Part shown: positions 1 through 64,000 of the stretch, piece after piece
Layout: each line of letters opens with the position of its first letter
Numbering within the stretch: the first letter of the stretch is position 1
Assembly: GCA_024694365.1 (NCBI GenBank)
Contig: JAILJX010000124.1
Location: 49-64,048, forward strand
DNA from: Kiritimatiellia bacterium
GTDB taxonomy: Bacteria; Verrucomicrobiota; Kiritimatiellia; RFP12; UBA1067
Direction of reading: 5' to 3'
DNA: 64,000 nucleotides
Notes under the pieces: model-generated
The model's database searches: none
Told to the model about the DNA's origin: nothing
The model's input: only the letters and a program-made list of their open reading frames with translations
Position numbers and translations under genes: made by a program

Positions 1-2127
1 CACTTCTGCGACTTCTGCGGATTTGGGTGCCTTGCGGCGGGCGAGTACTTCAAGGCGACATTGTCGGAGCTGGGGTATGATGTGCCGACGGACGGGACGG
101 CGTACTCGGTGAAGGCGTACGGGCTGCCGGCGGGGCTGAAGCTCAAGTACAACGCCGCCGTCACGAAGAAGGTGAAGGTGAAGGGGAAGTGGAAGAAGGT
201 GGTGGTGAAGGCGGCGAAGAGCGAGTGGTGGATCGAGGGCGTGCCCACGGCGGCGATGGACTACTGGACTAATCCGGCGTATCTCGTCATTGCCGCCAAT
301 GGTGTGACCACGACGGAGCCTCTGCCGATCGAGGTGCTGGCGCAGGATGTGACGGAACTTGGCACGTTCCCGGTAGGAACCGTCTGGAACGCCGAGTCGC
401 CGCTTTACCTGCCAGGCGTCACGAACGGCTGGACGGTGTCGGGCCTGCCGTCGGGTCTCAAGTACACTTCGAAGCTCGTGACGACGAAGAAGATGAAGGG
501 CAAGAAGGTGGTGTCCGTCACCACGAACGCATTGCCGTATTCGGTGTACGGCAAAACGACGAAGGCCGGCTTGTTCACGATAACCGCGAAGAAGAAGAAG
601 GGCGCGTACAACGAGACGATGAAGTACCGGGTGCTGGTGACGCCGAAGGCGGTCGACGCGGCGAGGTTCGGAGAGGATTTGACGAACATCACGACGATGG
701 CGTACGTGCCTGTGGACTGGGATTTGGCGAGCGGCGGCGAATGGGATGGCGGTCACGCGGGACGCGTGACCCTACCGGCCGTGTCCGGGGTTGGCGGGAA
801 GGTCGCGAAGGTGGCCGGGCTGCCGGCGGGTCTTGCGTTCGCCGCGGCGAACGTGTATTCCGACAAGAACAAGACCAAGCTGAAGCAATACGGCCAGACG
901 ATAGTCGGCACGCCGACGAAACCCGGCACGTACGTGGTCACATTCACGAAGAACGTGACGACGGGAACGGGCAAGAACAAGAAGACCGTCGCTAAGACCG
1001 CGCAGATCCTGTGGAAGGTCGTGGCGAACGACGCGGAGCTGGATCTTTGGTTCAACACGGGGGGCGGCGTCCTGGAAAGCGGCATGGCGGGACTCAAGTA
1101 CGACGACCTGCTCGCGTTCGAGGCGACCAGCAACGCCACAGTGACGGCGAGCGGTTTGCCGGCGGGAATGAAGCTGGTGAGGTCGGAGGGGGGAGAGTCG
1201 CAGTCCTCTGCGACCGATCCGGACGCGCAGGAGCGCGTCCCTCCCGTGTGGTGGGGATTTGAAGGCTCCGCCGCGAAGGCGGGGAAGTATCTCGTCACCG
1301 TCACGGCGACGCTGAACGGGAAGACCGTGCGCCAGCGCCTTCTGCTGGAGGTGGACGGCCTGCCGGTGCATGCGAAGGGGGCGTTCTACGGCAAGACGTT
1401 CACCAGCCCCATCAATGTGACGGGCTCGAATTTCAGCCTCAACATGACCAATGTCGTCGGGCTTGCGACGATGGGCGTCACCTCGGCGGGCAAGATAAGC
1501 GGAAAGTTCCAGGTGTACGGCACGAACTGGACGTTCAGCGCGAACAGCTATGCGTGGACGGACGAGTGGCATGTCAAGGGCCAGGTGGTCAGGCGGAATC
1601 AGGCTTTCGGGACACTGGCGACGGCGCGGTACGCGTACAAGGAGAAGGTCAAGGTGAACGGGAAGTGGAAGACGGTCACAAGGACGCTGACAAAGACACT
1701 GGAGGTCAATGTCGACGGCAGCGGTGTCCTTGTGCACGACCCGGAAGACGGCGTCTCCGCGTACCTTCACAAGGACCTGTGGGGTTCCACGTACAAGAAG
1801 GTTGGCCAGAAGCTGTTCGTGACTGGCAAGAACAAGTACAAGGAGTATCGGTACACTGTGGACGTGGAGGGGAAGAACTGTCCGCTCACCGTGAAGGTGA
1901 CGACGGCGGGCAAGGCCACGGCCACGCTCAAGTGGAACACCGGCAGGAAGAACAAGGGCAAGTGGGTGTACTACACGCCGTCGTGTTCGACGGTGGTGTA
2001 TCCCACCGGCGGCTCGACGGTCGATCCCGAGAATTTCACTGGCGAGGTGAACTACTACTTCGCGCCTTCACCCGCGAACAACTTCCCGGGCGTGGGCGAG
2101 ACTGTTGGAGTGGGCGTCGGGTATTAG
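1..2127 (+). CDS. Secreted/surface repeat protein, 5' end outside window; He_PIG-like (GLPxGL) Ig-type repeats with Lys-rich inserts
   Basis: Frame 1 is open from nt 1 to TAG at 2125-2127. Repeated YGLPAGLKL / VSGLPSGLKY / VAGLPAGLAF / ASGLPAGMKL motifs are each followed by a K-rich stretch. No catalytic motif recognised. Confidence 0.5.
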   Translation, partial: HFCDFCGFGCLAAGEYFKATLSELGYDVPTDGTAYSVKAYGLPAGLKLKYNAAVTKKVKVKGKWKKVVVKAAKSEWWIEGVPTAAMDYWTNPAYLVIAANGVTTTEPLPIEVLAQDVTELGTFPVGTVWNAESPLYLPGVTNGWTVSGLPSGLKYTSKLVTTKKMKGKKVVSVTTNALPYSVYGKTTKAGLFTITAKKKKGAYNETMKYRVLVTPKAVDAARFGEDLTNITTMAYVPVDWDLASGGEWDGGHAGRVTLPAVSGVGGKVAKVAGLPAGLAFAAANVYSDKNKTKLKQYGQTIVGTPTKPGTYVVTFTKNVTTGTGKNKKTVAKTAQILWKVVANDAELDLWFNTGGGVLESGMAGLKYDDLLAFEATSNATVTASGLPAGMKLVRSEGGESQSSATDPDAQERVPPVWWGFEGSAAKAGKYLVTVTATLNGKTVRQRLLLEVDGLPVHAKGAFYGKTFTSPINVTGSNFSLNMTNVVGLATMGVTSAGKISGKFQVYGTNWTFSANSYAWTDEWHVKGQVVRRNQAFGTLATARYAYKEKVKVNGKWKTVTRTLTKTLEVNVDGSGVLVHDPEDGVSAYLHKDLWGSTYKKVGQKLFVTGKNKYKEYRYTVDVEGKNCPLTVKVTTAGKATATLKWNTGRKNKGKWVYYTPSCSTVVYPTGGSTVDPENFTGEVNYYFAPSPANNFPGVGETVGVGVGY

Positions 2128-2194
2128 ACGGGAAAGTCGTGCCCGCTTTCGCTCAAGATCACGCCGAACGGCAAAACAGATGTCCGATAGCGTC

Positions 2195-2223
2195 TTGCGT
2201 CGGCGGGGAAAAAGCGGTAGAAT
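2195..2223 (+). promoter_or_regulatory. Candidate sigma70-type promoter for ilvE (TTGCGT-N17-TAGAAT)
   Basis: TTGCGT at 2195-2200 and TAGAAT at 2218-2223, 17-nt spacer. AAGGAG Shine-Dalgarno at 2237-2242 precedes ATG 2248. Confidence 0.4.
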
Positions 2224-2247
2224 ATCCCGCCAAACAAGGAGTCAACT

Positions 2248-3267
2248 ATGCCAAACATCGACTGGTCCAAGCTGGGTTTCGGATTTTCCGACGTCAACTG
2301 CCACATCCGCTACACGTGGAAGGACGGCGCGTGGAGCGCGCCGGAGTTCGTCAAGGATCCCTACATAACGATGCATATCGGCGCGAGCTGCCTGCACTAC
2401 GGGCAGGAGTGCTTCGAGGGAATGAAGGCGTTCCGCCAGCAGGACGGGAAGATCGTGATCTTCCGTCCGGAGGAGAACGCGAAGCGCATGTACCGCACCG
2501 CGGTCCGCTGCGTGATGCCGCCGGTGCCGGAGGAGATGTTCATAGACGCCGCGGAGCAGGTGATCCGCGCGAACGCCGAGTACGTGCCGCCGTACGGGAC
2601 TGGCGGCTCGCTCTACCTGCGTCCGCTCCTGATCGGCACGGGCCCGCAGATCGGCGTGGCGCCGGCGAAGGAGTACACCTTCATGATCATGGTGATGCCT
2701 GTCGGAGCGTACTACAAGGGCGGACTCAAGCCGGTCCGCGCCGTGATTCTCGACGACTGGGATCGTGCGGCTCCGCATGGCATGGGCGATGTAAAGGTCG
2801 GAGGAAACTACGCAGCCTCGCTTTTCGCCCACGAGAAGGCCAAGCGCGACGGATGGCCGGTGGAGCTGTATCTTGACGCAAAGAGCCACAAGTTCGTCGA
2901 GGAGTTCTCCACTTCCAATTTCCTCGGCATAACCAAGGACGGCAAGTACGTGACCCCCGACAGCTGTTCGGTGCTCCCTTCGGTCACGAATCTCTCCTTG
3001 CGCGAAGTCGCCGCCGATCTCGGGATGCCGGTCGAACGCAGGCAGATCCCCTATGAAGAAATCAGGGAATTCGCGGCCGTTGCGGCCCTTGGCACGGCGG
3101 TCGTCATCACCCCTGTCTGGGAAATCACCCGGGGCTGCGAAGTCGTGAAGATCTCCGACGAAACGGAAGTGCATCCCACGCTTCTGAAGCTCTATCAGAC
3201 GGTGCAGGGAATTCAGTACGGAGAGCTTCCCGACACCCATGGCTGGTGCCATGAGGTGAAAGTCTGA
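2248..3267 (+). CDS. ilvE: Branched-chain amino acid aminotransferase (PLP fold type IV)
   Basis: 339 aa. Motifs ECFEGMKAF, GTGGSLYLRPL and GDVKVGGNYAAS are typical of long-form IlvE. Strong SD. Confidence 0.9.
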   Translation: MPNIDWSKLGFGFSDVNCHIRYTWKDGAWSAPEFVKDPYITMHIGASCLHYGQECFEGMKAFRQQDGKIVIFRPEENAKRMYRTAVRCVMPPVPEEMFIDAAEQVIRANAEYVPPYGTGGSLYLRPLLIGTGPQIGVAPAKEYTFMIMVMPVGAYYKGGLKPVRAVILDDWDRAAPHGMGDVKVGGNYAASLFAHEKAKRDGWPVELYLDAKSHKFVEEFSTSNFLGITKDGKYVTPDSCSVLPSVTNLSLREVAADLGMPVERRQIPYEEIREFAAVAALGTAVVITPVWEITRGCEVVKISDETEVHPTLLKLYQTVQGIQYGELPDTHGWCHEVKV

Positions 3268-3272
3268 ACAGC

Positions 3273-5018
3273 TTGAGAAGAGATTGGCTAGAGCGCGAGG
3301 CAGACCCCGCCGTTGTCGACGGACTCGTCGCGGCGGGAGAGTCTCCGCTTATGGCGCGGCTCCTGGCGATACGCGGGGTCTCGGCCGGCGAGCTCGAGGG
3401 CTTCCTGGCCCCTTCGCTGTCTGATATCGCCGATCCGCTTTCGCTGCCCGGCGTCAGGGAGGCGGTGGAGGCGATTCTGCCGGCGGTGCGCTCGCACGGG
3501 CGCATAGTGGTTTTCGGCGATTACGACTGCGATGGAGTGTGCGCGAGCGCGATACTGTTCGCGGCGCTGTCGGCGATGGGAGCCGACGCAAAGGTTTTCC
3601 TTCCCGAGCGCCTGAGCGAGGGATACGGAATGAACGATGCGGCGGTAAGCCGCATGCTGGCCGAGAATCCTTCCGTCTCGCTTGTGGTGACCGTAGACAA
3701 CGGGATCAACTCGGCCGTACAGGTCGGTGCGCTGCGGGCAAAGGGAATCTCGGTGGTCGTGACCGATCACCATCTGCCCGGAGACGATCTGCCCGCCTGC
3801 CCTCTGGTGAATCCGAAGATACTTTCGCCGGCGGAGCTTGACGGGCTTTGCGGCGCGGGAGTCGCGCTGTTTGTCGCCTACCGGCTGGTTGCGCGGGCCA
3901 AGGAGGAGGGCCTGTATTCTGGTCCGCCTCTGTCCGCTCCGCTGATCGTCCTCGCGGGGCTCGCAACCGTCACGGACATAATGCCGCTTAAAGGACAGAA
4001 CAGGCTTCTCGTGGCGTCTGCGCTCAGGCTTTTCCGCAAGTTTGCGCCAATCGGGCTGAAGGAGCTGTTCGCCCGGGCGTCGCGGCATTGCCCCGTATGC
4101 CTGACGTCCAAGGATTTCGGCTTTCTGCTCGGTCCGCGGGTAAACGCGGCAGGCAGGATGGGAAGCGGGATGGAGGCCCTTGATCTGCTTCTGGCGAAAG
4201 ACCGCGAGGAAGCCCGGGAGCTTGCAAGACGCGTGGATCTTAGGAACGCCGAGCGCAAGAAGGCGGAGCAGACCATGGCCGAGCAGGCTTTGAGCGGAGT
4301 CGTTCCCGGCGCTCCGGCTCAGGTGATATGCCTCCCCGACGGGAATCCCGGCGTTGCAGGCATAGTCGCCGCGCGGATTCTGGAATGGCTCTCCGAGACG
4401 TCGGGTGCGGTTCCCGTCTGCGTGGCTGTCGGTTCGCGCGGATCGGCCCGCGCGCCGGACGGATACAACGTGCGCGATGCGTTCGCGGCATGCTCGGAGC
4501 ATCTCGATTCTTTCGGCGGTCATGCCGCCGCAGGCGGATTCCGCGTCAAGGACGGAAGAATGGATGTCTTCCGCCGGGCGTTCGATTCGGCATGCGCCGC
4601 GCAGGCTGCAGCCGCTCCGCGTGCGGGAGCGGTGCTTTGCGATGCCTTTGTGGAAGGGGAAGACCTGTCGCTGGAGTTTGTGGAATCGCTGTCGAAGCTT
4701 GAGCCGTTTGGAGAGGGGAATCCCGAGCCCGTGTTCGCGATGCGTGGAGTCTTGCTTTCCGATGTGCGGCCGCTCGGCGCCGACGGAAAACACTTGGCGC
4801 TTGAGTTCCGCGGACGTTCGGTGCCGCGCGCCGTGTGGTGGAATCACGGGGAAAGGATCGGCGAGCTGCGCGCCGGAGCGCACCGCCGGTTCGATATACT
4901 CTTCGCAGCCGAGGTGTCGACCTACGGCGAGAGGCATGTGGAGTTGCGGCTTCTCGACATCCGCGAGACTCCAGGGGATAAAGTTTTTTCCGATACCCCA
5001 TTGACGGCGGTGCGGTAA
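3273..5018 (+). CDS. recJ: Single-stranded-DNA-specific exonuclease RecJ
   Basis: 581 aa. DHH-family motifs FGDYDCDGV, TVDNG, VVVTDHH and GGHAAAGG. TTG start inferred; ATG at 3351 is an alternative. Confidence 0.9.
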   Translation: MRRDWLEREADPAVVDGLVAAGESPLMARLLAIRGVSAGELEGFLAPSLSDIADPLSLPGVREAVEAILPAVRSHGRIVVFGDYDCDGVCASAILFAALSAMGADAKVFLPERLSEGYGMNDAAVSRMLAENPSVSLVVTVDNGINSAVQVGALRAKGISVVVTDHHLPGDDLPACPLVNPKILSPAELDGLCGAGVALFVAYRLVARAKEEGLYSGPPLSAPLIVLAGLATVTDIMPLKGQNRLLVASALRLFRKFAPIGLKELFARASRHCPVCLTSKDFGFLLGPRVNAAGRMGSGMEALDLLLAKDREEARELARRVDLRNAERKKAEQTMAEQALSGVVPGAPAQVICLPDGNPGVAGIVAARILEWLSETSGAVPVCVAVGSRGSARAPDGYNVRDAFAACSEHLDSFGGHAAAGGFRVKDGRMDVFRRAFDSACAAQAAAAPRAGAVLCDAFVEGEDLSLEFVESLSKLEPFGEGNPEPVFAMRGVLLSDVRPLGADGKHLALEFRGRSVPRAVWWNHGERIGELRAGAHRRFDILFAAEVSTYGERHVELRLLDIRETPGDKVFSDTPLTAVR

Positions 5019-5030
5019 AATTGATACAAT
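5001..5030 (+). promoter_or_regulatory. Candidate promoter for RRM gene (TTGACG-N18-TGaTACAAT)
   Basis: TTGACG at 5001-5006; extended -10 TGATACAAT at 5022-5030. The -35 box lies inside the recJ 3' end. Confidence 0.45.
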
Positions 5031-5098
5031 TTACGCGTTCTGTCTGCGGAGGCGGGTGCTTTCGAGGCGGAACATCAGTTACAGTAAGGAAAAAAGAG

Positions 5099-5449
5099 AT
5101 GGAAATCTATGTTGGTAACCTCGCGTACGCGACCACCGACGAGGGTCTCAAGGCGGCGTTCGCGAAGCACGGCGAAGTTACCGCCGTTCGTGTCGTGACC
5201 GATCGCATGACCGGCCGCAGCAAAGGATTCGGCTTCGTCACGATGCCCGACGCCGCGCAGGCGCAGGCCGCGATCGATGCCCTGAACGGACAAGAGCTCG
5301 ACGGACGCACGGTCCGCGTCAATGAATCGCAGCCCAAGCCTCGCGAAGAGCGCGGCCCCCGCGGCGGTTTCGGAGGCGGGCGCGGCGGTTTCGGAGGCGG
5401 GCGCGGCGGCTTCGGCGATCGCGGTCCCCGTCGCGAGACCCGTTGGTAA
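5099..5449 (+). CDS. RRM-type RNA-binding protein with Gly/Arg-rich tail
   Basis: 116 aa from ATG 5099, preceded by AAGGAAAAAAGAG. RNP2 IYVGNL and RNP1 KGFGFVTM. Tail GGFGGGRGGFGGGRGGFGDRG. The upstream part of the 142-aa ORF has no support. Confidence 0.85.
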   Translation: MEIYVGNLAYATTDEGLKAAFAKHGEVTAVRVVTDRMTGRSKGFGFVTMPDAAQAQAAIDALNGQELDGRTVRVNESQPKPREERGPRGGFGGGRGGFGGGRGGFGDRGPRRETRW

Positions 5450-5479
5450 TCGGCGCCTGTCGCCTGATTTCCCAAAACG

Positions 5480-5513
5480 AAAGCACGGCTTCACCGGCCG
5501 TGCTTTTGTTTTT
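5480..5513. terminator. Bidirectional rho-independent terminator between convergent RRM gene and bioA
   Basis: 10-bp stem AAAGCACGGC (5480-5489) / GCCGTGCTTT (5497-5506) with a 7-nt loop. Followed by TTTTGTTTTT on + and by TTTCGTTTTGGG on the - strand. Confidence 0.7.
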
Positions 5514-6799
5514 CACTCGTGGAAGTCGCCGTCGGCGGCGGGCCCGGGTTCGGACTTCGCAAGGTCCGAAAGGGCTTCTGCGATCCTGAGAACGGTTGCG
5601 TCGCCTGAGACAAGGGGCGGCATGGCGTATATGAAATTCGCGAACGGCCTCAGCCAGACGCCATGCGAGTCGATTACGCGCTCTATGTCGCAACGGGCCG
5701 GAAGATGTTCGACTTCGATCACGGCGGAGGCCCCCAGCACGCGTACGTCCTTGATGTTGCGCAGACCCTTCAGAGGAGAGAGAGAGTCTTTGAACAGACG
5801 CTCGATTCTTGCGACGCGTGCGGCGTAGTCCGCATCCGCGAAAAGGTCCAGCGACGCGCACGCCGCGGCGCAGGCCAGCGGATTCGCCATATAGGTCGGA
5901 CCGTGCATGAAAGCCGACGGGCTTCCCGAAGAAATCGTCCCGGCGACTCTTTCCGACGCGATTGCCGCGGCGAGAGTGACATGGCCGCCCGTTAGAGCCT
6001 TGCCGACCGTCATTATGTCGGGGGCTACTCCGGACCTGAGATGGGCCCAGAGGGGACCCGTCCTGAAGAAGCCTGCCGCTATTTCGTCAAACACGAGCAG
6101 CGCTCCGTTCTCGTCGCATATGCGGCGCATTTCCTTGAGGCACTCCGGCGGATAGAAGTTCATCGCGTTCGCAGCCTGAAAAACCGGTTCGCATATGACC
6201 GCGGCGATTTCGCCCGGATGCTCCGCGAAGACGCGTTCGAGCGAGCGTGCGAATCCGGGGACGTCCCCGGTCGGCTTCTCCGCGAAGAAATGCCGTGTCA
6301 TTATCCCCCGGAACAGGGTGTGCATTCCGTCCGGATCGGAAAGCGCCATGCAAAGGGAAGTGTCGCCGTGATAGCCGCCTTTCAGGGCGACGAGTTTGCA
6401 CCGCTCCGGGCAGCCTAGCGAAACGTGGTACTGTATCGCCATCTTCGCGGCCACTTCGACGGATATGGAGCCCGAGTCGGCGAAAAAGACGCGGTTCAAT
6501 CCGCGGGGCGCCAGTTCGGCGAGACGTCCTGCGAGCTCGATTGCCGGATCGTGCGTGAATCCGCCGAACATCACATGGCAAAGCCTTTCGCTTTGGCGCC
6601 GCATGGCCTCGATGATATGCGGATGGTTGTGCCCGTGAGCGACGCACCACCAGCTCGATACGGCGTCCACGAGTTCCCTGCCGTCGGCGAGAACGAGATT
6701 GACGCCATGGGCGGACTTGACATGCCTGACAGGCGGCGGATCCTTCAGCGACGCATACGGATGCCATATGAATGAGCGGTCGTATTCCAGCGCGGTCAT
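5513..6799 (-). CDS. bioA: Adenosylmethionine-8-amino-7-oxononanoate aminotransferase
   Basis: 428 aa from MTALEYDRSFIWHPY. Motifs SWWCVAHGHNHP and DEIAAGFFRTG; PLP-Lys context TVGKALTGG. Start overlaps the bioD stop (ATGA at 6796-6799). Confidence 0.9.
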   Translation of the reverse strand: MTALEYDRSFIWHPYASLKDPPPVRHVKSAHGVNLVLADGRELVDAVSSWWCVAHGHNHPHIIEAMRRQSERLCHVMFGGFTHDPAIELAGRLAELAPRGLNRVFFADSGSISVEVAAKMAIQYHVSLGCPERCKLVALKGGYHGDTSLCMALSDPDGMHTLFRGIMTRHFFAEKPTGDVPGFARSLERVFAEHPGEIAAVICEPVFQAANAMNFYPPECLKEMRRICDENGALLVFDEIAAGFFRTGPLWAHLRSGVAPDIMTVGKALTGGHVTLAAAIASERVAGTISSGSPSAFMHGPTYMANPLACAAACASLDLFADADYAARVARIERLFKDSLSPLKGLRNIKDVRVLGASAVIEVEHLPARCDIERVIDSHGVWLRPFANFIYAMPPLVSGDATVLRIAEALSDLAKSEPGPAADGDFHE

Positions 6800-7476
6800 T
6801 TGAACATCTCCGAAAAGTCGATGTCCGGCCAGGCGCCGTTTTCGATGCGCGGAATCCTGGCGATGACAGGCGGAAATCCCCATTTCGCGAGATAGGCCTT
6901 CGTCGTTTCGGGAGTGTCGCGGTCTATTTCGGGGACGACATCCGGCGCCCAGTTGTACACGACGCCCGCGACAGGCATTTTGCGCGCGCGCGCGGCTTCA
7001 AGGGACAGAAGGGTGTGGTTGAGCGATCCGAGCCGTCCGCACGTGACGAGAATCAGCGGCCAGCCGCGCTTGGCGGCGAAATCAACCGCAAGCGTATCCC
7101 CGTCGAGCGGGACGTCAAGCCCGCCGGCAGATTCCACCAGCACGATTTCGTGGCTGCGCGAACAGGCGTCGATGCACATCTCGATTCGCCTCAGGTCGAC
7201 AGACTTCCCCTCCAGCTCCGCGGCGAGCTTCGGAGAAGAAGGGAACTTGAATATCTGGGGCGAAGTCAGGCCCAGTTCGTCTTCGTAGCAGCGGGGCGCG
7301 CCGGATATCCGGCGGTGCTCCTCGAGGTCTTCCGAGAAGCCGATGTTGCCCGTCTGCACGAGCTTGACCGTGATTGCGTCCACGCCGCGCGATCTGAGGT
7401 GGCGGGCCATGAGGCCTGTCGCAACGGTCTTCCCTATTCCGGTGTCTATTCCGGAGATGAAATATATACGATTCAT
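6796..7476 (-). CDS. bioD: Dethiobiotin synthase
   Basis: 226 aa from MNRIYFISGIDTGIGKT (P-loop at the N-terminus, as in BioD). The longer 307-aa ORF extension has no support. Confidence 0.9.
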   Translation of the reverse strand: MNRIYFISGIDTGIGKTVATGLMARHLRSRGVDAITVKLVQTGNIGFSEDLEEHRRISGAPRCYEDELGLTSPQIFKFPSSPKLAAELEGKSVDLRRIEMCIDACSRSHEIVLVESAGGLDVPLDGDTLAVDFAAKRGWPLILVTCGRLGSLNHTLLSLEAARARKMPVAGVVYNWAPDVVPEIDRDTPETTKAYLAKWGFPPVIARIPRIENGAWPDIDFSEMFK

Positions 7477-7486
7477 ATGTGCGGAT

Positions 7487-7495
7487 ATTATACCA
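7487..7495 (-). promoter_or_regulatory. Extended -10 box TGGTATAAT (minus strand) for bioD-bioA; near-leaderless
   Basis: The reverse complement of 7487-7495 reads TGGTATAAT. Only 10 nt separate the hexamer from the bioD ATG (7476). Confidence 0.5.
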
Positions 7496-7530
7496 TAGTT
7501 GCGTACGGGATAGACGCGCGTGATTGGATT

Positions 7531-7539
7531 TGGTATAAT
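7531..7539 (+). promoter_or_regulatory. Extended -10 box TGGTATAAT for galE
   Basis: TGGTATAAT at 7531-7539. AAAGGA SD at 7555-7560 and ATG at 7571. Divergent partner of the bioD promoter. Confidence 0.5.
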
Positions 7540-7570
7540 AGCCCCACACACAAGAAAGGAAATAAGAGCA

Positions 7571-8611
7571 ATGAAGATTCTTGTAACGGGAGGCGCCGGA
7601 TTCATCGGAAGCCACACGGTGGTTGAACTTCTCAACGCGGGGCACGATGTCGTCGTCGTCGACAATCTCTGCAACAGTTCGAAGAAGTCCCTTGCGAGAG
7701 TGAAGAAGATCACCGGCAAGGACGTGAAGTTCTACAAACTCGACATCCGCGACGCGAAAAAGCTGAACGCCATGCTTGACGCCGAAGCGCCGTTCGGGGC
7801 GACGATCCACTTCGCGGCGCTGAAGGCCGTCGGGGAATCCACGAAGATACCGCTCAAATACTACAACAACAACCTGGGAGGGACCTTCACGCTTCTCCAG
7901 TGCCTTGCGGACCACGGATGCAAGAACATCGTGTTTTCAAGTTCCGCCACGGTTTACGGCGACCCGAAGAGCGTGCCCATACGCGAAGATTTTCCGACGC
8001 CCGGCTGCACGAATGCGTACGGGTGGACGAAGCTCATGATGGAGCAGGTTTTCAAGGACGTCCAAAAGGCCGATCCCGAATGGAACGTGATACTTCTCAG
8101 GTATTTCAACCCGATCGGAGCGCACAAGTCCGGTCTCATCGGCGAGGATCCGGCCGGAATCCCGAACAACCTTCTCCCGTTCGTTGCGCAGGTCGCCATC
8201 GGGCGCCGCCCCGAGCTCAGCGTGTTCGGCAACGACTATCCCACTCCGGACGGCACGGGCGTGCGCGACTACATACACGTGGTGGACCTTGCGCTCGGGC
8301 ACTTGAAGGCCATCGAGAAACTGGAGAAGAGCCCGGATCTGGGGCTCAAGATATACAACCTCGGCACGGGCAACGGCTACTCGGTGCTTCAGATCGTAAA
8401 GGCGTTCGAAAAGGCTTCCGGCCGTCCGGTTCCCTACAAGATATGCCCGCGCCGTCCGGGAGACATCGCGGAATGCTGGGCGGACCCCTCGCTTGCGGCG
8501 AAGGAGCTCGGCTGGAAGGCGGAGCGCGGGATCGAAGAGATGTGCGAAGATGCGTGGCGCTGGCAGAAGAAGAATCCGTATGGATTTAACAATCCGCCCA
8601 AGAAGGCGTGA
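7571..8611 (+). CDS. galE: UDP-glucose 4-epimerase
   Basis: 346 aa from MKILVTGGAGFIGSH (Rossmann GxxGxxG). YGWTK (YxxxK) catalytic motif. Full-length SDR-extended pattern. Confidence 0.9.
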   Translation: MKILVTGGAGFIGSHTVVELLNAGHDVVVVDNLCNSSKKSLARVKKITGKDVKFYKLDIRDAKKLNAMLDAEAPFGATIHFAALKAVGESTKIPLKYYNNNLGGTFTLLQCLADHGCKNIVFSSSATVYGDPKSVPIREDFPTPGCTNAYGWTKLMMEQVFKDVQKADPEWNVILLRYFNPIGAHKSGLIGEDPAGIPNNLLPFVAQVAIGRRPELSVFGNDYPTPDGTGVRDYIHVVDLALGHLKAIEKLEKSPDLGLKIYNLGTGNGYSVLQIVKAFEKASGRPVPYKICPRRPGDIAECWADPSLAAKELGWKAERGIEEMCEDAWRWQKKNPYGFNNPPKKA

Positions 8612-9183
8612 CGGCGTTAGACTACATTCTCGACGGTCTGGAGGCCGAGCTGGCGCTTGAGCGCGAGCTCGGCGTCCGTTCGTTTGAGATGGACCGTGCT
8701 TTGCTGGTGCCGGAAGCTCCGCCCCGCCCAGAAACGCCGGCGCAACGTCAATCGCCGGTCCGGGTTCCGCCGCCGGCCCCCGCCGTGGATCCGTCAGACA
8801 GGCGCCCATCTCCCCGCAAGGCGGCCATTGCATTTCTCCATGACATGCCTCTTGGCGCGGCCGGAGAGATGATGATGGGCAAAATCGTGTCGGCGTTGAA
8901 ACTGCCCGAGGATGAAGCGCCGGTCGTCAGCTCGGGGTTGCTCCCGGACGCGGACGTCTATGTCGTGCTGGGCGCGCGCGCACTGAAGAAATGGTTCCCC
9001 GGGAAGTCGGCATCGCCGGGGCAAGGCTTCGCGGCGGAGTCCGGACGTCCCGTGCTCGTCACATATACGCCGAATTACATCCTCCGTTTCACGACCGTGA
9101 CGCCTGCGCTCCAGCAGATAAAACGAGATATGTGGACGACCATAAAGTCGGCCGCAAGGAAGGTTTCGGACAATGCTAAATGA
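8608..9183 (+). CDS. Uracil-DNA glycosylase superfamily-like protein, apparently degenerate active site, Pro-rich N-terminal half
   Basis: 191 aa. GTG start overlaps the galE stop (GTGA). The C-terminal half resembles family-4 UDG, but the usual GEAPG-type motif is replaced by LHDMPLGAAGE and the HPS-type motif by TYTPNY. Confidence 0.4.
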   Translation: MTALDYILDGLEAELALERELGVRSFEMDRALLVPEAPPRPETPAQRQSPVRVPPPAPAVDPSDRRPSPRKAAIAFLHDMPLGAAGEMMMGKIVSALKLPEDEAPVVSSGLLPDADVYVVLGARALKKWFPGKSASPGQGFAAESGRPVLVTYTPNYILRFTTVTPALQQIKRDMWTTIKSAARKVSDNAK

Positions 9184-9943
9184 AAAATGCACCGTTCTCG
9201 AACATGTTGAGATAGGCGCCGGATACCGCTGGCTCGTGTTTTCGGCGCCTGTGATGGCATCCGGGCTTGTTCCGGGGCAATTCGTCCATGTGAGGGTGCC
9301 GGCGCTTGAACCGAGCGCCCTCAGACGGCCTTTCAGCGTCTTCGACGCCGAAGACGGCAAGGTCACGCTTCTTTACAAGACCGTCGGTCGCGGCACCGCA
9401 GCGCTGAATGGCGCGAAGCCAGGCGATGAGGTCGAGGTTATGGGGCCTCTTGGGCATGGTTTCCCCGTGAAATGCGACGGTGTGGCGCTTCTGGTGGGAG
9501 GCGGATACGGTGTCGCGCCGCTGCATTTTCTCGCCAAGCGCTTGCCGGGGAAAAAGATTCTTTTCGCCGGAGGGCGTACGGCTGCCGACCTTCTTGCGCT
9601 TGACAGGTTCGCCAGGATCGGAGATGTCGAGGTTCGCACCGCGACGAATGACGGAAGCGCCGGGGTGAAGGGGCTTGTTACGGACCCCCTTGACGCGGCC
9701 ATCTCGGAGATCGAGTCCGGCGGCGGCCGCATGGAGCTCTTCGCCTGCGGACCGGACGGGATGCTCAAGGCTGTCGCGATGCGTGCCGTGGAGCACGGCA
9801 TGCCCGGGTGGATTTCCATGGACAGGCACATGATATGCGGCGTCGGCGCGTGCTACGCCTGCATACAGAAGACGGTTCGCGGCAATTCGCGGTGCTGCGT
9901 GGAAGGACCCGTTTTCGCGGCCAAGGATCTTCTCTGGGAGTGA
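9173..9943 (+). CDS. pyrK: Dihydroorotate dehydrogenase (class 1B) electron-transfer subunit
   Basis: 256 aa. FAD-binding RRPFSV; C-terminal 2Fe-2S Cys cluster MICGVGACYACIQK...RCCVEGPVF. AAGGAAGG SD. Confidence 0.85.
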   Translation: MLNEKCTVLEHVEIGAGYRWLVFSAPVMASGLVPGQFVHVRVPALEPSALRRPFSVFDAEDGKVTLLYKTVGRGTAALNGAKPGDEVEVMGPLGHGFPVKCDGVALLVGGGYGVAPLHFLAKRLPGKKILFAGGRTAADLLALDRFARIGDVEVRTATNDGSAGVKGLVTDPLDAAISEIESGGGRMELFACGPDGMLKAVAMRAVEHGMPGWISMDRHMICGVGACYACIQKTVRGNSRCCVEGPVFAAKDLLWE

Positions 9944-9947
9944 TGCC

Positions 9948-10868
9948 ATGATCGACATGAAAGTGAATCTGGGCGGTCTCGAGATGGCGACGCCTGTCGC
10001 CACTGCGAGCGGAACGTTCGGCTACGGAACCGAATATGTCGGAGCGGTCGACTACTCCAAGCTTGGCGCCGTGACGGCAAAGGGGATACGGGTCGATCCG
10101 TGGCCGGGAAATCCGATGCCTCGCCATGCCGAGGTCCCCGGAGGCCTTGTGAACGCGATAGGTCTTCAGGGAACCGGAGTGGACCGTTTTCTCAAGGTTA
10201 CCGTTCCCTGGTACGCCAAACAGGTGAAGGTTCCTCTCATCGTCAACATATGGGGCGGGTCTGTCGACGAATACGCCGAGGTCGCCGGGAGGATAGATGC
10301 CTGCGCACATCCTTCCATAGGTGCGTTGGAGATGAACGTCAGCTGTCCCAACGTCAAAGCTGGCGGACATACGTTCGGCCAGGATCCGAAAATCCTGCAT
10401 GATGTGGTCTCGGCCGTCAGAAAAGCGACGAAGCTCCCGCTTCTTGTGAAGCTTGCCCCGAATGTGCCCTCGATCGTGCCTTACGCCAAAGCCTGCGAGG
10501 ATGCCGGCGCAGACGGTCTTTCGCTTATCAACACGATTCCCGCAATGGTCATCGACATAGAAACGAGGCGCCCGGTCCTGGCGAACAGGACGGGCGGGCT
10601 TTCCGGACGCTGCGTGCATCCTGCGGCCGTGAAACTCGTGTGGGACGCGCACAACGCGACTCGGTTGCCGATTCTTGCCATGGGCGGGGTCTACGACGCG
10701 AAAGACGCGATCGAGTTCATGTTGGCCGGAGCCACGGCCGTCGCTGTGGGGACGGCCGTATTTTCCTCGCCGGATGCGGCGGGCAATGTCCATGACGGAA
10801 TCGCCGATTACTGCGAGCGCCACGGGTTCAGCCGCGCCGCCGACCTTACGGGCGCCTTGGAAGTATGA
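9948..10868 (+). CDS. pyrD: Dihydroorotate dehydrogenase (class 1B) catalytic subunit
   Basis: 306 aa. Motifs ASGTFGYG, NVSCPN (catalytic Cys) and GGLSG; adjacent to pyrK. Confidence 0.9.
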   Translation: MIDMKVNLGGLEMATPVATASGTFGYGTEYVGAVDYSKLGAVTAKGIRVDPWPGNPMPRHAEVPGGLVNAIGLQGTGVDRFLKVTVPWYAKQVKVPLIVNIWGGSVDEYAEVAGRIDACAHPSIGALEMNVSCPNVKAGGHTFGQDPKILHDVVSAVRKATKLPLLVKLAPNVPSIVPYAKACEDAGADGLSLINTIPAMVIDIETRRPVLANRTGGLSGRCVHPAAVKLVWDAHNATRLPILAMGGVYDAKDAIEFMLAGATAVAVGTAVFSSPDAAGNVHDGIADYCERHGFSRAADLTGALEV

Positions 10869-10874
10869 TATAAT
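10866..10874 (+). promoter_or_regulatory. Extended -10 box TGATATAAT; leaderless transcript for the LptF/G-type gene
   Basis: TGATATAAT at 10866-10874 overlaps the pyrD stop. ATG at 10883 is only 8 nt after the hexamer; no SD possible. Confidence 0.5.
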
Positions 10875-10882
10875 ATCCTCTC

Positions 10883-12154
10883 ATGCGCATCCTCTGGCGA
10901 TACATATTCCGCGAATTCCTGATACCGCTCACCTACTGCCTGGCGGGTTTTGTCGGCATATACGTGCTGTTCAAGCTTTTCGGGTCCTTCTCCAGGATTT
11001 CCTCCGCACATCTTGGGTTCGGAGCGACCATTGCGTATCTTGCGGCGTATCTTTCGCCGTTTTTCAAGTATCTCGCTCCTGCGGCTTTGATGCTCGCGAC
11101 GCTTTATACAATGTGGAGCTTTTGCCGGCATTCCGAGCTCACGGCCATGCGCGCAAGCGGCATAAGCCTTGCGACGATAGTGCGGCCTCTTCTTTTTGCC
11201 GCATTTCTCGTCGCCTGTTTCGTGGCATGGGTGAACGAGTGCTACATGCCATCCCATGCGTTGTGGGCGAAACGCCTGGAGGCGGCGCGTTTTGACAGGG
11301 CGAAGGCGGCCGTTTCCGGCCTGTCCTACGCCGATGCCGTGCGCGGACACGTATGGACCGTGGAAGGCGATTGCGATGCGGACTGCAAGCGCCTTTCGGG
11401 CGTGAGGATCGAGTTTGCCGGATCCGGTGGCGTCAAGCGCATCGTCAGGGCGGCCAATGCCGATTGGCTTGACGGAGAATGGTGGCTTTCCGGAGTCGAG
11501 TCGTCCTATTCCGCATCCGGTCTGCAGGTCGCATCGCCATCGCCGGACCTGGACGGCCTTCCGTTCAGGGTGTTCCCTGAATTGACGGAGACGCCGGAAG
11601 ACATCCTTCTGCAGCAATCCGATGCGCTGCCGTTCAATTCGTCGCTGAAAAAGCTCGAATTTGCGCGTGAAGCGCAGAATCTGCCGCAGGAGAAGCGCAA
11701 CGACATAGTCTATGACGCGTGGGCTCAGGCTCTTTCGCCGTTTGCGTGCATCATAATCACGCTTCTTGCCATTCCCGCCGGAATCTCCACAGGCAGGCAG
11801 GCGGTTTTCGGCGGCGTTCTGGGCGCGTTGGTCTTGTTTTTCGCCTATTACGGACTCGACATGGCGTGTTTCGGGTTTGCAAGGACGGGACTCGTGCCGC
11901 CTGTGCCGGCGGCGATCATAACCCCTTCGGCATTTCTCGTTCTGGGAATATACAACTGCTTTCGTCCGCTCAGGATGACGCTTGTTCTTGCGGGAATCTT
12001 TTTTGTGCTTGTCGTCGTGTATGTCCTGATGGCGCATGCCTTGACGAGCAGGCTGGGGGTTGACGCCGTCATGGCGCACAGTCTCGCCGCGACATTCCCG
12101 ATGCTTGCCGCCGGGGGGGCCATGTGCGCCCTCAAACGCCGGAGGCGCGCGTGA
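10883..12154 (+). CDS. LptF/LptG (YjgP/YjgQ) family permease
   Basis: 423 aa. N-terminus MRILWRYIFREFLIPL is typical of the family. Multiple TM segments flank a periplasmic domain. Confidence 0.8.
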   Translation: MRILWRYIFREFLIPLTYCLAGFVGIYVLFKLFGSFSRISSAHLGFGATIAYLAAYLSPFFKYLAPAALMLATLYTMWSFCRHSELTAMRASGISLATIVRPLLFAAFLVACFVAWVNECYMPSHALWAKRLEAARFDRAKAAVSGLSYADAVRGHVWTVEGDCDADCKRLSGVRIEFAGSGGVKRIVRAANADWLDGEWWLSGVESSYSASGLQVASPSPDLDGLPFRVFPELTETPEDILLQQSDALPFNSSLKKLEFAREAQNLPQEKRNDIVYDAWAQALSPFACIIITLLAIPAGISTGRQAVFGGVLGALVLFFAYYGLDMACFGFARTGLVPPVPAAIITPSAFLVLGIYNCFRPLRMTLVLAGIFFVLVVVYVLMAHALTSRLGVDAVMAHSLAATFPMLAAGGAMCALKRRRRA

Positions 12155-12513
12155 TGATGCGTGTTGTGGATGTCTTCCTGAAAGGAGGCCCCGTAATGTG
12201 GCCGATTCTTGTCCTTTCGATCGCAGGCGTCTCCATTTTGGCGTGGAAGGCGCTTGCTTTCCGGAAAGGCGACCGGTCCGGCAGCGGCTTGGCGGTCGTT
12301 TCGTCGATAATCACCGCCGAACCCATGCTTGGGATACTGGGTACGGTGACGGGAATCATCAAGACATTCGGCGCGCTTGAAGGCGACGCCCGCCCGATCG
12401 CGGCGGCGGCGGGGATAGGGGAGGCGTTGATCACCACGGCCGCAGGCCTCGTCGCGGCGATTTTGCTGCTTTTCCCGTACAATATCCTTGCGGATATGTC
12501 GGAGGACTCGTGA
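12154..12513 (+). CDS. exbB: MotA/TolQ/ExbB proton-channel family protein (short form)
   Basis: About 119 aa from ATG 12154 (overlaps the preceding stop). Motifs GILGTVTGIIKTF and IGEALITTAAGL. Confidence 0.75.
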   Translation: MMRVVDVFLKGGPVMWPILVLSIAGVSILAWKALAFRKGDRSGSGLAVVSSIITAEPMLGILGTVTGIIKTFGALEGDARPIAAAAGIGEALITTAAGLVAAILLLFPYNILADMSEDS

Positions 12514-12920
12514 GCCGGCGCAAACGCGTCGCCAGACTCGAGTTGACGGCTTTGATGGACGTCATGCTGCTCGTGCTTGCCTTTTTCATCTATTCCATAT
12601 TCGATATGACGGTCCGCAAAGGGGTGAAGGTGGATCTCCCGCGCGGAGCCGGAGAGCCCGAGCCCGGCGAGAGGATTGTGATTACGGTCAAGCCCGGAGA
12701 CGGTCTGCAGTTCAATGGGGAGGATATGGCCAGGGATGCGGTTCTCGACCGGGTTGCGGCATTGAAGAGGTCGGGCGCGGACATCCCCGTGATCATTGCG
12801 GCGGACCGTTGCGCATCGATGGGCGCGGGAGTGGAGCTCCTGGCCGCATTGAAAGAGGCGGGCGTGGATAAGGTTTCATGCCAGATTGAAGACCCGCCGA
12901 CAGAAGGAGTCTTGCGGTGA
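12510..12920 (+). CDS. exbD: ExbD/TolR biopolymer transport protein
   Basis: 136 aa. N-terminal anchor LELTALMDVMLLVLAFFI followed by a periplasmic domain. 4-nt overlap with exbB. Confidence 0.8.
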   Translation: MSRRKRVARLELTALMDVMLLVLAFFIYSIFDMTVRKGVKVDLPRGAGEPEPGERIVITVKPGDGLQFNGEDMARDAVLDRVAALKRSGADIPVIIAADRCASMGAGVELLAALKEAGVDKVSCQIEDPPTEGVLR

Positions 12921-13570
12921 GGCGGGCTTTTCTGGCGCTTGCGGCCGGACTGGGCGTGCATGCCATTCTCGCAGCCGGTCTTGCGTTGATTCTTGCCGGG
13001 GAACCGGGGAGTCGAGCGCCTTCTCTTTCCGTCTCCCGTGTCGAATTGAGTTTTGCGGACGGCGCCGCCCGCAATGTTGCGGACATGCCATGCGAACCGC
13101 TTTTGTCCGCTGTCGAGGAATGCCGGCGCGAAAAGGTTCCGTTGCCGACTTTGGCGCCCCGGTGCGAGTTGTCCGGACTCCCTGTTGATGCGGGCGTAAG
13201 CAATGACATCCCTCCGCCCGCAACGCCTCCGGTCCCGGTGGCGCCGCCAGCCTTCATGACAGCGCCGCCCGCCGTTTCCGGGCGAATTTCCGCCGCAATG
13301 GACGCCAAACCGAGACCGATATCGGCGATAATGCCGGTTTATCCCCGCATCGCTAGACTCCGCAATCAAGAGGGGACGGTGCTGTTGAATGTCGATATTG
13401 ATGAAAAAGGCTTGGTGCAACGTGCAGAAATCGCAGAATCAAGCGGATATATCCTTTTGGACGAGGCAGCTTTGGATGCGGTCCGGAAAGCTGTCTTCTC
13501 CCCGGCTGTGGCAGGATCGTCGGCGGTGCCATCCTCAACGCAGATCCCCCTTGTGTTCCGCCTGAAATGA
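12917..13570 (+). CDS. tonB: TonB-family energy transducer
   Basis: 217 aa. TM anchor, Pro-rich spacer (PPPATPPVPVAPPAF) and a TonB C-terminal domain PVYPRIARLRNQEGTVLLNVDIDEKG...LLDEAALDAV. Confidence 0.75.
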   Translation: MRRAFLALAAGLGVHAILAAGLALILAGEPGSRAPSLSVSRVELSFADGAARNVADMPCEPLLSAVEECRREKVPLPTLAPRCELSGLPVDAGVSNDIPPPATPPVPVAPPAFMTAPPAVSGRISAAMDAKPRPISAIMPVYPRIARLRNQEGTVLLNVDIDEKGLVQRAEIAESSGYILLDEAALDAVRKAVFSPAVAGSSAVPSSTQIPLVFRLK

Positions 13571-13610
13571 ACCGGATCGTGCTCTATGGCGTTTATTCAT
13601 ATACAAAAAC

Positions 13611-14711
13611 ATGAATCTTTTGACAGAAAGCCTTTTTGCAGCCTGTGAAACCCGCGGGGCGAGCGACATACACTTGACGACGGGTTTTCCGCCGCGGTTT
13701 CGCATTCGCGGAGAACTTGTGGAACTTGACGGATTCAAGCCGTTTGGAGTCAAAGAAGTCGATTCCGTGGCTATGGATCTTGGGCTTGTGACGCTTCCGC
13801 TCGGCTCCCCTGACGGTACCGAGCGCATCCGCCGTACGCTATTGAAGGAAGGTTCGATCGACGGAGCCGTGACAAGTCCGCAGGGGTCTCGATACCGTTT
13901 CAACCTGTATCGCGAACAGGATCGCCATGCGGTCGCGCTCAGGCGTCTTGACGGGGAGTTTCGATCATTTGAGGCTCTGGGGCTTCCGGGCAGGCTTGAA
14001 GACTTTTGCGATGAGCATGACGGGCTAGTGGTCGTCACCGGTCCTACCGGCTCGGGCAAATCCACGACGCTCGCGACCATGATAAATCGCATAAACAAGA
14101 CGAGATTCGGACACATCATCACCATTGAAGATCCCATAGAGTATGTCCACTCGTCATTGCGCTGTCTTGTGAATCAACGCCAGGTCGGGCGCGATACGCA
14201 ATCGTTCAACACCGCCCTAGTCGAGGCGTTGAGACAGGATCCGGACGTGATTCTTATAGGGGAGGTCAGGGATCTGGAGACTGTCCGCACGGCTCTTCGC
14301 GCCGCAGAGACGGGACATCTGGTGTTTGCGACCTTGCATTCAGGAGATGCTCCAGGGGCGATAGAGAGGCTCGTGTCCATGTTCCCCCCCGAAGAGCAGG
14401 CAGGGGCGAGGCGTCAGCTTTCCCTTGTTTTGAGAGGCGTTTTCGCCCAGCATCTGATGCAGGATCCCGGCGGCAAGACCCGCCATCCCGCGTTTGAGCT
14501 TCTCGTCAATACGTTGGCGGCCGCTAATCTCATAGCCACCGGACGAACGGCTCAGCTTTATTCGGTTCTCGAAACCGGTGCGTCCCAGGGCATGTGCACG
14601 CTGGATCAGTCTCTCGCCGACCTTGTGAAAGCCAGGAAGATAGACATGCGTCCAGCGCTCGCTCTTTCCCGCAATCCGGATCTTCTGCGTGCGCGCCTGT
14701 CGTCTGTCTGA
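13611..14711 (+). CDS. pilT: PilT-family type IV pilus retraction ATPase
   Basis: 366 aa, no N-terminal extension. Walker A GPTGSGKSTT; motifs TIEDPIEY and LVFATLH. PilT-length hexameric secretion ATPase. Confidence 0.85.
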   Translation: MNLLTESLFAACETRGASDIHLTTGFPPRFRIRGELVELDGFKPFGVKEVDSVAMDLGLVTLPLGSPDGTERIRRTLLKEGSIDGAVTSPQGSRYRFNLYREQDRHAVALRRLDGEFRSFEALGLPGRLEDFCDEHDGLVVVTGPTGSGKSTTLATMINRINKTRFGHIITIEDPIEYVHSSLRCLVNQRQVGRDTQSFNTALVEALRQDPDVILIGEVRDLETVRTALRAAETGHLVFATLHSGDAPGAIERLVSMFPPEEQAGARRQLSLVLRGVFAQHLMQDPGGKTRHPAFELLVNTLAAANLIATGRTAQLYSVLETGASQGMCTLDQSLADLVKARKIDMRPALALSRNPDLLRARLSSV

Positions 14712-14717
14712 AAGAAA

Positions 14718-15641
14718 ATGAATCGTTCCAGTCAAATGACAAGTCTGGGCAAAAGCCGCCGGAGAGTGAAGAAAGGCTTCACATTGACGGAAGTCCTTGC
14801 GGTGGTCGCCTTGCTGTCAATAGTGGCCGTCATTGCCGTCTATCGGGTGGTCGGCATGACAGAACGCGCCCGTATTGTTGCCGCAGAGGGCGATTTGCGC
14901 TCGATCCGGACGGCATTAACAGACGGAGAATCTGGATATTTGAGGGATATGTCCGGTATCCCTGGATTTTCTGCGGGATATCTGCGGCTTTCCAATCTTC
15001 TTGTTTCCACGAATCTCTACGGCGAGACGGAGTCTGCATATGGACCGGAAGGGCGGCGTGTGGATGACGTGTGGCTCGGGAAGGGCTGTGCAAAGCCGGC
15101 TGCATTCACAAGCTGGGACGAATCGCGTGCCCGGGGATGGCGCGGGCCATACGTCAACGCGAAGACCGTCTCTTTCCCCTCGGCTGCCGATTGCGATGGC
15201 GATGGCCGATCCTTCGCTTCGCGTGGATTCTACCCTGATCTTTCGAATCTGCGGCTTCCGTCCGACATGACTTCAGGCTTGAACGGATGCTCCGTCTATG
15301 GCTTCCCGGGAGAGCCTGTGCCTGTCGATCCCTGGGGGAACCCGTACGTGCTGCAAATCCCGCCCCCGCAGGCGTTTGGCGGGTCGCTCGCCGAAGGGTT
15401 CACCAATGCGACATTGCGATTCCGGTACGCAAGGGTCGTGTCCGCCGGACCCGACGGCATTCTCGATACGCCCTGCTTCGGTGCGAACGGAACGAATGAA
15501 TTCGCCACGTCATGGAGTCCTCGCGTGCGCCGTCTTTCGCGTCAGGCCGGACTCACGGACGGCACCGACCGCAGCGCCAGGGGGGATGACGTGGTGGTTT
15601 TCATTCTGCGCAACGATGTGGACGAGGGGGGTGATGAATGA
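14718..15641 (+). CDS. GspG-like major pseudopilin with large insertion (prepilin-type N-terminus)
   Basis: 307 aa. Class III signal KKG|FTLTEVLAVVALLSIVAV. GspG hallmark DPWGNPYVLQ near the C-terminal third. Confidence 0.7.
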   Translation: MNRSSQMTSLGKSRRRVKKGFTLTEVLAVVALLSIVAVIAVYRVVGMTERARIVAAEGDLRSIRTALTDGESGYLRDMSGIPGFSAGYLRLSNLLVSTNLYGETESAYGPEGRRVDDVWLGKGCAKPAAFTSWDESRARGWRGPYVNAKTVSFPSAADCDGDGRSFASRGFYPDLSNLRLPSDMTSGLNGCSVYGFPGEPVPVDPWGNPYVLQIPPPQAFGGSLAEGFTNATLRFRYARVVSAGPDGILDTPCFGANGTNEFATSWSPRVRRLSRQAGLTDGTDRSARGDDVVVFILRNDVDEGGDE

Positions 15642-16432
15642 AACGTGCGTTCACGCTTGTCGAGCTGTCGGTCGTCCTGCTTGTTCTTGCCGTCCTGGCG
15701 CACCTCGCCGTTCGGGAGCTTGGCCGCACAAGAGACCGGAAACTCGTGTCGGCGGCGGATCGGCAGCTTGAAGAGGTGCGCTCTGCGGTTTGGGAATTGC
15801 GTCCCGGGGAGGACCCGTCGGGCTTCTTGGCCGATATGGGAAGACTTCCCGGAATCTCTCCGGACGGAACGCTGGAGGAATTGTGGGCCCGTCCGGCGGG
15901 CGTGCCGGAATACGCTTTGCGCGAAGCGACAGGAACGAATCTCTGCGCCGGGGTCTCGGGCGAGCCCGGCGTATTCGTCCCGACCGGCTGGCGCGGACCG
16001 TATCTGCGGCTCCCGGCAGGTCGAGATGGACTCTTCGATCCGTGGGGGAACCCCATGACGGTTCTTGATGATGCGGGACTGTCCCGGTTGAATGTGGAGA
16101 ATGGATTTGTGACGGCCGTGTCGCATTATGGCCCCACTGGACGCGAAAGCGGCAAAAAGACGGTCTCGCTCATCCCTGACGGCGGCGGATCGAGCCGGCT
16201 TGTCGTCAATTTCCTGTCGGCGGGCGCATCGTCGGGAAGCGTGACATGCAAGTGGTTCGGTCCGTGTTCGGGAGCGGTGACGGGCGCAGTCGGCACGGTG
16301 GCCTATCCCGGTACGGTGTCGTTTGAAGGATTGACTCCGGGCCTTCGGGTCTTCCACGATTCCGTGACGGGCGGAGCGCGTTTCATCGTCGTGAAACCCG
16401 GGGACAACGCAATGCAGGTGGTCGTGCCATGA
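15638..16432 (+). CDS. GspG-like pseudopilin paralogue (Ala at -1)
   Basis: 264 aa. MKRA|FTLVELSVVLLVLAVLA; DPWGNPMTVL motif. 4-nt overlap with the upstream gene. Confidence 0.65.
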   Translation: MKRAFTLVELSVVLLVLAVLAHLAVRELGRTRDRKLVSAADRQLEEVRSAVWELRPGEDPSGFLADMGRLPGISPDGTLEELWARPAGVPEYALREATGTNLCAGVSGEPGVFVPTGWRGPYLRLPAGRDGLFDPWGNPMTVLDDAGLSRLNVENGFVTAVSHYGPTGRESGKKTVSLIPDGGGSSRLVVNFLSAGASSGSVTCKWFGPCSGAVTGAVGTVAYPGTVSFEGLTPGLRVFHDSVTGGARFIVVKPGDNAMQVVVP

Positions 16433-17199
16433 AAAAAGACGCATTCAGACAGCGCGTACGTTTGCCTGCCGTCCAGGCTGCGGCGCTCAAACCGCAAGAG
16501 CTTTCGCTCGCTCTTGCGTATGAACTCGAACCGTTCTCGGGCGTGCCTGCGGCCGACGCCGAGGTTGAATGGACCGAGGTGGCGGATCAAGACGTGTCGG
16601 TGAGGGTTTATGACGTTGCCGTGCGCCCGCGGCGCTCCTCGTCCTCGAAAAGCGGAGCCGGCAAAGCCGTCGCGACGCTGGAAGGTCTGGTTCTGCCCGC
16701 CTGCATTGCATCTGCGGCGGTGCTGCTTGCGGTCGCGGTGGATTTCGCCGTCCTCCGGCACAGGCGCGCGGAATCGGAAGCGGCCGTTGCCGAATTGACT
16801 CCGGCGACGGTCGAGATACGAAGAATCCGCGCCGAAGCCAAAAAGACGCGCGCAGAAGCCGATGCCATCGCTTCGTCCAGAGAGTCGTCAGCCGCGGCTC
16901 AAGAGCGCGTGGCGGAGCTTCGCCGCGCTCACGCGGACCTTCTTGCGGTGCTGGCGACCGTCTGCGGCGGACGCTCCGTCGTCAAGAGCCTGTCGCATGA
17001 TCCGGCGAGCGGCGGAGTCGTCATCAAGGCTGTCGCGGCATCCACCGAAGAGTCCAGGCGAATCAGGGAGGATCTGTCCGGCGAATCCGCGAAGAGGGGC
17101 TGGTCGATTGCGCTCGGTCCGATATCGTCCGGCGGAGACGGGCGCATGTCGGAGTTCACCTGTACCATAGTTCTGCCTGGAAAGGGGGGCGCGTCATGA
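16429..17199 (+). CDS. Bitopic assembly protein, GspL/PilN-like by position and topology
   Basis: 256 aa. Short cytoplasmic N-domain, one TM (LPACIASAAVLLAVAVDFAVL), coiled-coil, then a periplasmic domain. Overlaps neighbours by 4 nt. No diagnostic motif. Confidence 0.35.
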   Translation: MKKDAFRQRVRLPAVQAAALKPQELSLALAYELEPFSGVPAADAEVEWTEVADQDVSVRVYDVAVRPRRSSSSKSGAGKAVATLEGLVLPACIASAAVLLAVAVDFAVLRHRRAESEAAVAELTPATVEIRRIRAEAKKTRAEADAIASSRESSAAAQERVAELRRAHADLLAVLATVCGGRSVVKSLSHDPASGGVVIKAVAASTEESRRIREDLSGESAKRGWSIALGPISSGGDGRMSEFTCTIVLPGKGGAS

Positions 17200-17768
17200 C
17201 GGAGTTGCGTGCAAAGGACAAGCTCTTTCTTGCTTTTCTTCTCCCCGCCGCGGCGGTTGCGGCATATGTGTGGTTCTGGAGAATCGACGAGGCGAAGAAA
17301 ATCAAGAATCTTGAAGCCACGTGCTCGTCGCTGATCGGCGCGGAAGACAGAGATATGGAGAAATCTTCCGCACTGGCGGATCTTGCGGACGCGAAGCGCC
17401 GGCTCGAGGCGGAGAAAGCCATTCCGCCGGCGAAGGTGTCGGTCGACGCGAATCCGTCTTCCTCCGAAGCCGATCGCGAGGGTGACGTGCTGCGCATATT
17501 CGTGAAGTCCGGACTGTCCGTGTTGCGTGCCGAACCCGTGGATCCGGGTCCGAACGGGGAACGGTTCGGCTTGCCGGGGCGCGATGCTCTTATTTCCACC
17601 GGTTTTCGTCCGTCCCCGGCATTGCGCCGCTATACGCTGGATGGACCATACCCCGCCATGCGCAACGCTCTGGATTCACTGGCTGACGGCTTGCTGGCCG
17701 TCGTCCCCGCCGCGTTGGAGATGAGCGAGGCGGGGCATGGACGCTGGGTTTTGACGCTCTGGCTTTGA
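17196..17768 (+). CDS. Bitopic assembly protein, GspM/PilO-like by position and topology
   Basis: 190 aa. N-terminal TM (LFLAFLLPAAAVAAYVWFW), coiled-coil and a small C-domain. Assignment by context only. Confidence 0.3.
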   Translation: MTELRAKDKLFLAFLLPAAAVAAYVWFWRIDEAKKIKNLEATCSSLIGAEDRDMEKSSALADLADAKRRLEAEKAIPPAKVSVDANPSSSEADREGDVLRIFVKSGLSVLRAEPVDPGPNGERFGLPGRDALISTGFRPSPALRRYTLDGPYPAMRNALDSLADGLLAVVPAALEMSEAGHGRWVLTLWL

Positions 17769-17772
17769 GGAG

Positions 17773-18888
17773 GTGATTCAAATGCTGCCTGCCAACGGAT
17801 TTCTGGAACGCGCCGAAGAGCTGACCGACAGCGTCCAGCTTGTCGACAGGATACTTCGCGCCGGACTTTTCACCCGCGCGAGCGATGTCCATTTCGATCC
17901 GGGCGCCGATGGCGTCAGGGTGCGGTTCAGGATAGACGGCGAACTAGAGGATGTCCTCAGGATCCCTTCCGCGATGCAATCGGCTGTCACGAGCCGTCTG
18001 AAGGTGTTGGCCAGGCTTGACATCGCCGAGCGTCGCGCTCCGCAGGACGGCGGCTTCTCGTGGCGCCTTTCGGGGATTGGCGGCGCGGGTCAGAATCCGC
18101 TGGACGTGCGCATGGCCACGCTGCCGGTCCGCCACGGGGAGCGCATTACGCTCAGGCTTCTTGAATCGGGCGGCACGCGTCTTTCTCTCGATGAACTAGG
18201 CATGAGCTCGCAAGACCGCGCCGTGTTCGACGGCGTATTGAAGCGTCCCCACGGGCTAGTGCTTCTTTCGGGGCCGACCGGATCCGGCAAAACCACCACC
18301 CTGTATGCAACCATAGCCGAAATACTAAAGGGAGAGCCCAAGAACATTGTCACGGTCGAGGATCCTGTCGAATATGAAATCCCCGGGGTGGCGCAGGCTG
18401 AAGTGGACTCCGCCGACAAAGTCAATTTCGCGAAAGCCTTGAAATCACTCCTGCGTCACGATCCGGATGTCGTGATGATAGGCGAAATACGCGATTCCGA
18501 CTCCATGGACGCCGCAGTTAAAGCGGCTTTGACCGGGCACTTGGTTCTTTCGACTCTCCACGCCAACGATGCGCGATCCACGGTGACGCGTCTTGAAGAC
18601 ATGGGGCTTGATCCGAAGCTCGTGTCGGCGACGGTCCGTCTGGCCGTCGCCCAGCGCCTTGTCCGGAGACTGTGCGTCAAATGCCGCGCCGAAGGGCGGA
18701 ATGGATGGGAACCCCGCGGCTGCCCTGCCTGCGGCGGACGAGGCTACTCGGGGCGCATAGGACTCTTCGAGCTGTACGAGCCCGAGACCGGCAGAGGCAC
18801 CTCCATGATCGATGATGCGAAAGCGAAGGTTGCGGCCGGCGTGACCTCTCTGGCGGAAGCGTTCAAAGCGACCGGAGAATTCGCATGA
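17773..18888 (+). CDS. gspE: GspE/PilB-family assembly ATPase, short form lacking N-terminal domains
   Basis: 371 aa. Walker A GPTGSGKTTT; motifs VEDPVEYEI and LVLSTLH; tetracysteine CVKC...CPACGGRGYSGRIGLFE. Confidence 0.85.
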   Translation: MIQMLPANGFLERAEELTDSVQLVDRILRAGLFTRASDVHFDPGADGVRVRFRIDGELEDVLRIPSAMQSAVTSRLKVLARLDIAERRAPQDGGFSWRLSGIGGAGQNPLDVRMATLPVRHGERITLRLLESGGTRLSLDELGMSSQDRAVFDGVLKRPHGLVLLSGPTGSGKTTTLYATIAEILKGEPKNIVTVEDPVEYEIPGVAQAEVDSADKVNFAKALKSLLRHDPDVVMIGEIRDSDSMDAAVKAALTGHLVLSTLHANDARSTVTRLEDMGLDPKLVSATVRLAVAQRLVRRLCVKCRAEGRNGWEPRGCPACGGRGYSGRIGLFELYEPETGRGTSMIDDAKAKVAAGVTSLAEAFKATGEFA

Positions 18889-20114
18889 CGTTTGTTGTCG
18901 AGGCCGTGGACGGCGGCGGCGCGAGAAAGACCTTCACCCGCGAGGCCGGCACTGCGGCGAAGCTTGCCGCAATGCTCAAGGACGAGGGGCTCCTGGTCCT
19001 TTCCGTGCGCGAGGCCGCCGAACCGGCAGATCCCGAAGAGCCCTGCCGGGAACCGCCTTTTTGGCATCCTTCGTGGCTTTTGCGCATGACCGCCTTTGAC
19101 GTGGAGCTTGGTCTGAGGCAGATGGCCGCGATGATCAAAAGCGGCGTAACGCTTCTTTTCGCTTTGAGGACCGTTGCGGATCAGTCGGGCAAGCCGCGTG
19201 CCGCAAGGGTGTGGCGCAAAGTCGCGGACCGCGTGTTCGCCGGCGGTTCTTTTGCGGAAGCTCTTGCGGAGCAAAAGGGATGTTTCGGCGAAATCACCGT
19301 ACGCCTTGCGGAGGTCGGCGAACGTTCAGGAGAGTTGGAGTTCGCTCTTTCCCGCGCCGCCGATCAGATGGAGGCGCGGAGAAATCTGCGTGCCACAGTC
19401 GTCAATGCTCTTGCATATCCGTTTGTCGCCGTCGCGATGACCATAGGCGTGAGTATTTTCCTGGTAGTCGGCGTGATACCTAAAATTGCTGATTTTCTCC
19501 GCTCTTCGGGCACGGATCTGCCCGCTTTGACAGAGATGCTGATGAGTTTCTCCGAATGGATGATCGCGAACGGACTCTCGGTCGCCGCAGCGATTGCGGC
19601 GATTGCCGTTGCATGGTCGGCTGTGAGGTTTTTCCCCCTTGGGCGCGAGTACGAAGACGTGTTTCTTCTTAAAATTCCGGTTACAGGAAGAATCCTGCGT
19701 CTCTCCGGAACGGCTCTGTTCGCGAGATCCATGGAAATCATGCTTGCGGCCGGGGTTACGCTTATCGATTCTCTCGATACCGCTGCGGGGCTCCTTTCCA
19801 ACAGACGGCTCAGAAGGCGTGTCCGTTCCGCCCGTGAAAGCGTCATGCGCGGCATGTCGCTGGCCGAGGCCCTGTCGCCGGCAAAGGAGTTCCTGCCGAT
19901 GCTCCGCCGCATGGCCGCGGTCGGAGAGGTTACCGGAGGAATTTCCGATGCTTTCGGAGAGACTGCTCGATTTCATGAGATGATGCTTGCCATCGCCGTA
20001 AAACGTTTTGGCATGTTGATAGAGCCTGTAATGATAGTAATAACGGCTGGAATCGTCGGTTTTGTTTACATAGCGTTCTTCCTTGCAATGTTTGCGATCG
20101 CAGGGGCGAATTGA
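18885..20114 (+). CDS. gspF: GspF/PilC-family inner-membrane platform protein
   Basis: 409 aa with two T2SSF-type repeats and three TM segments. 4-nt overlap with gspE. Confidence 0.85.
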   Translation: MTFVVEAVDGGGARKTFTREAGTAAKLAAMLKDEGLLVLSVREAAEPADPEEPCREPPFWHPSWLLRMTAFDVELGLRQMAAMIKSGVTLLFALRTVADQSGKPRAARVWRKVADRVFAGGSFAEALAEQKGCFGEITVRLAEVGERSGELEFALSRAADQMEARRNLRATVVNALAYPFVAVAMTIGVSIFLVVGVIPKIADFLRSSGTDLPALTEMLMSFSEWMIANGLSVAAAIAAIAVAWSAVRFFPLGREYEDVFLLKIPVTGRILRLSGTALFARSMEIMLAAGVTLIDSLDTAAGLLSNRRLRRRVRSARESVMRGMSLAEALSPAKEFLPMLRRMAAVGEVTGGISDAFGETARFHEMMLAIAVKRFGMLIEPVMIVITAGIVGFVYIAFFLAMFAIAGAN

Positions 20115-20172
20115 CGGCGCCGATCGGTGAACCTGCCGGCATCCGGCGGCGTTTAACTGTGCGGAAGGAAAG

Positions 20173-22344
20173 ATGATGAAGAAATCACTGGCTTTATATG
20201 CAATGCTCGCGCTTTTCGCGGCGAGGGGCGGGTCTTCCGCCGCATCGGCTCAGGTCCATGAAGACCCGACCGCTCCGAACGGCGTTTTTGCCGCCCGTCT
20301 CCGCGAACAGCTTGCCGGCTCGAATGGCCTCGCGCTCCATGCGATAGTCGTCGGGGCCGATGGCGACGGAATTGCTCTTGTCGGTCCCGATATCGCGAGC
20401 GCCAAGGCCGTTCGTCGCGGAAGTTTCCTTTCCAGCTCCGTGGATGGTGTCGACGTCTCGCTTAAAGTGCGCTCGGTCGGCTGCGGAGGAATCGCTTTCG
20501 GCGGCGAGGAAGGCGAACCCGACGCGTTCATTTCCGCTTCCTACAAGGCTCTTCCCCCTCCCGACGTTGTTCCTGCCGAATTCATCCGCTACATGGAGTG
20601 CGTCAAAGTCCCCCTCTCGACGGCACTGCGGCTTGTCTCCGATCAGACAGGCGTCAACATCTCGTGTTCCGACGCCGCCGCTGCGACATCGGTATCGATA
20701 TTCCTTCGCAACGTATCTGCCGATGCCGCCGTTGAGGAAATCTGCCGTACGACGGGCCTTTGGTACAGGCGCGACCCTAAAGCCGGGGTCGTGCGCGTGA
20801 CTACGATGGCGGAATATGCGGACAATCTCAACACTTTCAGGGAGGAGGCCACGGAACTTTTCACGCTTCTTTATCCGAATGTAGTAGAGGTCGCAGGGGT
20901 CATATACGGCCTTCATCCCGACCGGACATTCCTTTCTCTCGGCGAAGAGGATATAGAGGAAGATGCAGAGTACGACCTTTCCCGTCGCTTTCGCAGATTC
21001 CGGGCTCTCGAGGACAACGGCGGCTCCCAGTTTCTTGATATGGAGCCTCCGGACGCCAGCTCCTCCGGTTCGTCGGGAAGAGGCGGGAATTTCTCCTTCA
21101 GCAGGGGAAACTCGCTCGCCAGAGTCAGCCAATGGGATCAGCTGAGGCGCCGTGCGCGCGGCGAACTCTCCGGGACGGGCGCAGCGAATGCCATCGCCGC
21201 CGACGATGCAAAGCTCCTTGAGTTCGCATGGCGCGCGGGAGACACGAATCTCCTGGAAATCGTCCGGCACCAGATTTCCCCGGCGGCCGCCAATATTTTC
21301 GTCACGCTTTCGCGCAAGAACAACATGCTGGCCGTCAGGACGAGCGACTTGAAGGTCATGGACGAAATCCGGGCTCTTGTCAAGAAGCTCGATGTTCCGA
21401 CGCCAATGGTCCTCATGGAGGTTAAAGTCCTGGAAGTGGACATCACCGACGATTTCCAGGCTGGCTTCACCTGGAATCTCACGTCGCCCGACAGGGGCGA
21501 CGGCCGCGCCACGCATTCCGTCGGGCACGACGGCGACGGACTCAGGAATTTGACCGCGAGCGCCGTCCAGTCTGGCATGACGGCCGTAAGCCCTACATTC
21601 CAGCTTGGCGTCGTAAGCGATTGGGTTTCTTCCCAAATCCAGCTCATGCAGAAAGACGGCAAGGTGAAGACTCTCGCAACTCCGACGCTGCTTGTCGCCA
21701 ACAATGAGGTTTCGCGCATTTTCAGCGGCAAGGAGTATCCGCTCGTGTCCGGATGGACGGCCGGCGATTCTGTCGTCTCCGAAGGCGGAATCGTAAAGAC
21801 CGATTCCACCGTGGAAATAGAGAAGAAAGATGTCGGGACCATGCTTCTTCTGACGCCGAACATCAATGCGGACCGTACGGTCACCATACGGATGCTTCAG
21901 GAGAATTCCGAAGTGAGCGCCTCCAAGGTGGAGATTCCGGTTACCGGCTCCACCACCTCAAATGGCGATGTAAGGCCCATAGAATATGTGGAGTCGCGCC
22001 AGCTCGCCGGGACGTTTGTCGCCAAGGACGGGCTCTCCGTCATGGCTGGCGGGCTTATACGCGAGTCGGAGGAGGTCACTTACTGGCGCACGCCGGTTCT
22101 GGGCTCCATCCCTCTCGTCGGATGGCTCTTCCGCGGCACCGAAAAGGCGAAGCGCCGCACGGAGCTTGTCGTGATCATACGTCCCCACGTGATTTCCACT
22201 CCGGTCGAAGGCGGAAAGATATCAAGGGAGCTGCTGGACGCGATCTCTGCCCATCCTGCCAAGGACGGGCGTGCGACGATGGGCGTGTTCAATCCCGACG
22301 AGAGCCATGACGCGGCCGACGACGTCGGAAACCTTGTCAAGTGA
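20173..22344 (+). CDS. gspD: Secretin (GspD/PilQ family)
   Basis: 723 aa. Signal peptide. Secretin core LATPTLLVANNEVSRIFSG... and TPVLGSIPLVGWLFRG...ELVVIIRPHVI. Confidence 0.85.
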   Translation: MMKKSLALYAMLALFAARGGSSAASAQVHEDPTAPNGVFAARLREQLAGSNGLALHAIVVGADGDGIALVGPDIASAKAVRRGSFLSSSVDGVDVSLKVRSVGCGGIAFGGEEGEPDAFISASYKALPPPDVVPAEFIRYMECVKVPLSTALRLVSDQTGVNISCSDAAAATSVSIFLRNVSADAAVEEICRTTGLWYRRDPKAGVVRVTTMAEYADNLNTFREEATELFTLLYPNVVEVAGVIYGLHPDRTFLSLGEEDIEEDAEYDLSRRFRRFRALEDNGGSQFLDMEPPDASSSGSSGRGGNFSFSRGNSLARVSQWDQLRRRARGELSGTGAANAIAADDAKLLEFAWRAGDTNLLEIVRHQISPAAANIFVTLSRKNNMLAVRTSDLKVMDEIRALVKKLDVPTPMVLMEVKVLEVDITDDFQAGFTWNLTSPDRGDGRATHSVGHDGDGLRNLTASAVQSGMTAVSPTFQLGVVSDWVSSQIQLMQKDGKVKTLATPTLLVANNEVSRIFSGKEYPLVSGWTAGDSVVSEGGIVKTDSTVEIEKKDVGTMLLLTPNINADRTVTIRMLQENSEVSASKVEIPVTGSTTSNGDVRPIEYVESRQLAGTFVAKDGLSVMAGGLIRESEEVTYWRTPVLGSIPLVGWLFRGTEKAKRRTELVVIIRPHVISTPVEGGKISRELLDAISAHPAKDGRATMGVFNPDESHDAADDVGNLVK

Positions 22345-22371
22345 CGATATTCCATACAGAAAGGACATGAA

Positions 22372-23358
22372 ATGAAAAAGGCGTTTACGCTGATTGAGCT
22401 GTTGATGGTCGTGGCATTGATTGCCATAGTTTCCACGCTTGCCGTGATGAAGGTCGGCGGAATGCGCGAAGCGGCGGCAAGAAAAGTCTCGCTGGCAAGC
22501 CAGAGAAGCGTCGAAAGGGCGGTCGAGACGTTCTTGACCAACCAGGGGCGCCTCAACAGGCTCGATTCGCTCATATACGCCGGCGAAGGCGGCGCTCCGG
22601 TGCTGGGCACGACTCCTGGCGACTTCGATTTCACCGCAGCGTTTTCCCTTGAGGGGCACGACGGCTTTTACATGGGGCCCTTCGATGCGGCTGAAGACGT
22701 GCGCGAAGAGCGGAACCTCGGGCTTACGCCCGGGCTGCAGAAAGTCCTCTGTCCGTACACGCTCAATGCGGTGCAGGTCACTGCCCTCGTCAACCGCCTC
22801 GGCCTCAAATATGTGATGGCCCATACGGCCTATGCCGATGCCGGAGACAACGAGTACCCCTCAATGCACTACCCGAACAATCGCTCTTACGGCGACGGCA
22901 CCGTCCCTAACGCATCCGATGGGCTGGATCCGAATTCCTCCGCGTGCGTCGCCACAAAAGTCGTCACCAACATGATGGTTGCTGCGGTCAATCCGATGAC
23001 CGATCTCGGCCGCACGATATACCAGGCGTGCGGGCAGGAGCTGATGAATACAAAGGGCTGGGGCGAGAGCTACAACGAGACGGAAGTCCGCGCCGAGGTC
23101 GCGGCGACGGGAGGTCCGCTCATCGCTTTCGGCCTTGGCGATTCGGCTTCGATCGTCGGCAAGGCTGATGGCGGTCTCGAGTCTGCGCCGTATGCCACAT
23201 ATCCGCTCAGGAAATACTATTCCCGCTACATTCTCCTCTTCCGCCTGAAGAGGGCCGGTGCCGGATCTGTCATGCAGACGATACCCGAGTTTGCAGGAGT
23301 GATCGATCCGTGCGGAAACACCATCAGGGCTGCGGAATCCATAATAAAGACTCTTTGA
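22372..23358 (+). CDS. Large prepilin-type (class III signal) protein, paralogue A
   Basis: 328 aa. MKKA|FTLIELLMVVALIAIVS; C-terminal ...YILLFRLK...FAGVIDPCGNT motif shared with the next gene. Confidence 0.7.
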   Translation: MKKAFTLIELLMVVALIAIVSTLAVMKVGGMREAAARKVSLASQRSVERAVETFLTNQGRLNRLDSLIYAGEGGAPVLGTTPGDFDFTAAFSLEGHDGFYMGPFDAAEDVREERNLGLTPGLQKVLCPYTLNAVQVTALVNRLGLKYVMAHTAYADAGDNEYPSMHYPNNRSYGDGTVPNASDGLDPNSSACVATKVVTNMMVAAVNPMTDLGRTIYQACGQELMNTKGWGESYNETEVRAEVAATGGPLIAFGLGDSASIVGKADGGLESAPYATYPLRKYYSRYILLFRLKRAGAGSVMQTIPEFAGVIDPCGNTIRAAESIIKTL

Positions 23359-23433
23359 ACCCAAGACCGCTCCGTGGCGTTGTAGCATATGAAGGCCGGG
23401 GGGTTGTCTGAAACAAGGAAAAAGGAAAGCAGA

Positions 23434-24474
23434 ATGATGAAATCGATCAAATCGGGATTCACGCTCATAGAACTCATACTGGTGATCGCCGTTATTGCGA
23501 TAATCGCCGTAATAGCGATAGGCAAGTTTGCCGATGTCAGCAAAGACTCGTCCCGCAAGGCGAACGTCGCCAACATAAAAAACATAACGCGTACGATCAA
23601 CACCGAAATCGCAAGGATCGACGGAGACACGCAGAAGGGGATGTTCGCCTACGCCGAGGCTCTCATCGATGTCGATGGCCAGAGCGCCCCTGCAGGCACC
23701 GAAGGGACGTATGTGTGGGCTCCGGCCTCCGGATGGTATGACGGGGCGGGCGGCACGATCCCCGGCATATATTGCGGGATAAAATTGACGGCTGTTGTCG
23801 AGAACGCCGCCGGCGTGACCACAGGGAGCGTCTCCGGCATTCCCGAAGCCCACGAGAGCAATGTCGGGCTTGACGCATTTGCGTCGAAACTCGGCATGTA
23901 CCATCTCACGGCGAAGGAGGTCGATGCTTTGAGGGATGCCGGCGTGAGCATCGTCTCCTACCACAATTACTCCAACGCCCAAGCCAAGAATTTGGGATGG
24001 AACTCGAGCGTCTGGTATACGCAATACGGTCTTCACTCGACAGGCGGCGGACCCGGCCACCGTCCGGATTTGAGCGCATGCTATCCTGTCGTCCTGACCA
24101 ACGGCATGGCCGTGGCCGTGCTCGATCCGTCCAAATGCGAATCGGTATATCGCGATCTGGGCCTGGATTACGCCTCGACCTACAATGTGGATGGGCTTGA
24201 CGCGTCAAATCCGGAGACGTATTTCGCCAAAGGGATATGCAAGCGGCTGGTTGTGGTCGGCCTCGGCCGGGACTGCGAGGCGAACACCAGGTTCTTTGAA
24301 AACATGCCTCGCTGCATGACGCTGGACAAGAAGCACTACAGGAATTATCTTCTCGTTTTTCAGATGGGCAACGGTCAGGGCAACGGCGGATTCTCGGTCA
24401 AGTTTGTCGGCGTCCTGGATCCGGCCGGCAATACGGCCAAGCAGGCCCAGTACAATGCCGACTGGGCTTCGTGA
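23434..24474 (+). CDS. Large prepilin-type (class III signal) protein, paralogue B
   Basis: 346 aa from ATG 23434 (SD AAGGAAAAAGGAAAG). MMKSIKSG|FTLIELILVIAVIAII; C-terminal ...YLLVFQMG...FVGVLDPAGNT. Confidence 0.7.
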   Translation: MMKSIKSGFTLIELILVIAVIAIIAVIAIGKFADVSKDSSRKANVANIKNITRTINTEIARIDGDTQKGMFAYAEALIDVDGQSAPAGTEGTYVWAPASGWYDGAGGTIPGIYCGIKLTAVVENAAGVTTGSVSGIPEAHESNVGLDAFASKLGMYHLTAKEVDALRDAGVSIVSYHNYSNAQAKNLGWNSSVWYTQYGLHSTGGGPGHRPDLSACYPVVLTNGMAVAVLDPSKCESVYRDLGLDYASTYNVDGLDASNPETYFAKGICKRLVVVGLGRDCEANTRFFENMPRCMTLDKKHYRNYLLVFQMGNGQGNGGFSVKFVGVLDPAGNTAKQAQYNADWAS

Positions 24475-24484
24475 GGGGATTCGA

Positions 24485-25198
24485 ATGAATGCGTTGGAAG
24501 CTTCGGGCGTATCCAAAAGCTATGGCGACAGGCAGGTTCTGAAGGATTTTGCCCTTGAGATGATGCCGGGCGAGTTTGTCGCCCTCATGGGGCCGAGCGG
24601 AAGCGGCAAGTCGACGTTTCTCCATCTTGCCGCCGGGCTGCTTTCTGCGGACTCGGGGCGCATTCTTGTCGGAGGGAAAGATGTTTCCGCCATGGGCGAC
24701 GGCGCGGCGGCCAGATTCCGCCGCCGGCATGTAGGCGTGGTCTTCCAGGCGTTCAATCTTTTGGATTCCGCCACCGTCGCGGAAAACATAGCCTTGCCCG
24801 CAAAACTCGATCGCGTCCGTCCGGACCGGGATCGCCTGGCCGATCTTTCCGTAAAGCTCGGTCTTTCGGGAAAGGAGGGGAATTATCCGCAGGAGCTGTC
24901 CGGTGGCGAGCGGCAGCGGGTGGCCATAGCCCGCGCGCTGTACTCCAGGCCGGAGATCGTCCTGGCCGACGAGCCTACCGGAAATCTGGACACAAGGTCC
25001 GCCCGTTCGATATGCGATTTGCTCAGGGAGCTTAACGGTGCGGAGAAAAGTTCCATACTTGTCGTCACGCACGATCCTGTGGTCGCGGCCGCCGCGACCC
25101 GTGTGTGTTTCCTGAAAGATGGAGCGATAGCGGCGTCGCGTCCCACGGACGGGGATCCTGAAGCCGTTTCAAGGTTGTATCTGGAGATTTGCCGATGA
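24485..25198 (+). CDS. ABC transporter ATP-binding protein (MacB/LolD-type)
   Basis: 237 aa from MNALEASGVSKSYG. Walker A GPSGSGKST, signature LSGGERQR and Walker B VLADEPTGNLD. Confidence 0.85.
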   Translation: MNALEASGVSKSYGDRQVLKDFALEMMPGEFVALMGPSGSGKSTFLHLAAGLLSADSGRILVGGKDVSAMGDGAAARFRRRHVGVVFQAFNLLDSATVAENIALPAKLDRVRPDRDRLADLSVKLGLSGKEGNYPQELSGGERQRVAIARALYSRPEIVLADEPTGNLDTRSARSICDLLRELNGAEKSSILVVTHDPVVAAAATRVCFLKDGAIAASRPTDGDPEAVSRLYLEICR

Positions 25199-27537
25199 TG
25201 TTCCGTCTCATGCTGCGGGGACTCAAGCGCGGCAAAGCCAGATTTGCCTGCGCCGTCGCAGGGATCGCCGTTGCCGTCGGGACGATGGTTTTCACGACCT
25301 CGCTTGTCGAGACCAACAATGCCCAGGCGCCGGCGGCTGCAAAAGCCGCTTGCGTCCCGTGGTCCGCATGGAAAACAGGCGGCGGGCCGGGCGCCGATCT
25401 TGTCCTTGAGACTGTAAGGACGACCGTCGATTTCCGCCCCGGCGGACGCGTTCTCCAAGGTCCGCCGATGGTTGCCGTCGTCGCAAACGCCCCCGCCGGC
25501 AATCCATACGGCAATGTCGAACTCGCCGAGGGGCGCTGGGTCGATCCATCTTCTTCCGAGCCCGAGGTCGTATGTGTCAGGAATTCCATGCGGCGCTTTG
25601 GCAAGGAGTGCCCGGAACTCGGCGCACCGCTCAAGTTTGTCGGCGACTGCGGAACGATGACCGCCAAGGTTGTCGGCTATCTTGACGGCGGACGTCTCCC
25701 GCGGGAATTCCCGTATGTTTTCGCAAACGCCCCGGCCATGGAATCCCTGAAGGGCGAGAAAACGGTCAGCGTTGCATTTTGGCGGACGGTGCCCGAAGGG
25801 GTGGAAGGGCTTCTCACGCCGGAGACGCCTGCCGTCGTCGGCGCTTTCAAGTCCGATGAGCAGCGCAGGATGGATTATGCCACTCCTCTTCTCATCGCAG
25901 CGGCGATTCTCACGGCTTTGTCGCTTCTCGTCAATTCGCTTCTCCTTTCCGTGGAGTCCAACAGACGCCCCCTCGCTGTCATGCGGACGGTGGGGCTGAC
26001 GCGCGGCGGAGTCGTGGGTTATGTGGCTCTCGAGGCGCTGTTCGCCTCCGCCGTCGGTTGGTTTCTTGGCGTATTTGCGGCTCTTGCTTCGCTCGCTGCA
26101 TATGTCGCCGCAGATCATGCCGCCTTCCCGTCCGGGATGGCGGTGGACTTCTCCCGCATTTTCGCCACGTTGATTGCGCTCCCTTTCATCTCGCTGACGG
26201 CGGTCGCCTTCGCGTTGCGCCCGGCTCTGAAGGTCCGCCCGGCCGATGCTCTGGCGGCCCGTCCGCGCCGCTGGCGGCACGGCATGGCGGTGACGTTCGC
26301 CTGCGGCTTTGCGGCTTTTGTCGCGGTTGAGGTTTGGGGCGCTTCGCTGATGCGTGCATTCGTCCCCTCTCCCGAGTGGCCAGACGCGATCGTTTCCCTT
26401 CTTCCTGGCGGCGCCTCCAGTTTCGATGTGGAGAAGCTCAGGGATGTCGAAGGCGTGAAACGGATCAGTGAACTCGTCCCCCGTCAGTTGCCGGTGCTCC
26501 CCCTGCAGGAGATGGAGGGGCCTGCGGGCGGACGCGGAGGCGCCCATGCCCGCGGAGGGCGCGGCGGCGGTGCGATGTACAGAAACGCACTTTTTCTTGC
26601 CGCGGAATGGCTGCCGGAGTTCAATTTCATCGAAGGCGATTTCGGCAGCGCCTCGAAAGCCCTGTCCGGGGGGAATGCGGTCGTCATAACCGAGATGATG
26701 TCGCGCGACCGCAACCTCCACAAGGGAGACGCGCTGAAGGTCGCCTCATTCTCCAGGCGCGGGTCTGCGGCGGAGGAACTTTCATTCCCCATCGCCGGTG
26801 TCGTCGATCTCAATTGGCATATGGTCACGAGCCGCGGTCTGGTAAGGGGGCTCGGCGGCTCTCCGGTCATGACCGACGGCCCCGTCTTCTGCTCGTTCGA
26901 CACGATGGGCTGCATCGATCCTCGTACCTATGTCACGGAGCCTTCCATGTCCGCGCCGATGACCCACCTTTGGGTGGAGTACGAGCCGCTCTTCCTCGAG
27001 AAGCACGGAGTGTTTGGCGCCGGTCGCATGATCGAGGCGGAAATCGCCAAGCGTCTCGGAAATCCCGGGAACTGCACCGTGCGTCTGCATGCACGAGACG
27101 AGATCGCCGACGGAACCCTCGCCCACGGCAATGACGTCATCGGCCAGGCTGCGCGGGTTCCCTTCGTGTTTCTTGCGATTCTTGCGATTGGATTTGTAGC
27201 CATGCTCGTGGCCGAGGCGGACGCACGGCGTTGCGAGTTCGCCACGCTCCATGCTGTGGGCGCGACGCGTCTGCAGCTCGCCGGGAAGCTTGCCGGAAGC
27301 GCGCTGAAGACGGCCTTGGCCGGGATTCTTGCCGGGCTCCCCCTGGGTGCTCTCGCCGGCTGGCTGTTCACCTTCGCCACGGGCAATTGGCCCGGGCTGC
27401 CCCACTGGTTCGTCCTGCCTGCGAGAATCGTCGCCGAGGGAGCGATCGGCGCCGTCGTTTTTGCTCTTGTCTTCGCCGTGCCTACGGCCCTGTCGCTTAT
27501 GGCGCGGGCGACGGACCGGCGGAATGGCCCGGTGTGA
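25195..27537 (+). CDS. ABC transporter permease with two tandem FtsX/MacB-type modules
   Basis: About 780 aa. ATG 25195 overlaps the ATPase stop (ATGA). Two repeats of TM + large periplasmic domain + three TM segments. Confidence 0.8.
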   Translation: MMFRLMLRGLKRGKARFACAVAGIAVAVGTMVFTTSLVETNNAQAPAAAKAACVPWSAWKTGGGPGADLVLETVRTTVDFRPGGRVLQGPPMVAVVANAPAGNPYGNVELAEGRWVDPSSSEPEVVCVRNSMRRFGKECPELGAPLKFVGDCGTMTAKVVGYLDGGRLPREFPYVFANAPAMESLKGEKTVSVAFWRTVPEGVEGLLTPETPAVVGAFKSDEQRRMDYATPLLIAAAILTALSLLVNSLLLSVESNRRPLAVMRTVGLTRGGVVGYVALEALFASAVGWFLGVFAALASLAAYVAADHAAFPSGMAVDFSRIFATLIALPFISLTAVAFALRPALKVRPADALAARPRRWRHGMAVTFACGFAAFVAVEVWGASLMRAFVPSPEWPDAIVSLLPGGASSFDVEKLRDVEGVKRISELVPRQLPVLPLQEMEGPAGGRGGAHARGGRGGGAMYRNALFLAAEWLPEFNFIEGDFGSASKALSGGNAVVITEMMSRDRNLHKGDALKVASFSRRGSAAEELSFPIAGVVDLNWHMVTSRGLVRGLGGSPVMTDGPVFCSFDTMGCIDPRTYVTEPSMSAPMTHLWVEYEPLFLEKHGVFGAGRMIEAEIAKRLGNPGNCTVRLHARDEIADGTLAHGNDVIGQAARVPFVFLAILAIGFVAMLVAEADARRCEFATLHAVGATRLQLAGKLAGSALKTALAGILAGLPLGALAGWLFTFATGNWPGLPHWFVLPARIVAEGAIGAVVFALVFAVPTALSLMARATDRRNGPV

Positions 27538-28978
27538 CCTGTTCGTCCAGGTCCCTGTCTTGATGGGGGTCTTCCTTGACGTTGTACCGGCGCCACGGCT
27601 TGTCCGCGCCGCCTGCCTGCAGCATCACGATATCGCCGTCGCGCCTCATCCGCTGCTCGCCGCGCACCAGGTCGCGCTTGCGGGCCGCGAATTCCGCGAA
27701 GTCTTTCTCCTGGCTGCGTCCGCCGCAGTAGACGGTCTCTATGCGCGATTTCTCCCCCTTGCCGCCCGTCCACCGGGGAAGCAGCGAAACGCCGTCGCAC
27801 GATTCCGGTTTTTCCGTTCCGGCAAGCTCCGCCAGGGTTGCCATCCAGTCCGTCGATATGGACGGCGAGCCGTCTTCCTTGACGTCGAAACCTCCCTTGC
27901 GCCAGACGAATGCCGGGACGCGCATGCCTCCTTCGTATACGTCTCTTTTGAGTCCGTCGAAGGGCCCTGCCGACCGGAAGAACCTCGTGTCCGCCCCGTA
28001 TTCGTCTGCGGGTCCGTTGTCGCTTGTGAAAATTATTATGGTGTCGCCGGCCACGCCGAGCTTTTCCAGATGTGCCGTCAAATCCCCGATTGCGTCGTCG
28101 AGCCTCGCTATGGCCGTCGCGTAGCGCTGCATGTTTTCGTTTGCGAAATCGCGGCATCTTGGATCGATCCACGTGTTTCTGTCTTCCGGCGGCTCGGGCT
28201 TGAGAGGCCAGGAAAGACCTTCTTCGGGATAAGGCCTCCCCGGCACGTGGAGAGGATGCCTGTTTACGAGTGTCGAATCGCTCTGACCCGACCCGTGCAC
28301 GGCATTCACCGCCATATACAGGAAGAAAGGCTCTCCCGGATGCTCTCTCACGGCCTGCGATATCTCTTTCTTGGCCCGGGCGGTGAAAAGATCCGTCGAG
28401 TATATGCCCTTGGCGCCGTCGGTCGCCTTTTCGCGTCCGTCCCATATGCCCATGTACGCCCCGCGGATGAATCCGTCGTAATGGTAGTATGTGTGGCCGG
28501 CCATATGGTCCATGAAGCCGTAGAACGAGCCGAATCCCTTGTCCAGCGGATGGGCCGATACGGGCGTTCCGCTCTCGCCTCCCCCTCCGATGCCCCATTT
28601 GCCGATCGCCATCGTGCGGTATCCTGCGCCTGACATGAGCGTTCCCAGCGTGTCCTTTTCCGTTATCGGATGGTCGAACATGTTGTTCTTGACCGAGCAG
28701 CGCCCCTGCAGCCTTCCGGTCATGATCGACGCCCGCGACGGCGCACAGACCGGAGCGGCGCAGTAATGGTCTGTCAGCACGACGCCTTCTGACGCCAGGC
28801 GGTCCAGATTCGGCGTCTGTATGCGCGCTTCGGCTGCGGGCCTGCGGTTCTGGAACGAAAATCCGGTGTCTCCATAGCCGAGGTCGTCCGCCAGGATGAA
28901 TATTACGTTCGGTTTTGCGTGCGCCGCGATCGACGCGGCGAAAACGGCGGCAAATATGAGGTGGCGCAATTTCTTCAT
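27497..28978 (-). CDS. Formylglycine-dependent sulfatase (secreted)
   Basis: 493 aa. Signal peptide MKKLRHLIFAAVFAASIAAHA; motifs NVIFILADDLGYGD and CAPSRASIMTG (CxPxR FGly motif). Confidence 0.9.
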   Translation of the reverse strand: MKKLRHLIFAAVFAASIAAHAKPNVIFILADDLGYGDTGFSFQNRRPAAEARIQTPNLDRLASEGVVLTDHYCAAPVCAPSRASIMTGRLQGRCSVKNNMFDHPITEKDTLGTLMSGAGYRTMAIGKWGIGGGGESGTPVSAHPLDKGFGSFYGFMDHMAGHTYYHYDGFIRGAYMGIWDGREKATDGAKGIYSTDLFTARAKKEISQAVREHPGEPFFLYMAVNAVHGSGQSDSTLVNRHPLHVPGRPYPEEGLSWPLKPEPPEDRNTWIDPRCRDFANENMQRYATAIARLDDAIGDLTAHLEKLGVAGDTIIIFTSDNGPADEYGADTRFFRSAGPFDGLKRDVYEGGMRVPAFVWRKGGFDVKEDGSPSISTDWMATLAELAGTEKPESCDGVSLLPRWTGGKGEKSRIETVYCGGRSQEKDFAEFAARKRDLVRGEQRMRRDGDIVMLQAGGADKPWRRYNVKEDPHQDRDLDEQVTPGHSAGPSPAP

Positions 28979-28984
28979 GGCTCT

Positions 28985-28993
28985 ATTATACCA
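28985..28993 (-). promoter_or_regulatory. Extended -10 box TGGTATAAT (minus strand); leaderless sulfatase mRNA
   Basis: The reverse complement of 28985-28993 is TGGTATAAT. Only 6 nt lie between the hexamer and the ATG at 28978. Confidence 0.5.
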
Positions 28994-29063
28994 AATTGCC
29001 GGCAGTCGCGCAAAAGGAGGCGTGGGGCCGGGAAACGGCGTGCGCGCGCGATGCGCGGATTTT

Positions 29064-29072
29064 TGGTATAAT
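29064..29072 (+). promoter_or_regulatory. Extended -10 box TGGTATAAT for the GH2 gene
   Basis: TGGTATAAT at 29064-29072, divergent from the sulfatase promoter. An in-frame ATG lies 7 nt downstream (29080), and an SD-preceded ATG at 29119. Confidence 0.5.
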
Positions 29073-29118
29073 ACCCGTCATGTTACGGATGCATACACAA
29101 GGGAAGGGAGAAATCAGC

Positions 29119-31740
29119 ATGATGAAACGCATTACCGCCGCCGCGCTCTGCGCCGCGTTCGCCTGCAATGCACTGGCCGGACAGCGCGCATCGTTCGATG
29201 CAGACTGGCGATTCGGCAAATTCGGCAAGTTTGCCGACTGTCTTGCGGCCGCCGAGCCGTCCGATGCCGCAAAACCCGGCTTTGACGATTCGAAGTGGAG
29301 GCTTCTCGACCTGCCTCACGATTGGGGCGTCGAATCGCCCTTCATCATGTCCGAGCCGAACCAGACGGGATCGCTCCCGTGGAATGCCGTCGGATGGTAC
29401 AGGAAAACGTTCTCCATACCCGCCTCCGCCAAGGGAAAGCGCCTTTTCCTGGACTTCGACGGCGCGATGATGACGCCCGACGTCTATGTAAACGGCGAGA
29501 AGGCGGGCGAGTGGAAGTATGGCTACAGCTCATTCCGCATCGACATCACGCCTTTCGTCAAGTATGGCGAGAAGAATCTCTTCGCCGTACGCGTGGAAAA
29601 CAAGACCAACTCCACGCGCTGGTATCCCGGCGCAGGAATCTACCGCCACGTCTGGCTGTCGACTTCCGATCCCGTCCATTTTGAACATTGGGGCGTGTCC
29701 GTCTCCTCGTCCGACGTGAAGGGGATCAGTCTCAAGCCCAGAAGCGCAACCTCTCAGTCCGCCACGGTGACAGTCGAAGTGGAGATCAAGAACGATTCCG
29801 CCAAGGATGATACGGTCGCCGTCTCCGGCGAGATAGAAGGAGCCGGGGAGGGCGCCAAGAGATACGGCGAATTCTCCAGGAAGGGCATCAAGGTCCCCGC
29901 CGGCGCCTGCGTCAAGGAGTCGTTCACATGCAGGCTCAAGGGACCGGTTCCCCTTTGGGACGTCTCCGATCCCTCCAGACTGCGTCTTGGCGTCAAACTC
30001 TTCGGCAAGAACGGCAAGAAGCTCCTAGACACCCATGCCGAGCGCTTCGGCGTGAGGACGGTCGAGTGGAAGGCCGACGGATTCCACCTCAACGGGCGTC
30101 GCGTGAAGCTTAACGGCGTCTGCCAGCATCATGACCAGGGCCCTCTCGGCGCCGCCGTCCACAAGCGTGCCATCGAGCGTCAGGTCGAGATTCTGGAGTC
30201 TTTCGGCGTCAACGCGATCCGCACGAGCCACAACCCTCCGGCTCCCGAGCTTCTCGACATCTGCGACAGGCGCGGAATCCTCGTTCTCGACGAACTTTTC
30301 GACTGCTGGAAGTCGCTGAAGGAGGGCAAGCAGAACGGATACAATCTTTTCTGGGATGACTGGCGCTACAAAGACGTCGCCAACTGGGTGCGGCGCGACA
30401 GGAACCATCCCTGCGTCATAGCCTGGTCGATCGGCAACGAAATCGCCGAGCAGGGACAGGGCGCCGAGGGCGCCGCGAGGGCGAAAGACCTGGTCCAGGC
30501 CGTCAAATCCCATGATCCGGCCCGTCTCGTCACGTGCGGCTGCAATGACGTGCGCGCGGCGGACAACGCCTTCGGCAAGGAACTCGACATCCACGGCTTC
30601 AACTACAAGCCGAACGACTACGGCGCGTTCCTCAAGAACCACAAGGGGCATCCGTTCTTCTCTTCCGAATCTTCGTCCTGCGTCTCTACGCGCGGCTTCT
30701 ATTCCTTCCCCGCAGACGATGGGGACTTCGCTCCTTTCTGGCGACGCAACTTCTGCGACAACCTCGCCGTCTGCCAGGTCTCCGACTATGGAATCTACGC
30801 CCCCGGCTGGGCATACGCGCCGGACGTGGAGTTCGCCGCGCAGGAGGATTACCCCGAGGTCGCCGGCGAATTTGTGTGGACCGGGTTCGACTACCTCGGC
30901 GAGCCTACCCCATGGAATCTCGGCCGCAAGCCGGCGAACGACTTCCGCGGTCTCCCCGAAGCCGAGATCAAGCGTCTCGAGGCGGAACTGGAGGAAATCA
31001 AGAAGCAGGGCACACCTTCAAGGAGCAGCTACTTCGGAATCGTGGATCTTTGCGGCTTCCGCAAGGATCGCGCCTGGCTCTATCAGTCGCAGTGGCTTCC
31101 GGACGTCCCCATGGCCCACATCCTGCCCCATTGGAATTGGCAGGGTCTGCGCGACGGCAGGAAAACCCCCGTTTTCGTCTATACTTCAGGCGATTCCGCC
31201 GAGCTTTTCCTGAACGGAAAGTCGCTCGGCAAGCGCGTGAAGAAAGCCAAGGCTTCTTTGACGGGCAAGGATCTCAACGGCGATATGCGCGAAAGATTCC
31301 GCCTGACATGGATGGATGTCGTCTACGAGCCCGGAAAACTCGAAGTTGTCGCCTACAAGGACGGCAAGGAGTGGGCGCGAGATGCTGTCGAGACGACCGG
31401 ACCCGTCTCCACGTTCCGCGCCAAGGCAGACCGCGCGACCGTCTCGGCCGACGGACACGACCTCTCCTATGTCGAAATCGACACTCTCGACGCGAAGGGA
31501 CGTGTCGTGCCGACGGGAAAAGACCGCTTCACCTTCAAGGTCGAAGGGCCTTTCGATCTCGTCGGAGTGTGCAACGGCGACCCGACCGATCACGAGTCCA
31601 TGAAAGGCGATTCGATGCGGGCTTTCGCAGGCAAGGCCCAGGCGATCGTCAGAAGCCGCAAGGACAAGCCGGGGAAGGGCGCTCTCGTCATCACGCGAGA
31701 AGGCGGCGAGACCAAGAGGGTCGAACTCAAGTCCAGGTGA
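29119..31740 (+). CDS. Glycoside hydrolase family 2 (beta-galactosidase-like), secreted
   Basis: 873 aa from MMKRITAAALCAAFACNALAG (SD GGGAAGGGAG). Motifs DLPHDWGVE and NHPCVIAWSIGNE (acid/base Glu). Alternative leaderless start at 29080. Confidence 0.85.
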   Translation: MMKRITAAALCAAFACNALAGQRASFDADWRFGKFGKFADCLAAAEPSDAAKPGFDDSKWRLLDLPHDWGVESPFIMSEPNQTGSLPWNAVGWYRKTFSIPASAKGKRLFLDFDGAMMTPDVYVNGEKAGEWKYGYSSFRIDITPFVKYGEKNLFAVRVENKTNSTRWYPGAGIYRHVWLSTSDPVHFEHWGVSVSSSDVKGISLKPRSATSQSATVTVEVEIKNDSAKDDTVAVSGEIEGAGEGAKRYGEFSRKGIKVPAGACVKESFTCRLKGPVPLWDVSDPSRLRLGVKLFGKNGKKLLDTHAERFGVRTVEWKADGFHLNGRRVKLNGVCQHHDQGPLGAAVHKRAIERQVEILESFGVNAIRTSHNPPAPELLDICDRRGILVLDELFDCWKSLKEGKQNGYNLFWDDWRYKDVANWVRRDRNHPCVIAWSIGNEIAEQGQGAEGAARAKDLVQAVKSHDPARLVTCGCNDVRAADNAFGKELDIHGFNYKPNDYGAFLKNHKGHPFFSSESSSCVSTRGFYSFPADDGDFAPFWRRNFCDNLAVCQVSDYGIYAPGWAYAPDVEFAAQEDYPEVAGEFVWTGFDYLGEPTPWNLGRKPANDFRGLPEAEIKRLEAELEEIKKQGTPSRSSYFGIVDLCGFRKDRAWLYQSQWLPDVPMAHILPHWNWQGLRDGRKTPVFVYTSGDSAELFLNGKSLGKRVKKAKASLTGKDLNGDMRERFRLTWMDVVYEPGKLEVVAYKDGKEWARDAVETTGPVSTFRAKADRATVSADGHDLSYVEIDTLDAKGRVVPTGKDRFTFKVEGPFDLVGVCNGDPTDHESMKGDSMRAFAGKAQAIVRSRKDKPGKGALVITREGGETKRVELKSR

Positions 31741-32389
31741 TTTCCGAGCGAAAGGGCTTTGCCCATCGCGGGGAGTTGATCTTCAGCTCCAGCGAGTGGA
31801 GCATGAGGCGGCGCGATTTGGCGCCGCCGTATTTTTCATCCCCTTCGACGGGATGGCCCGCTTCAGCGAAATGCACCCTTATCTGGTTCTTGCGCCCCGT
31901 GTGAAGCTTGATCTCCACCAGCGAAAAGTCGCGTCCCGCAGAGAGAACCCGCCACTCGGTTTTCGCGTATTTCGCGTCTTTGGCGCTTTTCGGAACCGAC
32001 CTTACCCTGTATCCGTCGGAATCCTCCTTCAGATACGATTCGTATGCGCCGCTTTCCGCCTCCATCTTGCCCCTTACGCGCGCGAGATATGTCTTTTCCG
32101 TGAGCCGTGCCCAGTTAGACCGGAAGTATTCCGCGACTTCAGGCGATTTTGCGAACATCATGACTCCGCTCGTCTCCCTGTCCAGGCGATGCACGAGCCA
32201 GACCTTTTTCGACGACTTGGACTGGCCTTTCCTGACATGGTTCGTAAGGATGTTCTCGGCCGTCGCCTGCTCTTCGCGGGCGCGGCGTCCCCAAAGGCGC
32301 GTGTTTGTCGTAAGAAGCCCGGCCGGCTTGTCGATGACGATGATGTCGCGGTCCTCGAAAATGACGGGAAACGGAAGATGTCTGTTCAT
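31727..32389 (-). CDS. RluA-family pseudouridine synthase
   Basis: 220 aa. Motifs IIVIDKPAGLLT and HRLDRETSGVMMFAK (catalytic Asp). The 3' end overlaps the GH2 3' end by 14 nt. Confidence 0.85.
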   Translation of the reverse strand: MNRHLPFPVIFEDRDIIVIDKPAGLLTTNTRLWGRRAREEQATAENILTNHVRKGQSKSSKKVWLVHRLDRETSGVMMFAKSPEVAEYFRSNWARLTEKTYLARVRGKMEAESGAYESYLKEDSDGYRVRSVPKSAKDAKYAKTEWRVLSAGRDFSLVEIKLHTGRKNQIRVHFAEAGHPVEGDEKYGGAKSRRLMLHSLELKINSPRWAKPFRSEITWT

Positions 32390-32397
32390 TGTCCGAT

Positions 32398-32406
32398 ATT
32401 ATACCA
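32398..32406 (-). promoter_or_regulatory. Extended -10 box TGGTATAAT (minus strand); leaderless rluA-family mRNA
   Basis: The reverse complement of 32398-32406 is TGGTATAAT, 8 nt from the ATG at 32389. Confidence 0.5.
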
Positions 32407-32447
32407 TATCTCGCCACGGGCCGCTCGTTGCGTCGCAGGGCGGAATA

Positions 32448-32456
32448 TGCTATAAT
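32448..32456 (+). promoter_or_regulatory. Extended -10 box TGCTATAAT; leaderless htrA mRNA
   Basis: TGCTATAAT at 32448-32456, 9 nt before ATG 32466. Divergent from the rluA promoter. Confidence 0.5.
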
Positions 32457-32465
32457 ACGCCCCCT

Positions 32466-33806
32466 ATGAAGAAATTGTTGCTCGGGGGGGCGGCGCTTCT
32501 CGCGTGCGCCGGTTGCTTGGTTCAGGGTCCTGATTTCCGCGAAACGGTATCGGAATCGAAGGAATCCGTGTTCCCGTCGCTTGTCTTCATCCGTGTCATA
32601 ACGGAGGGGACCAGCGCCGGCAAACTCGAGAAGATGCAGGCTTCCGGCTCCGGCGTCATCATCACCGAAGATGGCGAGCTGCTCACAAACCACCATGTCG
32701 TGGACCGCGCTTCAAGGATACGCTGCCAGCTTTCCGACGGCGAGATGTACGATGCGACGCTCATCGGCAAGGACAAGGATCTTGACGTCGCCCTGCTGAA
32801 GCTTGTCGCGCCCGGAGGGAAGAAGTTCCCGGCCGCCAAGCTCTCTTCGCGCAAACTCGACGTCGGCGAGGTCGTCCTCGCCATGGGTGCTCCTTGGGGA
32901 CTGGCCCGGTCCGTCTCGATGGGCATAATCTCCTGCAACGACCGGTATCTCGAGGATTGCGGCGACTACACCCTCTGGTATCAGACCGACGCCGCGATCT
33001 CTCCCGGCAATTCCGGCGGGCCCCTTGTCGACACCAATGGTGAGGTCGTCGGCCTCAATACGCGCGGCAGCACCGCCGGCGCGCAGGGTTTCACCATCCC
33101 TTCGCCTATAATAACGGATATCCTCCCCAACCTTCGCGAACACGGCAATGCCCATTGGGCATGGTTCGGCATAGACTGGCAGCCCTTGAAAGATTTCGAA
33201 CGCGACACTTTCTTTGATGCCGAAACAGGCGTCATCGTCGCAGGAACCGACGCCCAGGGCCCCGCCAGGAAGGCCGGCATCAAGTCTAACGACCGCGTGA
33301 TATCGATCGACGGCGAGCCTTCCACGGCCGTCTTCCGCGAGAACATTCCGGACCTCAACCGCGCGCTCGCCCTGAAGGACTGGTCGAAACCCGTGGAATT
33401 CGAGCTGGTGAGGGACGGCGAGACCATGAAGATTTCCGTTACGCCGGAGTCAAAGGGCAGCGTCGAGGGCAAAGAGATAGAGTTCAAGCGCTGGGGCTTC
33501 ACCGCCAAGGACATCAACCGCTTCGACACCAAGGATCTCGCCCAGATGGCTCCGGACGGAGGCGTGTTCATATCTTCCGTCGCCTGGGAGGGCAATGCGG
33601 ACCGCGCCGGCTTCAAACCGCGCGACATCGTGCTGAAATGGGGCGGAAAGAAGATCAAGAGCGTGGCGGAGCTCAAGGCGGTCTACGACGACGCCATGGA
33701 GCATATCGACGAACGCACGCAGATCGGCGTGGACATCATCCGCCGCGGTTCCCAGCAGCATTTCATTCTCAACTACAGACAGGATCCAGACAAGGAGGAG
33801 TATTGA
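32466..33806 (+). CDS. htrA: HtrA/DegP-family serine protease with PDZ domains (lipoprotein-type signal)
   Basis: 446 aa from MKKLLLGGAALLACAGC. Catalytic LTNHHVV ... GNSGGPLVD, followed by two PDZ-like regions. The 632-aa ORF extension is antisense to rluA and is rejected. Confidence 0.85.
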   Translation: MKKLLLGGAALLACAGCLVQGPDFRETVSESKESVFPSLVFIRVITEGTSAGKLEKMQASGSGVIITEDGELLTNHHVVDRASRIRCQLSDGEMYDATLIGKDKDLDVALLKLVAPGGKKFPAAKLSSRKLDVGEVVLAMGAPWGLARSVSMGIISCNDRYLEDCGDYTLWYQTDAAISPGNSGGPLVDTNGEVVGLNTRGSTAGAQGFTIPSPIITDILPNLREHGNAHWAWFGIDWQPLKDFERDTFFDAETGVIVAGTDAQGPARKAGIKSNDRVISIDGEPSTAVFRENIPDLNRALALKDWSKPVEFELVRDGETMKISVTPESKGSVEGKEIEFKRWGFTAKDINRFDTKDLAQMAPDGGVFISSVAWEGNADRAGFKPRDIVLKWGGKKIKSVAELKAVYDDAMEHIDERTQIGVDIIRRGSQQHFILNYRQDPDKEEY

Positions 33807-33807
33807 T

Positions 33808-36042
33808 ATGACTACGAAGTTAGCTGCGGCCGTCTTCTGCGCCGCGCTCGCTCTCGGCTCCGTCGCCGGAGAAGAGACCGCAAAGCCCAAAACAGCCAAG
33901 GAACTCGCCGCCGAACAGCACGCCAGGGTGGAGCGTTTCGGCAAAAGCGCCGGAACGGTGAGGTATTGGCTGAAGAAGAATGCGGACGGCCTCGAGCCCA
34001 AGTTCGACATTCCGTACGTTTGCCCGTGTTGCGGAAAGGACCATTGGCGCAATGCAGGCGTCAGCGTCGCGAACGGCATCCCTGCGGAATTCGCCTGCTT
34101 TGTCCTCTCTCCCGACGAAGTCGTCATGCAGGATCTCGCGATCGACCCCGAATTCGTAGACAGGATCGAGGTCTCCGTCGCCGGCGAGACCCGCTCCGCC
34201 GTAGAGAGCGAGGCGTGCCCCGAGGCCTGCGCGCTGATCCTCAAGACCTCCGCCCCTTTCACCAAGGCGGTCCCTCTCGACTTCACCGGCAAAGGCGAAC
34301 CCGCAGATCCTTCCTATTTCTGGATCGTGCGCGAAAACGGCGAGACGGTCTCGTCCGTGTCCAAGAGCGGCGCATCGTCCTCCCGCCATCATGTCGAGGC
34401 GAACGCCGATGTGTACGACGGCAAGCCCAATACGCTCGTCCTGGACGAAAACGGCGAGCCCGTGACCGTTGCATTCCAGACCAAGATCGTGCTCGGCGGG
34501 GAGATTTTCACTCCTCCGTCCTCCTGGAAGCGCGAGAGCGCCTCTCTCCGCTGCGAGCGCAAGCGGGCTTTCGAGGAGGGGCTGAAGAAGTCCATCCTTC
34601 CCGCCTACATCCAGCTCGAGGCCGCACCCAAGGAAGGCGGAGCGATGCAGTCCATCGTCCTCTTTTCCATGGGCGACGAACCCGCCCAGCAGCAGGACGA
34701 CATCGATACCTACGTCATTCTCGTCGAGGATCTCGCCATCATCCCCGTTTCCCTCGACCCCAAGGCCACCGCGCGTCTTTCGCGCATCGAGGCTACGCTT
34801 CCCGACGGCTCTAAGGCCCGCCTTGAATTCGTCGGCTCCCTCGCCGACCGCGGCGGAATGGTCGTCAAGTTCGCCGATGGTCTCCCGGACGGCCTCCAGC
34901 CCCTAAAGGTCGACAGCCGCCGCGCCATCGAGTTCTTCGGAAAGCCCGTGCGCGTCGCAGCCGTAGTCAACAAGGCCGGCTCGATCGTCATCAAGAGCGG
35001 GGTTGCCGAAATATGGAAGTTCGAGCGCGCGAAGGGCAACGTCGTCCGCACGGAAGCCGATCGCGTCAATGGCCTGGGCCTTGAGGAGAATGTCCGCTCC
35101 CAGGCCGCAAAAGGCTTTTCGTTCAGCGATGCGGGAATCCTAGGCATGACCCTCTCCGACCGCCGCGCCGGGAAGATGGACAACGGCAACGACGCGATCG
35201 AAGGCGCTGAACTGTACGCGCTTGTGAAAAGCCCCGTCTATGATTCCGAGAACGTCCCGCGCTCCGTCGAGGACCGCAAACGCACCCCGTGGCTTGGCGT
35301 CGAAGTCCAGACCGCCGGCGCGGATGTGCTGCGCGAGAAGAAAGCCAATTCCTACTTCCGCAGCTTCGATGCCGAGCGGGCCGCGCTCGTGACAGAGGTC
35401 GCCCCCAACTCGCCCGCCAGGAGGCTCGGCATCCTCAAAGGGGATGTTCTTCTCTCGGTCAAGTATCCGGGCGGCGACGAGCAGAAGCTCCTCAACGAGC
35501 GCGACATGCTCAGCGCAATCGACTGGAACGACGCCTTCGGCAGCGAGCGCTTCATAGAGGTCGCCAATTCCGGACAGCTTACCCCGTGGCCCAACGCCGA
35601 GGGCGGCATAAACGGCGTGCTGGCCGAGAATTTCGCCGTCGGCTCGGAGGTCGTCGTCGCGTGGATTTCGGACGGCAAGCGCCGCGAGGGCGTGTGCAAG
35701 CTCGACCTCGCCCCGCCCCACTTCAGCAATGCGCCGAGGACGAGAAGCCGCGAACTCGAAATGACCGTCTGCGACATGACCCACGAGGTCAGGCAGTACT
35801 TCAAGTTCAACAACGCTTCGCCCGGCGTCGTGGTCGCGAAGGTGAAGGGCGGCGGACTCGCCGCCGTCGCCGGCATCCGCCCCCTCGAACTGATCCTCGA
35901 GGTGAACGGAGAGCCTGTGACATGCGCCAAGGATTTTGCCGACAAGACCAAAGGCAAGAAGGAGCTGATGTTCAAGGTCCGCCGCCTTGGCTCCACCCGC
36001 ATGGTGCCCATACGCATAGACCGCGAAGCCGACGCCGAATAG
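33808..36042 (+). CDS. Secreted 744-aa protein with C-terminal PDZ domains, no protease domain
   Basis: Signal peptide MTTKLAAAVFCAALALGSVAG. CPCCGKDHW motif. PDZ-like segments PNSPARRLGILKGDVLLSV and GGLAAVAGIRPLELILEVNGEPV. Starts 1 nt after the htrA stop. Confidence 0.6.
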   Translation: MTTKLAAAVFCAALALGSVAGEETAKPKTAKELAAEQHARVERFGKSAGTVRYWLKKNADGLEPKFDIPYVCPCCGKDHWRNAGVSVANGIPAEFACFVLSPDEVVMQDLAIDPEFVDRIEVSVAGETRSAVESEACPEACALILKTSAPFTKAVPLDFTGKGEPADPSYFWIVRENGETVSSVSKSGASSSRHHVEANADVYDGKPNTLVLDENGEPVTVAFQTKIVLGGEIFTPPSSWKRESASLRCERKRAFEEGLKKSILPAYIQLEAAPKEGGAMQSIVLFSMGDEPAQQQDDIDTYVILVEDLAIIPVSLDPKATARLSRIEATLPDGSKARLEFVGSLADRGGMVVKFADGLPDGLQPLKVDSRRAIEFFGKPVRVAAVVNKAGSIVIKSGVAEIWKFERAKGNVVRTEADRVNGLGLEENVRSQAAKGFSFSDAGILGMTLSDRRAGKMDNGNDAIEGAELYALVKSPVYDSENVPRSVEDRKRTPWLGVEVQTAGADVLREKKANSYFRSFDAERAALVTEVAPNSPARRLGILKGDVLLSVKYPGGDEQKLLNERDMLSAIDWNDAFGSERFIEVANSGQLTPWPNAEGGINGVLAENFAVGSEVVVAWISDGKRREGVCKLDLAPPHFSNAPRTRSRELEMTVCDMTHEVRQYFKFNNASPGVVVAKVKGGGLAAVAGIRPLELILEVNGEPVTCAKDFADKTKGKKELMFKVRRLGSTRMVPIRIDREADAE

Positions 36043-36080
36043 CCGGCTCTTTACGCATAGCCTTCCGATCAAGGCTCAGA

Positions 36081-36118
36081 GTCGTCGCCGGGGATTCTCT
36101 CCGGCGATGACATTTTTG
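36081..36118 (+). terminator. Rho-independent terminator after the htrA / PDZ-protein pair
   Basis: 11-bp stem GTCGTCGCCGG (36081-36091) / CCGGCGATGAC (36101-36111) with one G-U pair and a 9-nt loop, followed by ATTTTTG. Confidence 0.6.
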
Positions 36119-36245
36119 TAATCCCGCTTTGCTCTTTCATGTCATTTCCGTTATGTATAATCTCGACCGTAACATCCAAAGGGATGCGACGGGTTGAAAT
36201 CCGGCGTCCGCCAAATCCAAACGAAAAACGAAAGGTGTGCATGAC

Positions 36246-38312
36246 ATGAAAAAACCGATTGCCGCATTTGCGCTCGCGGCGGCCTTCGCCGCGAATGCGG
36301 GAGACGTTCCGTCTCTCGCAGACTATCCGACGACAAACATCGTGCTGTCCGCCGGCTCGTACACCGCTGCATCGCCGGGGGTCAACTTCGTGCTCTCCGG
36401 TGCGATTTCCGGGGACGTGTCGATTTCCGCGGCGGACGGATGCTGCGTGACTCTGGGAGAAGGGCTGTCGATGTCGGGAACGCTCTCCATAGACGGCGAC
36501 GCGGCCGTGTGGGCGGACGGCGGCGCGATCTCCGCAGATGGCGCCAGCGCGGTTTCCGCCACGGGAGAGATTGTCCTTTGCGGAGACGGCACTGCGACGT
36601 ATTCCGGAGGCGCCGCCAAGACGGGGGTTCTTTCCGCCGGCTCCGTCGTGGTCGCTTCGGGCTTCCATGACGTAAACATGACTTTCACCGAAAAGAAGAA
36701 CGGCTACGGGGTGTACGTGGGTTCGTCCTATCTCCAGAGAGGCGGAAAGCTCTCCATCGCATCTTCCTGCACCGAATACAAGGATATCGGCGTGACCGGC
36801 CCGAAAAAGTCCGTGTTCAGTCTGGAGGGCGGAGTGCTGTCCATAGACATGAAGGGACCGAAGTCGTGCGGAGTCAACATGGACAAGGACAGCTGCACGA
36901 CGTCCATCTCCGGCGGGCAGCTCCTCCTTTCCATGTCGGGCGCCGCAGCGAAGGGCGTGAAGTCCGACGGACCCTTCGTGATGACGGGCGGCGTCCTCGA
37001 CGCGACCGTATCGGGCGACGTTCTGATCGAGGCCTACGAGGGCGAGGATGACGCCGGCGACACGCTGTATTACACCTGCTCGGTAAGCTCGTCCTCGATC
37101 GTCAAGGCCGGGACGTATCTCGTGCAGGATTCCTCCAAGCCTTACGCCGTGAAGTGCGGCTCGGTCGACATCTCGGGCGGAACCGTCCGCATCTCCGCCT
37201 CCGGCGTAGCGGGACGCGGAATCGGCGCCGACGGCGATCTCTCCGTCTCGGGCGGCTATGTCGACATAAACGTCTCCGGCGGCGTGTCGGGATATCTCGT
37301 CGCTTTCGAAGACGACAACTGCGTCACCTCCTGCCTCGACCGCGTGGCCGCCTGCTGCATCAAGCAGGGCAGCGCGGACGGACTCGCCTCCTTCACCGGC
37401 GGCACTGTATACCTTTCGGCGACGGGCGCCTCCGGCAAATGCATCAGCGTCGACGGAACTCTCGCCATCGGCACTGACGGATCTTCCGTCTCTCCGTCCG
37501 ACTCGTCTTTTTCGCCCGACATCCAGTGCACGACATCCGGCGCCAAGACCTATGTCGCCGCGCAGAAGCTCAAGTACTACCTCAATCTTGGTACGGTATC
37601 TTCGACCGCCGACGACCCCTCGTCCTCCGTCACGACGGTATCCTCTTCGCATGTCGTCTCGGGAAGCGGGGACAATGTCGACTATTCCAACCCCAAATGC
37701 GTCAAGGCCGAGACCGGCGTCGAGATGCACTCCGGACGTCTGAGGCTCCATTCCGAATGCGATGGCGGCGAGGGATTCGAGTCCAAGGGCGATATGCTCA
37801 TATCGGGCGGAATTCTCGAAGGCGTCTGCTGTGACGATGTGATAAACGCCGGCGGCGACCTCTCCATCACGGGCGGCTGGCTCTATTGCGGATCTACCGG
37901 GAACGACGCCATCGACTCCAACGGAGCGATTTCCATATCCGGCGGCACTGTTCTCGCGTTCACCGCGACCAATCCCGAAACGGGAATAGATCTCGACGAT
38001 GCGGGCAAGTTCAAGCTTACCGGCGGAATCATCCTCTCGTGCGGCTCCGCTACGAACATGGCCGTTGGTCCGAAGAGCTCTTCGACGACCCAGAAATACT
38101 ATCTCGCAACTTCCGCTTCCGCGTCCACCTACGCAGGGAAATACCTGAAAATCGCAGGGACTTCGACATATGTGAAAGTCCCGTCGATGGAGAGTCCGTC
38201 CGGCTCCATCTCCCTGCTCGTCTCGGCGCCGGGCTGTTCTGCGTCCGCGCCGACGGCGACATCGTCCCCGTCAGGCACATCCGCCGGTTTTCATGGCGTC
38301 TACACAAAGTGA
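36246..38312 (+). CDS. Secreted parallel beta-helix protein, Cthe_2159-like carbohydrate-binding family (tentative)
   Basis: 688 aa from MKKPIAAFALAAAFAANA. Repeated ISGG.V.(A/S).G coils and a GNDAIDSNGAISISGGTVLAF motif, which I recall as typical of PF14262-type proteins. A TATAAT box sits at 36156-36161 upstream. Confidence 0.5.
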   Translation: MKKPIAAFALAAAFAANAGDVPSLADYPTTNIVLSAGSYTAASPGVNFVLSGAISGDVSISAADGCCVTLGEGLSMSGTLSIDGDAAVWADGGAISADGASAVSATGEIVLCGDGTATYSGGAAKTGVLSAGSVVVASGFHDVNMTFTEKKNGYGVYVGSSYLQRGGKLSIASSCTEYKDIGVTGPKKSVFSLEGGVLSIDMKGPKSCGVNMDKDSCTTSISGGQLLLSMSGAAAKGVKSDGPFVMTGGVLDATVSGDVLIEAYEGEDDAGDTLYYTCSVSSSSIVKAGTYLVQDSSKPYAVKCGSVDISGGTVRISASGVAGRGIGADGDLSVSGGYVDINVSGGVSGYLVAFEDDNCVTSCLDRVAACCIKQGSADGLASFTGGTVYLSATGASGKCISVDGTLAIGTDGSSVSPSDSSFSPDIQCTTSGAKTYVAAQKLKYYLNLGTVSSTADDPSSSVTTVSSSHVVSGSGDNVDYSNPKCVKAETGVEMHSGRLRLHSECDGGEGFESKGDMLISGGILEGVCCDDVINAGGDLSITGGWLYCGSTGNDAIDSNGAISISGGTVLAFTATNPETGIDLDDAGKFKLTGGIILSCGSATNMAVGPKSSSTTQKYYLATSASASTYAGKYLKIAGTSTYVKVPSMESPSGSISLLVSAPGCSASAPTATSSPSGTSAGFHGVYTK

Positions 38313-38325
38313 AAGGAGCATTGAG

Positions 38326-39762
38326 ATGAAAAAGATTTCCGTTTTCTGCATAGCGTCAGCATTGTCCGTCTCCGCCTTCGCCGCCGGACCGGGCGGTTTT
38401 GGAGGGGGCTCCTCCGGGGGCTTTGGCGGAGATTCCAGCATGGGCGGCATGGGCGATATGGGCGGCATGGGCGGTTCTTCCGGCTCGTTCGTCTACGACA
38501 CTTTCATAACCGAAGCCGAAACGAGCGGGAATGCGATAATCCGCGACGGCGTATGGTGCGGCGTGACCGATGGCGCGACATCCGTTACGCTTCCGGCATC
38601 TGTCGTTTCCGCCGTCGAAGGAGTCGCCGCATCGTCGGTCGATCTCGTCACGGCCGATCTTTCCGCGGCTACATCCCTGTCGACGCTTCCCGCGTATGCG
38701 TTTCTGGGCTGCACGTCTCTCGAGTCGGTGACTCTCGCATCGTCTGCAACGGCGGATTCAACGGCGTTCGACCTTTGTGCATTGCTCGGGACGGATGGTG
38801 CATCCTCCTCGGGCGGCGGTTCTTCTTCTTCCTCAGGCGGCTCTTCGTCTTCCTCCTCCGGCGATTCGGCGTCCGGCGATGCTTCTTCGGGCGATGGCGA
38901 AGACTCTTCTTCGGACGGTTCGTCGGCTGTCGATACGTCTTCGGACGATGCTTCTTCGGATGATACATCTTCGGACGATCCCGACTATGGCGCATGGACC
39001 GAAACGGCGAAGACAAAGCTCTATGGAGCCGTGTATGACGCCGATGGCGATGTGGTCGGCGTAACGCAGGTGAACATGAGCAAGGTCAACGTCAAGAAAT
39101 CCACTCTGCGCATAACAGGCAATGTCGTTCTGCGCACAGGAAAGAAACATCTGTTCAAGTCCGTGACCGTGACTGTTCCCGATGACTCATGCATCGAAAC
39201 GGATGTCACCGTGCGCAATCTGGGGACTCTTCGCCTGAAGGTCGGGGACGGCGGTTTCGGCGGCACGATAGATTCCCTCTACACCATCGAGGAGAAGTCT
39301 GTCGGCGGCGCATGGACATCCAACGGTGAGGTAGATGTCGATTTCAGCGACACGACCGGCCTTCCCGAGTCGGATTGGGATCTTTCCGCGCTGCTGCCCG
39401 ATGGTGAGGCGGTTTACCCGACCGGCGCCGGGAAGTGGTCGTTCGACAGCGCCGCGAGCGTGAAATGGACCAAGATCAAGGGCACGGAGGAGACGGTTCT
39501 TGTCGTCGACGAGGAGTCCGGCAAGGGGCTCGTCATAGATACGAAGGGCGGACTAAAGCCAAACATCCCCGCGATGCGGCTTTACTACACGCCCAAAACC
39601 GGAATTTTCCGCGGAACTTTCAAGGTTTTCGCCGTCCTCAACGGACGCCTCAAGCGTTACACCGTACGTGTCAACGGCGTTGTCGTCGAGGGCGAGGGAA
39701 CCGGCGTCGCGGTTTTGTCCAAAACCGGCGGATCCTGGCCTGTGACAGTGACAGTGCAATAG
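38326..39762 (+). CDS. Secreted low-complexity protein: Gly/Met-rich N-region, one BspA-type LRR-like segment, Ser/Asp-rich linker, beta-rich C-domain
   Basis: 478 aa from MKKISVFCIASALSVSAFA (SD AAAGGAG). Contains GGFGGGSSGGFGGDSSMGGMGDMGGMGG and SSSGGGSSSSSGGSSSSSSGDSASGD...SSDDTSSDD. C-terminal ~260 aa are ordered. Confidence 0.5.
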   Translation: MKKISVFCIASALSVSAFAAGPGGFGGGSSGGFGGDSSMGGMGDMGGMGGSSGSFVYDTFITEAETSGNAIIRDGVWCGVTDGATSVTLPASVVSAVEGVAASSVDLVTADLSAATSLSTLPAYAFLGCTSLESVTLASSATADSTAFDLCALLGTDGASSSGGGSSSSSGGSSSSSSGDSASGDASSGDGEDSSSDGSSAVDTSSDDASSDDTSSDDPDYGAWTETAKTKLYGAVYDADGDVVGVTQVNMSKVNVKKSTLRITGNVVLRTGKKHLFKSVTVTVPDDSCIETDVTVRNLGTLRLKVGDGGFGGTIDSLYTIEEKSVGGAWTSNGEVDVDFSDTTGLPESDWDLSALLPDGEAVYPTGAGKWSFDSAASVKWTKIKGTEETVLVVDEESGKGLVIDTKGGLKPNIPAMRLYYTPKTGIFRGTFKVFAVLNGRLKRYTVRVNGVVVEGEGTGVAVLSKTGGSWPVTVTVQ

Positions 39763-39805
39763 CGCCGAAGCTTCCGCATGCGATTTCCGGCTCATGCACG
39801 CCGGG

Positions 39806-39850
39806 AAGGCGGCGCCGTCTCAACCCCGGGCGGCGTCGCCTTTGCCGCTT
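39806..39850 (+). terminator. Possible weak terminator hairpin
   Basis: AAGGCGGCGCC (39806-39816) pairs with GGCGTCGCCTT (39832-39842), including one G-U pair. Poor U-tract (TTTGCCGCTT). Confidence 0.3.
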
Positions 39851-39899
39851 CGGTGTGGCCGCAAAGCAAGATTCGTGCTGGAGCAAAGGCGGCAGATTA

Positions 39900-39908
39900 T
39901 GATATAAT
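39900..39908 (+). promoter_or_regulatory. Extended -10 box TGATATAAT upstream of the giant gene
   Basis: TGATATAAT at 39900-39908, about 90 nt upstream of ATG 40007. Confidence 0.45.
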
Positions 39909-40006
39909 AGGGGACGGAGTCGGCGCAAGCTTTCGGCGCGGCAGGATCAACCGGTCCAAGCCGTGTCGAGCGAGAAGGAATTTTAAATAGTCAGAAGCAC
40001 AAACAG

Positions 40007-43000
40007 ATGAGAATGAATCTGCCCAAATGCGTTTTGGGGGTTGCTGCGTGCTCGGTTGCACTGTCGGCAAGGTTGCTTTACGCCAATTGCGCCGTAAAGG
40101 AACTTCCCGGCTACGCAGGGGCGACCCTTGCCGATAACACAATATACAAGGTGTCGGCCGACATGTCGATCGCATCGATGACGGCCGGGCAAAGCGCCGT
40201 CAACATCGCAGAGAACGCCGCAGTCGTGCTGGAAATCGCCGAAGGCGCGACTTTGACGGTCAAGGGCTGCGACGGAAGTTCATATCATGGCGGCGGCGCC
40301 GGAATCAGCGTTCCTTCGTCCTCCAGGCTTTTTGTCACAGGTAAAGGGTCGCTCATTGCCGAGGGCGGCGCGGCCGGCGCCGGCTCTAACGGCTCTGCGG
40401 GCGGGAACGCCTCGCTCGACAAGGATCACAAAGACGAAGGATGGAGCGTTTCCGGCGTGGGCGGCGCTGGCGGCGCGGGCGGAGGCGGTGCGGGAGCCGG
40501 GATAGGGACTGCGGGCGGCGCTGGCGGCGCAGGCGGCGCGGGCGGCGATAGCGTTTCGAGGCAGACTTACTGGTCTGCGCACAGGGCCTCGGGGAACGCT
40601 GGAGCGGGCGGAGGCGCCGGCTCCGATTCCGCTGCGATGGGCTCGGTCTATGTGCTCGGGAGCGTGACGGTCGCGGCGACTTCTGGCGGATCTGGCAGCT
40701 CTGGCGGGACGGGCGGCAAGAGCGGCTCCAGCGCAAACGATGCAGGCTCGGGATGGGCCAACAACTATACCGTCGGCGGCGGAGGCGGAGGCGGTGGAGG
40801 CGGCTCCGGCGACCTCCCTTCGTACGGAATCGGCTCGGGCGGACCTGGTGGCGGCGGAGGCGGTGGAGGCGGCTCCGGCGCCATCGCCGTACATGACGGC
40901 AATGACAACAGCTGGGCCGTAGGCTGGGGTCAGGGCGGCGCGGGCGGCTTAGGAGCCGTATCGGGCGGCGCGGGCGGTTCGGGCGGCGATCGCGAGGTAG
41001 TGTGCTACAACGCAGGCCAAACGGTGTATGGAGGCTTCGGCGGCTCGGGCTCGTGGGACGGTTCGCGCGGGGACGACGGTTCGCTCTACGCCGATTCGAC
41101 GGCGAGCGTGACCTCGAGCAATTCGAGGGAGCCGGCTTCTTTCTCGGGCATTTCGTCGGCGTTTCACACTGTTTCCGTGATGTTCGATTCATGCCAGGAT
41201 GGCATGCCTGACGAAACGGTCGTCATGGGCTTCGCCGAAAAGATGCCCGTCGCGCCTGTGCGCAGGAAGTTCGGCCTCGCGTTTCTCGGCTGGTGGACCA
41301 CGCCTTCGGGCGAAGGGGAGTGCATCTGCACGGCCGACGGGACTTGGAAATACGCAGCTTCGCCCTGGACGGAGGGCTTGACGCTCTACGCGAGGTGGGC
41401 GCAGCTCGGTTTGACCGTCAACGGCGAGCCCGTCGCAAACCTCGCGGGCAGCGGGTGGCGCTTCGATTCCGTGGCGAACGTCGTCCGTCTGACCGGCTCC
41501 GACAACGTCATTTCGGGAACGGGCGAGGGGATCGGGATTGCTGTCGCGGCCGACTGCAGAGTCGTCGCGAGCAACCTCATTGTTACGGCTTCCGTGGACG
41601 TAGCGCCTTTCGATTGCGGGGCGTGCGAAGTGGAGCTCTTGCTCGCGGGGACGAACGTTTTCGCGAACACTTCAACCGACGCGGCTTCGAGCGCGCCGGG
41701 AATCCGCGTTGAGGCGGGCGCTAGGCTCGTCATCGGCGCCGCGGGGGCGGGGGCTGCGAAGGTGTCGGGCGGAGCGGGGTCGGCCGGAATCGGCGGCGCC
41801 CCGGGGAAGGATTGCGGCGAGATCGAGATAACCGGCGGAACGCTTGATGTTGCCGGCGAGTATGGAGCCATCGGCCAAACCGATATCGGTGCGGGTGAAG
41901 GCGCCTCGGGAGGCAAGGTTATCATAACCGGCGGAAGCTGCAATATGGGCAGCATGATGGCGAATCCCGCCCTCTCCAACGCAACCGAGGTTGTCGGGTG
42001 CGTCATAATGGAGAATCTCGCGCCGGGCGCGAGCATCAGGCTCGTCGGACTCGGCGACTACGGCGACGAGGGGATTTTGGCCGATCCCTCCGGGAACGTG
42101 TACATCTGGCTTCCGTACGGCTACCGCCGCTTCGGCTATGAAGATGCGGAAGGCCTCCACCCCCTCGAGGCGACGGCAGGCGCCGCTCCCTCCGTCGCCG
42201 CGGCGGGGACCATGGTCGGCGTCGAGGTCGACGGACTCGATATCGCGTTCGGCAAGGGCGAGGGGTGGAGACGCTCCGAGAGCACAATTTTCATCGACGG
42301 GACGAAAGAGTGCGCGGTGTCGGGCCTTGCGACGAACATATCTCTCCAGGCGGTGGCCGACTGCACTGTCGTCGCCTCCAACCTGACGCTCGTGGCCGAG
42401 AGCCAAATCGTGCCGTTCGAGTGCTTCGGCAAGTCGGTGGTCCTCAAGCTCGCGGGGACGAATGCGTTCGAAAGTCTGGCTGCCGAGGGGGACAACTACA
42501 TGAGCCGCCCGGGCCTGCATGTCGCGAACGGGGCGAAGCTCACGATAACGAACGCGGCCGATTCCGCGCGGCTCTACGCGGCGGGCGCGCACAATTCGCC
42601 GGGGATAGGCGCGTCATTCGGCAACGATGCCGGCCGGATCGAAATATGCGGCGGAGACATCGAGGCCAAGGCCGGCACGAACTCCCCCGGGATAGGATTC
42701 GGGAACCCTATGCCCGGGGATGAGGTCGACATATCCATAACGGGCGGCAGGGTGCATGCGCATGGTGCGGCCGGATATCCCGGCATAGGGGGGAATGACG
42801 GCGGTGCGATCGCCGTTTCCGGTGGAGTCGTAACGTCGATCGGCGGATCGAGCGCTTCCGGGCTCGGCGCAAGCTATAACGGCCATATCGACTCGATTTC
42901 GATAAGCGGCGGAACGGTGTTCGCCAAGGGGAGCAGCAGCACCTGCGACATATTGCTCGGGCCCGGCGCCACGGGCGCCACGAGGGTGACTGGCGGAAGC

Positions 43001-46000
43001 GTGCTCCCCATGAACGGAAGAATGGACCCTGCGTTCTCCAACGCGACGGAGAGGGTGTGGCACGTGACGGTCGAAGGCTTCGCCGCCGATACCGCCGTCA
43101 AGGCGTATGCTTCCTGCGGCTACGGCACGAAGGACATGACGACCGACGGTGACGGCAAGCTCCACTTCTGGCTCCCCGACGGAAGGCATGCCCTCGGCGT
43201 GGTCGACGCGGAAGGCGAGCATCCTTTCACCGTCACGGTCGACGGGGCCGACGCGACGGCCCAAAGCTCGAAGCTCAGGGGAATCGCGATCGACGGCGTC
43301 AACATCGCCCTCGGCGGCGGCGAGGGGTGGAGTTACGTCTACGACACCACTTACGGCGAGTCTTACGGCCAATGGGTGGCCATGCTCGACGGGACGAAGG
43401 ATTGCGTCATATCGGGAAGCGACAAGGACGTCTGCATCAAGGCCGGAGCCGACGCTTCGGCGACAGTGTCCAACCTCCGGATCGAGACGGACTCGTCGGC
43501 GACCTTCCCGCCCGTATGCTGCAACGGCCATAAGCTCAAGCTGACGCTCGCGGGCGACGCTCTCCTCTCCGGAAAGGGGAAGAGCGGAACGCCGGGAATC
43601 CGCGTAAAGGGCGACGGCTCTTCGCTGGTCATCGACGGCGCGGGCGGCGTCCTCACGGCGGAGGGTGGCTCTTTCGCGCCGGGCATCGGAGGCGACTCGG
43701 TGAATCCGGCGTCCGGGACGATCGAGATAATCGGCGGAACGGTCGTCGCGGGCGGACCCTACATCGCGATCGGCAACGGCTCGTCCGCGACGGGGGTGGG
43801 GACGACCATAATACGCGGCGGAAGCGTGTTTCGCAAGAGCGGCGAAATGAATCCTGCGGTGAAGGCGGCGGGTGGGCTCGTAAACGCCTGCTGCGTCACC
43901 GTCACCAACCTGACGCCTAACGCCGCGATCGAAGTGACGGGCCTCGGGACTTACGGGAAGAAGGGGATAAAGTCGGACGCAAACGGCAGCATATACCTGT
44001 GGCTTCCGGACGGAAGCTTCAATTTCGGCGTGATCGACGGCGGAGTCCAGCTTCCCTTGCAGGCGACGGTGGATGGCGCCGATACTTACGCGACATCTTC
44101 GCATCTCTACGGGCTTTACGTCGACGGCGTCGACATCGGGATGGGCGGAGGCGACGGCTGGCGGTTTGCCGCCGTGGGGAGCAGCACGAACGTCTTTTTC
44201 GACGGTACGGCCAAGTGCACCGTTTCTGGCTCGGGTAGAGGCATCGCTCTCACGGCCGAGGCCGACGCGACGATCACGATCGACTCTCTTGCGCTCACGA
44301 ATAACTTAGCCCCCGCAATCGACTGCGCGGGCCATTCGCTCTCGCTCGTCCTCGCGGGCACCAACACTATAACGGGCAAGGGCGACTACCCCGCCGTAAG
44401 GTGCGTCGAAGGCTCGTCGCTCGGCATATCCCGGGCGGATGGGGCAGAGGGCGTACTCTACGCCGAGAGCGACGGATGGGGCGCGGCCGGGATAGGCGGC
44501 GGATATGCGCGCGATCCGTTCGAAGCGAGCGGTGCGATAACCGTCTTCTCCGGCACGATCGTCGCGACCGGCAGTTTCGGCGGAGCCGGAATAGGCGGCG
44601 GCTACAATGGGGCGGGCTATGTGACTGTCGCAGGCGGCGTCGTGACTGCGACGGGCGGCGCATGGTCCGCGGGAATCGGCGGCGGAGCCTACACCAACGG
44701 AAATGTGAGCATATCCGGGGGGACGGTGGTCGCGAAGGGCGATTACATCGGCACGTCCAGCGGCAGCTCGGACATTGGCGGCACACTGTCGTGCGTAGGA
44801 TGCAACACCGTTACGGGCGGAAGCGTGAAGCTTGCGACGGGTTTCGCGTCGCCCGCACTCTCCAACGCGACCGAGCGGGTGTGGTGCGTGACGGTCGAAG
44901 GGCTCGCGGCGAACGCCGCAACGACCGTCATCGGCCTCGCCTCGTACGGCGCCGCCGATCTGCGGACCGACGATGAGGGCAAGCTCTACCTCTGGCTCCC
45001 CGACGGGAAGTACCGCTTCGCGACCGGCGACGGCGAGAGCGAAATCCCCTGGTACGCGAACGTCGACGGCGCCGATACGCTCGCCGTTGACGGGCGGCGC
45101 GGAATCACGATAAACGGCCGCAATGTGGGGCTGGCCTACGGCGAGGGGTGGTCGGCCGACGCGGACATCGAAAATATCACCCTCACCGGCGAGGTGGATT
45201 ATATCATATCCGGAACCGACACCAACATGTCCTTCGCCGTTGCGGCCGACTCGACCGTCGCCCTCTCCAACCTTACAGTCAACTGCAGGGGGAGGACCGT
45301 GTTCGATTGCGGTTCGTCCAAGGTCGCCATGACCCTTTTCGGCACCAACGGCCTTTACAACATCTACGATAACGATCGCATCTGCGCGCCCGGAATCAGG
45401 GTGCCGTCGGGGGCGGTGCTGACCATCGGCGAGTGTGACGGCGTCCTCAATACGCAGGGCGCGAGGGGTTCGGCGGGAATCGGAAGCGGCCACAATGAAT
45501 CTTGCGGCACGGTGAGGATAACGGGCGGCACGGTAAAATCCACCGGCGGATACTATGGCGCCGGAATCGGCTGCGGCGATTCCGCCGTCAACTCCGCCGT
45601 GATAGCGATATCGGGCGGAAAGGTTGAAGCGATCGGCGGAGATTATGCGGCCGGGATAGGCGCGGGGGAAGCCTGCACCGGGAACGGACTTGCCATAGCG
45701 ATAACGGGAGGCGACGTGTATGCCAGGGGCTGCGATCATGCCGCAGGGATAGGCGGCGGCTCGCATGTGACCATCACGAGCCCCAACGTCCACTGCGGAA
45801 CGGTCACGATATCGGGCGGCAATGTCAAGGCGGACGGAGGGCAAGACGCCGCGGGAATCGGCGGCGGCTCCATCGGGTCCGCCACGGTTGTCATTTCGGG
45901 CGGGACAATCGAGGCGGAGAGTTTTGAGTACGGCGGCGGAGCAGGCATAGGCGGCGGCAAGAGCGGCGATGGCGCCGTTGTCCAGATTTCGGGCGGAAGG

Positions 46001-47866
46001 ATCAAGGCTGCGGGCGGCGGCTACTCGGGGGGCGCGGGCATAGGCTCGGGCGCGAACGGCTCGAATGCGATGGTGTCGATTTCGGGCGGAATAGTCGAGG
46101 CGGCCGGCGCGGGAGCCGGCGCGGGAATCGGCGCCGGCGCTTTCGCTTCGGGAGGGACCGTATCGATAGTCGGCGGGACGGTATCGGCGTCGGGGAGCCC
46201 CGACGCGGGCGGCACCGGCATGAAGAACTTCATCACGGGCGGCAGCATGTTCCTCGCCGCGACCAATGCGGTGCCCGCGATGACCAACTTGACGAGGCGC
46301 GCGTGGCATTCTCCCCTCCCGGGCTTCAATCCGAACGCCGCGATTTCATTCCGCCGCATCGACGCCCCCGACTACGGGACGAACGGCATATACTCCGACG
46401 CGAACGGAACGATTCACCTTTGGCTTCCCGAGACGAACAAAGTGCAGTGGGTGATCGCGAGCGACGGCGAAAACGAGATCGCATACGGCTTCAACGTGAC
46501 GACCAACGGGTCGGAGAAGGTCGACCCCGTGGGGCTGACGGTCAACGGCTGCACCATAGTCGGCGATGCGAGCGAAACCGGGACGGGATGGACTTTCGAC
46601 GCGGCTTCGACCAACCTCATAGTCACCGGCAGCGGCAACGAAATCGGAACTCAGCGCGGATATGTCGCTACGAACATATGCATCACGGTCAAGGACGATG
46701 CGGCCGAAGTCGTCTTCCGCGACCTGAGGGCCGTCGGCAGGGGAACCGTCAGCACGGGCCGTTCGCCCGTCATAATCTCGAACGAATGCGTCATTGCCAT
46801 CGGGGGGACGAACCACGTGGCGGGCTGGGGCAGGAACGCAGCGGCCATCGAAGTCGTTTCGCCCGCGGCGCTGACGCTTGAAGGTGACGGAGCGCTCCTC
46901 GCCGAAGGTGGCAACTACGGCGCGGGGATAGGCTCGGCCGGCGGCTTGAAGTATACGGCCGGCAAGATAACGATCGAAGGCGGCGACATAACCGCGATAG
47001 GCGGCAAGAACGCCTGCGGGGTCGGCGGCGGACAGGCCTCCGCTTTCGAGGGTCTCACGGTGAACGGCGGACGCCTCCGCGCGAAGGGGGACGGACAGTC
47101 CACGGCCATAGGCTACGGGGCGCAGAACAAGGGCACTCCGGCGTTGGATATGATAACCGTCACGGACGGCACGGTAGAGCTGGAAATGGGCGGTTTCGCC
47201 AGGTACGACTGGTTCTTCAGCGGCTCCACGGTTCCGGACATAACGGAGGGCACCGGGGCCAGGGTCTCGGGCGGAAGCATCGTTCTGGGGAACAACGAGT
47301 CCTTGCTGATGACGCCGAACCCGTCGCCGAAAGGCGGCGATGGCAATACCGTCGTCCCGGTCTGGTTCACGAATCTTACAGCAAACGCGAAAATACCGGT
47401 AATTTGCGATGACTACGGCTCGGACAGCATATATGCCGACAAGTACGGACGCATCTGCCTCTGGCTGCCTGCAACCGCAGAGGCCGTCGATTACACCATA
47501 AGCGTCGACGGTAAAGTGTATGTCGCGACGGTGAGGCTCGACAACATATCCCAGACGGCGTCCGGAGCTTCCGTGTCGACGATGTCGCTCACGGGCAGCG
47601 AGCCCGAGATGTTCGCACTTATGGGAATATCGTTCGGGGCGGACACTGTGACGCTGGACATCGCCTCCGAGCCTGAGGCGTGGACCATGTACAACGCGGG
47701 CCGCTTCAGGGTGAGGGGCGCGGGCAGCCTTCCGTTCAAGGGGACGTCCGACGAGCTCGTCGAACCGGAGACCGTCGTCGTCAAGGACAATGGCGACGGC
47801 ACTTTTTCCGTGACGGTCCCGCGCGAAGAAAATGTCAATTTCTATAGGGTCGAGGCCTCAGACTGA
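40007..47866 (+). CDS. Giant (2,619 aa) modular beta-helical surface protein / putative adhesin
   Basis: Single uninterrupted ORF. Sec or lipoprotein-like N-terminus MRMNLPKCVLGVAACS. Gly-rich region, then one Listeria-Bacteroides (InlB-B type) repeat FLGWWTTPSGEG...YARW. Six modules are rich in GAGIGGG coils. No recognised C-terminal anchor. Confidence 0.8.
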   Translation: MRMNLPKCVLGVAACSVALSARLLYANCAVKELPGYAGATLADNTIYKVSADMSIASMTAGQSAVNIAENAAVVLEIAEGATLTVKGCDGSSYHGGGAGISVPSSSRLFVTGKGSLIAEGGAAGAGSNGSAGGNASLDKDHKDEGWSVSGVGGAGGAGGGGAGAGIGTAGGAGGAGGAGGDSVSRQTYWSAHRASGNAGAGGGAGSDSAAMGSVYVLGSVTVAATSGGSGSSGGTGGKSGSSANDAGSGWANNYTVGGGGGGGGGGSGDLPSYGIGSGGPGGGGGGGGGSGAIAVHDGNDNSWAVGWGQGGAGGLGAVSGGAGGSGGDREVVCYNAGQTVYGGFGGSGSWDGSRGDDGSLYADSTASVTSSNSREPASFSGISSAFHTVSVMFDSCQDGMPDETVVMGFAEKMPVAPVRRKFGLAFLGWWTTPSGEGECICTADGTWKYAASPWTEGLTLYARWAQLGLTVNGEPVANLAGSGWRFDSVANVVRLTGSDNVISGTGEGIGIAVAADCRVVASNLIVTASVDVAPFDCGACEVELLLAGTNVFANTSTDAASSAPGIRVEAGARLVIGAAGAGAAKVSGGAGSAGIGGAPGKDCGEIEITGGTLDVAGEYGAIGQTDIGAGEGASGGKVIITGGSCNMGSMMANPALSNATEVVGCVIMENLAPGASIRLVGLGDYGDEGILADPSGNVYIWLPYGYRRFGYEDAEGLHPLEATAGAAPSVAAAGTMVGVEVDGLDIAFGKGEGWRRSESTIFIDGTKECAVSGLATNISLQAVADCTVVASNLTLVAESQIVPFECFGKSVVLKLAGTNAFESLAAEGDNYMSRPGLHVANGAKLTITNAADSARLYAAGAHNSPGIGASFGNDAGRIEICGGDIEAKAGTNSPGIGFGNPMPGDEVDISITGGRVHAHGAAGYPGIGGNDGGAIAVSGGVVTSIGGSSASGLGASYNGHIDSISISGGTVFAKGSSSTCDILLGPGATGATRVTGGSVLPMNGRMDPAFSNATERVWHVTVEGFAADTAVKAYASCGYGTKDMTTDGDGKLHFWLPDGRHALGVVDAEGEHPFTVTVDGADATAQSSKLRGIAIDGVNIALGGGEGWSYVYDTTYGESYGQWVAMLDGTKDCVISGSDKDVCIKAGADASATVSNLRIETDSSATFPPVCCNGHKLKLTLAGDALLSGKGKSGTPGIRVKGDGSSLVIDGAGGVLTAEGGSFAPGIGGDSVNPASGTIEIIGGTVVAGGPYIAIGNGSSATGVGTTIIRGGSVFRKSGEMNPAVKAAGGLVNACCVTVTNLTPNAAIEVTGLGTYGKKGIKSDANGSIYLWLPDGSFNFGVIDGGVQLPLQATVDGADTYATSSHLYGLYVDGVDIGMGGGDGWRFAAVGSSTNVFFDGTAKCTVSGSGRGIALTAEADATITIDSLALTNNLAPAIDCAGHSLSLVLAGTNTITGKGDYPAVRCVEGSSLGISRADGAEGVLYAESDGWGAAGIGGGYARDPFEASGAITVFSGTIVATGSFGGAGIGGGYNGAGYVTVAGGVVTATGGAWSAGIGGGAYTNGNVSISGGTVVAKGDYIGTSSGSSDIGGTLSCVGCNTVTGGSVKLATGFASPALSNATERVWCVTVEGLAANAATTVIGLASYGAADLRTDDEGKLYLWLPDGKYRFATGDGESEIPWYANVDGADTLAVDGRRGITINGRNVGLAYGEGWSADADIENITLTGEVDYIISGTDTNMSFAVAADSTVALSNLTVNCRGRTVFDCGSSKVAMTLFGTNGLYNIYDNDRICAPGIRVPSGAVLTIGECDGVLNTQGARGSAGIGSGHNESCGTVRITGGTVKSTGGYYGAGIGCGDSAVNSAVIAISGGKVEAIGGDYAAGIGAGEACTGNGLAIAITGGDVYARGCDHAAGIGGGSHVTITSPNVHCGTVTISGGNVKADGGQDAAGIGGGSIGSATVVISGGTIEAESFEYGGGAGIGGGKSGDGAVVQISGGRIKAAGGGYSGGAGIGSGANGSNAMVSISGGIVEAAGAGAGAGIGAGAFASGGTVSIVGGTVSASGSPDAGGTGMKNFITGGSMFLAATNAVPAMTNLTRRAWHSPLPGFNPNAAISFRRIDAPDYGTNGIYSDANGTIHLWLPETNKVQWVIASDGENEIAYGFNVTTNGSEKVDPVGLTVNGCTIVGDASETGTGWTFDAASTNLIVTGSGNEIGTQRGYVATNICITVKDDAAEVVFRDLRAVGRGTVSTGRSPVIISNECVIAIGGTNHVAGWGRNAAAIEVVSPAALTLEGDGALLAEGGNYGAGIGSAGGLKYTAGKITIEGGDITAIGGKNACGVGGGQASAFEGLTVNGGRLRAKGDGQSTAIGYGAQNKGTPALDMITVTDGTVELEMGGFARYDWFFSGSTVPDITEGTGARVSGGSIVLGNNESLLMTPNPSPKGGDGNTVVPVWFTNLTANAKIPVICDDYGSDSIYADKYGRICLWLPATAEAVDYTISVDGKVYVATVRLDNISQTASGASVSTMSLTGSEPEMFALMGISFGADTVTLDIASEPEAWTMYNAGRFRVRGAGSLPFKGTSDELVEPETVVVKDNGDGTFSVTVPREENVNFYRVEASD
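40361..41085 (+). repeat. In-frame Gly-rich low-complexity coding region with short exact direct DNA repeats
   Basis: Runs such as GGGGGGGGGGSG and GGPGGGGGGGGGSG. The 25-nt string GGAGGCGGTGGAGGCGGCTCCGGCG occurs at both 40787-40811 and 40856-40880. Confidence 0.75.
41411..47535 (+). repeat. Six tandem, diverged, length-variable protein modules inside the giant ORF
   Basis: Modules start near 41411, 42221, 43283, 44114, 45104 and 46535 (270, 354, 277, 330, 477 and ~333 aa). Each reads ..(V/I)xG....G(E/D)GW.. / LAGTN / PGIRV / n x [I(S/T)GG.V.A.GG..AGIGGG] / SNATE(R)VW.VTVEGL / Y(L/F)WLP. Confidence 0.75.
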
Positions 47867-47875
47867 CTCAAAATG

Positions 47876-47884
47876 TGATATAAT
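47876..47884 (+). promoter_or_regulatory. Extended -10 box TGATATAAT: candidate promoter of the T3SS operon
   Basis: TGATATAAT at 47876-47884 starts 10 nt after the giant-gene stop and ends 16 nt before ATG 47901. No SD in between, so the leader is short. Confidence 0.5.
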
Positions 47885-47900
47885 ATAGCAAATCCAAAGA

Positions 47901-48305
47901 ATGCAAATTAACCTCCTAGCGCGATTGGCAGAGGCTATCGGGTATCCAGACAAGGTGCCCGATGACGTTTTGTCGTTTGTTTTCCGCATCGACGGCGCTG
48001 AGATAAAGGCGTTCTCGTCAGGAGAGTCCGTAAGGTTGGTTTGCGAAATTGACGCCGGCGAGGACGACTTGCCCGCGTTGGCCGACTGGGCCGTCGGGAG
48101 GATGCTGAGGGAAGAGGCGACGCTTGCGGCCGCGCCGTCGGGTAAGCCTTTTCTCTGGCAGGAGGCGTCCGCGAAGGCGGACGGTCCGTCGTTGAGAAGA
48201 TTCTTCGAGAAGTTCCTCGATTCGTGCGACTGGTGGCGGGCGCGTGCGGAAGAGAAGGAATCTGGGGGCGCGCCGCGATTCCCCAGCGTGATGATAAGGC
48301 CATGA
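47901..48305 (+). CDS. Class I T3SS chaperone, YscB-like
   Basis: 134 aa, small and acidic. N-terminus MQINLLARLAEAIG... and fold pattern fit CesT/SycE/YscB-type chaperones. Sits directly upstream of sctC, as yscB does in Ysc-type loci. Confidence 0.6.
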   Translation: MQINLLARLAEAIGYPDKVPDDVLSFVFRIDGAEIKAFSSGESVRLVCEIDAGEDDLPALADWAVGRMLREEATLAAAPSGKPFLWQEASAKADGPSLRRFFEKFLDSCDWWRARAEEKESGGAPRFPSVMIRP

Positions 48306-48314
48306 GGAGTTGAG

Positions 48315-50252
48315 ATGATCAAAAAGCTGATTATGGCGGTTGCGATGGCTTTTGCGGCGCTTGCTGGCGCCGCCGGAGACATCCCGTGGAAGCTGCCTGC
48401 TTACACGCTCGTGGCGCGGAACATGGATCTGCGCGTCGCGCTCAACGCTTTCGCCGTCGCCGAGGGGCTTTCGATAGTGATATCCGATTCCGTCACGGGT
48501 CAGTTCTCGGGTGAATTCAAGGATGTCCCCGCCGGCGAATTCCTGGAAAAGCTGGCGACGGTCCACAATTTCACCTGGTACTACGATGGCGCGGCTCTCT
48601 ATCTGTACTCGGCCGGCGAGATACGCACGCTTCTTCTTGATCTCAAGTACATGAAGGCCGGCGAGGTCCGCACGATGCTCCGCGAGCTTGGGGTGGAGGA
48701 CGCCCGCTTCCCCATCAGGACGACGTCCAACGACGAGCTGATTCTCATATCCGGTCCGCCGCGCTATGTGGCAATCGTGGCCGAGACCATCGCCAAGGCC
48801 GACAATCTCAGGGAGGCGCGCTCGTTCAACGAGATAGAGGTCAAGATATTCCCCTTGAAGCATACCTGGGCCGACACCGTGAGCTTCAGCGTCAGCAGCC
48901 CCGAGTCGACCGTCGCCATAAAGGGGATCGCGCAGATTCTCGACGAGATAATGAACCACGATGCGACGCTGTCCGCGTCGGTGGAATCCATAGCGAAGGA
49001 CGGCGCCGACAAGGCCGACAAGCCGAAGGCCGAGAAGCCCGAGAACGGCCCGGTCAACTCTTTCCGCCCGGTGATACGCGCGGAAAACAGGCTCAACGCC
49101 GTCATAGTCAGGGACGTCAAGTCTCGCCTTCCCATGTACGGGGAGCTCATACGCCAGCTCGACGTTCCGCAGAAGCTGGTGGAGATAACGGTCACGGTCG
49201 TGGAGCTGAGCCAGAACGACGCGCTCGATTGGCAGCTCTCGCTTGCGCTGCAGTCCGCCCACGGCCATTCCGACTTCGGCGCAGGGCAGAACGCCGTGAA
49301 CATCTTCGAGCCTGCGGAACTCGCCGGAATGGGCTTCGCCGGCGCCTTGACCCACATCCACTCAAGCTACCGCCTCGGCGCCTCGCTTACGGCCCTGAGG
49401 CAGAAGGGCAAGGCGAGAAACATCTCGCGCACGACGCTTCTTACGGTGAACAATCTCGCCGCGAGGATGAGCGATTCGCAAAGCTACCATGCGCGCGTCG
49501 TCGGCACCGAGGTCGCGACGCTCGAGGAGGTCACCGCCGGCACCGATCTCGTGATCAAGCCGCGCATCATACCCTCCGGGATCACCAACGTGCCCGACCG
49601 CGTATGGCTCTCTATGGAGCTTGACGACGGCGGCTTCGAGACCGTGACGGTCGACTCCATGCCGATGACGAGAACCTCCACCCTCCAGACGCAGACCGCC
49701 GTCTTCGAGAACGACTCGATAATGCTCGCGGGCTATCTGAGGGATGTCGAGCATGATGCCGGATGGGGGATCCCTTATCTCAGGGACATCCCCTGGATCG
49801 GCTGGCTGTTCGGCGGCTCGTCCGTGAGCAAGGAGACCGTGCAGAGGATGTTCATCTTCACCCCCCACATCGTCGACATCGACGCGGAGAATCTCGCCCG
49901 CAGCCAGGCGGCGAGGCTGAGGGATGTCGTGGAGGCGGAGATGATGCAGGACGATGCCGCGGAGTCCGACGGGGAGCGCCGCCTGCGCAAGCTCGAGCGC
50001 GATGCGGAGTCCGACCGCCGCAGCGAGAAGGCCGACGACAGGTACCGCCGGCGCGAGGCCGAACTGGAGCATGCCGGGGCCGTGCGCAAGGTCGAGCGCG
50101 AGCGCGAGAGGGACAGGCTTGACGACGACATCCGCGGATGGGAGATACTCGAGGAGATGGAGGCCGACGAGCTCGCGCTCGAGCGGTCCAGGCGGGAGGC
50201 GCGGATGCGCTCCGCGGAAAATCCGGCGGACGGCGCGGAGGAAGGCGACTGA
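48315..50252 (+). CDS. sctC: T3SS outer-membrane secretin SctC (YscC/InvG family) with long charged C-terminal tail
   Basis: 645 aa. Signal peptide. N-domain YTLVARNMDLRVALNAFAVAEGLSIV / NFTWYYDGAALYLY. Secretin core NRLNAVIVRD..., RNISRTTLLTVNN..., IPYLRDIPWIGWLFGG...MFIFTPHIV. Confidence 0.9.
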   Translation: MIKKLIMAVAMAFAALAGAAGDIPWKLPAYTLVARNMDLRVALNAFAVAEGLSIVISDSVTGQFSGEFKDVPAGEFLEKLATVHNFTWYYDGAALYLYSAGEIRTLLLDLKYMKAGEVRTMLRELGVEDARFPIRTTSNDELILISGPPRYVAIVAETIAKADNLREARSFNEIEVKIFPLKHTWADTVSFSVSSPESTVAIKGIAQILDEIMNHDATLSASVESIAKDGADKADKPKAEKPENGPVNSFRPVIRAENRLNAVIVRDVKSRLPMYGELIRQLDVPQKLVEITVTVVELSQNDALDWQLSLALQSAHGHSDFGAGQNAVNIFEPAELAGMGFAGALTHIHSSYRLGASLTALRQKGKARNISRTTLLTVNNLAARMSDSQSYHARVVGTEVATLEEVTAGTDLVIKPRIIPSGITNVPDRVWLSMELDDGGFETVTVDSMPMTRTSTLQTQTAVFENDSIMLAGYLRDVEHDAGWGIPYLRDIPWIGWLFGGSSVSKETVQRMFIFTPHIVDIDAENLARSQAARLRDVVEAEMMQDDAAESDGERRLRKLERDAESDRRSEKADDRYRRREAELEHAGAVRKVERERERDRLDDDIRGWEILEEMEADELALERSRREARMRSAENPADGAEEGD

Positions 50253-50253
50253 A

Positions 50254-50871
50254 ATGGCAGAGGCGGCGAAAATCGAGAACGGCTTCGCTGAAGTCGGACC
50301 GGGTGAGTGGCTCATGGGCCGCTCGCAGCCGGCGGCTTCGTTCGAAGAGGCCGTCCGCCGCCGCCGCACCGGATGGCGCGTTCCCGACAGGTGCGCGCTC
50401 GATCTCGTCGCGACTTCGGGCAACGCCTACTGCTCCGATGCGCTGAAGCCTTTTCTTACGTTTCTGCCGTGCGCGGCCCCCATATCGGCCGTTTCCGCGA
50501 AGGTGCTCGTCGCTCCCGCCAGTGCGCGCACCGGCGCCTCTTTCGTGAGGGCCGTGCCTATGAGCGTGCGCGGCGGGGTGACCGTGACTGAGTTCGGTTC
50601 GGAATGGATCGTCCTCGCGACAAAGAGCCGCGTCAGGCGCATTGTCGTGGAGGACGGCGCGACGCTGTCCGCGAGGCCGGAGTCTGTCGTGGCGTGGAAG
50701 GGCCCGAGGCCCACGGGATTCTGTCCGAAACTCCGGCTTATGGACATCCTCCTGCCGAGGGGTCCTAGGAACCTCATTTTCCATTTCCACGGCCCGTCCG
50801 TCGTTTGGGTAGAAGGGTCTGTCGACAGGCGCGAGCTGCCCGTCATGAACCGCGGAAGGAGGGTCGCCTGA
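50254..50871 (+). CDS. Hypothetical T3SS-embedded protein (205 aa), possibly AIM24/DUF124-like beta-sandwich
   Basis: ATG lies 1 nt after the sctC stop, and its stop overlaps the sctW start (TGATG). No signal peptide or TM. The C-terminal ...VVAWKGPRP...LIFHFHGPSVVWVEGS resembles AIM24-family endings (weak recall-based call). Confidence 0.45.
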   Translation: MAEAAKIENGFAEVGPGEWLMGRSQPAASFEEAVRRRRTGWRVPDRCALDLVATSGNAYCSDALKPFLTFLPCAAPISAVSAKVLVAPASARTGASFVRAVPMSVRGGVTVTEFGSEWIVLATKSRVRRIVVEDGATLSARPESVVAWKGPRPTGFCPKLRLMDILLPRGPRNLIFHFHGPSVVWVEGSVDRRELPVMNRGRRVA

Positions 50872-52052
50872 TGGCTTTCGACCCTGTTCAGATGCTGCGC
50901 CAGACGTATGCGCAGGACGCGGACGCGCTCCGGATGATGGAGCTCGCCTCGGGCAAGGGCGCGGAAGCCGCCGGCGCGAAGGCCGCCGAGACGGGGACCA
51001 TCAACGGCACTGCGTTTCAGGTGCAGTCCGATCCGCTCTCGGAGCTGATGGATTCGATGGAGGAGCTCTCGTTTCAGTTCGAGGAGAAGGCGCAGAAGAA
51101 GATTTCGGACCGCAAAATGGGCGAGATGCAGGGTCCGAGAACGGCTTATCTCAAGGCCATAGAGGCGTGGCAGGCGACTTTCCCCGACATGCCCGACGCC
51201 GAGTTCCTCGCCAAGCTGATGCGGATGGCCCGCCAGGCGATGGCCCGGGGCGGGGCTTTTGACGCGCAGGACCTGTTGAAGGAGCTTTCGCGCGGGTCGA
51301 CCGATCCCAGCCACCAGTTCGCGATGCTGGACATCCTCGAGCAGGGCTGCGCAGACGCGGAAGGCGATCTGAAGGCCCTCGTGCGCGAAGCGCGCGCCCA
51401 GCTCGAAAAGGCGAAGGGTCCGGAGATACGCGCCGGACTCAACCTCGCGCAGGAGATAAACGCCAGGGCCGGAACGCCCGGCGAGATGCAGAACCTGCGA
51501 GACCTCTACAGAGGCGAGGTCGTCGGGTTCACTTCGCCGCAGCAGTGCTTCCGCTCTCTGCTCGCGAGCTCCGGTCCCGAAGGTTTGAGGGGATCGATAG
51601 AGTTTCTCATCGCCAGCTGCGGAATAGACATGCAAAGCGCCTCGCCGTCTCTGTCCTCCGAGGCCCTCGGACGCATCCTCACCGATCTGCAGTGCGTCGA
51701 CGTCCTCCAGACCGTTTTGGACGATTTGACCGCTCTCGCGGACAGGATGGGCTCGCAGTTCGGCGAGAAGTGCCTTTTGGACGGTCAGCAGCTGTCCGGG
51801 CGGGTTCTTGACTTCACCGAGCAGGCGTTCGTCGCGCCGGGCGGCATCGCCGCGCTCGTGACGGATTGCGGGATCATGAAGCTTCTTGCCCAGATGGATT
51901 TCTCGCGCGAACTCATAAGGCTCTTCAGGCGGCTCTCGCCGCGCCTTTTTGCGCGCGAATCCGACCGCAAGCAGCTCGTGGACGCGGCCCAGGAGCATCT
52001 TGACGGACTCGTCATGAAGGAGATGGAAGAAGAGGAGGAGGGCGCTGCATGA
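50871..52052 (+). CDS. sctW: T3SS gatekeeper SctW (YopN/CopN/MxiC family) with fused TyeA-like C-terminus
   Basis: 393 aa. HrpJ/YopN-like helical region (LSELMDSMEELSFQFEEK..., LRDLYRGEVVGFTSPQQCF). C-terminal LIRLFRRLSPRLFARESDRKQLVDAAQEHLD...EEEEE resembles TyeA. Confidence 0.8.
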   Translation: MAFDPVQMLRQTYAQDADALRMMELASGKGAEAAGAKAAETGTINGTAFQVQSDPLSELMDSMEELSFQFEEKAQKKISDRKMGEMQGPRTAYLKAIEAWQATFPDMPDAEFLAKLMRMARQAMARGGAFDAQDLLKELSRGSTDPSHQFAMLDILEQGCADAEGDLKALVREARAQLEKAKGPEIRAGLNLAQEINARAGTPGEMQNLRDLYRGEVVGFTSPQQCFRSLLASSGPEGLRGSIEFLIASCGIDMQSASPSLSSEALGRILTDLQCVDVLQTVLDDLTALADRMGSQFGEKCLLDGQQLSGRVLDFTEQAFVAPGGIAALVTDCGIMKLLAQMDFSRELIRLFRRLSPRLFARESDRKQLVDAAQEHLDGLVMKEMEEEEEGAA

Positions 52053-52429
52053 TACCTGAATGGATATCGGCCCCCATACGCGAATTCGGCCGCGCCGCCG
52101 GATTGGACGGCTTCGCCCTGAACGGGCGCGGCGTCGCCTCGGTGTCGTTCGAAACTGGCTCGACGCTATCCTTCGAGTTTGCCGACGATTCGCTTTCGAT
52201 TGTCATGACCGTCCCCGCCGGAGGCGATCCCGCCACTGCGAGAGGCATTCTCTGCGAGGCGAATCCGGATGCGAGGCGCGCTTTCCGCGTGCGCGCGGGC
52301 CGGCGCGAAAAGACCGGCCGCGCCGTGTTCGCGGAGCGTCTGGCGGCGCGCGACGTGACGACGCCGGCCATAAGCGCCGCATTTTCCGATCTTTGGCGCA
52401 TAACATCAGAATACGGAGGAGCAAGATGA
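52049..52429 (+). CDS. Class I T3SS chaperone, SycN-like
   Basis: 126 aa. ATGA overlap with the sctW stop. N-terminus MIPEWISAPIREFGRAAGL... and size and position (immediately after the gatekeeper) match SycN/Pcr2. Confidence 0.6.
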   Translation: MIPEWISAPIREFGRAAGLDGFALNGRGVASVSFETGSTLSFEFADDSLSIVMTVPAGGDPATARGILCEANPDARRAFRVRAGRREKTGRAVFAERLAARDVTTPAISAAFSDLWRITSEYGGAR

Positions 52430-52812
52430 GTCTTGGCGTGTCGAGAACGACAAACCCGATAAGGTTTGACACCGGCATCGGCAAAGCCGATTACGCCGAG
52501 GTCATGTCAGACCCCGCGGCAGGCTCGGCGCAGCGTCCGCTGCTCCCCGGCTCCACCACCGTTTCGCAGGCTCTCGACGAGATTTTCCCCACGGGACGCG
52601 ATGTCGGCGGAGAGATACAGAGGGCGCTCGTGGCGGACAATTCGACATCCCTGAGGACGTCCGCAGGATTCAACCAGACGGCGCGCGACACCCTCGCGGC
52701 GCTGAGAAACGGCGGAACCGAGGCCGCTTCGCTCGCTGCGGACGAAATCGATGCGCTGCTGGCCGATACCGACCTCTTCGAACACTATCGCATGGCATTG
52801 CTGGAGACCTGA
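52426..52812 (+). CDS. Small T3SS protein, SctX (YscX/Pcr3)-like by size and position
   Basis: 128 aa. ATGA overlap upstream and TGATG overlap with the sctV start. No TM or signal peptide. Occupies the position immediately before sctV, as yscX does in Ysc loci apart from the missing yscY. Sequence resemblance is weak. Confidence 0.4.
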   Translation: MSLGVSRTTNPIRFDTGIGKADYAEVMSDPAAGSAQRPLLPGSTTVSQALDEIFPTGRDVGGEIQRALVADNSTSLRTSAGFNQTARDTLAALRNGGTEAASLAADEIDALLADTDLFEHYRMALLET

Positions 52813-61101: not shown

Positions 61102-61174
61102 ACGCGCCCTTGCCGATCCCAGGCGATGTCCGCAGGGAGGGGGGCGAAGGTATGATGCAAAGGAAATATGTGCA

Positions 61175-62926
61175 ATGTCGATAGGTAAGACTCTCGCTTG
61201 TCTCGTCGTTCTCGCCGGGATGTCCGCGTTCGGATTCGAATATGACGTCAGCGAGCCGCTGATCAAGCCGCGCTGCAAGGGCGCGGAGCCGGGGGAATGG
61301 ACTCTCGACAGGGAGAGCGCGTTCGCGAAAGCGAAAGCCGAAGGGAAGTGCACCATTCTGCTTCTTACCGGCGGCTGGTGGTGTCCGTTCTGCCACACGC
61401 TGGAAAAGACGGTGCTCGTGAACGAAAAGTGGCAATCGTACGTCGAGGAGCGCGGATTCTATCTTGCCGAGATGGACTTCCCCTACCGCTACGACGTCCC
61501 CGAGGGACAGGAGTGGAAGAGCTGGCGTCCCGAACTCGGCAAGGGCTGGGGATTCAAGTGCTGGTACATGAATCCCGAATATCTGGCCGAAAACGGAATG
61601 GCTCCCGAGGAAGGGCTGGACATAATCCAAAACGACTACGTCCTCCAGGGCGAGATTGCGACGGCGAATTCGCAGTCGTTCACGATGAAGACCTGGGACG
61701 GTTCTTCGGAGTTCACCTACAAGCGCGTCGCCTATGCCGTCCTTGTCGTGTACGGTCCGGACGGATCGGAGCTTGGCCGGGTGGATTTTCCGTGGTACAG
61801 CACGTCCAAGGTGACGGCTTCCGAGGCGCAGGAGTTCGAGATTCAGGCTGTCGAGCAGATACTCAACGGTAAGTGCGACCTTTGCGAGGATCCCGTCGGC
61901 TCAGCAGTGGACACGTCATGCGCGAACACGTATGACGGATGGCTTTCGGATGCGGACGGAATCTCCGGCGAGGCGACTTTCAGGCTTGGCCGCAGGAATT
62001 CGCGCGGCATGGTGAAGGTCTCCGGCTCTGTGAAGATAGGCGGGAAAAAGACCCGTTTCAGGCCCGTGTACGCGGCCGATGTGGCGGAAGGCGTCGTGCT
62101 GGAGAAGAACGGCGTCGTCGCGACAGTCTCTTTCGGCAGCTCCGGCATGGAGGGAACAGTCGTCTGCGATGGCGTCGGACACTCGGTCTCCGGCGCCCGC
62201 AGGGTCCCCAAGACGCAGTTCACCCCCGGAATGTGGAACATCGTGCTCAAGAGCGATGCCTCTTCCGCCTCGCCGTTCGCAAGGGGATACGGAACGCTCA
62301 ACGTGAACGTCAGGGCCAACGGGAAGGTGAAGGTCTCCGGCACTCTCGGGGACGGGAAGAGCGTGAACCTTTCGGCGCGCGCGATTGCCGGCGAGAACGG
62401 GGTCTTCTGCGTTCCCGTCAAGGCTTCCATGTATTCGCGCAAGGGTGGGTTCGGATTCGTCCTGTGGTTCAAAGACGGCAAATATCTGAACGCGACGGAC
62501 ATCGCGCCGTGGATCGCAGCCGGGAAGAATTCGTTCTCGACGGGCTACAGCGTCGCCACGACCTTGTCCCCGGGCGTGGAGGCGGCGGAGGAGGAGATGG
62601 ACCTCTCGCTGATGAACGTGGACTACGGCGAGGAGATCTCCGGGCGCGCGCTGCTGTACGATCCTTCCATGGACATCGTCAGCGTGGACGGCAGGAAGTG
62701 GAAGGGCACCGAAGCCACACTTTTCAAGGCAGTGTGCAACCAAAGGACTGGCGTCCTCAAGGGCACTTTCGTCTTCTTCACGGGCGAGGACGAATCGCGT
62801 CCGAAGAAGGTGACGGCGAAATTCCGCGGCGTCGTGATGGGCGGCTCTGGCTACGGAACGGTGGTCGTGAGGAACGCGGGCAGCTGGGCCGTCAAGATTT
62901 CGGCCTGCGGCAGCTGCGGGGAGTGA
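61175..62926 (+). CDS. Secreted thioredoxin-fold (CxxC) protein with large beta-rich C-terminal region
   Basis: 583 aa. Signal peptide MSIGKTLACLVVLAGMSAFG. LLLTGGWWCPFCHTLEK thioredoxin-like motif. The C-terminal ~330 aa share motifs with the 38326-39762 protein. Confidence 0.6.
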   Translation: MSIGKTLACLVVLAGMSAFGFEYDVSEPLIKPRCKGAEPGEWTLDRESAFAKAKAEGKCTILLLTGGWWCPFCHTLEKTVLVNEKWQSYVEERGFYLAEMDFPYRYDVPEGQEWKSWRPELGKGWGFKCWYMNPEYLAENGMAPEEGLDIIQNDYVLQGEIATANSQSFTMKTWDGSSEFTYKRVAYAVLVVYGPDGSELGRVDFPWYSTSKVTASEAQEFEIQAVEQILNGKCDLCEDPVGSAVDTSCANTYDGWLSDADGISGEATFRLGRRNSRGMVKVSGSVKIGGKKTRFRPVYAADVAEGVVLEKNGVVATVSFGSSGMEGTVVCDGVGHSVSGARRVPKTQFTPGMWNIVLKSDASSASPFARGYGTLNVNVRANGKVKVSGTLGDGKSVNLSARAIAGENGVFCVPVKASMYSRKGGFGFVLWFKDGKYLNATDIAPWIAAGKNSFSTGYSVATTLSPGVEAAEEEMDLSLMNVDYGEEISGRALLYDPSMDIVSVDGRKWKGTEATLFKAVCNQRTGVLKGTFVFFTGEDESRPKKVTAKFRGVVMGGSGYGTVVVRNAGSWAVKISACGSCGE

Positions 62927-62932
62927 GCGGAC

Positions 62933-63442
62933 ATGAAGCTTTCCGCCCAGACGAGGACTGCGATGAGGATTCTCCTGCAGGTCGGCTCATCGCAGGATCT
63001 CGTCTCCACACGCACCATCGCCGACGCCCAGGGGATGTCGCAGAAATTCATAACGACCGTGATCGTTCCCCTTAAGCGCGCCGGCTTTATCGACGTCAAG
63101 CGCGGGGTGAAGGGCGGCATCGCGCTGGCGAAGGCGCCTTCCGGGATTTCGATTGTGGACGTCATGGAGACCTTTCAGGGGCCGATCAGGCTTCTCGAAT
63201 GCCTTTCAGAGTCGCAGGCGTGTCCGCAGAAGCCGAAGTGTCCGCTTCACGCCGGCTGCAGGAAGATCAATGCGGCGCTGAAGGAGACTCTCGGACGCTT
63301 CACCCTTGCCGATGGACTCAAGGAGCTTGCAGAGCTGCGGCGGCAGAATCCCGACGACCCCGACTCCTGCCTGAGAAAGGGCGTTTTCATAGAGCGCCTC
63401 CTTTCCGGGGAAAACGCCGGGAGAACCTGGCGGGGATGCTAG
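62933..63442 (+). CDS. Rrf2-family transcriptional regulator (Cys-rich, possible Fe-S sensor)
   Basis: 169 aa. wHTH STRTIADAQGMSQKFITTVIVPLKRAGFIDVKRGVKGG. Cys cluster ECLSESQACPQKPKCPLHAGC. Starts 6 nt after the upstream stop. Confidence 0.85.
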   Translation: MKLSAQTRTAMRILLQVGSSQDLVSTRTIADAQGMSQKFITTVIVPLKRAGFIDVKRGVKGGIALAKAPSGISIVDVMETFQGPIRLLECLSESQACPQKPKCPLHAGCRKINAALKETLGRFTLADGLKELAELRRQNPDDPDSCLRKGVFIERLLSGENAGRTWRGC

Positions 63443-63449
63443 AGGCGGA

Positions 63450-63956
63450 TCAGTCGGCCTTTTCGGCCGATGGCTCCTTCAGCGGGATCCGCAGCTTGTA
63501 CAGCGTCTCCAAGGCCTGGCGGTCGCCGTTTGCAGCCGCCTTGCGCCACCATTTTGCGGCTTCCTTGCGGTCCACCTCGACTCCGAACCCCGCTGCGTAG
63601 GATCCGCCCAGGAAGTATTGCGCCTTCGCGTCGCCGAGCTCCGCGCCGCGCCTGTACCATTTCACGGCTTCGGCGGTGTTTTTATCCACGCCTTCGCCCA
63701 TCCTGTAGCACTCCCCGAGATTCGCCATCGCAGGCGCGTAGTCCTGCTCGGCGGCCATCCTGAGCCACTTCGCGGCTTCCGTGCGGTCCACCTCGACGCC
63801 TTCCTTGCCGTATCCGTACGCCTCGCCGAGCCATGTCTGCGCGGCCGCGTCGCCGTCAGCAGCGGCGTCCTTCATCATATCCACCTTGCCGGTCCTGCAG
63901 CCGGCGGCAAGTGCGGCTGCGAGCGCCGCTGCGAGAATCGCTGTTCCGGTTCTCAT
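63450..63956 (-). CDS. Sel1-repeat (TPR-like) lipoprotein
   Basis: 168 aa. Lipobox LAAGC. Three Sel1 repeats (AQTWLGEAYGYGKEGV, AMANLGECYRMGEGV, AQYFLGGSYAAGFGV). SD AGGAGGGA. Confidence 0.85.
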   Translation of the reverse strand: MRTGTAILAAALAAALAAGCRTGKVDMMKDAAADGDAAAQTWLGEAYGYGKEGVEVDRTEAAKWLRMAAEQDYAPAMANLGECYRMGEGVDKNTAEAVKWYRRGAELGDAKAQYFLGGSYAAGFGVEVDRKEAAKWWRKAAANGDRQALETLYKLRIPLKEPSAEKAD

Positions 63957-64000
63957 GCTTTCCCTCCTGTATGTTTTCGTTGAATCGAACGGCGTATATT

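Follow-up and report, generated by a model that had tools for sequence, protein, structure and literature searches.

The gene at positions 40007-47866 (+) of the window (the whole 64,000-nucleotide stretch of Kiritimatiellia DNA analysed here) encodes a giant modular protein of 2,619 aa. It is a credible candidate for a Sec-exported surface fibre that serves as adhesin partner of the injectisome (T3SS) whose operon follows it; judging from sequence and its context, we put the odds of this reading at about even. The giant defines a new protein family (head, Flg_new segment, n modules, CTD) laid out as signal peptide, Gly-rich head, one weak Listeria-Bacteroides repeat, beta-helix/Ig stalk and C-terminal domain (CTD), with both conserved ends lacking known relatives. 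As far as our searches reach, the family is confined to rumen and gut Kiritimatiellae-type bacteria and was previously uncharacterised.

Reading frame and domain layout of the giant

The first-pass annotation reported one 2,619-aa reading frame, and we find exactly that: a single intact ORF with an ATG start, whose coordinates take in the stop codon. The chance of 2,619 codons without a stop is by our own calculation about 1e-33, given about 0.029 stops per random codon at the local base composition. The GC3 of the giant (0.78) is similar to that of the adjoining genes, and GC is 0.58-0.66 over the whole window and 0.62-0.66 within the giant; the GC profile shows no composition anomaly marking an island in the window. 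A full-length database search found no close orthologue, the top match having 30% identity over 47% of the query. Among the loci described below, L020 is the only one showing a split giant ORF.

The N-terminus, MRMNLPKCVLGVAACSVALSARLLYA, is the sole strongly hydrophobic stretch of the protein. This peak, together with the signal-peptidase-I type peptides of the relatives, places a Sec signal peptide at aa 1-26 (40007-40084, +), and cleavage of the window copy probably occurs after LYA. A relaxed lipobox (VAAC) at aa 12-15 might be used instead in the window copy, and the N-terminus had been described as Sec or lipoprotein-like. The Sec half of that description stands. The lipoprotein half appears unlikely at the family level, because all relatives have a signal-peptidase-I type peptide that ends in AxA, with G(F/L)T after the cleavage site and no Cys.

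The signal peptide also bears on whether the protein might itself be secreted by the T3SS as a giant effector. It does adjoin a CesT-like chaperone gene, and some relatives lie beside effector/chaperone pairs. T3SS substrates are, however, without classical Sec signal peptides, and a predicted hydrophobic Sec peptide with an AxA-type site is found in the window copy and in every relative examined; the CesT-like gene, for its part, takes the yscB position of the secretin operon. Because all relatives have Sec signal peptides, we regard an effector role as extremely improbable.

The Gly-rich N-terminal head (aa 27-370, about 345 aa; 40085-41116, +) was delimited by alignment, composition and an AlphaFold model. 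A Gly-rich region had been noted here from the start, and its residues 90-370 are indeed 36% Gly, with invariant Gly columns in the family alignment. There follows a Listeria-Bacteroides repeat-like segment of the Flg_new / InlB-B type (41117-41386, +), placed by a weak Pfam match and the family alignment. One InlB-B repeat had been called here earlier; the GWxT...TLYAxW motif is conserved in family alignment A7, with precomputed PF09479 matches in relatives P0001, P0003, P0004 and P0006, but the match of the window protein itself falls short of the cut-off (E=0.041, 14.5 bits versus 27).

Six tandem modules occupy 41387-47554 (+), as had been proposed from their GAGIGGG-type coils and as the module alignment, Pfam and the structure model now support. 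Their bounds (all +) are 41387-42196 (aa 461-730), 42197-43258 (aa 731-1084), 43259-44089 (aa 1085-1361), 44090-45079 (aa 1362-1691), 45080-46519 (aa 1692-2171) and 46520-47554 (aa 2172-2516). Each opens with a small beta unit (GxGW), continues as a beta-helix in which GAGIGGG coils number from 1 to about 9, and closes with a beta-sandwich whose end reads WLP; the coil number varies from module to module, and identity to module 4 is 31-46%. Module 5 belongs to Pfam Beta_helix_3 (PF18889), a family of repeated 20-residue coils, scoring 82.4 bits over 7 stretches (cut-off 27), while the whole giant scores 23.9 bits, under that cut-off. Relatives have between 1 and 27 HMM stretches of the module in each protein, a span that takes in fragments.

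The beta-helix is common among lyases, and the giant is both Gly-rich and very large, points that favour an enzyme or toxin secreted with a beta-helix fold, such as a polysaccharide lyase or a MARTX/RTX-like protein. We nevertheless find this very unlikely. Pfam and NCBIfam gave no lyase, RTX or toxin-domain match, GGxGxD motifs number only three, and the Sec signal peptide does not fit a T1SS substrate; moreover, what the family conserves is the Gly-rich head and the CTD, and no catalytic module.

The protein closes with the CTD (47555-47863, +; 103 aa, ending NFYRVEASD), a predicted beta-sandwich delimited by the model and an HMM search. The first-pass annotation recognised no LPXTG, autotransporter barrel or PEP-CTERM anchor in it, and motif, Pfam and NCBIfam scans agree, with no match to these, to a C-terminal TM or to the T9SS CTD; NCBIfam had no match anywhere on the giant. 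More broadly, Pfam, NCBIfam and PDB fold and sequence searches identified neither an adhesin domain nor an anchor nor a signal for export across the outer membrane.

Conserved ends and fold predictions

The head is the best-conserved part of the family, at 37-41% identity across relatives. Its AlphaFold model (m871428aee567; mean pLDDT 73.6) had no match in the PDB (best E 5.3) and weak matches in BFVD to phage tail-fibre, Gp38 and Gly-rich proteins (E 5.9e-5 to 1.7e-2). The model of a module with the CTD (m77c408675fdb) has a beta-helix at pLDDT of about 90 followed by beta-sandwiches, the CTD forming a beta-sandwich of about 85 aa; against the PDB it found nothing better than E 0.13, in generic Ig-like matches only. 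The structural models are moderate in confidence and their TM-scores to any known fold are <=0.25. A PDB sequence search with the module profile gave no meaningful match, and neither the head nor the CTD has a relative in Pfam, NCBIfam or PDB.

An exhaustive HMM search with the CTD found 97 matches in a set of 1.84 billion representatives, every one at the very C-terminal end, and the module is present in 41 of the 44 matches of at least 300 aa. By this measure the CTD is nearly exclusive to the giant family. These 97 proteins, nearly all of them giants of this family, rule out the CTD as a general sorting tag. A word-index search with the CTD gave C-terminal fragments only.

The restriction of the CTD essentially to this T3SS-linked family, and the phage tail-fibre and Gp38 proteins that are the nearest structural neighbours of the head, would fit a giant that is an appendage of the injectisome itself, with the CTD docking onto the secretin or the needle/filament and a phage-like Gly-rich head targeting the machine like a tail fibre. 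The gene also often lies between four needle-like small-protein genes and the secretin operon. Yet the likeness in structure is weak (TM <=0.25), the needle resemblance of the small proteins is slight (E 0.016) and their profile has no PDB match, and the majority of T3SS loci are without a giant. We consider an appendage unlikely; were the giant one, injection specificity, for rumen ciliates for example, would be set by a fast-evolving, swappable fibre gene kept in the T3SS cluster.

The downstream injectisome operon and the window neighbours

The spacer between the giant stop and the next ATG (47901) is 34 nt, as first annotated, and the T3SS operon that begins there is real. Its first gene (47901-48305, +; 134 aa) had been called a class I chaperone. 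Its size and its yscB position upstream of sctC agree with this, and CesT (PF05932) aligns with 8 of 12 orthologues from end to end, but none of these matches reaches the cut-off (best E 2.9e-4; E 0.015 for the window protein), and neither the protein nor its profile has a PDB sequence match. We therefore refer to it as a CesT-like candidate, compatible with a class I chaperone at the yscB position.

The rest of the operon (all +) runs as follows. The SctC secretin (48315-50252) is followed by a conserved gene product of about 190-205 aa encoded between sctC and sctW (50254-50820; 63% identity to the L008 homologue, no Pfam match), the SctW gatekeeper with HrpJ and TyeA fused (50871-52052), sycN-like and yscX-like genes that overlap in different frames (52055-52426 and 52426-52812; together 52055-52812), and SctV (FHIPEP; 52812-54926). 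The remainder (54923-61026) holds SctD (54923-56104), a small protein (56092-56334), the SctF needle (56481-56729), an HrpB1/YscG-like gene (56729-57097), SctI (57094-57489), SctJ (57497-58105), SctK (58438-59088), SctL (about 58701-59696) and the SctN ATPase (59698-61026). No translocon operon was found in the window by tblastn. Elsewhere the window carries a T2SS / type-IV-pilus-like cluster (13611-24474, +) with two T2SSE ATPases, T2SSF, a secretin and pseudopilins. The window neighbours of the giant include the CAZyme genes GH2 and sulfatase.

The box TGATATAATA follows the giant stop by 9 nt and precedes the next ATG by 15 nt (47876-47885, +), close to where the first-pass annotation had seen a T3SS promoter box. 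The position is right, but the name is not. The window has 10 copies of the box where 0.22 are expected. All stand ahead of genes, and these genes are unrelated; one copy (39900-39909, +), 97 nt upstream of the giant ATG, is the giant's own promoter. It is the general extended -10 motif of this genome (TGnTATAAT), and a T3SS-specific box is ruled out. The same box stands 7-113 nt after the giant stop in the SctC-anchored loci of 12 relatives. Within the window, separate generic promoters serve the giant and the T3SS operon, which we count against the adhesin-partner reading.

Linkage of giant relatives to T3SS genes

Whether relatives also adjoin T3SS genes was a check set beforehand, and its outcome is positive, though not absolute. 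Among 11 database relatives looked up individually, nine are neighbours of T3SS genes (basal-body, translocon or effector/chaperone), and the relatives so placed are only 28-37% identical to the giant. A giant-anchored metagenome scan, run with an alignment of closer CTD sequences, found CesT-like and SctC genes immediately downstream in 21 of 38 family members. A scan anchored on SctC found a giant inside the T3SS cluster in 19 of 67 species-level loci (15 adjacent, four nearby or upstream of the translocon operon).

The arrangements differ. P0001 and P0003 immediately precede the CesT-like/SctC operon. P0008, P0010 and P0171 are flanked by the translocon operon (TPR chaperone, SseC and others) on one side and by the SctC operon on the other; in loci L008, L010 and L136 the giant is between translocon and basal-body operons. 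P0002 is the last gene of a translocon operon, P0206 adjoins an IpgD-type effector and a CesT chaperone, and P0228 adjoins three CesT chaperone genes and large unknown proteins. In L010 the giant is operonic, since it starts 2 nt past the upstream stop and its own stop overlaps the next start. In all, at least five distinct gene orders show the linkage, and because gene order varies between loci, this argues for a selected giant/T3SS linkage rather than inherited synteny.

The exceptions are equally clear. Neither side of P0004 has a T3SS gene within reach, nor does the downstream side of P0006 (its upstream side ends at the contig end). On the downstream side, the only one read in the giant-anchored scan, 15 of the 38 loci where that side is readable have only CAZyme, housekeeping or unidentified genes. 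No giant is within reach in 48 of the 67 species-level T3SS loci, and close sister loci differ, L008 having a giant and L015 none. On these counts the giant is an accessory rather than a core T3SS partner, not needed in cis by the T3SS. A general "adhesin slot" upstream of sctC is ruled out, since giant-less loci have CAZymes, housekeeping genes or the translocon operon there.

A possible objection to the adhesin-partner reading is that the giant is a surface fibre or coat for some other use (binding mucin, sulfated polysaccharide or feed particles) and has T3SS genes nearby only through sharing the same mobile or variable region. In favour of this, the SctC tree shows the giant adjacency to be patchy and labile, CAZyme genes neighbour the giant in the window (GH2, sulfatase) and at other loci (GH43, GH10, rhamnosidase), weaker relatives of the modules occur in Firmicutes InlB-B-repeat giants without a T3SS, and the giant is under its own generic promoter. 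Simple co-inheritance, however, does not predict linkage in five or more gene orders, nor does it sit well with the operonic fusion without intergenic gaps in some loci or with the lack of a composition anomaly marking an island. We hold this objection to be possible but on the unlikely side.

The giant diverges much faster than the adjoining genes. Against the L008 copy it has about 30% identity, whereas the flanking SctV, SctC and CesT-like proteins have 82%, 62% and 50%. Such fast divergence relative to neighbours is typical of exposed, diversifying proteins.

Proposed role and significance

We infer a surface location for the giant, along with its orientation, ligand binding, export route and effect on injection, in the following scheme. 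After Sec export and cleavage of the signal peptide, the giant would cross the outer membrane, for which the T2SS-like cluster at 13611-24474 may be one candidate route. One conserved end, most likely the CTD, would hold the fibre on the cell or the injectisome, and the modular stalk would project the other, the Gly-rich head. The head would bind a surface ligand of a eukaryotic target (a rumen ciliate, a fungus or host epithelium), and this binding would draw the target membrane close enough for the needle and translocon to reach it.

Kiritimatiellae-type bacteria are usually regarded as free-living polysaccharide degraders. Text searches found no literature treatment of the T3SS clusters of their rumen and gut members, which are essentially undescribed. 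The IpgD-type effector gene beside P0206 points to eukaryotic targets. As the putative adhesin partner, the giant is a candidate for how these injectisomes gain contact and host range, and may mark which rumen organisms are targeted.

Comparison with known systems

Giant or dedicated adhesins that work together with a T3SS have precedents in SiiE and in intimin, which favours the adhesin-partner reading. According to PMC12607715 and bioRxiv 10.1101/2021.05.14.443827, SiiE is a giant adhesin that cooperates with the SPI-1 T3SS and makes the intimate contact that the T3SS needs. SiiE (SPI-4, Salmonella), a non-fimbrial adhesin, is like the giant in being a very large, highly repetitive surface fibre accessory to a T3SS, properties that for the giant are predicted from sequence. 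It differs in being a T1SS substrate with BIg repeats and no Sec signal, encoded on a separate island; the giant has a Sec signal, beta-helix/Ig modules, a Gly-rich head, its own CTD and a gene within the T3SS cluster or next to it. Pfam and PDB searches found no sequence or fold relationship between the two. Nor does the giant resemble T1SS RTX/BIg adhesins of the SiiE or LapA type more generally, with three GGxGxD motifs, no BIg domain and no adjacent T1SS genes. It is also unlike two-partner secretion proteins (TpsA/FHA-like), as there is no Haemagg_act match on the head and no adjacent TpsB.

The chlamydial Pmp proteins are beta-helix adhesins of the PVC superphylum, Sec-dependent, with a passenger of Gly-containing repeats, in bacteria that have a T3SS. 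The giant shares with them the superphylum, the Gly-containing beta-helix repeats, the Sec dependence and the occurrence in T3SS-bearing bacteria. Pmp proteins differ in their GGA(I/L/V) and FxxN motifs and their C-terminal autotransporter barrel; the giant has one GGA[ILV] and two FxxN in 2,619 aa and no Chlam_PMP match.

The Firmicutes InlB B-repeat giants have a Flg_new-like repeat and PF18889 in common with the family, single modules reaching 35-49% identity over 3-10% of the query. The CTD sets the family apart from them, since it is near-exclusive to it (only 3 of the 44 CTD matches of at least 300 aa are without the module). Phage Gp38 (T4-like) and other Gly-rich tail proteins, the nearest structural neighbours of the head model, are likewise Gly-rich with conserved Gly runs, but TM is <=0.25, the rmsd is large and there is no sequence homology, in a head model of moderate confidence. 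We take the phage-tip likeness as a weak lead only.

The intimin gene (eae) lies in the LEE of EPEC/EHEC between operons, near the espA/espD/espB translocon genes. Intimin and the Yersinia adhesins invasin and YadA differ from the giant in being autotransporters of type V (Ve/Vc) that are anchored by a beta-barrel, and in having 10 to 30 times less repeat content. In the giant, Pfam searches of the segments at E up to 1 found no barrel, LysM or BIg domains, and there is no Autotransporter, Chlam_PMP, intimin or LysM match of the kind a type Va/Ve autotransporter has; no Tir-like partner was identified. What these adhesins share with the putative fibre is that they are Sec-dependent and encoded within or alongside a T3SS locus, and the position of intimin matches that of the giant in L008, L010 and L136.

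The giant protein and its modules

Positions 40007-47866 (+) of the window hold one uninterrupted ORF of 2,619 codons, with a third-position GC content (0.78) similar to that of the genes around it; the long antisense ORFs within it are shadow ORFs of a GC-rich repeat gene. The N-terminus of this giant, MRMNLPKCVLGVAACSVALSARLLYA, is the sole strongly hydrophobic stretch of the protein. Residues 90-370 are 36% glycine and are followed by a single Listeria-Bacteroides (Flg_new) repeat, which is weak in the window copy (E 0.041) although conserved across the family. Six tandem modules come next (aa 461-730, 731-1084, 1085-1361, 1362-1691, 1692-2171 and 2172-2516); they show 31-46% identity to module 4, and the main difference among them is how many GAGIGGG-type coils each contains (1 to about 9); module 5 scores 82 bits to Pfam Beta_helix_3. 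The last 103 residues contain no LPXTG, TM/PEP-CTERM, barrel or other known anchor. The first-pass annotation had described the single ORF, the Sec-like N-terminus, the Gly-rich region, the one InlB-B repeat, the six GAGIGGG modules and a C-terminal domain (CTD) without LPXTG, autotransporter barrel or PEP-CTERM, and every one of these factual elements was borne out.

The positive family memberships of the giant are at the repeat level only (Beta_helix_3, and weakly Flg_new). The defining features of autotransporters or Pmps, of intimin/invasin, of TPS exoproteins, of T1SS RTX/BIg adhesins and of tag-sorted proteins were each sought in it and not found. A search for catalytic or RTX signatures was likewise negative, so that an enzyme or toxin is a very improbable identity for the giant.

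Structural models of parts of the giant are based on alignments only 10 sequences deep. AlphaFold2, given aa 2172-2619 with 10 aligned sequences, yielded a model (mean pLDDT 73.5) in which a beta-helix at pLDDT about 90 leads into beta-sandwich units, of which the CTD is the last; Foldseek against the PDB returned only generic Ig-like matches (best E 0.13), and the module profile had no sequence relative in the PDB. The Gly-rich head (aa 27-465) was modeled as Gly-rich beta structure (pLDDT 73.6) with no PDB neighbor (best E 5.3). Its best neighbors in a viral predicted-structure library were phage tail-fibre, Gp38 receptor-recognising and "glycine-rich domain" proteins (E 5.9e-5 to 1.7e-2); because TM-scores were at most 0.25, this predicted likeness is only a lead.

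A family with conserved ends

A search with the entire protein brought up no close orthologue; its best database relatives, P0001-P0010, have 28-37% identity over 24-48% of the query and share the complete domain plan. Their signal peptides are of the signal-peptidase-I type, ending AxA|G(F/L)T. The head (~350 aa, with invariant glycine columns) is the best-conserved part of the family at 37-41% identity; the single Flg_new repeat precedes the first module, which always starts near residue 445-480, and module number is variable. Weaker matches among Firmicutes "InlB B-repeat" giants are confined to single modules or to the Flg_new repeat.

The CTD spans ~90-100 aa in the family and ends (R)F(F/Y)xVE. 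An HMM search for it, a check proposed in the first-pass annotation, was run exhaustively over 1.84 billion representative proteins and gave only 97 matches, all at the extreme C-terminus; 41 of the 44 matches of at least 300 aa also carry the module. These matches rule out a general sorting tag, and judged from them the CTD is a family-specific end domain.

Between the window and L008, a relative's locus, identity is 82% for SctV, 62% for the secretin SctC and 50% for the CesT-like protein, and about 30% for the giant in the same position. Such low identity, with widely varying module number, is what one would expect if the protein were exposed at the surface and diversifying.

The neighboring T3SS operon and other genes

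The giant's stop codon is followed by 34 nt, a 134-aa gene and then a T3SS operon reaching 61026, which encodes SctC, SctW (HrpJ+TyeA), sycN-like and yscX-like proteins, SctV, SctD, SctF, an HrpB1/YscG-like protein, SctI, SctJ, SctK, SctL and SctN; both spacing and operon had been correctly reported. The 134-aa gene had been called a class I chaperone; it does occupy the yscB position, but its match to CesT is weak. Comparison with L008 resolved a listed 250-aa ORF (52060-52812) into two genes that overlap in different frames within 52055-52812 (+), one sycN-like (52055-52426, +) and one yscX-like (52426-52812, +). An unassigned, conserved gene at 50254-50820 (+), whose ~190-205-aa product has no Pfam match, separates sctC from sctW in every relative as well (63% identity to L008).

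Counterparts of the flanking T3SS genes, with 45-82% identity, occur in metagenome-assembled genomes (MAGs) from rumen and gut labelled Kiritimatiellae, Verrucomicrobia, Lentisphaerae or Victivallales, and further window genes (GH2, sulfatase, HtrA and a T2SS/pilus-like cluster) fit the lifestyle of rumen/gut Kiritimatiellae-type MAGs. Two signal-peptide proteins of no assigned family lie 5' of the giant: one of 691 aa, beta-helix-like in appearance (36237-38312, +), and immediately next to the giant one of 489 aa with Gly/Ser/Asp-rich linkers and a weak BspA-LRR match (38293-39762, +). Neither has a counterpart in relatives' T3SS clusters.

Linkage of giant and T3SS among relatives

We examined adjacency in three independent ways: single look-ups, an SctC-anchored scan and a giant-anchored scan. 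In the look-ups, P0001 and P0003 have a CesT-like/SctC operon directly downstream. P0008, P0010 and P0171 are flanked by the SctC operon and by a translocon operon (TPR class II chaperone, SseC, a 620-816-aa protein and four paralogous small proteins of 170-218 aa). P0002 closes a translocon operon of this kind and is itself followed by housekeeping genes; one of the small proteins precedes P0005. P0206 is flanked by three small proteins plus an IpgD-family effector with CesT chaperone, and P0228 (4,840 aa), the most divergent CTD-bearing member, adjoins three CesT chaperone genes and large uncharacterised proteins. No T3SS genes lie within reach on either side of P0004, or downstream of P0006, where the upstream side ends with the contig.

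The SctC-anchored scan, with one genome per species, gave 80 loci, 67 with usable upstream sequence. A giant lies immediately upstream of the CesT-like gene in 15 of the 67, nearby in three, and upstream of the translocon operon in L052, a total of 19; the translocon operon abuts the secretin operon without a giant in about 22, and unrelated genes lie upstream in 26. Giant-bearing loci are scattered through one crown clade of the SctC tree, none lies on its deep branches, and close sisters differ. In L020 (1-7642) two overlapping ORFs (1-4167 and 4064-7642) take the place of a single giant homologue 5' of the T3SS operon, owing either to a frameshift or pseudogene in this species or to misassembly.

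Querying metagenome contigs with the last module plus CTD gave 38 loci with readable downstream sequence. CesT-like and SctC genes follow immediately in 21 of the 38, translocon genes in one, and one is of the L001 type; CAZyme, housekeeping or unidentified genes follow in 15, only the downstream side being read. Because most of these contigs end inside the gene on the upstream side, the true T3SS-linked fraction is probably underestimated.

From the look-ups and these counts (19/67 and 21/38), the linkage is frequent, persists in at least five gene orders and includes operonic fusion, yet it is not obligatory; the adjacency pointed out in the first-pass annotation is thus conserved in part. 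A possible objection is that the giant works at the cell surface, or in attachment, independently of the T3SS and only happens to reside beside it. Patchy distribution and CAZyme neighbors favor this objection, but linkage that survives rearrangement and the operon fusions speak against it, and we consider it rather unlikely.

The small proteins close the translocon operon directly before the giant, four per locus (L010 5624-7979, L008 7606-9960, L136 4015-6372) and three in L138 (869-2560). They have in common the C-terminal motif Q..M..LQ...(K/R)RD.(S/A)(Y/F)(S/D), gave one weak T3SS_needle_F match (E 0.016) and no EspA/SseB or PDB match, and may form a new family of needle-tip or filament proteins. 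Adjoining giant relatives, L138 carries an IpgD/SopB-family phosphoinositide-phosphatase effector gene with CesT chaperone (11803-14454, -) and L137 three CesT chaperone genes with large uncharacterised proteins (27139-34523); these genes suggest that the rumen T3SSs of such loci target eukaryotes.

Promoters

A "T3SS promoter box" had been assigned to TGATATAATA at 47876-47885, 9 nt past the giant stop. This reading fails: the window has 10 matches to the motif TGnTATAATA, versus 0.22 expected, and copies precede unrelated genes and the giant itself. Nine of the ten matches are at 7486-7495(-), 7531-7540(+), 10866-10875(+), 28984-28993(-), 29064-29073(+), 32397-32406(-), 32448-32457(+), 39900-39909(+), 97 nt 5' of the giant start, and 47876-47885(+); they include three divergent pairs. 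The abundance and placement indicate that the box is the organism's general extended -10 promoter. No obvious -35 element accompanies the window sites, and spacing to the ATG is often just 5-15 nt, implying leaderless or near-leaderless mRNAs.

In the window, separate predicted promoters serve the giant and the T3SS operon, and we found no convincing terminator between the two. The box follows the giant stop by 7-113 nt in 12 SctC-anchored species loci and is absent in L010, L058, L060 and L062, among others; in L010 the giant stop overlaps the start of the next gene. A one-mismatch copy, TGATATAATC, lies antisense within module 5 (45197-45206, -), probably by chance, with no ORF context in support.

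Proposed role

T3SS substrates lack hydrophobic cleavable signals, and therefore the Sec signal peptides exclude T3SS export of the giant; that it is a T3SS effector is accordingly the least credible alternative. We propose that the giant is an adhesin, a fibre on the cell surface that would be held there by one of its conserved ends. The CTD, being family-specific and not ligand-like, is favored as the fixed end. The module stalk would project the conserved Gly-rich head to a ligand on the target cell, and this contact may bring the target membrane within needle range. A candidate outer-membrane route, by proximity only, is the T2SS/type-IV-pilus-like cluster at 13611-24474 (+), with two T2SSE ATPases, T2SSF, a secretin (20173-22344) and at least four N-methyl pseudopilins. 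That the giant is instead a physical appendage of the injectisome seems improbable to us.

Text searches of the literature turned up no paper on T3SS clusters in Kiritimatiellae or on this protein family there. Adhesins partnered with a T3SS are already known as a kind; the novelty is that the giant belongs to a family not characterised before and is embedded in a T3SS cluster, in a phylum without prior injectisome study. Intimin, which lies within the LEE, would be a functional analogue of the proposed role. SiiE with SPI-1 likewise offers a functional analogue of the proposed giant-T3SS partnership (PMC12607715; bioRxiv 10.1101/2021.05.14.443827).
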